This document shows, in pieces, positions 1-38,500 of a DNA stretch of 38,500 nt. This DNA comes from Synergistaceae bacterium. GTDB lineage: Bacteria > Synergistota > Synergistia > Synergistales > Synergistaceae. The notes beneath the pieces were generated by a model, which had not been told where the DNA came from, ran no database searches, and saw only the letters and a list, made by a program, of their open reading frames with translations. Location of the stretch: the NCBI GenBank assembly GCA_031549185.1, contig JAVBQG010000054.1, forward strand, positions 1-38,500. Reading direction: 5' to 3'. The translations under genes were made by a program, and so were the position numbers. Position 1 is the stretch's first letter. The number at the start of each line of letters is the position of its first letter.

Positions 1-1
1 C

Positions 2-547
2 GCCTTCTCGCGCGAGATCGTAAACGGGTACAATGTCTGCGACTTCGACGTCACGAAGCTGTCGATCCACACGCTGAAGGTCGGCCTGGCGGGCGTCGAG
101 GTCTACGACATCCTGCGCGACGACTACGGCATCCAGATCGAGTTCGGCGACATGGGCAATATGCTCGCCATCGTCTCCGTCGGCGACACGCACTTCATGA
201 TCGAGCGCCTTGTGTCGTCGCTGGCGGAGATCAAGCGCCTGCACAGCAAAGAGGGGCTCGATCTCTGGGATCACGAGTACATCCCGCCGGTCGTGAAACT
301 CTCGCCGCAGGAGGCATTCTATGCAAGGCGCCGCAGCGTCCCGATCCGCGAGAGTGTGGGGCGGATCTCGGCGGAGTTTGTGATGTGCTACCCGCCCGGC
401 ATCCCGATCCTGGCGCCGGGCGAACTGGTGACGGACGAGGCGCTCGGTTACATACTCTACGCGAAGGAAAAAGGAAGCCTCGTGATGGGCCCGCAGGACA
501 TGAATCTGGAGAACCTGGGCATCGTCGAAGGGATAGGGGGAATATAA
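2..547 (+). CDS. speA: Arginine decarboxylase (Orn/Lys/Arg decarboxylase family, Bacillus SpeA type), C-terminal part; 5' truncated by the window edge
   Basis: The reading frame is open from nt 2 with no stop until TAA at 545-547. The C-terminal domain sequence (…CYPPGIPILAPGE…YAKEKG) matches the OKR_DC_1 C-terminal fold. speE and speB follow directly. Confidence 0.8.
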   Translation, partial: AFSREIVNGYNVCDFDVTKLSIHTLKVGLAGVEVYDILRDDYGIQIEFGDMGNMLAIVSVGDTHFMIERLVSSLAEIKRLHSKEGLDLWDHEYIPPVVKLSPQEAFYARRRSVPIRESVGRISAEFVMCYPPGIPILAPGELVTDEALGYILYAKEKGSLVMGPQDMNLENLGIVEGIGGI

Positions 548-549
548 AT

Positions 550-1401
550 ATGGAACTCTGGTACACGGAGCAGCACACGCCGACCGTGCGTTTTTCGATC
601 AAGGTGAAGGAGCAGCTCTACACCGCGCAGAGTCCCTTTCAGCGGATCGACATATTCGACTCGGAGGAGTTCGGGCGCTTTTTCACGCTCGACGGCCTGA
701 TGATGGTGACGGAGAAGGACGAGTTCATCTACCACGACATGATCGTACACGTCCCGATGGCGACGAATCCCGGCATCAAAAAAGTGCTCGTGATCGGCGG
801 CGGCGACGGTGGTACCGTTCGCGAACTTGTTCGTTATAAGTCTGTCGAGAAGATCGACATGGTCGACATCGACGAGCTGGCCGTGCGCGCCTGCATGGAA
901 TACCTGCCGCAGACGTCGTGCAAGCTCGACGACCCGCGCGTGACGCTCTACTTCGAGGACGGCCTCAAGTTCATCCGCCGTTTCGAGAACGACTACGACC
1001 TGATCATCGTCGACTCGACCGACCCCTTCGGGCCGGGCGAGGGGCTCTTCACACGGGAATTCTACGGCAACTGCTTCAAGGCTCTCTCGGCGGACGGCGT
1101 TCTCGTCAACCAGCACGAGAACCCCTATTACGAGTCGTACGCGAGCTCGATGCACCGGGCGCACCAGCGGATACGGGATTTCTTCCCGATCTGCCGCGTC
1201 TATCAGGCGCACATCCCGACGTATCCGTCAGGGCACTGGCTCTTCGGTTTCGCCTCCAAGAAGTACGACCCGATCCGCGATCTCGACGCCGCGAAGTGGA
1301 ACGCCCTCGGCCTCGATACGCGCTATTACAACACGGACCTGCATACGGGGGCCTTTATGCTGCCCACCTACGTGCGAAAATCGCTGGAGGCGGTGAGCTG
1401 A
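550..1401 (+). CDS. speE: Spermidine synthase (polyamine aminopropyltransferase)
   Basis: ATG at 550 lies 3 nt after the speA stop. N-terminus MELWYTE…, the GGGDGG SAM-binding motif and DSTDPFGP are typical SpeE features. 283 aa. Confidence 0.9.
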   Translation: MELWYTEQHTPTVRFSIKVKEQLYTAQSPFQRIDIFDSEEFGRFFTLDGLMMVTEKDEFIYHDMIVHVPMATNPGIKKVLVIGGGDGGTVRELVRYKSVEKIDMVDIDELAVRACMEYLPQTSCKLDDPRVTLYFEDGLKFIRRFENDYDLIIVDSTDPFGPGEGLFTREFYGNCFKALSADGVLVNQHENPYYESYASSMHRAHQRIRDFFPICRVYQAHIPTYPSGHWLFGFASKKYDPIRDLDAAKWNALGLDTRYYNTDLHTGAFMLPTYVRKSLEAVS

Positions 1402-1402
1402 G

Positions 1403-2254
1403 ATGGCCGACATACAGCCGAATGTGCAGACGTTTATCGGCTGCGCCGCGCCCTACGAAGAGGCGCGCACGGTGATCTTCGGCGCGCCGTTCGACTCCAC
1501 CACCTCTTACAGGCCGGGGTCGCGTTTTGCGAGCTCGGCCGTACGCTCGGAGTCGTTCGCGATCGAGACATGGAGTCCCTACCAGGAGGCGGACCTCACC
1601 GAGAGATGGGTCTTCGATGCGGGAGACCTCGATCTCCCTTTCGGGAATCCCATGCACGCGGTCGACGCGATTGAGAAATTCGTCCGCCAGTTGCTGATGG
1701 ATGGCAAGAAACCCTGCATGATCGGCGGAGAACATCTGGTGACGCTGGGCGCCGTCTGTGCCGTCGCCTCGCGCTACCCGGACCTGCACGTACTGCACTT
1801 CGACGCGCACGCCGACCTGCGCGACGACTATATGGGCGAAAAGCTGTCGCATGCGACAGTGTTGCGCCGCGTCTGGGACGTCCTCGGCGACGACCGGATC
1901 TTCCAGTTCGGCATTCGCTCCGGTTGCCGCGAGGAGATGGCGTGGTCGGTCCAGCACGTTTGGACGGAGATGTTCACCTGCAAGGGCGTCGATCGTGCGG
2001 CGGGCCGCATCGGCAGCGCCCCCGTCTACATCACGCTCGATCTGGACGTGCTCGACCCGTCGGAGTTCCCTGGCACCGGCACGCCGGAGGCGGGCGGCGT
2101 GTCGTTCAGCGACCTGTTGACGGCGCTTCTCGAGGCGCGGAGCCTCAACGTCGTCGGTTTCGACATCTGCGAACTTTCCCCGCATTACGACGCCTCGGGC
2201 GTCTCCACCGCGCTTGCCTGCAAGGTTTTGCGCGAGATGCTGCTGGCATATTAA
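1403..2254 (+). CDS. speB: Agmatinase (arginase/ureohydrolase family)
   Basis: ATG at 1403 lies 2 nt after the speE stop. Arginase-family Mn-binding motifs GGEH, DAHAD and SLDLDVLDP are present. 283 aa. Confidence 0.9.
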   Translation: MADIQPNVQTFIGCAAPYEEARTVIFGAPFDSTTSYRPGSRFASSAVRSESFAIETWSPYQEADLTERWVFDAGDLDLPFGNPMHAVDAIEKFVRQLLMDGKKPCMIGGEHLVTLGAVCAVASRYPDLHVLHFDAHADLRDDYMGEKLSHATVLRRVWDVLGDDRIFQFGIRSGCREEMAWSVQHVWTEMFTCKGVDRAAGRIGSAPVYITLDLDVLDPSEFPGTGTPEAGGVSFSDLLTALLEARSLNVVGFDICELSPHYDASGVSTALACKVLREMLLAY

Positions 2255-2301
2255 CGAAACGCGGGTTACAATATGGTCAAACCGCCCGTGGGGGTGCTCT
2301 T

Positions 2302-3108
2302 TTGAACGAACTTCGTGTCTGCATGTTGCAATTCAATATCGTGGAGGGCGATCGTGGCGCGAATATCGCGAAAGCGCGGGCGATGCTGGCGGAAGTGGCG
2401 CGCGAAGACGCGCCTGACATCTTCATCCTGCCCGAACTCTGGACGACGCCTTTCGACCCCGAGAAATTGCCGGCGGGAGCCTTCTCCTGCGAGGGGAGCG
2501 AGGAGGCGGTCGCCATGATTCGCGAGGCCTGCGAACGGCTCGGCGCGCATTCCGTGGCCGGCAGCCTGCCCTGGCCCGTTCCGGAGGGCGTCGCGGTTCG
2601 AAGCTGGCTCGTCGACGATTGCGGAACGTGCGTGGATTACTACGACAAGGCGCATCTCTTCTCTCCCAGCGGCGAGAAGGATACGTTTGCGGCGGGCAGC
2701 AGACCGCTCTTCTTCGATCTCGGCGGTTTCAAGTGTTCGCTCGCGACGTGCTACGACATCCGCTTTCCTGAATATATCCGTTCGCTCGCCCTCGGCGGCG
2801 CGGAGGTTCTCTTCGTAAACGCCGACTGGCCGGCCTGTCACGAGGAGCGGTGGAGGATTCTGCTGCGTGCACAGGCGCTGAGCAATCAATTTTACGTCGT
2901 GGGGTGCAACTGCACGGGGCAGACGGGAGGCCTTGACTTCTGCGGGAGATCGATGGTCGTCTCGCCCTGGGGCGACATCGTTGCGGAGGCAGGGGCGGGA
3001 GAGGAAATACTCTTCGCGACCCTGCACCTTTCGGAAGTCCGCAAATGCCGCCGGAACATCCCTCTCTCGCGCGACCGGCGGCCGGAGCTGTACGGTCTGC
3101 TCTGTTGA
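2302..3108 (+). CDS. Carbon-nitrogen hydrolase family protein (nitrilase superfamily amidohydrolase; possible N-carbamoylputrescine amidohydrolase-like enzyme)
   Basis: CN-hydrolase signature …ILPELW…, the catalytic Cys in ATCYDIRFPE, and a Glu/Lys context. The start is taken as TTG 2302 after a GGGGTG RBS; ATG 2326 is the alternative. The long upstream extension of track ORF 1924..3108 is only open frame. It shares an operon with speAEB. Confidence 0.8.
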   Translation: MNELRVCMLQFNIVEGDRGANIAKARAMLAEVAREDAPDIFILPELWTTPFDPEKLPAGAFSCEGSEEAVAMIREACERLGAHSVAGSLPWPVPEGVAVRSWLVDDCGTCVDYYDKAHLFSPSGEKDTFAAGSRPLFFDLGGFKCSLATCYDIRFPEYIRSLALGGAEVLFVNADWPACHEERWRILLRAQALSNQFYVVGCNCTGQTGGLDFCGRSMVVSPWGDIVAEAGAGEEILFATLHLSEVRKCRRNIPLSRDRRPELYGLLC

Positions 3109-3148
3109 TACCAGTGAATTTCCGTGCACGTGACGCCTTTGTGGGACT

Positions 3149-3177
3149 GCGCCGTACCAGTACGGCGCAATTTTTTT
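3149..3177 (+). terminator. Rho-independent terminator of the polyamine/CN-hydrolase operon
   Basis: GCGCCGTA-CCAG-TACGGCGC hairpin (8 bp GC-rich stem) followed by AATTTTTTT, immediately after the CDS stop. Confidence 0.6.
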
Positions 3178-3377
3178 ACGCTCGCCTTATTCCCTGCTTT
3201 CTAGATAATTTTAGAAATAGGACTTCCGACTCATTTTTACCATATAAATAGGAAAAATGAGCCGGGACTGTTTCACAATTTTAGTTGATGGTGTAATGTT
3301 TTAATCTCATCAACCGATACTTTTTCTGTGTAGATTCTAGATATTATGTAAAATAGTCGGGGAGTGTTTATGAAGCG

Positions 3378-4382
3378 ATGGTAGTTGACAATTTTTCCAC
3401 ATCTACCTTGAAAGACGACGGCGACGTCAGTCTTATTCTGAATGCGATACTCGATCAGTCTCCCGCCGGGATTGTCGTCATCGATCCGCAGGGTGCGATC
3501 CTGATGGTCAATCGTGCGGCGCGGGAAATGTTCGATTACGACGAAAATCTGCACGGGATGGAGACCTGGGAGGAATTGTGCGAGGGCAAGGAACTGCGTT
3601 CGTTTGACAGTTCGTCGATCAACGTGGAGAGCGACCCGCTCTTTGTCGCCCTGCGGCGCAACAAACGCGTCACCAAGAGGATGCAGATCGTCACGCTGGG
3701 CACGGGGCAGGAGCGATGGGTATCCGTGACAGCATTTCCCGTCTCGGACAAGGAAGGCCGGATCGTCGCAAGCGCCGCCACGTTTCTCGACATCACGGAT
3801 TTCAAGGGGATGCAGGACGTCCTCTATCACCAGGCGACGCACGACCCGCTCACCGGACTCTCGAACCGGGCGCTCTTTTCCGCCAACCTCGTCAAGGCTC
3901 TGGCGAGGGTAAAACGCAGCAAAGCCGGCGGGGCGATCATGGCGATCGACCTGGACAATTTCAAGAAAGTGAACGACACGATGGGACACGCCGCGGGCGA
4001 CGAGCTGCTGATCAAGGTGGCGGACCGCCTCACGGGGGAGGTGCGCGAGACGGATGTCGTGGCGCGTATCGGCGGCGACGAGTTCAATATCCTGCTGCAG
4101 GATATCGAAGGCGAGGATAACGCGTCGGTCACGGGACAGATCGCGCACCGAATCTGCGACGCGCTGTCACGTCCGTTCTCCATCTGGGGGCAGAACGTGC
4201 GGATCACGTCCAGCATCGGCATCAGCCTCTTCCCTGCGAACGGAACGGATGAGGAGACGTTGCTTGCCCGTGCGGACATGGCGATGTATCAGGTCAAGGA
4301 GCAGGGTAGAAACGGTTGGAAGTTCTGGCAGGAATCGGTACAGGAGAGCAGTAATATTATTTCGCTCGAAAATATCTCGTGA
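3378..4382 (+). CDS. PAS sensor domain-containing diguanylate cyclase (GGDEF)
   Basis: The N-terminus is PAS-like (…GIVVIDPQGAILMVNRAAREMF…). The C-terminus has the GGDEF motif (RIGGDEFNILL) with an RETD (RxxD) I-site 5 residues upstream. It is preceded by about 260 bp of AT-rich DNA. Confidence 0.85.
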   Translation: MVVDNFSTSTLKDDGDVSLILNAILDQSPAGIVVIDPQGAILMVNRAAREMFDYDENLHGMETWEELCEGKELRSFDSSSINVESDPLFVALRRNKRVTKRMQIVTLGTGQERWVSVTAFPVSDKEGRIVASAATFLDITDFKGMQDVLYHQATHDPLTGLSNRALFSANLVKALARVKRSKAGGAIMAIDLDNFKKVNDTMGHAAGDELLIKVADRLTGEVRETDVVARIGGDEFNILLQDIEGEDNASVTGQIAHRICDALSRPFSIWGQNVRITSSIGISLFPANGTDEETLLARADMAMYQVKEQGRNGWKFWQESVQESSNIISLENIS

Positions 4383-4400
4383 TCAGCAGGCCACTGACGA

Positions 4401-6098
4401 TCAATCCGTTTTCCTGAAATATCCGATCAACTTTTCCCCGATCCTCGGAGCGTCGAGCGCTTCGAGGGATTTTTTTATGTCCTCCTGCGACGCGTAAGGC
4501 CTCCCCGCTGTCAGCCTCTCCGCTCTTGCCTTGCCGATGCCGGGCAGGGCCGACAACTCCGTGCGGCTGCAGGTGTTGATGTCGAGCGGATGGACGATGC
4601 CCGTGAGCGAACGGGAACCGCGATCGGTGATCATCACATCGAGTTTTTCGCCGACCTCCCGCTCCGGCGAGACGATCCCGACCAGCGGCGGATAGCTGCC
4701 GAGCTGTCTGCCGAAGAGGAGGTTCCCGCTCCGTTCCTCCGCGATGACCCCCCGCAGCAGGGTTCCGTCGGGCGCCACCCGCGCGAGCATGGCGGGGTCG
4801 GCCTCCGCGCGAACCCACTCCTTCCAGCGACGATACTCCCGTTCCTTCACGCGCGAGGGGTTTTCGCGGAGCAGGCCCTCCAGACGCGAACCGGGGAACA
4901 CCATTGCCCGCCGGATGTTGATGCGCCGCACGGCGAGGTTTTCATCCAGCAGCGTCCGCAGGAATTTTTCGTTCCAGACGAGGCTCTCCTTGGAGTCGCT
5001 CGCGAGGCCGACGATGAAGTTGAGTCCCGGCAGCAGGGAGGGGAGGGCGTTCGGGGTTTTACGGATAAAACCGACCTCGTTAATCAGGCGGACGGCGGAG
5101 ACTGCCTCCTCCAGAGAAACTTTGAGGCCATTTAACGAATAGACGCCCGGATCCATGCATTCGATACCGAGCGACAGGCCGTCGCCCTCGGTGTTGTGGC
5201 GGACGATGGCCTCCAGGCAGCCGTATGACTCGTCGGGAAAGTTCGCGATCGTCAGGGGGTTGCAGTTGTCCGTGTGCAGCACGGAGAGGTCTGGCGCAGC
5301 GGTGCGGATACTCGCGTAGAGCTCCTCCATGCGCACAGGGTTCGGACGGATGCCCTTGTTCGTCGGCTGGCCGCCCCAGGCGAGGATGTTGGCGCACCGA
5401 CCCAGCCGGAAGGCGCGAACGCCGCACGAGGCAAGCGTACGCACTTCAGACGCGATGCCCGCAGCGGAGCGCTCTTCATAGAGGGCGCTCGCTCCCTCCG
5501 TGCAGAAGCTGCATCGTCCGTCTATGCGGTCGCAGCCGCGCGAGAGCTCCATCTCGGCAATGATGTCCGGGTACATGGGGTGCTGCCGCACGATCTCCGC
5601 TCCCAGCGGCGCGATCTCGTCGAGCTGCCGGTAATTTCTTCTCGCGTCGCTCCGCCATTCGCCGCTTCTCAAAAAAATATCAAGCGACGCCTCGGGGTCG
5701 CCGGTGGCGAGAAAGTCGACGCCCTCCGGCAAAATTTTGACGGCGTGCGTGCCGCCGCGCAGCGTATACCCGGCGTGCACGGGGCCTGCCAGAATCAGTT
5801 GCCCGCCGCGCGGGGAGCGGGCGATCGTCTCGAGTTCGCGCAGCGTGAGGGGCGAGCCGCCGCGATAACGCCCCGGCACGGTGAGCCCCATCACGACGAA
5901 GACGATGTCCGACGAGCGGAGAAGTTCTTTTCGCTCCTCCTCGGAGGACGTACGCCATACGTCACACGTCCGGTACGTCGCGGCATATCCGTGCGCGCAA
6001 AGTACGCCCGCCGCGTAGCGCACGTACGGCGAGATATACGGAGGCACCCCGAAGCATGCGGGTTCGTCCACGTAACCGTCTATGATCAGGGCGTTCAT
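4401..6098 (-). CDS. Radical SAM superfamily protein with C-terminal helix-hairpin-helix motif (COG1031-like)
   Basis: Cys cluster …RGCDRIDGRCSFCTEG…, a long alpha/beta core, and a C-terminal HhH (LSALPGIGKARAERL). The start is chosen at ATG 6098 (MNALIIDGY…); the track ORF begins at an upstream TTG at 6119. Confidence 0.75.
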   Translation of the reverse strand: MNALIIDGYVDEPACFGVPPYISPYVRYAAGVLCAHGYAATYRTCDVWRTSSEEERKELLRSSDIVFVVMGLTVPGRYRGGSPLTLRELETIARSPRGGQLILAGPVHAGYTLRGGTHAVKILPEGVDFLATGDPEASLDIFLRSGEWRSDARRNYRQLDEIAPLGAEIVRQHPMYPDIIAEMELSRGCDRIDGRCSFCTEGASALYEERSAAGIASEVRTLASCGVRAFRLGRCANILAWGGQPTNKGIRPNPVRMEELYASIRTAAPDLSVLHTDNCNPLTIANFPDESYGCLEAIVRHNTEGDGLSLGIECMDPGVYSLNGLKVSLEEAVSAVRLINEVGFIRKTPNALPSLLPGLNFIVGLASDSKESLVWNEKFLRTLLDENLAVRRINIRRAMVFPGSRLEGLLRENPSRVKEREYRRWKEWVRAEADPAMLARVAPDGTLLRGVIAEERSGNLLFGRQLGSYPPLVGIVSPEREVGEKLDVMITDRGSRSLTGIVHPLDINTCSRTELSALPGIGKARAERLTAGRPYASQEDIKKSLEALDAPRIGEKLIGYFRKTD

Positions 6099-6183
6099 CC
6101 CGGTCTTCGTCCCATGCAAGCACTTCTTTCTTATGATAGAATATCCTGCGACAAAAAAATTTTTGGCGAGGAAGGTGGCACAT

Positions 6184-6930
6184 ATGGCGCAATTTTATCG
6201 CGATCCCGCGAAGATTGCCACGTTTTTGGAGAAGTGGATCAAAGACGCTTTCGCGAAAAGCGGCGCGAAGGGAGCGGCACTCGGCCTTTCGGGCGGCGTG
6301 GATTCCGCGGCGCTCGCCGCGCTGTTGCGCCGTATCTGTTCGAAGGACGACCTGCTCGCCGTCATCATGCCCTGCCACAGCATGCCGGTCGACGAGGAGC
6401 ACGCGCGGCTCGTCGCAGGCGCTCTCGACATTCCCGTGAAAAAAATCGATCTGACGGAGGCCTTCGACTGTTGCGTGGCGGCGATGGAGGCGAGCGCGGG
6501 CGCGCTTTCGCCCATCGCTCGGGCCAACATCAAGCCGCGCCTGCGCATGACGACGCTCTACGCGGTGGCGCAGAGCCGCAATTTTCTCGTCTGCGGCGGC
6601 GGCAACAAGGACGAATTGACCTACGGCTACTTCACGAAACACGGCGACTCCGGCGTCGACCTGCTGCCGTTCGGCGACCTGCTCAAGGGCGAGGTCTTCG
6701 CGCTGGCGAAATACCTCGGCGTGCCGGACGCGATCGTCGATAAACCGCCGACCGCCGGCCTCTGGGAGGGGCAGACGGACGAGTCCGAGATGGGCGTGAG
6801 CTACGCCGACCTCGATTGTTTCATCGCGACGGGCGGGGGAGACGCCGCCGTCTGCGAGCGGATCGAAAAAGCGCGCGAAAGGTCGGAACACAAGCGCAAC
6901 ATGCCACCGATCGCTTCGGTTCCCCGATGA
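6184..6930 (+). CDS. nadE: NH3-dependent NAD+ synthetase
   Basis: PP-loop SGGVDSA, typical length (249 aa), and GAGGAAGG RBS before ATG 6184. Upstream in-frame sequence in track ORF 6082.. has no RBS. Confidence 0.9.
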   Translation: MAQFYRDPAKIATFLEKWIKDAFAKSGAKGAALGLSGGVDSAALAALLRRICSKDDLLAVIMPCHSMPVDEEHARLVAGALDIPVKKIDLTEAFDCCVAAMEASAGALSPIARANIKPRLRMTTLYAVAQSRNFLVCGGGNKDELTYGYFTKHGDSGVDLLPFGDLLKGEVFALAKYLGVPDAIVDKPPTAGLWEGQTDESEMGVSYADLDCFIATGGGDAAVCERIEKARERSEHKRNMPPIASVPR

Positions 6931-6994
6931 ACAACAGACGAATAGAGGCGCGGGGGCTGCCTCCGCCAACGCCGGATATATTCGAGTCGTTGTA

Positions 6995-7045
6995 GGGACG
7001 GCCACTGGCCGTCCGCGGACGCGCAATGCGCGTCCCTACGGGTGC
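6995..7045. repeat. Composite REP-like palindromic element, copy 1: GTAG-[GGACGGCC act GGCCGTCC]-gc-[GGACGCGC aat GCGCGTCC]-CTAC
   Basis: Two tandem perfect 8-bp-stem hairpins enclosed by a GTAG/CTAC outer stem. The 3' module GGACGCGCAATGCGCGTCCCTACGG is repeated identically at 10362-10386. Confidence 0.5.
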
Positions 7046-7083
7046 AGCGTTATATTGTGATTACGTATATGAGGTGAATCGAT

Positions 7084-7833
7084 ATGTCAGGACATTCGAA
7101 ATGGGCGAATATAAAGCATCGTAAGGCGGCGCAGGACGCGAAGAAGGGCGTCGCATACCAGCGGCTGACGAAGAACATCATCGCGGCGGCGAAGGCGGGC
7201 GGGGGCGATCCCAACGCCAACTTCCAGCTCAAGGTCGCGATCGACCGTGCGCGCGAGGGCAACGTGCCGATGGACAACATCGAGCGCGCGGTCAAGCGCG
7301 GCAGCGGCAACCTCGAGGGCGTGACCTACGAGGACATCACGTACGAGGGATACGGCCCCGGCGGCGTCGCCGTCATGGTCGAGGTCAGCACGGACAACCG
7401 CAATCGCACGGCGCCGGAGATGCGCGTGCTCTTCACGAAGACCGGCGGCGCCATCGGCGAGGTCGGCTGTGTGGCGTGGAACTTCGAGCGCAAGGGCGTC
7501 ATCACCGTGGCGGGCAAGGGCGTCGACGAGGACGAGCTGCTCGGCGTGGCCATCGACGCGGGCGCGGAGGACATGACGCACGAGGAAGAGGATTACGAGA
7601 TCACCTGCGAACCCTCGGTGCTCTCGGACGTGGCGTCGGCCATTCGCGACGCGGGCTACGTGGTCAGCGGCGCGGAGACGACGCTGGAGCCGAAGAACAC
7701 CGTCGAGGTGAAGAAGAAGGAAGAGGCCGCCAAGCTGATGGCGATGATCGAGCGCTTCGAGGAGCACGACGACGTACAGAACGTCTACTCGAACTTCGAC
7801 ATCCCGGACGAAATTCTGGCACAGCTGGACTAA
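7084..7833 (+). CDS. yebC: YebC/PmpR family DNA-binding transcriptional regulator
   Basis: MSGHSKWANIKHRKAAQDAKKG… is the canonical N-terminus. 249 aa, GAGGTG RBS. It sits upstream of ruvCAB, as is common. Confidence 0.9.
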   Translation: MSGHSKWANIKHRKAAQDAKKGVAYQRLTKNIIAAAKAGGGDPNANFQLKVAIDRAREGNVPMDNIERAVKRGSGNLEGVTYEDITYEGYGPGGVAVMVEVSTDNRNRTAPEMRVLFTKTGGAIGEVGCVAWNFERKGVITVAGKGVDEDELLGVAIDAGAEDMTHEEEDYEITCEPSVLSDVASAIRDAGYVVSGAETTLEPKNTVEVKKKEEAAKLMAMIERFEEHDDVQNVYSNFDIPDEILAQLD

Positions 7834-7845
7834 AGGGCGCTATTC

Positions 7846-8346
7846 TTGATCTGCTTCGGGATCGATCCGGGGCTCGGCCTGCTGGGCTACGGGGTGGTGC
7901 GGCAGGAGGGCGATATGCTGCAGGCTCTCGACTACGGGGCTATCGCGACCGAGCCGGGGGATCCGATCTCGAAGCGCCTGCACGATCTGTACGGCGCGCT
8001 GCGGGCGAAGATCGCCGAGCACAGGCCGGACGTGATTGCCGTCGAGCGCCTCTACTTCGGGCGCAACGTCACGACGGCGGAGATGGTCTACCAGGCGCGC
8101 GGCGTGATCATGCTGACGGCGGCGGAGTTCGGTTTCGTGCCGTACGAGCCGAAGCCGGCCGAGGTGAAGATGGCGGTCTGCGGTAACGGCGCGGCCGAGA
8201 AGTCGCAGGTGCAGGGCATGGTGCGCTATCTGTTGAATTTGAAGGAAATTCCACGCCCCGACGATGCGGCGGACGCGCTGGCGATCGCGGTCACGGGGCT
8301 TTCGCTGGCGATATACGAACGAGGGAACGGCAGGGGACTGCAATGA
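7846..8346 (+). CDS. ruvC: Crossover junction endodeoxyribonuclease RuvC
   Basis: TTG start. The N-terminus (M)ICFGIDPGLG… and catalytic Asp/Glu context match RuvC. 166 aa. Confidence 0.85.
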   Translation: MICFGIDPGLGLLGYGVVRQEGDMLQALDYGAIATEPGDPISKRLHDLYGALRAKIAEHRPDVIAVERLYFGRNVTTAEMVYQARGVIMLTAAEFGFVPYEPKPAEVKMAVCGNGAAEKSQVQGMVRYLLNLKEIPRPDDAADALAIAVTGLSLAIYERGNGRGLQ

Positions 8347-8951
8347 TACGGATGTTATCGGGAACCGTCCTGTCCGTGGACGCGGACAGCATATGCCTCG
8401 ACGTGGCGGGCTTCGGCCTGGAGGTCTTCGCCTCCGGCAGCCTGCTCGCCGCGGCGCGCCCGAACGAGTTTCTCACCTGCCAGGCCTGGCTGCAGGTGAG
8501 CGACGCAGGCATGGCGCTCTTCGGCTTCTCGGACGACGCCGAGCGTGCGCTCTTTCTGGAGATCACGCAGGTCAAGACGATGGGCGGCAAGCTCTCGATC
8601 GCGCTCCTGCGGCATCTGGACGTGGAGACGATCGTCTCGGCCATCCTGGCGGAGGACTCCTCGCGCCTGGCCGTGCCGGGGCTCGGCCCCAAACGGGCCG
8701 AGCGCATCTGTTTCGAGCTGCGCTCGAAGGTGGAGAAGAAATTCGCCGCCCTCGTGAGCGCCGTCCCTGTCTCGGGGAAGCGCGGATCGATGGACGCGGA
8801 GGTCGTATCCGGTCTCGTCGGCCTCGGTTTCTCGCAGAGCGAGGCCGTGCACGCGGTCTCGGCCTGCCGCGCCGAGGACAGATCGTGGAGCGAGGAGGAG
8901 CTGATGAAATCCTCCCTCGCGAAGCTGCAGCGCGGAGCGGCGGGTAGATGA
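8343..8951 (+). CDS. ruvA: Holliday junction DNA helicase subunit RuvA
   Basis: ATGA overlap with ruvC. The N-terminus has an OB fold, HhH motifs ([14 protein letters not shown]) and a C-terminal domain. 202 aa. Confidence 0.85.
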
Positions 8952-10057
8952 TGGAGACCTTCACGATGGACGATCTGGCAAACGTGCCGGACACGTCGGA
9001 AAGTATGGAGAAGAAACCTTTCGAGACGCTGCGTCGGGATCGGGAGGAAGACATCCTCACCCTGCGGCCGCAGGCGTTGGCCGAGTTCATCGGCCAGGAC
9101 GCGCTGAAGGACAAGCTCTCGATCTTCATACGGGCCTCGCAGAGCCGTGAGGAGCCGCTCGACCACACGCTCTTCTACGGTCCCCCCGGTCTTGGCAAGA
9201 CGACGCTGGCGGGGATCATCGCCAGGGAGATGAAGGGCAACCTGCGCGTCACCTCCGGGCCCGCGCTCGAGCGCGCCGGGGACCTGGCCGCGATCCTCTC
9301 GAACATCCAGCCGAACGACGCGCTCTTCATCGACGAAATTCATCGCATGTCCGCCAACATCGAGGAGATTCTGTATCCGGCGATGGAGGACTTCTGCCTC
9401 GCCATCGTCGTCGGCAAGGGGCCGCTGGCGCGCAGCATCCGTCTGCAGCTGCCCCGTTTCACGCTGATCGGCGCGACCACGCGGCTGGGGCTGTTGACCT
9501 CGCCGCTTCGCGCGCGCTTCGGCATCGTCGAACAGCTCCACCTGTATACGTCGGAGGAGCTGACGCAGATCGTCCGGCGGGGGGCCGACGTCCTGGGGGC
9601 CGTGGTCACGGGCGAGGCGGCCCGCGAGATCGGCCTGCGCGCGCGCGGCACGCCGCGCGTCGCCCTGCGCCTGCTGCGGCGCGTGCGCGATGTGGCGCAG
9701 GTGAGAGGGGAGGGCGAGATCTCGCCCGCGCTCGCGAAGGCCGCGCTCGACATGCTCGGCGTCGACGCGCAGGGGCTCGACGAGCAGGACCGCAAGTTCC
9801 TCCGCGCGCTACTCGAACTCTTCGATGGCGGCCCGGTCGGCCTCTCGACGCTCGCCGCCGCACTCAACGAGGACACGCAGACGATCGAGGACATCTACGA
9901 GCCCTACCTGATCCAGCGCGGCCTGTTGGAGCGCACGCCGCGCGGCCGCAAAGCGACGCGCAACACGTACGAGTACATGGGGATGACGCCGTCGCCGCAG
10001 TTTCGCCAGATGTCGCTCCTGGACGACGGGGAGGATGCGGAGAAATCGTTCGTATGA
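8948..10057 (+). CDS. ruvB: Holliday junction DNA helicase RuvB (AAA+)
   Basis: ATGA overlap with ruvA. Walker [12 protein letters not shown], Walker B LFIDEIHR, and a winged-helix C-terminus. 369 aa. Confidence 0.95.
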
Positions 10058-10281
10058 ACGTGCTCGCCAAGACCCTGATGATATTCGGGCTCGTCCTCTT
10101 CTGTGCCGGCGCCCTCCTGTTCGCCGCCTCGAAGCTCGGGCTCCCGTTCGGCAAGCTGCCCGGCGACATCGCCTGGCAGGGGAAGAGCGTCAAGGTCTTC
10201 GTGCCGATCACCAGCATGATCGTCGCGAGCGTTGTGCTCACGCTGATTCTGAACCTGATCGCGAGGTTTTTCCGGCATTGA
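10054..10281 (+). CDS. Small membrane protein, DUF2905 family
   Basis: 75 aa with two predicted TM helices. ATGA overlap with ruvB. The conserved position between ruvB and queA is seen in Clostridia-like gene orders. Confidence 0.6.
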
Positions 10282-10307
10282 GTGATTGCGCAATATTGTC
10301 GCAGGGT

Positions 10308-10388
10308 CGTAGGGATGCGCATTGCGCATCCGACTGTCCTGAAGAAACCACGATTCTTGGCGGACGCGCAATGCGCGTCCCTACGGGA
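10308..10388. repeat. Composite REP-like palindromic element, copy 2: GTAG-[GGATGCGC att GCGCATCC]-35 nt spacer-[GGACGCGC aat GCGCGTCC]-CTAC
   Basis: Same architecture as 6995-7045, with an identical 3' hairpin module and a 5' hairpin differing by C/T transitions. It is intergenic between DUF2905 and the SpoIID-like gene. Confidence 0.5.
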
Positions 10389-10423
10389 ACAAAAACGGAC
10401 CAGACTGTTCTGGAGGGATAGGA

Positions 10424-11827
10424 ATGACACGAACGTATTCACGATTTTTATTCGCCTTTATTCTTTTATTATTCACCATCACCGGTACGGCGCAGGCCGT
10501 GCCGAACCGGAACATCAAGATCGGCGTCGCGACGGACGTGGCCTCCGGTCAACTGCTCGGCAGCGGACTCTCGTTGCGCGACGCGAGCGGCAGCGCTGTC
10601 TCCCCCCCCTCGGGCTCGTCGGTCTCCGCCTCCGGCGGGTACCTGCGCGTCGGGTCGACGCAGCTCAGGATGCCCGTCCGTGTCGAGGGCGGCAACGGAC
10701 TGGGCTGGGACAAAACGCGTTACCGCGGTACCCTGACGATCATCCAGTCCTCGCGCGGTTTCACCGTCGTCAACGAATTGGACCTGGAGAGCTATCTGCG
10801 CGGCATTCTCAAGATCGAGATGAATCCCGAGTGGCCACCGGAGGCCCTCAAGGCGCAGGCGGTGCTCGCCCGTACGTTTGCCATGAAGAACATGGGGCGC
10901 TTCGCCGCGAAAGGGTACGACCTCGACGCGACGGAGAACTCGCAGGTCTACCGCGGCGTCAACGCCGAGGACCCCCGCACGGACGCGGCGGTCTCCTCCA
11001 CGGTCGGGCAGGTCCTGACCTACAACGGGCAGACCGCGTCGATCTACTATCACTCCGACAGCGGCGGCTCAACCGCCGACGTCTCGCACGTATGGGGCGG
11101 CAACGTGCCGTACCTGACGTGCCGTCAGGAGGCGGTCGCGTATAACTCCCCCTACTCGAACTGGACGCTGACGCTGACGCCCGCGCAGGTGGGGGCGGCG
11201 CTGTCGAAGATGAACGTGAACGTCGGCTCCGTGCGCGGCGTGCAGGTGATCCTGAAGGACGCCTCGGGCCGCGCGATTCAGCTTCGCGTGCAGGGTGACA
11301 GAGGGACGGCGGACGTGCGCGCGCACGCCTTCCGCATGGCGGTCGGCAGCAGCGTTCTCCGCAGCACGTATTTCGACATAGCGAGCGGTGGGGCGGCGAT
11401 TGCGCCGGCTGCAACCCCCGTCGCCTCAGCGCCCACTCCGGCCGCGACGAGCGTGCCGTATACGGCGGAGTATTCGTCGAAGGCCGATCCGCTGGTCGAG
11501 CTGACAAAGAACGGCGTCTTCACGAAGGACGAGATGATGGACATGCTGATGAACCCCGAAAGGCGCGACGAATACCTGAAAAAAGGCTTGGCGCGCCTCT
11601 CGGGAGGCGCGATCCCCTCGACTTCCACGACGCCGCAGAGGCCAGCGCAGAGGCCGCCGTCGACGCCGGCATCGACGGCCTCCGCCGGAGGTTTTACCTT
11701 CGTCGGCAAAGGCTGGGGGCACGGTGTGGGCCTCTCCCAGTGGGGCGCGAAAGCCATGGCGGACGGGGGCGCCTCGTGCGAGGCGATTTTGAATCACTAC
11801 TTCCCGGGGACGAAAATTGCCAGATAG
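10424..11827 (+). CDS. SpoIID/LytB domain protein (secreted; peptidoglycan remodelling)
   Basis: N-terminal signal peptide (…LLLFTITGTAQA), a SpoIID-family core, and C-terminal conserved GKGWGHGVGLSQWGAKAMA. A Pro/Ala/Thr/Ser-rich linker precedes it. Confidence 0.75.
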   Translation: MTRTYSRFLFAFILLLFTITGTAQAVPNRNIKIGVATDVASGQLLGSGLSLRDASGSAVSPPSGSSVSASGGYLRVGSTQLRMPVRVEGGNGLGWDKTRYRGTLTIIQSSRGFTVVNELDLESYLRGILKIEMNPEWPPEALKAQAVLARTFAMKNMGRFAAKGYDLDATENSQVYRGVNAEDPRTDAAVSSTVGQVLTYNGQTASIYYHSDSGGSTADVSHVWGGNVPYLTCRQEAVAYNSPYSNWTLTLTPAQVGAALSKMNVNVGSVRGVQVILKDASGRAIQLRVQGDRGTADVRAHAFRMAVGSSVLRSTYFDIASGGAAIAPAATPVASAPTPAATSVPYTAEYSSKADPLVELTKNGVFTKDEMMDMLMNPERRDEYLKKGLARLSGGAIPSTSTTPQRPAQRPPSTPASTASAGGFTFVGKGWGHGVGLSQWGAKAMADGGASCEAILNHYFPGTKIAR

Positions 11828-12875
11828 CGATTTTCGCGAACTTTACAGGGTCGACGATTTCGACTACGAACTGCCCGAGGAGTTGATCGCCCAGAGCCCG
11901 GCGGAGAAGCGCGACGAATCGCGCCTGATGGTGCTCCCGCGTTTCGGAGGAGGACCGTCGCGCGTGCGCTTTTCGGATCTCCCGTCGTTTTTGCGCGCGG
12001 GCGACCTGCTCGTGTTGAACGATACACGCGTCTTCAAGGCGCGTCTCTTCGGGAAAAAAGTGCCCGCTGGGGCGGCTGTCGAAATTTTCTTTCTGGAGCC
12101 TGCGCCGGAGGGCAATGCCTGGAAGGTGCTGGTGCGGCCGGGGAGGAAGCTCCAGCCTGGCGCGGCGGTCGAACTGCCGGATGGAAGCATCGTCTCGATC
12201 GGGGAGAGAATAGAGGATGGCCTGCGGCTGATTCATCTGGCGGAGGGCGAGGACGCCTCCGCGCTCCTCGAGCGTTGCGGAGAGCTCCCTCTGCCGCCGT
12301 ACATCAAGGGCCGCCCGGCAGATCCGGAGCGTTATCAGACGATCTACGCGAAGAGGGAGAACGAGCGCTCGGTCGCGGCACCGACGGCAGGCCTGCACTT
12401 TACGCCGGAGTTGCTCGCGGCTCTGGAGTCGAAAGGTGTCGGATATGCCTTCGTCACGCTCGACGTGGGACTGGGTACCTTTCGGCCCGTGAAGGTCGAG
12501 GACGTACGCGATCATCACATGCACAGCGAGCGCTGCCGCGTCGGCGACGGGACGGCGCAGCGCATCGCGGAGACGCGCCGCGCGGGCGGACGAATCGTCG
12601 CCGTGGGCACGACCGTAGTGCGAACGCTGGAGTCCTTCGCGGACGAAAGCGGCGCGATCGAGCCGGGCGAGCGGGAGACGGACATCTTCATCCGCCCCGG
12701 TTACCGTTTCAAAGTCGTGAGCGGTCTCGTCACGAATTTTCACCTGCCCCGGAGCACGCTGCTGATGCTGGTGTCTGCTTTCGCGGGGCACGAACGGATC
12801 ATGGGCGCGTACGCCGAGGCGGTGAGGGAGAGATACAGGTTCTTCTCGTTCGGCGATGCGATGTTGATCGCATAG
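11817..12875 (+). CDS. queA: S-adenosylmethionine:tRNA ribosyltransferase-isomerase
   Basis: The N-terminus …DFDYELPEELIAQ is canonical QueA. 352 aa. Overlaps the previous gene by 11 nt. Confidence 0.9.
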   Translation: MPDSDFRELYRVDDFDYELPEELIAQSPAEKRDESRLMVLPRFGGGPSRVRFSDLPSFLRAGDLLVLNDTRVFKARLFGKKVPAGAAVEIFFLEPAPEGNAWKVLVRPGRKLQPGAAVELPDGSIVSIGERIEDGLRLIHLAEGEDASALLERCGELPLPPYIKGRPADPERYQTIYAKRENERSVAAPTAGLHFTPELLAALESKGVGYAFVTLDVGLGTFRPVKVEDVRDHHMHSERCRVGDGTAQRIAETRRAGGRIVAVGTTVVRTLESFADESGAIEPGERETDIFIRPGYRFKVVSGLVTNFHLPRSTLLMLVSAFAGHERIMGAYAEAVRERYRFFSFGDAMLIA

Positions 12876-12927
12876 GAAACAGGGGAGTTTCGGCAATCGG
12901 TTTTTTGAGGGGCGGAGGAGGTTACCG

Positions 12928-13560
12928 ATGGAGGTACGCGAGACGAGGATTGGCGTTTTTCTGGACGAATTGGCGAGCGGCAAACCGACTCCCGGCAGCG
13001 GCTGCGTCGCCGGGCTCTGTGGCGCGCTCGGGGCGGCGCTGGTATCGATGGTCGCGGGACTGACGGCCGGGCGCGAACGGTACGCCGACGTCGACGAGAA
13101 GATGCGCAAGATTCTCGAGAGCGCGAAGACGATGCTCGGGACGTTCTCGAAACTGGCCGAGGACGATATGGTCGTCTACGAGGAGTACATGACCGCGCTC
13201 GGCATGCCGAAGTCGACCGAGGCGGAGCGAGACGTCCGAAAAAGAGCGCTGTCGACGAGATCGAAGCTGATCGTCTCCGTACCGCTCGACATCGCCGAAC
13301 AATCCGTCGCGCTGGGAGCGCTCGCGCTCGACGCGCTGGAGCACGGCAACAGGAATGCCTCCATGGACGCGGCGGCGGCTGTGCAACTCGCCCTCGTGAC
13401 CGCGAAGATCGCGTCGAACGACGTGCGCTTCAATCTGCGCGGCATCAAGGATGCGAAGTTTGCGAAGGCGGTCGGCGGGCGCCTGGAGATCGTCATGAGG
13501 GACATCGCGGGGATTGCCTCGACGTCGGAGGCCTTTTTCGGGAGCCTGCTGAAGAGTTGA
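12928..13560 (+). CDS. Cyclodeaminase/cyclohydrolase family protein (FTCD C-terminal-domain-like; methenyl-THF cyclohydrolase-like)
   Basis: The FTCD_C-type sequence …GKPTPGSGCVAGLCGALGAALVSMVAGLT… is present. 210 aa. GGAGGAGG RBS. Confidence 0.7.
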   Translation: MEVRETRIGVFLDELASGKPTPGSGCVAGLCGALGAALVSMVAGLTAGRERYADVDEKMRKILESAKTMLGTFSKLAEDDMVVYEEYMTALGMPKSTEAERDVRKRALSTRSKLIVSVPLDIAEQSVALGALALDALEHGNRNASMDAAAAVQLALVTAKIASNDVRFNLRGIKDAKFAKAVGGRLEIVMRDIAGIASTSEAFFGSLLKS

Positions 13561-13589
13561 GAGTACACGAGCTCTCTCGGGAGGATGCC

Positions 13590-14132
13590 ATGCCGCGCAT
13601 GAGAAGCGTCCTCTCCCGCGCGGGGTGTCCGGAACTTCTTTCGAACGTGTCGCCCGACATATTGAGCCTCGCGAAGGGCGTCTATGCGGAGGCGCTTGGA
13701 GTTGCCGTCCCTCGCGCCGTCTCTTGGTCGTTGGCGGGAGACGATCTTCCGGCCGAGCTGACCCCGCCTGAATTGGAGGGCTTCCGCTCGTATACCGTTA
13801 TCTCCGCGACGCTTGGAGACGCGCTGGATGAGAAGATCGCCGAGCGTTTCGCCGCTGGAGCGCCGCTTGAGGCGACGCTGTACGACGCCTGGGGCTCCGA
13901 GGCCGTGGAGACTCTCGTCGACAACGTGGATCGCAGATTGCGCGCCGAAAACGGAGATGGAAGCGTCCGCTTCGCCCCCGGCTACGGAGGGTTCGACGTG
14001 CGCAACAACGCGAGGTGGCTCGACCTCCTCGCCGCAAACGGCGAAAGTGACGCCGGCGTGACGGCGAACCGGGAAACCGGCATTCTGTCGCCGAGGAAGA
14101 GCGTTTTATGCATGATCGGGTGGAAGGGATAG
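13590..14132 (+). CDS. Stand-alone methionine synthase activation-domain-like protein (AdoMet-binding reactivation module of MetH)
   Basis: ATG 13590 after a GGGAGG RBS; the track ORF starts at an upstream TTG at 13557. About 180 aa with weak but recognisable similarity to the MetH C-terminal activation domain. The adjacent metH lacks this domain. Confidence 0.55.
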   Translation: MPRMRSVLSRAGCPELLSNVSPDILSLAKGVYAEALGVAVPRAVSWSLAGDDLPAELTPPELEGFRSYTVISATLGDALDEKIAERFAAGAPLEATLYDAWGSEAVETLVDNVDRRLRAENGDGSVRFAPGYGGFDVRNNARWLDLLAANGESDAGVTANRETGILSPRKSVLCMIGWKG

Positions 14133-14358
14133 GCGGGGCGCAGGGAGAACTCCCTCCGACCCGCCTTCGGCGGGCCACCTCCCTCTAAGGGGGAGGCAGG
14201 GGACACCTATGTAAGCGCGTTGTTTTCTTATGGGCTGTTGATTTTTGACAGAGTAAGGAGAGGATTCGTTTTCTTGAAGAAAACAAAGCGTTATCCATGC
14301 GTCTTTTGTCTCCCTCTCCGAGGGGGATGTCATACGAAGCATGACAGGGGGAGTTCTT

Positions 14359-14387
14359 TTGACTCCGTTTTTTATAGATTTTATTAT
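14359..14387 (+). promoter_or_regulatory. Putative sigma70-type promoter of metF-metH (TTGACT-N17-TATTAT)
   Basis: -35 at 14359-14364, 17-nt spacer, -10 at 14382-14387, about 30 nt before the metF ATG, with AAGGG as RBS. Confidence 0.45.
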
Positions 14388-14416
14388 CTCATTCCACGCA
14401 AGGGCAGTGATCGAAT

Positions 14417-15319
14417 ATGAAGATTGACTCTATTTTAGCAGGGGGGCAGGCGCTCTCGTTCGAGGTCTTTCCGCCGAAGCCGGAGCTCGACCAGGACCTG
14501 TCCGGGATCCGCAGGACGCTCTCCGACCTCACGGTCGCGGAGCCGGATTTCGTCTCCGTAACGTACGGCGCGGGGGGCAACAACCGTCCGCGGGCGCTGG
14601 ACATCGCCGAGATGATCCTGGCGCTCGATATGGTGCCGCTCTCCCACCTGACGGCCGTCGGCTACACGAAAGAGGACACGGCGCGTGTGCTGGCTTCGCT
14701 GGCCGCGCGCGGCGTGAAGAACATTCTGGCGCTGCGCGGCGACATTCCGGTAGGAGCGCCGGATGACATCGACCACTGGAAGGACTTCGCGAAGGCGCGG
14801 GACCTCGCCGCGTACGTCGCCTCCTGCGACGCGCGCGAAAAATTTTGCATCGGAGGCGCTGCCTACCCCGAGGGGCATCCGCAGAGCGTATCGCCCGCGG
14901 TCGATATCGAATTCATGAAAGAGAAGGTCGAGGCGGGCACCTCGTTCTTCATCACGCAGCTCTTCTTCGAGGACGAGACGTTTCTCCGCTTCATGGATCG
15001 CGTTCATGCCGCGGGGCTGGATGTACCGGTCATCGCGGGCATCATGCCGGTCTTTCAGGCGAAACAGATCAAGCGCATCGTCGAAATATCGGGCTGCTCG
15101 GTGCCGGAGGAGCTCGCCGTCCTGCTCGATCGCTACGAGAATGATCACGAAGCGATGGCCGACGCGGGCGCGGACTACGCGGCGGGCCAGATCCGGAATC
15201 TGTGGGATAACGGCGTGAGCGGCATTCACGTCTATACGATGAACAAAGCCGCCCGCGTCCTCGACATTCTGAGGCGCTGCGGCATGTCGACGAAGAGGGA
15301 GAGAGGAGCGATTCGATGA
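14417..15319 (+). CDS. metF: 5,10-methylenetetrahydrofolate reductase
   Basis: MetF TIM-barrel motifs are present (…SFEVFPPK…, …VTYGAGG…). 300 aa. Confidence 0.9.
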   Translation: MKIDSILAGGQALSFEVFPPKPELDQDLSGIRRTLSDLTVAEPDFVSVTYGAGGNNRPRALDIAEMILALDMVPLSHLTAVGYTKEDTARVLASLAARGVKNILALRGDIPVGAPDDIDHWKDFAKARDLAAYVASCDAREKFCIGGAAYPEGHPQSVSPAVDIEFMKEKVEAGTSFFITQLFFEDETFLRFMDRVHAAGLDVPVIAGIMPVFQAKQIKRIVEISGCSVPEELAVLLDRYENDHEAMADAGADYAAGQIRNLWDNGVSGIHVYTMNKAARVLDILRRCGMSTKRERGAIR

Positions 15320-17658
15320 TCTCGCGGAGTGAGTTTAGAGCGCTGCTGGAGAGTCGGACGCTGATGCTCGACGGCGGTTACGGCACCAGCTTCTTCGAGA
15401 TGGGCTTTGGGGATGTTCCCGGAGAAAAGTTGAATCTGGAACACCCTGAAGCCGTGGAGGCGCTGCACAGAAATTACGTCGAAGCAGGCGCGGACATCCT
15501 GCTCACGAACACCTTCGGAGGCAACCGCAGCAAGCTGGCGGAGACGCACCTGGAGAACGATATCAGGGAGATTCACTCGTCGGCGGTCGCCATCGCGCGC
15601 CGCGCTGCGAAAGGTGCCGCGCGTCGCGTACTCGTGTTCGGGGATATTTCCTCCACGGGAAGGCTGCCTGCGCCGAGCGGCGAGGGCAGCTTTGCCGAGT
15701 GTCGCGAGGTCTACCGAGAGCAGGCGTCTCTTCTGCTCGAGGCCGGGTGCGACGGTCTGATCGTGGAGACGATCACCGACGTCAAAGAGCTGAAGGCCGC
15801 TGTGATCGCGGTACGCGAGCTGTCGACGGACGTCCCGCTGATCGCGCAGATGGCGTTCGACGCCGCCGGCACGACGCTGACCGGCGCGTCGGTCGAGGTC
15901 TTCGCCGCCGTGTTGAACGACCTCGACGTCGACGTCCTCGGCATGAACTGCCTTGTCGGGCCGGACGAAATGTTGCCGAATCTGCGCCGCCTCGCCGCCT
16001 GCACGGATCGTTTCCTGTCGGTGGAACCCAACGCGGGCGATCCGATTTTCGACGGGACGAAGACGATCTATCCGACGAGCGCCGTCGATTTTTCCCTCTT
16101 CGTGGAGGAGTTCGTCGAGGCGGGCGCGTCGATCGTCGGCGGCTGCTGCGGTACATCGCCGGAGCACATTCGCGCCGCGGCCGCGCTCGTTCGCGACATC
16201 ACGCCGGCCGGCCGGGCCCGTCGCAAGGTGTCGCTCCCGCCTCGCCTCGCTTCGCGGACCGTCGTCCACGATATGGACGGTTTTGCCGTGATTGGCGAGC
16301 GCATCAACCCGACGGGCCGCAAGCCCTTGCGCGATTCGATGCGCGAGGGCGACTGGGGGCGCATGCTCGACGAGGCCGCCGCCCAATCGCGCGAGGGGGC
16401 ACACGTGCTCGACGTCAACTTCGGCGTGGAGAAGTTCTTTACCCCGGAGAAGGTGGTCGACGCTTTCATCGCCCTCGACCGGGCGACGACGGCCCCGCTG
16501 TCGCTGGACATCCAGACGCTCGAACTGATGGAGGCCGCGCTGGCGGACTATCCCGGCAGGCCGCTCGTCAACTCGACGGCCTGCGACCGGGCCTCGCTGG
16601 AGAAAAAACTGCCTCTGCTGAAAAAGTACGGCGGCATGATGATCCTCCTCGCGATGAAAGACGACATCGCGCACAGCGCAGACGAGCGGATGCGGGCCGT
16701 GGAGGAGGCGCTTGCGTACGCCGAGACCCTTGGGGTCGCGCGCGACCGCTTTCTGATCGACCCACTGGCGCTGTCGCTGGGGACGGGTTACGACCACCGC
16801 GTCACGCTCGAGGTCGTCCGGTGCTGTACGGAGCGGGGACTCCTCACGACGATGGGCCTCTCAAACCTCTCGCATGGGATGCCGAATCGCTCGGGCATCA
16901 ACGCCGCCTTCCTCTCGCAGGCGATCGAGGCTGGCTTGTCGTCCGCGATCATGAACAGCGGCGACGAGGTCGTGATGCAGACGCTCTTCGGCGCCCAGCT
17001 GCTCAAGACCGGGGAGCTGGAGGACCGGGTGGGCGACACGCAACTCGACCCGCTGGTGGAAGCCCTGCTCTCCGGCCGCGGAAAGACCGCGGACGGACTG
17101 GTCGACGAAAAACTCGCCGGGGGTATGGCGCCGCTCGACGTCAGCCAGTCCTTCCTGGGCGGCGCGATGGAGACGGTGGGCGCGCTCTATGAGGCGAAGA
17201 AGATATTCCTGCCCCACATCCTCTTCGCGGCGGAGACGGCGTTCCCCATCTTCGACCGGCTGAACGGGATGATGGCGGGCGCAGTCGCGACGCGCGGCAA
17301 GGTTCTGCTGGCGACGGTCGAAGGCGACATCCACGACATCGGCAAGAACATCGTCGGCACGGTGCTGCGCGCGGGCGGTTTCGAGGTCGTCGATATCGGC
17401 AAGAACATCACGGCAGGGGAGATCGCCGAGGCGGCGGAGCTGCATAGGCCGAACGTCGTCGGCCTCTCGGCCATGATGACGACGACCGTCGGGCGTGTGG
17501 CGGAGGTAGGCGCTCTGTTGAAAGAGCGCGGCGTAAATGTCGTTGTGATCTCGGGAGGAGCCTCCATGAGCGCGGAGCTCGCGAGCCTCTTCGGCGTTCG
17601 CTACGCGGCGGACAGCAGCGGCGCACTGTCGCTCTGCAAGGAGCTCGTGAAAAAATAG
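15316..17658 (+). CDS. metH: Cobalamin-dependent methionine synthase, short form (Hcy-binding, pterin-binding and B12-binding domains; no activation domain)
   Basis: ATGA overlap with metF. Homocysteine S-methyltransferase N-terminus, pterin-binding barrel, and B12-binding DxHxxG (DIHDIG). 780 aa, ending after the Rossmann B12 domain. Confidence 0.9.
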   Translation: MISRSEFRALLESRTLMLDGGYGTSFFEMGFGDVPGEKLNLEHPEAVEALHRNYVEAGADILLTNTFGGNRSKLAETHLENDIREIHSSAVAIARRAAKGAARRVLVFGDISSTGRLPAPSGEGSFAECREVYREQASLLLEAGCDGLIVETITDVKELKAAVIAVRELSTDVPLIAQMAFDAAGTTLTGASVEVFAAVLNDLDVDVLGMNCLVGPDEMLPNLRRLAACTDRFLSVEPNAGDPIFDGTKTIYPTSAVDFSLFVEEFVEAGASIVGGCCGTSPEHIRAAAALVRDITPAGRARRKVSLPPRLASRTVVHDMDGFAVIGERINPTGRKPLRDSMREGDWGRMLDEAAAQSREGAHVLDVNFGVEKFFTPEKVVDAFIALDRATTAPLSLDIQTLELMEAALADYPGRPLVNSTACDRASLEKKLPLLKKYGGMMILLAMKDDIAHSADERMRAVEEALAYAETLGVARDRFLIDPLALSLGTGYDHRVTLEVVRCCTERGLLTTMGLSNLSHGMPNRSGINAAFLSQAIEAGLSSAIMNSGDEVVMQTLFGAQLLKTGELEDRVGDTQLDPLVEALLSGRGKTADGLVDEKLAGGMAPLDVSQSFLGGAMETVGALYEAKKIFLPHILFAAETAFPIFDRLNGMMAGAVATRGKVLLATVEGDIHDIGKNIVGTVLRAGGFEVVDIGKNITAGEIAEAAELHRPNVVGLSAMMTTTVGRVAEVGALLKERGVNVVVISGGASMSAELASLFGVRYAADSSGALSLCKELVKK

Positions 17659-17674
17659 TGGGCTTGCAAAAAAA

Positions 17675-17713
17675 CCGAGGTCGCGGGCTTTTGCCGGCGA
17701 CCTCGGTTTTTTT
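17675..17713. terminator. Bidirectional rho-independent terminator shared by metFH (+) and the convergent ser operon (-)
   Basis: A7 run, then CCGAGGTCGCGGGC-TTTT-GCCGGCGACCTCGG (14-bp stem with one mismatch), then T7 run. There are U-tracts on both strands. Confidence 0.75.
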
Positions 17714-17823
17714 GCCTGATACCAAGTTTGCAGTCAAAGGATTTTTTCGAGTGCGGCAAACCGCTCTGCAGGTGGGTTTGAACGCCTCACCCTTCAGACC
17801 TTTGATTTCAAATTGGTATGAAT

Positions 17824-18477
17824 TTACAGCCCCTTCTGCTCCGGCAGGTCGAAGCCCTCTCCCAGGAAGTGCGCGTCGCCCATAAGGCTCACCCTCGGGG
17901 CTTGGTTCTCGCGCAGCTCGGCGACCGTGAGACTGCAGTTGGCGATCTGGAAGCTCCAGAAGCTCGACAGCGGCGCGCCGAGGAAGTGGCAGAGGAGCAC
18001 CTTGATCACCGCGTCATGAGCGGCGACGCAGACGTCGCCGCTGTGTTTTTTCGCCAGTGTTTCGACGGTCTCGATCGAGCGTACCTGAACGTCCCGCAGC
18101 GCCTCGCCGCCCTCGCCCGGCATGATGACGGTGTGGGGGGAGGAGTGCCAGAGGTCGAGCACTCGCGGCCAGCCCTTCTGTACCTCGGAGGAGAGCAGCC
18201 CCTCCCAGTCGCCGTGGTTGATCTCCGTGAATCCCTCCACGATCTCGAACGCCTCGCAGTGGCACGTCGCGGCGATCTTCTCGGCCGTGATCCGCGCGCG
18301 CGCGAGTGGGCTCGTGGCGACCGCCTCGAACTTTCCGTCCATCCGGCCCGCCAGATAGGCGGCGATCTTGTCGGCCTGGGCGAGCCCGAACTCGCTCAAG
18401 TCCGTGTCCTGCTGCCCCTGGAAGCGCCCCTCGCGGTTCCAGAGGGTCTCGCCGTGCCGTACGATGAAGAGCCGCAT
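17824..18477 (-). CDS. Histidine phosphatase (phosphoglycerate mutase-like) superfamily protein; candidate phosphoserine phosphatase
   Basis: N-terminal RHGE motif (MRLFIVRHGETLWN) and typical dPGM-fold length (217 aa). The start codon overlaps the serA stop (TAATG). Confidence 0.75.
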   Translation of the reverse strand: MRLFIVRHGETLWNREGRFQGQQDTDLSEFGLAQADKIAAYLAGRMDGKFEAVATSPLARARITAEKIAATCHCEAFEIVEGFTEINHGDWEGLLSSEVQKGWPRVLDLWHSSPHTVIMPGEGGEALRDVQVRSIETVETLAKKHSGDVCVAAHDAVIKVLLCHFLGAPLSSFWSFQIANCSLTVAELRENQAPRVSLMGDAHFLGEGFDLPEQKGL

Positions 18478-20135
18478 TATTCTGTCTCTCCGTTGAGAGT
18501 CACCATCGTCGCCCAGAGCATGTCGGCGTCCCTGGCGATGGTGTTGCAGAGTTCGTCGCTCAGTTTGCCGTCGACCTCCATCACGGCGAGGGCGAGGCCG
18601 CTCGCCTCCTTGCGCCCAAGCGCGAAATTCGCGATGTTGACGTTCGCGTCGCCGAGCATCTTCCCGAGCTTGCCGATGACGCCGGGGCGGTCGTGGTTCT
18701 GGAAGAGCAGAAGGTGGCCGTGCGGCACGAAGTCGATCCAGTAGTCGTTGATCTTGACGATGTGCTGGCGCCCCTCCTCGGTAATGGTGCCGGTGAGCTT
18801 CGCTGTCGTCTTGCCCGCTTCGACCGTGACCTCGATGACGTTGCGGTAGGTCCTCGGCTCGCCGCTGCTCTCCTCGATCGCGATGCCGCGCTCCTGCGCG
18901 AGCAGCGGCGCGATCATGTAGTTGACGTCGGGGCCGTGCGTGACTTCGAGCAGGCCCTTCAGAAAGGCGATGGTATAGGGGTGCAGCGCGCCCGCCGCGT
19001 CGTCCTCGTCGCAGAGCTGCGTGCCGCGCAGCATGACCTTGCAGGTCTGTACCGCGCCGCCCTCTGCGTCGACCAACTGTGCGATCAGGATGCCCATCTT
19101 GCGGGCGAGGCGCAGGTAATTTTTCTGTATCTCGTTCAGGTGCTGCTCCATGAAGGGGAGATTGACCGCGTGCTCATACTGCTCGCCGCGCAGGGCTGCC
19201 AGCAGGTTGGTTACGGCGATGCGCGCGACCTCGGTTTGCGCCTCCTGCGTGCTCGCTCCCAGGTGCGGGGTGAGCACCACGCGGTCGGCGATCTCCTTCG
19301 CGAGCAGGGGGTGATCCTTCGCCGGCGGCTCCTGCGTGAAGACGTCGAACGCCGCCCCGGCCAGGCGCCCCTCGCGGATCGCCTCGGCGCACGCGGCCTC
19401 GTCGACCACGCCGCCGCGCGCGCAGTTGATCAGAAACGCGCCCGGCTTGAAGGCGCGCAGCATCTTCTCGTCGATGAGGTTGCGCGTCTCCTTCGTGATC
19501 GGCACGTGCAGCGACACGAGGTCGACCAGCGCCAGGGTCCCCGCCAGATCGTCGGCCACGGCGATGCCGAGAGTCTGCGCCTTCTTGGGCGAGATGAAGG
19601 GGTCGTACCCGATCACCTCCATGCCAAACGCGCGGCAGCGTTGAGCGACCGCGACGCCGATGCGGCCGAGGCCCACGACGAGAATTTTTTTCCCGTTGAG
19701 CTGGCGGCCGGTGAAGTTCTTGCGCTCCCATTTGCCGGCGGCGAGCGACGCGTGCGCCTGAGGAGTCTTGCGCACCAGCGCGAGCATCAGCGCCATCGTC
19801 TGTTCGGCTGCGGCTAGCGTGTTGCCGGTGGGCGCGTTGATGACGACGATGCCCCGCTTGCTCGCTTCGGGCAGGTTGACATTGTCGACGCCGACCCCCG
19901 CGCGGGCGATGACCTTGATGTTCGTCGCCGCGTCGATGGCCTCTTTGTCCATCGTGGTGCCGCTGCGCGTGATGATCGCGTCGTATTCGTACAGCGACTT
20001 CAGCAGCTCCTCGCGCGCCATCGAGCTGTCGACCGTCAGGTCCACGTCGTTCGCCGCGCGGAGCATGGCAAGCCCCTCTTCGCCGAGCGGCTCCGGCACC
20101 AGAACCTTGAACTTTTCCCCTTTCGTCGGGCTCAT
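18477..20135 (-). CDS. serA: D-3-phosphoglycerate dehydrogenase (with C-terminal ACT domain)
   Basis: 2-Hacid-DH NAD-binding motif GLGRIGVAVAQ, catalytic His/Glu/Arg context, and a C-terminal ACT domain. The start is taken at ATG 20135 (MSPTKGEKFKVLV…) after a GGAGGGG RBS; the track ORF is extended upstream to 20216. Confidence 0.9.
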   Translation of the reverse strand: MSPTKGEKFKVLVPEPLGEEGLAMLRAANDVDLTVDSSMAREELLKSLYEYDAIITRSGTTMDKEAIDAATNIKVIARAGVGVDNVNLPEASKRGIVVINAPTGNTLAAAEQTMALMLALVRKTPQAHASLAAGKWERKNFTGRQLNGKKILVVGLGRIGVAVAQRCRAFGMEVIGYDPFISPKKAQTLGIAVADDLAGTLALVDLVSLHVPITKETRNLIDEKMLRAFKPGAFLINCARGGVVDEAACAEAIREGRLAGAAFDVFTQEPPAKDHPLLAKEIADRVVLTPHLGASTQEAQTEVARIAVTNLLAALRGEQYEHAVNLPFMEQHLNEIQKNYLRLARKMGILIAQLVDAEGGAVQTCKVMLRGTQLCDEDDAAGALHPYTIAFLKGLLEVTHGPDVNYMIAPLLAQERGIAIEESSGEPRTYRNVIEVTVEAGKTTAKLTGTITEEGRQHIVKINDYWIDFVPHGHLLLFQNHDRPGVIGKLGKMLGDANVNIANFALGRKEASGLALAVMEVDGKLSDELCNTIARDADMLWATMVTLNGETE

Positions 20136-20139
20136 CGTC

Positions 20140-21282
20140 CTACCCCTCCATCCATACGTCGTAGGCTTTCGCCATAAAATCGCCCGCGTTTTTGCGCGCG
20201 TCGCCCATGGCGGCATAGAGGCCCCCGAGGGCGAGCGAGATCTCCGGCCAGTTGAAGTCGCCGTAGTGTGCCATGCGGATGATCTTGCCCTTGAGCTCCG
20301 CCTGCCCGCCCGCGGGATCGATGCCCATCGCCTTCAGCGCCTTCGAGACGGCGGCGGTGTCCCCATTCGGCAGCGAGAAGGCGGTCACGCCCGGCGAACG
20401 GAAATTTTTATCCTTCACGAGCGGCTCGTAGCCGAGCGCTTCCAACCCGGCGACGAAAGCGCGGGCCGCGCGGGTGCGGAAGGCGAACCAGTTCTCGGGG
20501 TCGCCATGGGCGAGAATTTCATCCAGCGCCGTTTCGAGGGCGTAATAGAGCGATACCGGGGGGGTGTATGGATTTTCGGGCGTGTCCTTGTAGAGCACTT
20601 TTTTCTGCCGCATGAGGTCGAAGTAGTAGTTGGCGCACTTTCTTTCCGCCGCTGCCTCCCAGCCCCGCTCGGAAACCCAGACGAGCGCGAGGCCCGGGGG
20701 CGTGAGCAGACCCTTCTGCGAGGCTGTCGCGAGGGCATCGATGCCCCACTCCTGCGGATAGCAGGGCATCGCGCCGGTCGAGCTGACGCCGTCGACCAGC
20801 ACGAGCGGCCTCTTCTCCTTCGGCAGCGCCGCGACGATCTCCTTGATCGGGTTCATCACGGCGGTCGACGTCTCGTTCTGCGTCAGGAGCAGCACGGTGC
20901 AATTCGGGTTTTTCTTTACGGCTTCCGCGACGAGCTCCGGCGTCGCGCCGCTGCCCAGGGGGACGTCGACTGCCGTCACGTTCGCGCCGTACAGGGCCGT
21001 GATCTCGCGGAAGCGGTCGCCGAAGACGCCGCACGAGACCGACAGAACGTCAACGCCCGGTCCCGTGAAGTTGGCCGCGAGGCACTCGAGCCCGCCGGTG
21101 CCCGCCGCAGGGAAGATGACCGTGCGCCCCTCGCTCTTGAGCAGCTTTGCCAGTTTCTCCTCGACGCGGGTGAAGAGCTCCGAGAAGGCCTTGCCCCTGT
21201 GTCCGACGAGCGGGCGCGCCTGGCTGAGCGAAACTTCAGGGGTGACCGCGACGGGTCCTGGTGTGAACAGATACTGATTCAT
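20140..21282 (-). CDS. serC: Class V aminotransferase (serine-pyruvate / archaeal-type phosphoserine aminotransferase)
   Basis: Class V aminotransferase fold with the PLP-Lys context …TASQKGLL…. 380 aa, GGAGGTG RBS, 4 nt upstream of serA. Confidence 0.8.
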   Translation of the reverse strand: MNQYLFTPGPVAVTPEVSLSQARPLVGHRGKAFSELFTRVEEKLAKLLKSEGRTVIFPAAGTGGLECLAANFTGPGVDVLSVSCGVFGDRFREITALYGANVTAVDVPLGSGATPELVAEAVKKNPNCTVLLLTQNETSTAVMNPIKEIVAALPKEKRPLVLVDGVSSTGAMPCYPQEWGIDALATASQKGLLTPPGLALVWVSERGWEAAAERKCANYYFDLMRQKKVLYKDTPENPYTPPVSLYYALETALDEILAHGDPENWFAFRTRAARAFVAGLEALGYEPLVKDKNFRSPGVTAFSLPNGDTAAVSKALKAMGIDPAGGQAELKGKIIRMAHYGDFNWPEISLALGGLYAAMGDARKNAGDFMAKAYDVWMEG

Positions 21283-21314
21283 AAAAACACCTCCATAAGA
21301 TTTGCGTATCGTTT

Positions 21315-21352
21315 AAAAAAAGAGGAGTCGACCTTTTTAGGGTCGACTCCTC
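21315..21352 (-). terminator. Intrinsic terminator inside the serC 5' leader (attenuator terminator)
   Basis: On the minus strand: GAGGAGTCGACC-CTAAAAA-GGTCGACTCCTC (12-bp perfect stem) followed by TTTTTTT. It lies only about 33 nt before the serC start codon. Confidence 0.7.
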
Positions 21353-21399
21353 GTCTCTTCTCTCGATGTGCCGAAATTTTTAGCCGTTGTCGAGCGGGA

Positions 21400-21537
21400 T
21401 CAGGCGCTGCAATCCTCCGAGGCGAGAAGTCGATCAATAGACCAGGAAGCTCCGGACGTAGAGTCGGAGCTGGAGGAGGATCCCATTCCACAGAGGTGCC
21501 CATAAATAGCTGTGCCAAACGCTTCGTTCCGTGTCAT
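21400..21537 (-). CDS. Candidate leader peptide (45 aa) MTRNEAFGTAIYGHLCGMGSSSSSDSTSGASWSIDRLLASEDCSA, with a Ser-codon run
   Basis: ATG 7 nt after a strong GGGAGGG RBS. Nine Ser codons fall within 14 codons (TCC TCC TCC AGC TCC GAC TCT ACG TCC GGA GCT TCC TGG TCT). The stop lies 48 nt before the terminator. It is too short to appear in the ORF track. Confidence 0.45.
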   Translation of the reverse strand: MTRNEAFGTAIYGHLCGMGSSSSSDSTSGASWSIDRLLASEDCSA

Positions 21538-21594
21538 GGTCTTTCCCTCCCTCGCGATCGAAATCCCGCGCCCTTTATTTGCGCGACGCGTAAA

Positions 21595-21623
21595 CTTATA
21601 TCACCCTGTGCAAAATATGTCAA
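21595..21623 (-). promoter_or_regulatory. Putative promoter of the ser leader transcript (TTGACA-N17-TATAAG on the minus strand)
   Basis: -35 is 21623..21618 and -10 is 21600..21595. It begins 17 nt after the oadB-like stop. Confidence 0.4.
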
Positions 21624-21639
21624 TGGTTTTTTCGAAATC

Positions 21640-22749
21640 TTAACCTCCCAGATACGCCAGCAGTATGCCGCCCGCCAGGACGGAGCCGATCTGTCCCGAC
21701 ACGTTCGCTCCCACTGCGTGCATCAGGAGGAAGTTGTTCGGGTCGGCCTGTTGCCCCAGCCGCTGGATGACGCGCGAGGACATCGGAAACGCGCTGATGC
21801 CCGCGGCTCCGACCATGGGGTTGACTTTCCGCTCTTCGGGGAGAAAGAAGTTGAGGATCTTCGCCGAGATCACGCCGCCCGCCGTGTCGAAGACGAACGC
21901 GATCAACCCCATGCCGATGATGATGAGGGTGTTTTTGTTGACGAAGTCAGCCCCCGTCATCGTGGCCGAGATAGAGAACCCGAGCAGGATCGTAACGATG
22001 TTGGCGAGCTCGTTCTGCGCCGCCTGCGCGAGACGCCTCGTGACGCCGCTCTCGCGGATCAGGTTGCCGAACATCAGAAAGCCGATCAGGGCGACCGAAG
22101 CGGGGGCCACCAGCCCCGCGACGAGCGTCACGATAATGGGGAAGAGGATCAGCTTGGTGCGCGACACCTCGACGTGCGCGTAGCGCATCCGCATCTTTCG
22201 CTCCTTCTCCGTCGTAAGCAGTTTGATCACCGGCGGTTGAATGAGCGGTACGAGCGCCATGTACGTGTAGGCTGCGACCGAAATCGGCGCGAGCAATCGC
22301 GGCGCGAAGCGGTTCGCCACGTAGATCGACGTCGGCCCGTCGGCCGCGCCGATGATGCCGATGGAGGCGGCTTCGAAGATGTTGAAGCCGAGGAGCGTGG
22401 CGAGCCCCATGGTGAGGAAGATCCCCGCCTGCGCCGTGAGGCCGAAGAGGAACATCAGCGGGTTAGACAGGAGGGGAGTAAAATCGCACATCGCGCCCAC
22501 CGCGATGAAGATCAGAAGGGGGAAGAGTTCGTTCGAAATGCCGCCGCGAAAGAGCATGTCGAGCGCGCCCTCGATCATCTTGCCCCCCGCCATATGGTCG
22601 AGCGCGGAGGACATCGGGAGGTTCACCAGGATCGTGCCGAAGCCCATGGCGAGTAGCAGGTTCGGCTCGTAATCCTTGGCAATTGCCATCCACATAAGAA
22701 AACCGCCGACCGCAAGCATCAGAAGCTGTTGCCATTCAAAACCGAGCAT
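21640..22749 (-). CDS. Na+-transporting decarboxylase beta subunit (OadB/MmdB/GcdB family membrane protein)
   Basis: Polytopic membrane protein of the OAD_beta family type (…GIIGAADGPTSIYV…, …MFGNLIRESGV…). The start is chosen at ATG 22749 (MLGFEWQQ…), giving 370 aa; the track ORF extends to 22860. Confidence 0.8.
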   Translation of the reverse strand: MLGFEWQQLLMLAVGGFLMWMAIAKDYEPNLLLAMGFGTILVNLPMSSALDHMAGGKMIEGALDMLFRGGISNELFPLLIFIAVGAMCDFTPLLSNPLMFLFGLTAQAGIFLTMGLATLLGFNIFEAASIGIIGAADGPTSIYVANRFAPRLLAPISVAAYTYMALVPLIQPPVIKLLTTEKERKMRMRYAHVEVSRTKLILFPIIVTLVAGLVAPASVALIGFLMFGNLIRESGVTRRLAQAAQNELANIVTILLGFSISATMTGADFVNKNTLIIIGMGLIAFVFDTAGGVISAKILNFFLPEERKVNPMVGAAGISAFPMSSRVIQRLGQQADPNNFLLMHAVGANVSGQIGSVLAGGILLAYLGG

Positions 22750-23006
22750 GTACACATCGTCCCTTTCGTTTCCACAGCGATATGGATCTCTTGCGACAGC
22801 TTGCCCTATCACGTCTAATTTAATACAGGAAGTGTCAACGGTAAAGCCCCCTCGACTCATTTCCCTCTCCGAAGATTAAGCGATTTTGCCGATTCATCTG
22901 GATTTTTCCGGCTTTTGTCGCGAGGATAATTCGCAATCAGAATTTACTGACAATAGCGAATCCGCCCGCGGCTCTTGTGCGAGGGGTTTTATCGATGTAA
23001 TATGCA

Positions 23007-24560
23007 ATGTCAAATGCGATTTTGTCCATCGTATCGAAAAAATGGGGGGTAAGTGAAGTGGGAGACAACGAGAACGCGAAAAAACAGAACGCACAGGCAC
23101 CGAAGAGTCAGAACGGAAATTATGGCAATAACGCGACAAACACGGTTCCTGCCGCGAAGAACGTAAAAAAACGCCGCGCCGCCATCACGGAGACGGTGCT
23201 TCGCGACGCTCACCAATCGATCATGGCGACGCGGATGCGCACGAGCGACATGATGCCGATCTGCGAGGCGATGGACGAAGTCGGCTATCACTCTCTCGAA
23301 ATGTGGGGAGGCGCGACGTTCGACGTCGAGATGCGCTTCCTGAACGAAGATCCGTGGGAGAGACTGCGCAAGATTCGCAAGTGCGTGAAGAAAACGAAGC
23401 TCCAGATGCTGTTGCGCGGCCAGAATCTGGTCGGCTACCGGCACTATGCGGACGACGTCGTGCGCGAGTTCGTCAAACGGGCGGTCGGCAACGGAATCGA
23501 CATCGTCCGCATATTCGACGCGCTCAACGACCTGCGTAACATGGAGATCGCGGCCAATCAGGTCAAGCGGGAGGGTGCGCACCTGCAGCTTTCGATCGCA
23601 TACACGATCTCGCCCGTTCACACGCTGGATCTCTTTGTCAAACAGGCCCGCGACATGGCGGACATGGGCGCGGATTCGATCTGCATCAAGGATATGGCGG
23701 GGCTCATGACCCCCGTTGCCTGTCGCTCGCTCGTCGAGGCGATCAAGGCAAAGGTCGATCTGCCGATCCAGCTGCACAGCCACTACACCAGCGGCTTGGC
23801 CGCCATGGCCTACCTGGAGGGCCTCGAGGCCGGAGCGGACGTCTGCGACTGCGCGATCACGCCCTTTGCCATGGGTACCAGCCAGCCCGCGACCGAGACG
23901 ATGGTGGCGGCGCTCGCCGGAGGCGCCCTCGACACGGGGCTGTCGCTCCAGGATCTTCTGCCGGTCGCCGAGTACTTCGCGAAGGTGAAGGAGGAGTACT
24001 CCAGCATTATCATGGGCGTCTCCGGCGTCGACATCAACATCCTGCTCTATCAGGTGCCGGGCGGCATGTACTCGAACCTGCAGAGCCAGTTGAAGGAAGG
24101 AAATGCCCTCAACAAGTTGAAGGACGTGCTGGAAGAGGTACCGCGCGTCCGCGAGGAGATGGGCTATCCGCCGCTGGTGACTCCGACCAGCCAGATCGTC
24201 GGCACACAGGCCGCGATGAACATTCTGGCGGGCGAGCGCTGGAAGATCGTCCCCAAGGAAGTGAAGCAGTATTTCCTCGGTTACTACGGCCGTACGCCCG
24301 CACCCGTGAACAAGGAAATCCAAGCCAAGGTAATCGAAGGCGAAACGCCGATCACCTGCCGCCCCGGCGAGAAGATCGCCCCCGAGCTGGATACGCTGCG
24401 CAAGGAGATCGATGCGTGGGTATTGCAACCGGAGGATGTGTTGTCGTACGCGATGTTCCCGCAGGTCGCGAAGGACTTCCTGCCGCGCAAGTTCGCGAAG
24501 GAGACCAAGGTGAACATCGGCTTCGACGATCCGATCGCGGAGGATTCGTACCCGGTATAA
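23007..24560 (+). CDS. Carboxyltransferase subunit (oxaloacetate decarboxylase alpha / transcarboxylase 5S-like; HMGL-like TIM barrel plus conserved carboxylase domain, no biotinyl domain)
   Basis: …ITETVLRDAHQS…, a TIM-barrel metal site, and a conserved carboxylase domain. The protein ends without a biotin-attachment AMKM motif. There is an N-terminal low-complexity N/K/Q/A-rich extension of about 55 aa. The true start is uncertain; GTG 23056 after GGGGGGTAAG is the alternative. Confidence 0.8.
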   Translation: MSNAILSIVSKKWGVSEVGDNENAKKQNAQAPKSQNGNYGNNATNTVPAAKNVKKRRAAITETVLRDAHQSIMATRMRTSDMMPICEAMDEVGYHSLEMWGGATFDVEMRFLNEDPWERLRKIRKCVKKTKLQMLLRGQNLVGYRHYADDVVREFVKRAVGNGIDIVRIFDALNDLRNMEIAANQVKREGAHLQLSIAYTISPVHTLDLFVKQARDMADMGADSICIKDMAGLMTPVACRSLVEAIKAKVDLPIQLHSHYTSGLAAMAYLEGLEAGADVCDCAITPFAMGTSQPATETMVAALAGGALDTGLSLQDLLPVAEYFAKVKEEYSSIIMGVSGVDINILLYQVPGGMYSNLQSQLKEGNALNKLKDVLEEVPRVREEMGYPPLVTPTSQIVGTQAAMNILAGERWKIVPKEVKQYFLGYYGRTPAPVNKEIQAKVIEGETPITCRPGEKIAPELDTLRKEIDAWVLQPEDVLSYAMFPQVAKDFLPRKFAKETKVNIGFDDPIAEDSYPV

Positions 24561-24610
24561 ACCCGGCGGTGTTTGTAAGCGGGCGGCCGTGGGCAGCCGC
24601 CCCTACTTGT

Positions 24611-26062
24611 TTATTCTTGTTCCTGAGGCGCTCGCGTCTGAGGCGGTGTCCCGCCTTCCTGGTCCTCCCTGATGCCGCCCAGGATCCCCGGCCCGACGAC
24701 GCCCGTCATCTTCAGGAGGTCCTGGATGGGGGGCAGGCTCGTGGCGTAATCCTTCACGAGGTGGGATATTGCCTTGCCGTCCGACGCGCCGGAATCCCAC
24801 ACGGTGACCTTGTCGATCTTGAAGTTGGAGATCGCCTGCGCCTGGATGGCCATCATCTCGGGCACCCGGTCGGCCATCATCAGCAGGAACGCCGCGTTCG
24901 CGTCGCCGGAGGCGGCTTCCACGAGCTTGCGGATACCCTCGGCGTTCGTCTCGAAGATTGCCCGCATACCCTCGGCGCGGCCGAGCATCTCGTTTCTGAC
25001 CCGCTCGCCCTCGCCGCGCCCCTCGCGGCTCTGCTGTTCGACCATCGCCTCGGCCTCGATGATGACCTTCTGCTTGTCCGCCTCCGCCAATGGGATCGTG
25101 TCCGCAAGGCGCGAGGCTTTGTCGCGCTCCTGGCGCGCTACTTCCGCCTGCATCTCGGCCTCGTAGGCGAGGCGCTTCGCCTCCGCCTCCTTGGTTTTCT
25201 CCGCCACGGTGGCGCGCCGATTGGCCTCGGCCATCTTTTCGCGCAGGTCGGCCTCCGAGTCGGCCTTCACCTGTTTGGCGATGTTCTCGCCTTTCACGGC
25301 CTCCGCGTCAGCGGCGGAGACGCCGACGCGCTGCTCGCGCTCCTCGTTCGCCATCCCGATCTCACGCTCTTTGCCCGCGATGGCAACGCCGATCCCTTTC
25401 TCCTTGTCCGCCTCGGCGACGCCAATCTGCCCCTTGCGCTCCTGCTCGGCGACGTCGATGCGAGCCTGGTTGATGGCCTCCGAGGCCGCCTTCTGTCCGA
25501 GGGCCTTGATGTAGCCGGACTCGTCGTCGATGTCCTTGATGTTGACATTGATGACGCGAAGGCCGACCTTTGCGAGCTCGACTTCGACGGATTCCATGAC
25601 GGAGGACTGGAACTTTTCGCGGTCCTTGTTGATCTCCTCGATGTTCATCGTGGCGATCGTGGCGCGGAACTGGCCGAAGATGATGTCCTCCGCGACCTTG
25701 CGCACGTCCTGCAGGTTCAGTTCGAGCAATCGCTCCGCCGCGTTCTTCATGACGATCGGCTCCGTGCTGATGCCGACGGTGAAAGTGGACGGCGCCGCGA
25801 TGCGGATGTTCTCGCGCGAGAGCGCCCCCTGCAGCGGGATCTCGATGGAGGTGGGGGTCAGATCGAGGTACGCGTAGTCCTGGAAGAGCGGCCAGACGAA
25901 CGCGGCGCCCCCATGAATGCACCGGGCCGACCCCTCGCCCGTCTTGCCGAAGATGACGAGGATCTTATCGGATGGGCAGCGCTTGTACCGCTGCATCATC
26001 GCAATAAAAGTCAAAAAGAGGAATAATACCAGCACGGCTGCGAAAATAACGCTGATTAACAT
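24611..26062 (-). CDS. Flotillin-like SPFH/band-7 domain protein
   Basis: N-terminal TM helix, an SPFH domain, and a long EA-rich coiled coil typical of FloT/YuaG-like flotillins. ATG 26062 lies 7 nt after an AGGAGG RBS; the track ORF starts at GTG 26065. Confidence 0.85.
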   Translation of the reverse strand: MLISVIFAAVLVLFLFLTFIAMMQRYKRCPSDKILVIFGKTGEGSARCIHGGAAFVWPLFQDYAYLDLTPTSIEIPLQGALSRENIRIAAPSTFTVGISTEPIVMKNAAERLLELNLQDVRKVAEDIIFGQFRATIATMNIEEINKDREKFQSSVMESVEVELAKVGLRVINVNIKDIDDESGYIKALGQKAASEAINQARIDVAEQERKGQIGVAEADKEKGIGVAIAGKEREIGMANEEREQRVGVSAADAEAVKGENIAKQVKADSEADLREKMAEANRRATVAEKTKEAEAKRLAYEAEMQAEVARQERDKASRLADTIPLAEADKQKVIIEAEAMVEQQSREGRGEGERVRNEMLGRAEGMRAIFETNAEGIRKLVEAASGDANAAFLLMMADRVPEMMAIQAQAISNFKIDKVTVWDSGASDGKAISHLVKDYATSLPPIQDLLKMTGVVGPGILGGIREDQEGGTPPQTRAPQEQE

Positions 26063-26159
26063 CACATGACCTCCTGAAAAGTATTTTTAGATTGCCTGCC
26101 AGAATTCTACATGCTGTCTCCGGCAGTGGCAACATAGCTTTCAAATTTCACGTTTCCAG

Positions 26160-26188
26160 TTGACGTTCTTAAAAAAAAAGTGTAGACT
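26160..26188 (+). promoter_or_regulatory. Putative promoter of tRNA-Leu (TTGACG-N17-TAGACT)
   Basis: Hexamers with 17-nt spacing about 35 nt upstream of the tRNA 5' end, separated by an A9 run. Confidence 0.35.
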
Positions 26189-26223
26189 CTCACACGTTCG
26201 GTGCGACGAACGCGCTGAAGATC

Positions 26224-26310
26224 GTCGGGGTGGCGGAACTGGTAGACGCGCTGGGTTCAGGACCCAGTGAGCGCAAGCTCATGGGGGTTCAATTCCCCCC
26301 CTCGACACCA
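26224..26310 (+). tRNA. tRNA-Leu (anticodon CAG), class II with long variable arm, CCA encoded
   Basis: Manual cloverleaf: acceptor GTCGGGG/CCTCGAC (one GU pair), D-arm GCGGAACTGGTAGACGC, anticodon stem CTGGG/CCCAG with loop TTCAGGA, long variable arm, T-arm GGGGG-TTCAATT-CCCCC, discriminator A, then CCA. It is close to E. coli tRNA-Leu(CAG). Confidence 0.85.
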
Positions 26311-26364
26311 ACTTATAAATCGGAAAACCACAAAAAACAAACGATAAGAGAGGTCTGCTGTCTC

Positions 26365-26393
26365 TTGACAGTTGGTCTCTCTTTTGCTATTAT
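26365..26393 (+). promoter_or_regulatory. Putative rpoBC promoter (TTGACA-N17-TATTAT)
   Basis: Near-consensus hexamers with a 17-nt spacer about 57 nt upstream of the rpoB ATG. An AGAGAG…CTCTCT inverted repeat overlaps the -35. Confidence 0.45.
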
Positions 26394-26449
26394 CTACCGC
26401 CGTACATGTCTATGTACCACAAATTTCACTCAGGGAGGTAGTTCTCCCC

Positions 26450-30141
<3,692 letters not shown>

Positions 30142-30142
<1 letters not shown>

Positions 30143-33100
30143 TGGCTGCTGAGCATCGTCATATAGCTGGGGTTCGCATGAAACTCTCCTCTCCGGAGAG
30201 AGTGCGCGAGCTGTCCAGCGGAGAGGTCAAAAAACCGGAGACCATCAACTACAGAACGCTCCGGCCGGAGAAGGACGGTCTCTTCTGCGAGAGAATATTC
30301 GGCCCCACGCGCAGTTTCGAGTGTGCGTGCGGCAAATACAAGCGCAGCGGCCCCAAATTCCGCGGGGTCGTCTGCGATCGCTGCGGCGTTGAAGTAACGG
30401 ACAACCGCGTCCGCCGTGAGCGCATGGGACACATCGAGCTCGCGGCGCCGGTCGTTCACATCTGGTATCTGCGCGGGATCCCGAGTCGTCTGAGCCTCCT
30501 GCTCGGGACCTCGACGAAGGATCTCGAGAAGGTCGTCTACTTTGCGCCTACCCGTCGCCGGGAGCAGAAATACAAGGTCGTGTCCGACGGCAAGCGCTCG
30601 GACCTCGTGCGCCGCGGCGACCTCGTCACGAGCGGCGAGGAGCGCATCCACAGGCACTACGACCCCAAGTTCAAGGCGGAGGAGGCCTACCGCATCCTCA
30701 AGGTCGACGACATTCCAGTCGACGTAGGCGACGTGATCGGCGCCTCGCAGGTGAAACGCGTCCGCGACGATTTCGGCGAGGATCTCTTCCAGGTAGAGCC
30801 GGCGTTGCGGGTGGTGCATGAGGATGCGACCGACGACACCGGCGAGATCTTCCCCGAGTCGCAGCTTGGGCGCATGAAGGAGCTGATGCCGGACAGGCAG
30901 TTCGTGCCGGTGCACCTGCACAGCCAGGAGGCGTTTTTCGTAACGGCGGTGGTCCACCTTCCCTTCGCGAAGGGCGACGTCATCTCCGAGAGCGAGTACA
31001 GGCTCTATCATCAGAAATACCCCGGCCGTTTTACGGTTCAACCGGAGACGGAGACGGTGGAGGATCCCTGCTCGATCGTCATCGAGGGCAGCGAGTCGCC
31101 GTTCGTCCGCTCCGACATCATTCTCGAGCGCGAAGAGCGCCTTTGCGCAGCGTACGACAAGGGTTTTGTCGGCGGTATCGGCGCCGAGGGCGTCTTTTCG
31201 CTCTTGCAGCGCATCGACCTCGAGGACCTCGTCAGTACGCTGCGTGAGGAGATTGCCGAGTCGTCCGGCCAGAAGAAGCGCAAGCTGGTCAAACGCCTGC
31301 AGATCGCGGAGGACTTCCGTAAGAGCGCGAGCAGTCCCGAATGGATGGTGCTCTCGGTCTTGCCGGTCATTCCGCCGGATCTTCGCCCGATGGTCCAGCT
31401 CGACGGCGGCCGCTTCGCGACCTCCGACCTCAACGATCTCTACCGCAGGGTCATCAATCGCAACAACCGCTTGAAGAAGCTGCAGGAACTTCGCGCTCCC
31501 GATATCATCATCCGCAACGAAAAGAGGATGCTGCAGGAGTCCGTGGACGCCCTGATCGACAACGGGCGCCGGGGCAAAGCCGTTCTTGGGGCGGGAAACA
31601 GGCCGCTCAAGAGTCTCACGGATCTGCTTCGCGGCAAGAAGGGGCGCTTTCGCCAGAATCTGCTGGGCAAGCGTGTGGACTACTCGGGACGCTCCGTCAT
31701 CGTTATCGGGCCGAGCCTCAAGATCTATCAGTGCGGCCTGCCCAAGCAGATGGCGCTAGAGCTGTTCAAGCCCTTCGTGATGAACAAGCTGGTCGAGAAG
31801 GGCCTCGTGCCGAACGTCAAGAGCGCGCGTCGCTTCATCGAGCGCGGCCGCGACGAGGTTTGGGCGATTCTCGAGAACATCATCAAGGATCATCCCGTCA
31901 TGCTCAACCGCGCGCCCACGCTGCACAGGCTCGGTATTCAGGCGTTCGAGCCCGTTCTGATCGAGGGCAAGGCGATTCGCCTGCACCCCCTGGTCTGCAC
32001 GGCGTTCAACGCGGACTTCGACGGCGACCAGATGGCCGTGCACGTGCCGTTGTCGATCGAGGCACAGACGGAGGCGCGAATTTTGATGCTCTCCTCGAAC
32101 AACCTGCTCTCGCCTGCGAGCGGCAGGTCGGTCGTCACGCCGACGCAGGACATCATCCTCGGCATCTACTACCTCACGAGCATGAGAGACGGACTCGTGG
32201 GAGAGGGTTTGCATTTCAGGGACATGGACGACGTGATCTCCGCGATGGACCACGATATCGTCCACGTCAATACGAAGATCAAGCTGAGGGCGATCCCCGA
32301 GTGGAAGGTTTCCTCGAAGGACATCGACGAGCACGGATTCTTCGATACATCTCCCGGTCGCGTGATCTTCAACCAGTCGTTGCATCCGGCGCTTCGCTAC
32401 ATCAACCGTTCGGTGAGCAAGAAAGATCTGAGCTCGCTGCTCGACGATACGTACGATCAGGTCGGGCAGAACGCGATGGTCGACATGCTCGACTCCATCA
32501 AAATCCTGGGTTATCGTTGGTCGACGCGAAGCGGAATCAGCCTCGGCATCGGAGACGTCACGGTCCCGGAGGAGAAAAAGGCGATTGTGGAATACTCCCT
32601 CGGTAAGGAGGCCGACCTCTCCGAGCAGCACGAGATGGGCCTTCTCACGGAGGACGAGTACATGAGGGAAAAGGACTTCATCTGGTCCAACGCGGGCCGC
32701 GAGATCGCGGATCACATCATGGATCACATGAAGACGGAGAACCCTCTGCGTGTCATGGTCGACTCCGGGGCGCGCGGTACGCGCGGGCAGGTGGCCCAGA
32801 TGGCAGGTATTCGTGGCCTGATGGCGGATCCGTCCGGACGTATCATCGACTACCCGATCGTGGCGAACTTCCGCGAGGGTCTCAACATGCTGGAATACTT
32901 CATCTCCACGCACGGCGCCAGAAAGGGCTTGGCGGACACGGCGCTTCGCACGGCGAAGTCGGGCTATCTCACGCGCCGCCTGGTGGACGTGGCGCAGGAT
33001 CTGATCATTACGGAAGAGGACTGTTGCACGGATCAGGGCGTAGAGGTCCGTCCGCTGACGGCGGAGGAGAAGGTCATCATCTCCCTCTCCGAGCGCCTGA

Positions 33101-35148
33101 CCGGGCGCATCCTTCTGCGCGATCTGGCCGACCCGAACACAGGCGAGCTGATTCTTGCCAGGGGCGAGGAGATCTCCTCGAAGATGGCCAAGCAGATCGA
33201 GGACGCAGGCATCAAGTCCGTATGGGTCAGGAGCCCGCTGACATGTGGCCTGAGGCACGGCATCTGCCGCACGTGCTATGGCAGGGATCTGGCGACCCGC
33301 AAGCGTATTGCGGTCGGCGAGGCGGTCGGCGTCGTCGCCGCGCAGTCGATCGGGGAGCCCGGCACGCAGCTCACGATGCGTACCTTCCACACCGGAGGCG
33401 TGCGCCAGTTCACCGGAGAGGACATCACGCAGGGCCTGCCGCGCATCGAACAACTTTTCGAGGTGCGTCGTCCGAAGAAGGTGGCCATGCTGGCCGACCG
33501 CTCCGGCGTCATTGTCGAGATTCGCGAGACGGAGGGCAAACGCAAGATTATCGTCGAGACGAACGATAACGAGGGCATCGAAGAGAGGATCGCCTGGAAT
33601 GTCCCTGCCATTCAGAATTTGAAGACCGAGATTCAGGTCGGCGCCGAAATCCGCAAGGGGCAGGAGCTCACGGAGGGTTACAAGGATCCGCAGCAGCTGT
33701 TGGAGATCGAAGGCCTGGAGGAGGTACAGCGCTACCTGCTCGACGGAATTCAGGAGGTCTACAGGACGCAGGGCGTTTCGATCAACGACAAGCACATCGA
33801 GACGATCCTGCGCAAGGTTGCGCCCGTGAACCGGGTTCGTGTGGCGGAGGAGGGGGACAGTACCTTCGTCGCGGGCGAGCTCGTCTGGCGCGAGGATTTC
33901 GAGGCGGAAGTGGCTGCGATCGAGAAGGACAACAACTGTTACACGTCCGAAGCGGTATCGTTCCTTTCGGGCAAACCGCTGCAGGATATTCTCGGCAACG
34001 GTGTCGGCGATCTCGTGAATAAATACCGGGGTGAAGTGCTGACGGAGGCGTCGATTCACGACATCCTCAAACCTGGACGGGCCATCTCCGATATTATCGT
34101 GCAGGATCAGGACGAGAGCCTGCGCGTCGTCATCGGCGAGGCGGCGTTTCGGCATGCCTTGAGCGGTCTTCTTTTAATAGAGGATTACGAGCAGGACGGA
34201 GAGACGCTCGTGGCGGATGGACATACGCTGGACAACGGGAACCTCTCCGAAATCGTTCGCCATGCGCCGAAGCCGCTCTTGGTCTGCGACACAGACGCAC
34301 TCGATTCGATGAAGGACACGAAATATCTCGCGGAGAACATTGTCGTGGACGGCAAGGTCGTGGCGGAAAAAGATTCGTTACTGACCGAGGGAATTCTCGA
34401 CGTGCTGCGTGTCGGACAGGTCAAGACGGTCAAGGTCTGGAAGACCACGGAAATGATCAACATCCAGGATGCCATGCACCATATTCTGATCGACCACTAT
34501 TTCTGCAAGCCGCTCGCGCAAGCGCTCGATGTGGAAGGAAACGCGATCGAGGACATTCCTTCTATGGTCGATGGCGGGGTTGTACGCGGCTTGGTCGAGG
34601 GAACAATCGTGGCGATCGACCTCGAAGGGACGATTCTCACCCGTGAAAAGCTGTTGCTGCAGGTTTTGAAGGAAAGCGCCTACGGCAAAATCTTGCTCGA
34701 GACAATATTCAACTCGGCCGGGCTCGTCGTTGCCGATGCCCGTCAGGAGATTGGGCAGGATGTGGTCGAGCACATCGTCTCTGCCAGCCCGGAGCAGGTT
34801 ACCGTGAGAGTCCAGTCCGCTCCAACCGAAGTAAGGAAGATTATCCAGAAGGTCGCGTTCATCCGCAGGCTGCGCGAGGTTCCCGAAAGCCGACCGGTCG
34901 TTCACGGCGTTACCAAGGCGGCCCTTGCTACCGACAGTTTCCTCTCGGCAGCCTCCTTCCAGCAGACGGCGCAGATTCTCTCCGCTGCCGCAGTCAGAGG
35001 AGAGGTAGACGCGCTTCAGGGGTTGAAGGAGAACGTGATCATCGGCTTGCTGATCCCTGCCGGAACTGGCATCGAGCGTTACAGCAAGCTTGAAGTGGCG
35101 GAAAAGCCTCATATCGAGGCGAAAGTTGAGGAGGCGCCAGCGGGCTAG
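30142..35148 (+). CDS. rpoC: DNA-directed RNA polymerase subunit beta', unusually long (1668 aa) with lineage-specific insertions
   Basis: TAATG overlap with rpoB. Zn-finger CxxC…CxxC, NADFDGD catalytic motif, bridge helix, trigger loop without an SI3-like insertion, and a conserved C-terminus (LIPAGTG). Confidence 0.97.
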
Positions 35149-35179
35149 GTTGCGTTCCTGAATTTGATCGAAAAATAAA

Positions 35180-35225
35180 GGGGAGCGCATTCCTTCTTGA
35201 CAGGAAGGCGCTCCCCTGATACTAT
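35180..35225 (+). promoter_or_regulatory. GC-rich hairpin (13-bp stem) overlapping a consensus-like promoter TTGACA-N17-TACTAT for the str operon
   Basis: Stem GGGGAGCGCATTCC / GGAAGGCGCTCCCC. TTGACA (35197-35202) is in the loop and right arm, and TACTAT is at 35220-35225. An A-rich run precedes it, giving a T-run on the minus strand. Confidence 0.45.
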
Positions 35226-35331
35226 GGCTCGGTGCTTCTGCACAGTTGGGCGTATTGTGCCCTCACAAAATGGGTGCGAAGTATGGTGGTTACTCATAAA
35301 TTTGACATTTGTAGGGGAAGGAGGAACCAAT

Positions 35332-35706
35332 TTGCCAAGTATATCGCAGTTGATTCGTCATGGTCGCAAAGACAAAAGGGCTTATTCGGGCGCGCCGGCG
35401 CTACAGGAGAACCCTCAGCGCCGCGGGGTTTGTACCCGTGTCTATACGGTGACGCCGAAGAAGCCAAACTCGGCTCTCCGCAAGGTGGCGCGCGTTCGCC
35501 TCACCAACGGGATAGAAGTCACGGCTTACATCCCCGGGATCGGCCATAATCTCCAGGAGCACTCCGTCGTTCTTGTGCGCGGTGGGCGCGTCAAGGACCT
35601 GCCGGGCGTTCGTTATCACATTGTCCGCGGTACGCTGGACTGTGGCGGAGTCGAAAACAGAAAACAAAGCCGCTCGAAGTACGGTGCCAGGCGCCCGAAG
35701 AAATAG
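35332..35706 (+). CDS. rpsL: 30S ribosomal protein S12
   Basis: TTG start 6 nt after GGAGGAA. (L)[12 protein letters not shown]… is the canonical S12 sequence. 124 aa. The track ORF extension to 35197 is upstream open frame. Confidence 0.95.
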
Positions 35707-35741
35707 CGGTGTGTCGCTTATACCAGAGAGGAGCATGATCT

Positions 35742-36212
35742 ATGCCGCGTAAAGGGCATGTCAGGCCGAGGGTTACGCCGCCCGATTCGGTGTACTCGAA
35801 CGCTTCGATAGCAAAATTTGTGAATTGTCTGATGCTGGGTGGTAAAAAGAGCACGGCCGAGCGTATTATGTACGGCGCGCTCGAGGTAGCAGGACAGCGT
35901 CTTGGTATCGGGCCCGAAGAAGTCTACGAGAAGGCGATGGGCAATGTCAGGCCGCAGATCGAGGTACGTCCCCGCCGTGTGGGTGGCGCCACGTACCAGG
36001 TCCCCGTCGAGGTTCGTCCCGACCGGGCGCAGGCTCTCGCCATTCGTTGGATTATACAATTTTCGCGCTCCCGCAAGGGAATTCCTATGGTTGAGCGCCT
36101 TGCCCGCGAATTGGCAGATGCCTGCAAGGGCGAAGGTGGTTCCGTCAAAAAACGTGAGGATACTCACCGCATGGCGGAAGCGAACAGAGCATTTGCTCAT
36201 TATCGCTGGTAG
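35742..36212 (+). CDS. rpsG: 30S ribosomal protein S7
   Basis: MPRKGHV… is canonical S7. 156 aa, GAGAGGAG RBS. Confidence 0.95.
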
Positions 36213-36278
36213 TGGTTGGGTGTTTTGGCGGTAGCCGAACCGTCCTGGTTTCGGTGCCAAGTCTGGTGGTGAGATAAA

Positions 36279-38345
36279 ATGGCGAAAATCGATCTTTCTA
36301 CAATCCGTAATATAGGTATTGCTGCTCATATAGACGCAGGAAAAACAACCACCACCGAGCGTATTCTGTTTTACACCGGTCGTAAGCATAAGCTGGGTGA
36401 AACTCATGAAGGCGCTGCTACCATGGACTGGATGGAGCAGGAGCGTGAGAGGGGTATAACGATCACCTCCGCCGCAACGACGTGTCATTGGGGAGATACG
36501 CTTATCAATATAATTGATACGCCCGGACACGTGGACTTTACGGTCGAGGTCGAGCGTTCGATGCGAGTGCTTGACGGCGCCGTTTCTGTTTTTTGCGCGG
36601 TCGGCGGGGTCGAACCTCAATCTGAGACCGTATGGCGTCAGGCGGATAAATATAAGGTTCCCCGCGTCGCGTTCATCAACAAGATGGACCGCGTCGGCGC
36701 AGACTTTATGTCGGTGGTCGCGCAGATGAAAGAGAGACTCGGGGCGAGGGCGGTTCCCATCCAGATGCCGATCGGTGTCGAGGATGGCTTTGTCGGTATG
36801 GTCGACTTGGTCAATTTCAAGGCGATCGTCTACGAGGACGACCTCGGGCAGGATTTCAAAAAAGCGGAAGTTCCCCCGCAGCTGCTGGAGGACGCGAAGG
36901 TCGCAAAGGACGCCATGATAGAGGCGTTGGCCGACTTCGACGATGAGATCATGAATCTTTTCCTCGAAGGGGAAGAAGTTTCCGTAGAATTGATGCAGAG
37001 GGCGATTCGGAAGAGCACGATTGCGCTTGATATCGTCCCAGTTTTGTGTGGCTCCGCTTTCAAGAACAAAGGCGTGCAGCCGTTGCTCGACGCTGTCGTC
37101 GATTATCTGCCGAGTCCGATCGACATGCCGGACATTCACGGCACGGATCCGGACGACGCCGAAAAAGACGTCATCGTCAAGCCCGACGAAAGCGCCCCTT
37201 TCTCGGCGCTCGCGTTCAAAATCATGGTGGACCCCTTTGTGGGCAGGCTTGCTTTCTGCCGGATTTACTCAGGGGCGATTTCGAACGGAACGTCGATCTA
37301 TAATGCTACAACGCACAAGCGCGAGCGCATCGGAAGAATTCTTCGCATGCACGCGAACAAGCGCGAGGAGATGGAAGAGGCCTCGGCGGGGATGATCGTC
37401 GCGATCCCCGGTTTGAAGCAGGTTCGCACCGGCGACACGCTTTGCGCGGAGGATTTCCCGGTCATGCTGGAGAATCTCATCTTCCCCGAGCCCGTCATCG
37501 ACCTCTCGGTCGAACCGATGAGCAAGGCGGATCAAATCAAGCTTGCGAAGGGCCTTGAGGCCCTTTCGGAGGAAGACCCGACGTTCCGCGTCTCTGTGGA
37601 TCAGGAGACGGGGCAGACGATCATCGCCGGCATGGGCGAGTTGCACCTGGATATCATCGTAGATCGCCTGCGCAGAGAGTTCAACGTCGAGGTCAAGGTG
37701 GGCCGCCCGCAGGTTGCGTACCGGGAGGCGATCAAAGCACCCGCCCGCGCGCAGGGCAAGTTCGTCCGGCAGTCGGGCGGACACGGTCAATACGGCGACG
37801 TCGTACTGGAGATAGCGCCGCTCGAAGGGCACAAGGGCTACGAGTGGGAGGACAAGATCGTCGGCGGCACCATTCCCAAGCAGTTCATCCCGGCTGCTCA
37901 GAAGGGCGTCGAAGAAGCCATGGGCAACGGAATCCTCGGCGGATATCCAGTGATCGGAGTCAGGGTTGCCATCGTCGACGGCAGTTACCACGATGTCGAC
38001 AGCTCCGAAATGGCCTTCCGCATCGCCGGTTCGATGGCCTTCAAAGAGGCGATGAGGCTTGCCAAACCGGTTCTGATGGAGCCCGTTATGGACGTGGAGG
38101 TCGTCGTTCCCGAGGAGTATATGGGCGACGTAATCGGAGACCTTTCCTCCAGAAGGGGTAAGGTAGAGGGCATGGGTGTTCGCGCGAACGCACGCGTTGT
38201 CAAGGCGTTTGTGCCACTTTCCGAGATGTTCGGCTATGCGACCGATTTGCGCAGCAAAACGTCAGGCCGCGCTTCATATACCATGACGTTCGATCACTAC
38301 GAAGAAGTTTCACAGGATGTCGCTGACAAGCTACTGAAGCGATAA
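36279..38345 (+). CDS. fusA: Elongation factor G
   Basis: [13 protein letters not shown]1 motif, DTPGHVDF motif. 688 aa. Confidence 0.97.
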
Positions 38346-38373
38346 AAAGAATTTTTGCTGGGAGGCAAGAGAG

Positions 38374-38500
38374 ATGGCAAAGGAGAAGTTTGCAAGAAAC
38401 AAGCCCCACTTGAACATAGGGACGATCGGTCACATCGACCACGGCAAGACGACGCTGACGGCGGCGATCACGAAGACGCTGGCGCGTCACGGCGGAGCGG
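38374..38500 (+). CDS. tuf: Elongation factor Tu, 5' part (3' truncated by the window edge)
   Basis: [32 protein letters not shown]… matches EF-Tu. GGGAGG RBS. Confidence 0.9.

Follow-up and report, generated by a model that had tools for sequence, protein, structure and literature searches.

In the genome of a Synergistaceae bacterium, a gene for a protein of the histidine-phosphatase fold directly follows serA, which raises the question of whether this protein is the phosphoserine phosphatase (PSP) of the locus or has one of the other functions of its superfamily. The stretch of DNA analysed here (the window) comprises 38,500 nucleotides of contig JAVBQG010000054.1. An initial annotation had proposed a PSP that is not of the HAD type, and this reading is supported computationally by the placement of the protein in a clade of characterised enzymes, a conserved histidine (H88), the C-terminal tail, the linkage to serA, a Ser-codon leader upstream, and the lack of a cobalamin-synthesis context. 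With a probability of roughly 0.8, based on homology, motifs, synteny, and leader layout, the protein is a type-2 (histidine-phosphatase fold) PSP encoded by the last cistron of a coupled, Ser-attenuated leader-aminotransferase-serA-psp operon.

Organization of the operon

The candidate type-2 PSP gene occupies positions 17824..18477 on the minus strand and encodes 217 amino acids (aa), as indicated by the ORF list, Pfam, and alignments; the initial annotation had given the same position with the strand left out. The N-terminus of the product reads MRLFIVRHGET, in which R7, H8, and G9 form the RHG motif, and the match to Pfam His_Phos_1 (187 bits, E 3.7e-55) shows that this ORF is a true gene rather than a product of chance. 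Both the ORF list and the junction sequence on the minus strand (...GAATAATGCGG) agree with the earlier observation that this RHG-motif phosphatase of 217 aa begins on the serA stop: the two genes overlap by 1 nt in TAATG, in which the TAA of serA occupies 18479-18477 and the start codon ATG of the phosphatase 18477-18475. A 308-aa ORF lying antisense to the phosphatase gene (17818..18744, plus strand) is regarded as a GC-rich shadow.

The preceding gene, serA (18477..20135, minus strand), encodes a long-type D-3-phosphoglycerate dehydrogenase (PGDH) with intervening and ACT domains, which scores 583 bits on the TIGR01327 PGDH equivalog model, above its cut-off of 454. The longest ORF reaches 20216; the true start of serA is probably the ATG at 20135, which sits 4 nt past the stop codon (TAG, 20142-20140) of an aminotransferase gene (20140..21282, minus strand). 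The latter had been called serC, a name that does not hold, since Pfam, serC models, and PDB matches place its product among the class-V aminotransferases (Aminotran_5) of the AGXT/serine-pyruvate subfamily and not with canonical SerC. The serC models give it no more than 18-34 bits, and its best PDB matches are 2dr1 ('serine aminotransferase'), 6pk1 (serine-glyoxylate aminotransferase), and 3zrp. By analogy, this AGXT-type enzyme is presumed to be a phosphoserine aminotransferase of the 'SerC3' type; PMC9026213 cites a protein of like type, P74281 of Synechocystis, as a characterised 3-phosphoserine transaminase.

A single promoter-like site and a single leader precede the three operon genes, and a single terminator follows them. 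The latter is a bidirectional intrinsic terminator (A7-CCGAGGUCGC...GCGACCUCGG-U7; 17668..17706, minus strand), read from the sequence and partially matched by the terminator scan, which lies ~115 nt past the phosphatase stop and just past the stop of the convergent metH gene and marks the end of the operon. Pfam scans of the main ORFs found no HAD-type phosphatase in the 38.5-kb window, and tblastn with five HAD-type PSP queries found no HAD-type PSP in the window or in 81 loci. Both results bear out, for the window, the earlier remark that no HAD-type serB is visible here.

The Ser-codon leader

A leader ORF of 45 aa (MTRNEAFGTAIYGHLCGMGSSSSSDSTSGASWSIDRLLASEDCSA; 21400..21537, minus strand) with a GGAGGG ribosome-binding site was recognized from the sequence and from relatives. 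Its run of Ser codons (~21480-21439) provides 7 Ser in 10 residues, and leader ORFs with six or more Ser per 10 residues occur in six of nine syntenic Synergistota loci versus 3.3% of background tiles. An antiterminator (GAUCGACUUCU; 21423..21433, minus strand) was located in the 3' end of the leader ORF by a fold of 21335-21450, and its bases 21433-21423 pair with the 5' arm of the leader intrinsic terminator. This terminator, obtained by terminator scan and fold (21315..21352, minus strand), has a GC-rich stem of 12 bp (GAGGAGUCGACC/GGUCGACUCCUC) with U7 after it; the ribosome-binding site and ATG of the aminotransferase gene come ~30 nt further downstream. Terminator and antiterminator were read in the window locus only, and relatives were compared for the Ser-rich leader ORF. 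The Ser attenuator put forward in the initial annotation thus has a real leader ORF and terminator behind it, together with Ser-rich leader ORFs in related loci.

With this layout, the leader is predicted to act as a ribosome-mediated transcription attenuator. If the regulatory response follows classical attenuation, scarce seryl-tRNA would cause the ribosome to stall in the Ser-codon leader peptide, and the operon would be switched on.

Further upstream, a promoter-like sequence (TTGACA-17 nt-TATAAG, with TGn upstream of the -10 box; 21595..21623, minus strand) was read by eye as a putative promoter; the scan tool rejects it because its last base is G. A riboswitch or T-box upstream of the operon was also considered and discarded in favour of a leader-peptide attenuator, as Rfam searches with the gathering threshold and with E <= 1 gave nothing but chance hits to the terminator hairpin.

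Catalytic residues, C-terminal tail, and structure

The catalytic set of the phosphatase (R7, H8, N14, R60, E85, and H154) is invariant in the clade alignments; roles for R8, H9, R58, H149/150, N15, and E82 (iPSP1/HFP numbering) are listed in PMC12051542. From these residues, we infer the substrate and, by analogy with iPSP1, the catalytic roles. The enzyme would hydrolyse O-phospho-L-serine via a phospho-His8 intermediate in a metal-independent manner, with the phosphate held by R7, R60, and H154 and with E85 as the acid/base, while H88 and the flexible C-terminal tail may recognise the serine moiety. H88, located in EINHGDWEG, aligns with His85 of iPSP1 (EIDHG) and is invariant across the clade alignments A1, A2, and A3; the same column holds Leu in PhoE and Phe in CobC. 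His85 of iPSP1 is reportedly needed for PSP activity.

The tail of the phosphatase (...HFLGEGFDLPEQKGL) aligns with that of iPSP1 (...CHLGEFYVEAHKAI) and also with the tails of Caur_0633 (...CHLGHLATTREQQHAL) and PERMA_0343 (...YFLGDLFIPALDAL). A tail of the form HLG-x6-9-[AG][LI] is common to all three characterised PSPs whose C-terminus is present in the sequence used, a set that does not include TLR1532. In the subclade of the phosphatase, the His of this motif is displaced by one residue (HFLG). The last residues are PEQKGL in the Synergistaceae phosphatase and REQQHAL in Caur_0633, and the C-terminal Leu is invariant in clade alignment A2. Terminal sequences are described as critical for PSP activity in a passage of text that cites Chiba 2013.

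The AF2 model of the phosphatase (pLDDT 94) has 4ij6 and 4ij5 as its top PDB matches (TM 0.87-0.93, rmsd 1.5-1.7 Å). The TM-scores to PhoE (0.87/0.91) and CobC (6NRU and 6E4B, ~0.81-0.87) are close to these values, and GpgP is nearly as close as iPSP1, so that structure alone assigns no substrate. Substrate specificity in the histidine-phosphatase superfamily is hard to predict, as exemplified by HFP of Aquifex, which is structurally a near homologue of iPSP1 and has been reported as a riboflavin-pathway phosphatase (PMC12051542).

Relationship to characterised phosphatases

By sequence, the best PDB match of the phosphatase is PSP1 of H. thermophilus (4ij5, E 4e-30), followed by PhoE, an Entamoeba PSP, and CobC, which agrees with the Hydrogenobacter precedent of a dPGM-fold PSP that had been invoked in the initial annotation. 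The clade profile gives 207 bits for iPSP1, 158 for PhoE, and 132 for CobC. Sequences of characterised type-2 PSPs, enzymes that were assayed on L-phosphoserine, were taken from supplement 1 of bioRxiv 10.1101/2023.03.10.532031. The phosphatase is 36% identical to Caur_0633, 35% to both HTH_0103 and PERMA_0343, and 45% to TLR1532 over a partial C-domain sequence; outside the type-2 PSPs, identity is 34% to PhoE and 27% to CobC. In a neighbour-joining (NJ) tree with two outgroups only (PhoE and CobC), the Synergistota proteins fall among the characterised PSPs; of 200 bootstraps, 175 separate the outgroups from all other sequences, and all 200 unite TLR1532 with the cyanobacterial homologues.

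Curated models were calibrated with known enzymes. On NCBIfam NF045917 (PspA equivalog), the phosphatase obtains 138 bits and falls below the cut-off of 350; iPSP1 obtains 405 bits, and relatives of the characterised TLR1532 just 128-131. This model is narrow, and the miss therefore excludes an Aquificales PspA equivalog, not the functional class. The phosphatase likewise stays below the cut-offs of TIGR03162 (cobC; 128 bits versus 162.9), on which authentic iPSP1 scores 148, and of NF011580 (CobC; 90 bits versus 250). Because TLR1532 relatives miss the PspA cut-off in the same way and iPSP1 reaches 148 bits on the cobC model, the PspA miss and the almost equal score on the cobC model are weak evidence against a PSP, and the calibration indicates that the curated PspA and cobC thresholds cannot settle the function of the phosphatase.

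Conservation of the serA linkage

The phosphatase gene directly follows serA in 11 of 15 Synergistota genome loci (L002-L016): nine loci have the order aminotransferase-serA-phosphatase, and two short contigs carry serA-phosphatase. It also follows serA in three Negativicutes loci and one Eremiobacterota locus. Among these, Phascolarctobacterium (L015) has the full triplet, with Aminotran_5 confirmed by Pfam, and the two further Negativicutes loci and the Eremiobacterota locus have serA-phosphatase. The serA-phosphatase junction measures -4 to +8 nt in 14 of the 15 syntenic loci; three phyla share the serA linkage together with a coupling-type junction. Three Synergistaceae homologues (L005-L007) do not adjoin serA, and the cyanobacterial homologues that were fetched adjoin neither serA nor an aminotransferase gene. 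In the proposed operon, translation of the phosphatase would be coupled to that of serA, and the encoded enzymes would cover all three steps from 3-phosphoglycerate to serine.

Alternative functions of the phosphatase

The computational tests able to separate a type-2 PSP from CobC, PhoE, and cofactor-dependent phosphoglycerate mutase (dPGM) all agree, and the PSP assignment is supported. A different use of the same operon would be a hybrid or non-phosphorylated route, in which the phosphatase acts on 3-phosphohydroxypyruvate or 3-phosphoglycerate and the aminotransferase makes serine from hydroxypyruvate. The serine-pyruvate/alanine-glyoxylate subfamily usually takes an unphosphorylated keto substrate, which would suit the PDB matches of the aminotransferase and its failure to reach the serC models, and the Entamoeba histidine-fold PSP was crystallised with 3-PGA (6m1x). 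This route is nevertheless improbable, as the like aminotransferase P74281 is reported to be a 3-phosphoserine transaminase (according to PMC9026213), and the phosphatase belongs to a clade assayed on L-phosphoserine and keeps the PSP-associated His and tail. Slightly more improbable is a broad-specificity PhoE-like acid/sugar-phosphate phosphatase that has no dedicated role and whose presence in the operon is fortuitous or serves housekeeping. The fold of PhoE is nearly as similar as that of iPSP1, its identity of 34% is comparable, and specificity in the family is notoriously plastic; however, the tight serA linkage in three phyla, with its junction of -4 to +8 nt, and the position of the operon under a Ser-codon leader argue against such a role, and PhoE lacks both the His85 equivalent and the tail and is excluded from the clade in 175 of the 200 bootstrap trees.

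An alpha-ribazole-5'-phosphate phosphatase (CobC) is the default automated guess for such proteins and would loosely fit the neighbouring metH, which encodes a B12-dependent methionine synthase. CobC also shares the superfamily and a similar length with the phosphatase, which scores 128 bits on TIGR03162, but this is below the cut-off and exceeded by authentic iPSP1, and CobC differs in its low identity (27%), in the Phe that replaces the His85 equivalent, and in the absence of a conserved tail. Neither the main ORFs of the window nor the surroundings of L005, L015, and L063 contained cobalamin-synthesis genes; a CobC-type context of the orthologs, which the initial annotation had named, in combination with a canonical serB elsewhere, as counting against a PSP, was accordingly not encountered at these sites. 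As a hint of CobC, metH was rejected, since it is a convergent neighbour on the opposite strand beyond the terminator and, in contrast to serA, is not a conserved neighbour in related loci. A CobC function is thus very improbable. A dPGM that feeds 3-phosphoglycerate to SerA is scarcely credible. It would share the superfamily, and the homologues are often labelled 'probable phosphoglycerate mutase', but the dPGM/GpmA models yield 18-54 bits against cut-offs of 225-421, and solved dPGMs (~230-270 aa, versus 217 aa for the phosphatase) match the clade profile over its N-terminal ~110 positions only. The iPSPs are also said to be devoid of mutase activity, which counts against a mutase here.

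Comparison with known systems and implications

The characterised type-2 PSPs, namely HTH_0103 of Hydrogenobacter thermophilus (4IJ5/4IJ6), PERMA_0343 of Persephonella, Caur_0633 of Chloroflexus, and TLR1532 of Thermosynechococcus, share with the Synergistaceae phosphatase the fold, the catalytic residues, the His85 equivalent, and the HLG...[AG][LI] tail, at 35-45% identity. Unlike these enzymes, the phosphatase comes from a mesophilic, amino-acid-fermenting lineage and not from an autotroph, ends in PEQKGL with the tail His shifted by one, falls below the PspA cut-off, and is encoded in a serA operon with putative translational coupling and a Ser leader peptide. It is also a single-domain protein, whereas TLR1532 has two domains.

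Both non-canonical enzyme types have been described elsewhere. In the relevant passages of their study (PMC9026213), Ashniev et al. 2022 predicted both as non-orthologous displacements in human gut genomes: SerB2, a phosphatase of family PF00300, shares ~32% identity with the PSP of Hydrogenobacter and its gene co-localises with serA, and SerC3 is a PF00266 aminotransferase in a serA operon; these protein types and this logic match the Synergistaceae operon. The serB2-serA co-localisation reported there concerns Peptoniphilus, and the same passages include no serC3-serA-serB2 triplet, no Synergistota, and no Ser leader peptide. The serine pathway of Synechocystis appears to use the same two enzyme types (an AGXT-like phosphoserine aminotransferase and a histidine-fold PSP), whereas in the Synergistaceae window all three genes stand in one putatively attenuated operon. 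The first step in Synechocystis is reportedly supplied by PGDH. The class-V aminotransferase of that organism is P74281/Sll1559 and its PGM-like PSP is Slr1124, as described in papers citing Klemke et al. 2015.

Automated labels for the phosphatase are 'histidine phosphatase family protein' or 'probable phosphoglycerate mutase', and metabolic reconstructions may consequently count these organisms as lacking a PSP. The present assignment would close this 'missing serB' gap in genomes of Synergistota and of related Negativicutes and Eremiobacterota, and EI-x-HG-x-WEG, the HLG...[AG][LI] tail, and serA adjacency may together serve as markers for PSP annotation. The phosphatase is very probably an annotation fix and no new kind of enzyme: the enzyme class has been known since 2012 and a serA-linked SerB2 was predicted in 2022, so that little is gained conceptually. 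More novel than the phosphatase is the predicted Ser leader-peptide attenuator, of which a limited, non-exhaustive literature search found no described example; separate follow-up may be worthwhile for the conserved Ser-codon leader peptide. A more ambitious reading, to which we give slightly less than even odds, is that this self-contained non-canonical pathway is the sole serine route in many Synergistota, that it is governed by a Ser attenuator of a class not found described in the literature, and that the invariant C-terminal ...EQxGL tail forms the substrate-closing lid of this PSP lineage.

The Synergistaceae leader resembles the classical attenuators (trp, his, leu, thr, and ilv) in having a leader ORF with a ribosome-binding site and a cognate codon run, an overlapping antiterminator, and, ahead of the structural genes, an intrinsic terminator. 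It differs from them in its regulatory codons, which are those for Ser (UCC/AGC/UCU), and in its occurrence in the phylum Synergistota. The serine operons of Paenibacillus use a T-box.

The phosphatase gene and its linkage to serA

The phosphatase of this Synergistaceae bacterium is encoded by a real ORF on the minus strand (17824..18477), whose 217-aa product has the N-terminus MRLFIVRHGET and was assigned to His_Phos_1 by Pfam at 187 bits. The start on the serA stop (TAATG) described in the initial annotation can be read directly in the sequence (...GAATAATGCGG), where the serA stop codon TAA (18479-18477) and the phosphatase ATG (18477-18475) have one base in common. Homologues in Synergistaceae MAGs, Cloacibacillus porcorum, and Synergistes come closest (58-86% identity) and bear no more specific label than "histidine phosphatase family protein", "probable phosphoglycerate mutase" or "PhoE". 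A 308-aa ORF (17818-18744, plus strand) runs antisense to the phosphatase gene and the 3' end of serA. It and other long shadow ORFs of this kind throughout the window, such as one of 962 aa at 19768-22656 (plus strand), look like artefacts of stop-poor, G+C-rich sequence rather than genes.

Synteny was examined in 80 loci, obtained by scanning a single genome for each species, using tblastn with SerA and the aminotransferase of the window as queries. The order aminotransferase-serA-phosphatase is kept in nine Synergistota loci (phosphatase identity 42-66%), including Aminivibrio and Acetomicrobium, and the serA-phosphatase pair was found on two short Synergistota contigs, in three Negativicutes loci and in one Eremiobacterota locus. 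An Aminotran_5 gene (Pfam) also precedes serA in the Phascolarctobacterium locus. Of the 15 syntenic loci, 14 have a serA-phosphatase junction between -4 and +8 nt (ATGA, TGATG, TAATG or a few bases), so the translational coupling is conserved. According to tblastn, the cyanobacterial homologues adjoin neither serA nor an aminotransferase gene. Neither cob genes nor HAD phosphatases were found by Pfam among the main ORFs of the 38.5-kb window, and a tblastn search with five HAD-type phosphoserine phosphatases (PSPs) gave no match in the window or any locus, consistent with the earlier remark that no HAD-type serB is visible in the window.

Probable assignment to type-2 phosphoserine phosphatases

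Clade membership, sequence motifs, synteny with serA and a Ser-rich leader all support the initial assignment of this protein as a PSP, very probably one of the type-2 class. Histidine-fold PSPs have been known since 2012 and are now termed "type 2" in a preprint (bioRxiv 10.1101/2023.03.10.532031), the supplement of which supplied four assayed sequences. By blastp, the window protein is 36% identical to Caur_0633, 35% to HTH_0103 (the Hydrogenobacter thermophilus enzyme iPSP1), 35% to PERMA_0343, and 45% to TLR1532, the last over part of its C-terminal domain in a sequence that stops before the C-terminus. The best solved relative by sequence is iPSP1 (4ij5, E 4e-30), followed by Geobacillus PhoE, Entamoeba histidine-fold PSP, and CobC. 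A clade profile made from Synergistota, Negativicutes, Eremiobacterota, and cyanobacterial members scored iPSP1 at 207 bits, PhoE at 158, and CobC at 132. In a neighbor-joining tree with PhoE and CobC as the two outgroups, which split from all others in 175/200 bootstraps, the Synergistota proteins are nested among the characterized PSPs, and the genome-derived cyanobacterial homologues group with TLR1532 in 200/200. Thermosynechococcus TLR1532 (52 kDa) itself consists of two domains, both of them His_Phos_1 modules, and the clade match is limited to the C-terminal one; an ORF in a Prochlorococcus locus (L020, 5833-6648) likewise reaches upstream of the matched module.

Work by Chiba in 2013 reportedly tied His85 and the C-terminal region of iPSP1 to PSP activity. 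That the termini matter is also stated in the preprint (bioRxiv 10.1101/2023.03.10.532031). The aligned counterpart of His85 is H88 in EINHGDWEG, and a C-terminal ...HLG-x6-9-[AG][LI] is present in all clade members, including the three characterized PSPs with a complete C-terminus (tail HFLGEGFDLPEQKGL in the window protein and HLGHLATTREQQHAL in Caur_0633). Three uncultured Synergistaceae genomes (L005-L007) carry a 47%-identical homologue away from serA, around 4700-8100, which retains the His, has a tail ending ...FVSKSL, and is flanked by two sodium:dicarboxylate-symporter-family genes, with no cobalamin genes around it; it may be either a relocated orthologue or a paralogue.

The AlphaFold model of the phosphatase (pLDDT 94, confident except for the last four residues) matches 4ij6 and 4ij5 best in the PDB (TM 0.87-0.93, rmsd 1.5-1.7 A). 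Because other family members are nearly as close to the model, the substrate cannot be deduced from fold similarity alone. The protein is 34% identical to PhoE, but a broad PhoE-like phosphatase is disfavored because coupling to serA is conserved and because PhoE lacks both the His (Leu in that column) and the tail. CobC is also disfavored, given 27% identity, Phe at the His85 column, and no cobalamin gene context; moreover, authentic iPSP1 scores 148 bits on the cobC model, compared with 128 for the window protein (cut-off 162.9). Model scores speak against dPGM as well. On the PspA model, the window protein reaches 138 bits (cut-off 350) and iPSP1 405. As the cyanobacterial relatives grouping with TLR1532 score only 128-131 on PspA (134-143 on cobC), this model is narrow, and the missed cut-off therefore says nothing about function.

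A different division of steps, with the phosphatase acting on 3-PHP or 3-PGA and the aminotransferase on hydroxypyruvate, is unlikely. The aminotransferase subfamily points to such a hydroxypyruvate route, but the clade that the phosphatase shares with assayed PSPs speaks against it. Caution is warranted as substrate specificity in the histidine phosphatase superfamily is labile: Aquifex HFP, structurally close to iPSP1, was reported as a riboflavin-pathway phosphatase (PMC12051542). Its identity to the window protein is only about 23%.

Upstream genes and the serine-rich leader

The serA gene encodes a phosphoglycerate dehydrogenase of the long type, which contains intervening and ACT domains and passes the TIGR01327 equivalog cut-off (583 bits vs 454). 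Its start is likely ATG 20135, which lies 4 nt past the aminotransferase stop TAG (20142-20140) and behind a GGAGGGG ribosome-binding site. The longest ORF (18477-20216, minus strand, 579 aa) begins 27 codons further upstream and would overlap the aminotransferase gene, and the PGDH model alignment to it begins only at residue 37. The first gene of the operon (20140-21282, minus strand), initially called serC, proved to be non-canonical: serC models gave only 18-34 bits, while model scores and PDB matches (2dr1, 6pk1, 3zrp, 2z9u, and 1iug among the top ones) indicate a class-V aminotransferase of the AGXT/serine-pyruvate type. Among solved structures, it comes closest to serine, serine-pyruvate, serine-glyoxylate, and alanine-glyoxylate aminotransferases and to MJ0959. 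It is presumed to be a phosphoserine aminotransferase of the "SerC3"/Sll1559 type.

The putative Ser attenuator proposed upstream of the operon gained support, as a complete attenuator layout is present at 21315-21623 (minus strand). Toward the aminotransferase, it comprises a promoter-like site recognized by eye (TTGACA-17 nt-TATAAG, 21623-21595), a GGAGGG ribosome-binding site, a 45-aa leader ORF (21537-21400; MTRNEAFGTAIYGHLCGMGSSSSSDSTSGASWSIDRLLASEDCSA) with the Ser run SSSSSDSTSGASWS, and a strong intrinsic terminator (stem 21352-21322, followed by U7) that immediately precedes the ribosome-binding site of the aminotransferase gene. The terminator forms when the full sequence is folded; when its 3' arm is omitted, GAUCGACUUCU (21433-21423, within the end of the leader ORF) pairs with its 5' arm as a predicted antiterminator. 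The arrangement is that of a classical leader-peptide attenuator. Six of the nine syntenic Synergistota loci share with the window a Ser-rich leader ORF (6 or more Ser in a stretch of 10 residues) no more than 360 nt ahead of the aminotransferase gene, compared with only 3.3% of background tiles at the same Ser level. Rfam revealed no T-box or riboswitch upstream of the operon. Downstream of the phosphatase stop, a bidirectional terminator (A7-stem-U7, 17706-17668) parts the operon from the convergent metH. The phosphatase is thus the last cistron of a unit that seems to react to seryl-tRNA charging, which provides independent support for a role in serine synthesis.

Predicted pathway and relation to previous work

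Gene structure, homology, motifs, synteny, and the leader layout were observed directly; with regard to substrates, catalytic roles, and regulatory response, we infer that SerA would oxidize 3-phosphoglycerate and that the AGXT-type aminotransferase would turn 3-phosphohydroxypyruvate into phosphoserine, a reaction reported for the Synechocystis enzyme P74281 (cited in PMC9026213). The phosphatase would then free serine via a phospho-His8 intermediate, with H88 and the C-terminal tail closing over the amino-acid moiety. A ribosome stalled on the leader Ser codons would leave the antiterminator free to form, and one at the leader stop codon would cover the antiterminator segment, so that the terminator forms.

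In gut genomes, Ashniev et al. 2022 (PMC9026213) predicted "SerB2" (PF00300) and "SerC3" (PF00266); the former is co-localized with serA in Peptoniphilus, and the latter shares an operon with serA. As these predictions and the type-2 PSPs came before, the phosphatase belongs to an already known kind of enzyme. New features are the complete gene triplet and the conservation of coupling in Synergistota and Negativicutes, the sequence markers allowing transfer of the PSP annotation, and the putative Ser-codon leader-peptide attenuator, for which a limited literature search found no precedent.

Other genes in the window

The convergent one-carbon cluster (12928-17658, plus strand) encodes an FTCD_C cyclodeaminase, MetF, and a 780-aa B12-dependent MetH, together with a 191-aa ORF (13557-14132) with no Pfam match. 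This neighborhood is not kept in related loci, none of which has metH or metF near the phosphatase. A polyamine cluster (385-3108, plus strand) contains spermidine synthase, an arginase-family agmatinase, and a carbon-nitrogen hydrolase, likely N-carbamoylputrescine amidase, and is followed by a PAS-GGDEF protein (3378-4382). Approximately 1.7 kb carries long ORFs on both strands (4401-6119 minus, 5274-6743 plus), with no convincing Pfam domain and only a sub-threshold HHH_3 match. Further neighbors in the window include ruvCAB and queA, oadB and oadA, and rpoBC with downstream genes.

Follow-up and report, generated by a model that had tools for sequence, protein, structure and literature searches.

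A candidate serine-specific leader-peptide attenuator preceding a serine biosynthesis operon in Synergistaceae

Attenuation of transcription through a translated leader peptide is textbook knowledge for Trp, His, Phe, Thr, Leu and Ile/Val. To our knowledge, it is almost entirely proteobacterial and actinobacterial, and the 1:2 protector hairpin is not universal among the attenuators known to us. Serine is thought to be controlled otherwise, which includes Lrp in E. coli, T-boxes in Firmicutes, and an unexplained hairpin in alpha-proteobacteria. Full-text searches of a library with few subscription journals, in which absence is not proof, turned up no natural serine leader-peptide attenuator.

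Elements that sense serine, or that precede its biosynthetic genes, have been described in other forms. For example, a T-box with a Ser specifier lies upstream of Paenibacillus serA (PMC8002221), and the RF00517 serC leader of alpha-proteobacteria is a small hairpin of unexplained mechanism without a leader peptide (Corbino et al. 2005, PMC1273637). In B. subtilis, starvation is sensed through TCN Ser codons of SinR (PMC3862929), and the charging of tRNA-Ser in E. coli falls fast under perturbation, resulting in A-site pauses at Ser codons (PMC6377232). The polycysteine leaderless ORFs of mycobacteria are reported to act on translation and unmask the RBS of the next gene (bioRxiv 10.1101/834739).

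The locus considered here lies in a window of 38,500 nt (the whole stretch of DNA that was analysed) from a Synergistaceae bacterium, in which the original prediction placed a serine attenuator before a serC-serA operon. The gap and the genes concerned are as follows:

21640-21642, minus strand: stop codon TAA of the decarboxylase beta gene
21283-21639, minus strand: gap of 357 nt between the decarboxylase beta gene and serC
21290-21294, minus strand: RBS of serC, GGAGG
20140..21282, minus strand: "serC", class-V (AGT-family) aminotransferase, first gene after the leader, presumed phosphoserine aminotransferase
18477..20135, minus strand: serA, D-3-phosphoglycerate dehydrogenase (TIGR01327)
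17824..18477, minus strand: histidine-phosphatase-superfamily gene (PF00300), candidate PspA-type phosphoserine phosphatase

The serA assignment stood (583 bits against the TIGR01327 cut-off of 454), and its ATG lies 4 nt past the serC stop, with the start at 20135 not being that of the longest ORF. The serC label did not stand, as the enzyme belongs to class V (alanine-glyoxylate aminotransferase family) and its matches to SerC models are weak, and the third gene had been missed. This gene, whose start abuts the end of serA, has PspA as its best NCBIfam match (138 bits, below the cut-off of 350) and phosphoserine phosphatase 1 as its best PDB match (4IJ5, E = 4e-30), and is found downstream of serA in more than 25 related loci. 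With these candidate assignments, the aminotransferase, SerA and the PspA-like phosphatase would form a three-gene operon encoding the whole phosphorylated serine pathway. The fixed linkage to serA and the PspA-like gene suggests a role of the aminotransferase in serine synthesis, and a Ser-specifier T-box before its Firmicutes homologues points the same way: T-boxes scoring 105-136 bits precede L013, L030, L067 and L080 (the loci compared carry L numbers), with the L030 specifier being UCC, a Ser codon. As the operon content fits a serine signal, it was counted in favour of a serine attenuator.

Within the gap, the following elements were recognized:

21595..21623, minus strand: sigma-70-type promoter, read from the sequence and kept in relatives
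21618-21623, minus strand: -35 element TTGACA, 16 nt after the decarboxylase beta TAA
21595-21603, minus strand: extended -10 element TGaTATAAG, with a 17-nt spacer from the -35
21567..21585, minus strand: 5'-proximal hairpin CGCGC-N9-GCGCG at the start of the transcript, read from the sequence
21545..21551, minus strand: Shine-Dalgarno (SD) GGGAGGG of the leader ORF, 7 nt before the ATG at 21535-21537
21400..21537, minus strand: leader ORF of 45 codons plus TGA, MTRNEAFGTAIYGHLCGMGSSSSSDSTSGASWSIDRLLASEDCSA
21439..21480, minus strand: regulatory Ser run, codons 20-33 (S20-S33), 9 Ser in 14 codons
21418..21434, minus strand: antiterminator 5' strand ("region 2"), AUCGACUUCUCGCCUCG, inside the ORF
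21362..21394, minus strand: middle hairpin CUCGA-N23-UCGAG, between stop codon and terminator, nested inside the antiterminator
21343..21357, minus strand: antiterminator 3' strand, GAGACGAGGAGUCGA, overlapping the terminator 5' arm
21315..21352, minus strand: intrinsic terminator with a 12-bp stem (8 G-C pairs), a 7-nt loop and U7
21322-21352, minus strand: terminator stem arms GAGGAGTCGACC / GGTCGACTCCTC
21315-21321, minus strand: T7 tract of the terminator

The sigma70-like promoter claimed directly after the upstream stop and the strong GGGAGGG are both present. The promoter was not flagged by a consensus promoter scan because position 6 of its -10 is G; rather, it is taken as real because it is conserved in relatives, of which 24 of 36 have TTGACAT-N16/17-TGnTATAA(G/A) at the head of the leader by pattern match, and more by eye. 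Transcription would begin at about 21588-21591, around 7 nt after the extended -10, giving the window leader a 5' UTR of ~50 nt that includes the SD. The 5'-proximal hairpin is kept in four of the five close relatives, with L161 showing a two-sided change to CGCAC/GTGCG (by eye), and it possibly contributes to transcript stability.

The leader ORF holds 11 Ser in its 45 codons, of which nine, as first claimed, fall in the 14 codons of the run (TCC five times, TCT twice, AGC, plus TCC at codon 31). Such a density was reached in none of 5000 dinucleotide shuffles of the gap, and no other of the 301 small ORFs counted on the two strands of the window has such a run, the runner-up having seven. 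Ser accounts for 24% of the window leader against 5% of the ten window genes.

Beyond the window, the Ser-run ORF and the terminator proved to be conserved in relatives. The comparison covered 51 loci of Synergistaceae type, with serC identity from 100% down to 44%, and as negative controls 112 loci of other, mostly distant phyla among the matches listed (alignment-based scan); a scan of genome contigs with a single protein query gave no matches. The promoter, the short Ser-rich ORF and the terminator were found together in ~46 of the 51 loci after manual inspection, and a Ser-rich ORF followed by a terminator in 37 of the 51 under strict automatic criteria, while this combination occurred in none of the 112 loci of other phyla among the matches listed. 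Likewise, a terminator in the same relative position is present in 45/51 Synergistaceae-type loci against 9/112 of the others (again among the matches listed), and the best 12-codon window contains a median of 7 Ser against 4 (Mann-Whitney p = 3e-19). The upstream neighbours differ between loci (OAD beta, a cation ATPase, rpsF/ssb on the other strand, an ABC transporter, a histidine kinase), and therefore the element travels with serC. A Ser-rich 25-codon ORF (LCSSSKAFSSSSLSRK...) ~233 nt upstream in some hot-spring loci, one of them titled Armatimonadota, at first suggested a wider distribution, but it lacks a terminator and runs antisense to a divergent upstream gene, and was therefore discarded as a false positive.

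The leaders fall into at least eight mutually unalignable groups using different Ser codons (TCG and TCA dominate in group E, TCY in groups A and G), and their peptides are 35-47 codons long. In 34 distinct leaders, Ser makes up 13-39% of codons against 5-9% in the adjoining gene, an enrichment of 3.6-fold that is the highest of the 20 amino acids and the sole consistent one. All six Ser codons are used across the leaders (TCN being 86% of them), and the reading frame is kept by 3n indels; hence, the constraint is on the amino acid. Among the closest relatives, the ORF has 45, 45, 45, 45 and 43 codons (L162, L170, L081, L163 and L161, respectively), with a single indel of 6 nt and an N-terminal half that is almost free to vary. 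In all inspected relatives, the start codon has either an SD or a fixed near-leaderless start. For example, a GGAGG-type SD is kept in groups A, A2, C, E and G, and the five leaders of group B (L167, L119, L086, L088 and L083) lack an SD and have the ATG 9 nt after the -10, i.e. within ~3 nt of the predicted 5' end, yet they end in terminators. Codons for Cys, Gly and Trp are also enriched in the leaders; it is a weaker possibility that these let the leader integrate demand for serine-derived amino acids.

The terminator has the 12-bp stem and U7 first described, and only its spacing had to be corrected, as the serC GGAGG lies 20 nt from the end of the U-tract and 27 nt from the end of the stem, not about 33 nt. 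Across five leaders, 96.7% of its cells are paired, with three compensatory pairs. Its 5' arm was expected to pair with a segment inside the ORF, and it does so through TCGACTTCTCG and CGAGGAGTCGA (11 bp with one G-U, extendable by CUC:GAG), a pairing kept in the five closest leaders; the second proposed partner, the CTCCTC of the Ser run itself, amounts to a trivial 6-mer match and is not conserved. A conserved GGAGGAU follows the antiterminator 5' strand, whose end lies 15 nt short of the stop codon, and since the 3' strand overlaps the terminator 5' arm, both structures are mutually exclusive.

The window duplex with the terminator 5' arm reaches -22.6 kcal/mol against -16.3 +/- 2.5 for shuffles (p = 0.02). 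In the five leaders of group A, the antiterminator helix has 98.6% of its cells paired against 37-43% when the partners are slid, and the five closest leaders show one compensatory AU<->GC change. Covariation within group A is underpowered with five sequences (169 of 500 shuffles reach the score), and therefore cross-group tests were relied on. The motif CTCGCCTCGGAGG is retained in L164 in another reading frame, which argues that the constraint on it acts on the RNA. The middle hairpin, possibly an RNA polymerase pause site, has 96% of its cells paired, and it gives no covariation evidence because its stem sequence is invariant. An alternative CCGACUCUACG pairing seen in one MFE was set aside, not being conserved in L081.

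The cross-group comparison showed that, from one leader type to another, a change in the terminator goes with a change in the antiterminator strand. Towards its 3' end, every leader ORF resembles the 3' arm of its own terminator and can pair with the 5' arm; in other groups, a different segment replaces the antiterminator strand and again matches its own terminator. This pairing beats shuffles with a mean z of -2.2 (p < 0.05 in 19/34 leaders), and when tested against segments taken from other groups, the cognate pair came among the top two in 12 of 21 representatives. In group G, the ORF 3' part is no more complementary to the terminator than its shuffles are. The mimic of the terminator 3' arm is here the end of the Ser run, which would be masked by a ribosome that stalls late in the run.

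Folding, with MFE structures obtained for the window, L119, L002 and L154, predicts the alternative terminator and antiterminator structures that had been proposed, switched by ribosome position. With a ribosome placed on Ser codons 24-31 of the window leader, the antiterminator is in the MFE. As long as the terminator 3' arm has yet to be transcribed, the 5' arm has a probability of upstream pairing of 0.71 with the ribosome on the Ser codons against 0.30 with it on the stop codon. The model thus predicts that the antiterminator forms on a Ser-codon stall and is prevented by a ribosome at the stop codon. Against the model, the distance from the antiterminator 5' strand to the stop codon is 15 nt in the window and 25 nt in groups D and F; a ribosome on the stop would barely cover this strand, and hence the timing of ribosome transit or steric exclusion must bring about termination. 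Equilibrium folding also predicts the antiterminator in the untranslated RNA of most leaders (0.68 vs 0.61), which implies that a trp-like protector hairpin is not general; L119 is predicted to have a 1:2 protector, the window and L081 have one in part, and most leaders lack it. Hence, untranslated RNA would read through by default, and only a ribosome completing the leader would terminate transcription.

As the ORF, the alternative pairing and the terminator are kept in ~46 of the 51 loci, the element is most probably a ribosome-mediated (leader-peptide) transcription attenuator specific for serine that controls the three-gene serine operon. The relatives retain the Ser-rich ORF and the terminator, an outcome opposite to the loss that the original prediction had named as refuting it, and the prediction is in this sense supported; the regulation itself is something we infer. 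Translation of the ORF, stalling at Ser codons, ribosome-polymerase coupling, the direction of regulation and the response to seryl-tRNA are presumed in the following scheme. A ribosome would load at GGGAGGG and translate the 45-codon leader; when charged tRNA-Ser is scarce, it would stall in the nine-Ser run (21439-21480) and free AUCGACUUCUCG.CCUC in the ORF downstream of the run. This segment would pair with the emerging GAG.ACGAGGAGUCGA, taking away the terminator 5' arm, and RNA polymerase would read on into serC-serA-pspA. When seryl-tRNA is plentiful, the ribosome would pass AUCGACUUCUCG.CCUC to the stop codon 15 nt beyond and melt or exclude the antiterminator, the 12-bp/U7 hairpin would form, and transcription would end.

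The same leader could instead be read as a translation-coupled attenuator whose signal is general translation capacity or coupling and not serine in particular, with the Ser run as the by-product of a pyrimidine-rich strand pairing with GGAGG-like purines. The window Ser run is CU-rich and complementary to GGAGG motifs (UCCUCCUCC to the SD and to the conserved GGAGGAU), and hence its sequence may in part reflect RNA pairing; in line with this, the unconstrained MFE pairs the run with the SD, TCY is over-used in the window leader (8/11 Ser codons against 30% in the genes, Fisher p = 0.006), group G has a Ser run whose end is identical to the terminator 3' arm, and one nucleotide motif is conserved whatever the reading frame. 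However, Ser is equally enriched in group E, whose codons are mainly TCG/TCA/AGY and not CU-rich, no other amino acid is consistently enriched, the element stands only before the serine operon across many different neighbourhoods, and Firmicutes have a Ser-specific T-box in the same place. A report of general translation is accordingly an improbable account of the element.

An RNA switch with a metabolite, tRNA or protein as its ligand (a riboswitch, a T-box-like or a protein-bound leader), with the ORF being incidental, is very unlikely. The window leader is strongly structured as a whole (z = -3.25 against shuffles), and some nucleotide motifs are conserved regardless of frame, as such a switch would have them. 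Against this, the leader groups have no shared aptamer-like core, the start codon always keeps its SD or near-leaderless start, the indels preserve the frame, and no known RNA was matched. Rfam gave no leader, T-box or riboswitch match in the whole window at gathering thresholds and generic terminator-like matches alone in 21200-21720 at E <= 10; the alpha-proteobacterial serC leader (RF00517) and the glycine riboswitch (RF00504) had no match in the gap at E <= 10; the T-box (RF00230) was found neither in the window nor in L081, L164, L119, L002 or L154; and glycine riboswitches were detected in L079 and L063 only, neither of them Synergistaceae.

An independent small-protein gene for a Ser/Gly-rich peptide with its own terminator, with serC-serA transcribed from a separate promoter or by unregulated leak-through, has hardly any probability: the ORF has a strong SD, a near-identical 45-aa ORF is annotated as a gene in L170 (one public assembly) and the terminator is strong (equilibrium probability 0.84 in the window), but even in close relatives the peptide is not conserved outside its Ser/Gly-rich core and the stretch overlapping the RNA pairing, the 20-60 nt between U-tract and serC RBS across loci hold no promoter-like site, and the ORF never occurs apart from serC and invariably has, at its 3' end, a mimic of its own terminator arm. 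A RiPP or other small-protein reading was rejected as there are no adjacent modification genes and the peptide is not conserved. An exact look-up of the window peptide in a protein collection gave no match.

The serine attenuator thus proposed resembles trpL, hisL, leuL, thrL, pheL and ilvL in having a short ORF with a run of end-product codons. As in classical proteobacterial attenuators, an intrinsic terminator precedes the first structural gene, and the antiterminator shares the terminator 5' arm so that the ribosome position is predicted to select between them. Unlike these, it concerns serine and a Synergistaceae host, it has no sequence or CM similarity to any Rfam leader, its leaders are long, no general 1:2 protector is predicted, and the antiterminator 5' strand is contained in the ORF and ends 0-25 nt short of the stop, whereas in the classical case it straddles or follows the stop. 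The mechanism would hence be classical and the serine specificity a new variant.

Likenesses extend to the other systems too. With the Firmicutes Ser T-box, the leader shares the position before a homologous aminotransferase-serA operon, presumably the tRNA-Ser charging signal, and the output of terminator versus antiterminator; the T-box, unlike the Synergistaceae leaders, reads uncharged tRNA directly without a ribosome. Similarly, RF00517 is a conserved cis-element before serC-serA, and differs from the Synergistaceae element in that the latter has a leader peptide. As in SinR (PMC3862929), ribosome slowing at Ser codons is proposed to read serine supply; in SinR, sensing occurs within a normal coding gene and alters protein yield, without the terminator/antiterminator switch of the window leader. 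The mycobacterial Cys ORFs (bioRxiv 10.1101/834739) are also sensory ORFs rich in codons for the amino acid of the downstream operon, in which ribosome stalling remodels mRNA structure (here a prediction), and their leaderless form recalls the near-leaderless, SD-less group B; the present leaders differ from them by using Ser and a canonical terminator as output, and the window leader by its strong SD.

With less assurance, we favour the view that the complete phosphorylated serine pathway of Synergistaceae has the serine attenuator as its usual control throughout the family, in at least eight unalignable leader families, some near-leaderless and most without a protector, where read-through would be the default and termination would come only from a ribosome completing the leader. 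If true, this would be the first natural attenuator for serine, adding one amino acid and one phylum to leader-peptide attenuation, and it would directly attest to a tight coupling of transcription and translation in Synergistota, a poorly studied diderm phylum. The T-box and the leader peptide would then represent convergent tRNA-Ser sensing before the same operon. The more than 30 divergent switches with a common logic, including near-leaderless ones, would offer a natural set for studying attenuator evolution, and the leader may serve synthetic biology as a ready serine-responsive part. For the family itself, the element would lend independent support to placing the class-V aminotransferase and the histidine-phosphatase-family gene in serine biosynthesis.

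The 357-nt intergenic gap on the minus strand, lying between a decarboxylase beta gene (21640-22860) and the aminotransferase gene that the original prediction called serC (20140-21282), carries a leader that is real, non-random and strongly conserved. On re-reading of the sequence, the promoter, ribosome-binding site, 45-codon ORF, serine run and terminator claimed for this gap were all found in place.

Leader features in the window
21640-22860, minus strand: upstream gene, Na+-translocating decarboxylase beta
21618-21623, minus strand: promoter -35, TTGACA, read from the sequence
21595-21603, minus strand: extended -10, TGaTATAAG, after a 17-nt spacer, read from the sequence
21545-21551, minus strand: leader Shine-Dalgarno (SD) sequence, GGGAGGG
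ATG 21535-21537, stop 21400-21402, minus strand: leader ORF of 45 codons, MTRNEAFGTAIYGHLCGMGSSSSSDSTSGASWSIDRLLASEDCSA
21418-21434, minus strand: antiterminator 5' strand, AUCGACUUCUCG.CCUC, within the ORF and followed by a conserved GGAGGAU
21362-21394, minus strand: conserved middle hairpin
21343-21357, minus strand: antiterminator 3' strand, GAG.ACGAGGAGUCGA, overlapping the terminator 5' arm
21315-21352, minus strand: intrinsic terminator, a 12-bp hairpin (8 GC) followed by T7

The serine run (codons 20-33, 9 Ser in 14 codons) was reached in 0 of 5000 dinucleotide shuffles of the gap and has no equal in the 301 small ORFs counted over the two window strands, and the folding of the whole leader beats 200 of 200 shuffles (z = -3.25). 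A consensus promoter scan did not flag the window promoter because its -10 ends in G, and hence the promoter call depends on conservation in relatives.

Conservation was followed in at least 171 loci around aminotransferase homologues among the matches listed, of which 51 Synergistaceae-type loci and 112 from other phyla were scored. The leader of the homologue locus L081 (83% protein identity) is alignable with the window over 360 nt at 72% identity, with the promoter, SD, 45-codon frame, stop position and terminator all kept, and four further close relatives (L162, L170, L161 and L163) show the same pattern. The leader ORFs of these relatives differ by a single indel of 6 nt, and their N-terminal 18 codons vary almost freely while the frame remains open. 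In the more distant Synergistaceae-type loci, whose protein identity falls to as little as 44%, the leaders no longer align with that of the window. Their layout persists nonetheless: a TTGACAT...TATAA promoter stands ahead of a short ORF (23-47 codons, the richest 12-codon stretch holding 5-9 Ser), the stop codon lies 90-170 nt upstream of the gene, and 50-80 nt upstream of it comes a hairpin with a U-run. Examples of the serine-rich peptides include MRNKTYSSSISSSSLSSGCPSCG... (L002), ...GTGSSSSSSSGWSGRAG... (L154), ...CKGTVSSSLSSGASSSCGGSG... (L001) and MMKIIELGGFGSGYVSSGCSSSCDG... (L119). By strict automatic criteria, 37 of the 51 Synergistaceae-type loci were positive against 0 of 112 from other phyla, among the matches listed, and the serine maximum separates the two sets (p = 3e-19). 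Nine of the 14 automatic negatives were positive by inspection, the causes being a wrongly picked ORF or terminator or a short U-run, which brings the retention of ORF and terminator expected by the original prediction to about 46 of 51. The genes 5' of the leader vary among loci, and therefore the element belongs to serC.

There are five true exceptions (L082, L084, L089, L090 and L112), two of which resemble deletion derivatives. L082 (about 870-998) looks degenerate, its promoter being directly followed by a weak 6-bp hairpin without a leader ORF. L090 (about 1500-1700) likewise looks degenerate, having kept the antiterminator/terminator pair with an ORF of just 9 codons (MKLLISRSI) and two AGT serines. 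In L161 (about 1385-1470), the terminator and the serC ribosome-binding site are separated by some 50 additional nucleotides, in which another GC-rich hairpin runs into T7 and may form a tandem terminator. Annotations of the leader region disagree: L164 (1174-1329, minus strand) and L165 (1157-1279, minus strand) have an ORF called opposite the leader strand, and the public assembly of L170 (938-1075, plus strand) annotates the 45-aa leader peptide itself. A serine-rich 25-codon ORF (LCSSSKAFSSSSLSRK...) about 233 nt upstream in L122, L149, L003, L121 and similar loci was rejected as a leader, being the antisense of a divergent gene; these loci form a hot-spring group, one of them titled Armatimonadota, and serve as a warning for automated scans for serine ORFs.

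Serine accounts for 13-39% of codons across 34 distinct leaders, compared with 5-9% in the gene next to them, and this 3.6-fold enrichment is the highest among all amino acids. All six serine codons are used, with group E leaders (one of at least eight mutually unalignable types) having chiefly TCG and TCA with some AGY, and groups A (the window and its closest relatives) and G chiefly TCC and TCT. Hence the serine run is not merely a CU-rich RNA strand, and the codon patterns indicate that the encoded residue, and translation as such, are under constraint. Each inspected leader either carries a GGAGG-type SD, placed 7-12 nt ahead of a start codon in frame, or lacks an SD altogether. In the five SD-less leaders (L167, L119, L086, L088 and L083), the ATG lies exactly 9 nt past the -10 hexamer and the seventh nucleotide past it is A in 5/5; a 5' UTR of 3 nt is therefore predicted, and with it near-leaderless translation of the leader peptide. 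Towards the end of the ORF, L164 keeps the nucleotides of the motif CUCGCCUCGGAGG but reads them in another frame than the window does, so this segment is constrained as RNA. TCY (TCC or TCT) makes up 8 of the 11 serine codons of the window leader; its share is 30% in ten genes of the window (Fisher p = 0.006) and 1 of 17 in the adjoining serC. The excess may reflect a sensitive or minor isoacceptor or a structural constraint from RNA pairing. Cysteine (2.2-fold), glycine (1.4-fold) and, slightly, tryptophan (1.2-fold) are also enriched in the 34 leader ORFs. All three are derived from serine, and their enrichment could be due to chance, RNA constraints or the sensing of multiple amino acids.

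The original prediction raised the possibility that the terminator and an antiterminator exclude one another, and this is borne out by folding, by duplex tests against shuffles, and by the overlap of the antiterminator 3' strand with the terminator 5' arm, which makes the two structures mutually exclusive. The window antiterminator duplex reaches -22.6 kcal/mol against -16.3 ± 2.5 for ORF-segment shuffles, and placing a ribosome footprint over Ser codons 24-31 makes it the minimum-free-energy fold of the nascent RNA. In the set of 34 leaders, pairing between the 3' end region of the ORF and the 5' arm of the same leader's terminator is stronger than for shuffled ORF segments (mean z = -2.2; p < 0.05 in 19). 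Against the segments of other groups the cognate pair ranked first or second in 12 of 21 representatives. The terminators are wholly different between groups (GAGGAGUCGACC, GCGAGGAACC, ACGGGAAGCCU, GAGAUCGAAGG, AGGCCGGAAGGG) and the ORF segment varies in step; in L002, for example, a 13-bp antiterminator ends 2 nt short of UAA. In group A (five sequences), pairing reaches 98.6% in the antiterminator, against 37-43% in slid controls, and 96.7% in the terminator. Compensatory pairs number one (AU<->GC, beside three G-U changes) in the former and three in the latter; with n=5, these statistics are not significant alone. In group G the complementarity test was not significant; there it is the end of the serine run that resembles the terminator 3' arm.

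Before the terminator 3' arm is made, the 5' arm is paired upstream with a mean probability of 0.71 when the ribosome sits on the Ser codons and 0.30 when it sits on the stop codon. In equilibrium folding of untranslated RNA, the antiterminator is also predicted for most leaders (0.68 vs 0.61 stalled), a trp-like drop being seen only in L119 and, in part, in the window and L081. Therefore a protector hairpin is not general, and on these models read-through may be the default. Between the end of the antiterminator strand and the stop codon lie 15 nt in the window and 25 nt in groups D and F, so a ribosome at the stop would cover the strand just marginally, and timing or steric exclusion would be required.

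The operon below the leader was claimed as serC-serA. The serA assignment stands, as a full-length D-3-phosphoglycerate dehydrogenase (TIGR01327, 583 bits) with its ATG at 20135, 4 nt past the stop of the first gene; the first gene itself (20140-21282, minus strand) encodes a class-V enzyme of the alanine-glyoxylate-aminotransferase family, not canonical SerC, and all of its nearest relatives by protein sequence belong to uncultured Synergistaceae. The third gene and the surroundings are as follows.

Operon end and genomic context in the window
17824-18477, minus strand: third gene, histidine-phosphatase superfamily, adjoining the end of serA
15316-17658, plus strand: B12-dependent methionine synthase (MetH-like)
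23007-24560, plus strand: carboxyltransferase of the oxaloacetate-decarboxylase alpha type, encoded on the other strand from the beta subunit
26224-26307, plus strand: long-arm tRNA with anticodon CAG (Leu)
26372-35148, plus strand: rpoB and rpoC

The third gene best matches the PspA-type phosphoserine phosphatase NF045917 in NCBIfam (138 bits, under the curated cut-off) and 4IJ5, 'phosphoserine phosphatase 1', in the PDB (E = 4e-30). Since this PspA-like gene adjoins serA and recurs 3' of it in more than 25 related Synergistaceae loci, family membership and linkage suggest that the three genes probably make up the whole three-step phosphorylated serine pathway.

Rfam 15 gave no matches in the gap at gathering thresholds and generic terminator look-alikes only at E <= 10; an alpha-proteobacterial serC leader hairpin (PMC1273637) likewise had no match there at E <= 10. 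In four Firmicutes loci, the same Rfam search placed T-box leaders (105-136 bits) directly 5' of the aminotransferase homologue (L013 2693-2934; L030 2726-2950; L067 2393-2630; L080 2742-2939). The specifier position of L030, read from the alignment, is the Ser codon UCC, so the Firmicutes version of the operon is regulated through tRNA-Ser charging; this supports both the serine-pathway gene assignment and the plausibility of a seryl-tRNA signal. Glycine riboswitches precede the aminotransferase homologue in L079 (2745-2839) and L063 (2793-2882), so that three RNA devices, namely serine-rich leader, T-box and glycine riboswitch, are found 5' of one aminotransferase family. The Ser-specifier T-boxes (PMC8002221) share operon, signal and output with the present element, although no ribosome takes part in their sensing of the tRNA. 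Its closest analogues, the leaders of proteobacterial trp, his, leu, thr and phe operons, share the proposed mechanism, whereas amino acid, phylum and sequence differ. The mycobacterial polycysteine leaderless sORFs share the sensory-ORF idea and leaderless starts but have a translational output, unlike the terminator here. That serine codons are workable as sensors is supported by E. coli, in which tRNA-Ser charging is lost fast with A-site pausing (PMC6377232), and by B. subtilis SinR, in which TCN codons act as a serine sensor (PMC3862929).

Under the mechanism that we infer, transcription would start at the conserved promoter and be coupled to translation of the leader peptide. When seryl-tRNA is scarce, the ribosome would stall within the serine run, the antiterminator would form and RNA polymerase would continue into the operon. 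When it is plentiful, the ribosome would pass the antiterminator strand and reach the stop codon, the terminator would form and the transcript would end after about 275 nt. Anatomy and its statistics, conservation and the alternative folds make a serine-specific, ribosome-mediated leader-peptide attenuator, as originally predicted, the best-supported reading and a likely one. The features of such attenuators that are testable in silico were found, save membership in a curated Rfam leader family and a general protector hairpin, itself a non-universal feature.

A natural serine leader-peptide attenuator was not found in the mostly non-subscription full-text literature covered, and an earlier description may exist; the main text of a structured-RNA survey of Thermovirga lienii (Synergistetes) mentions no serine, serA or leader peptide. 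In function the element would be a classical leader-peptide attenuator, and its novelty would lie in the amino acid sensed and the phylum concerned, together with unusual near-leaderless members and the apparent lack of a protector hairpin. It is of interest to specialists in bacterial gene regulation but does not amount to a new principle.
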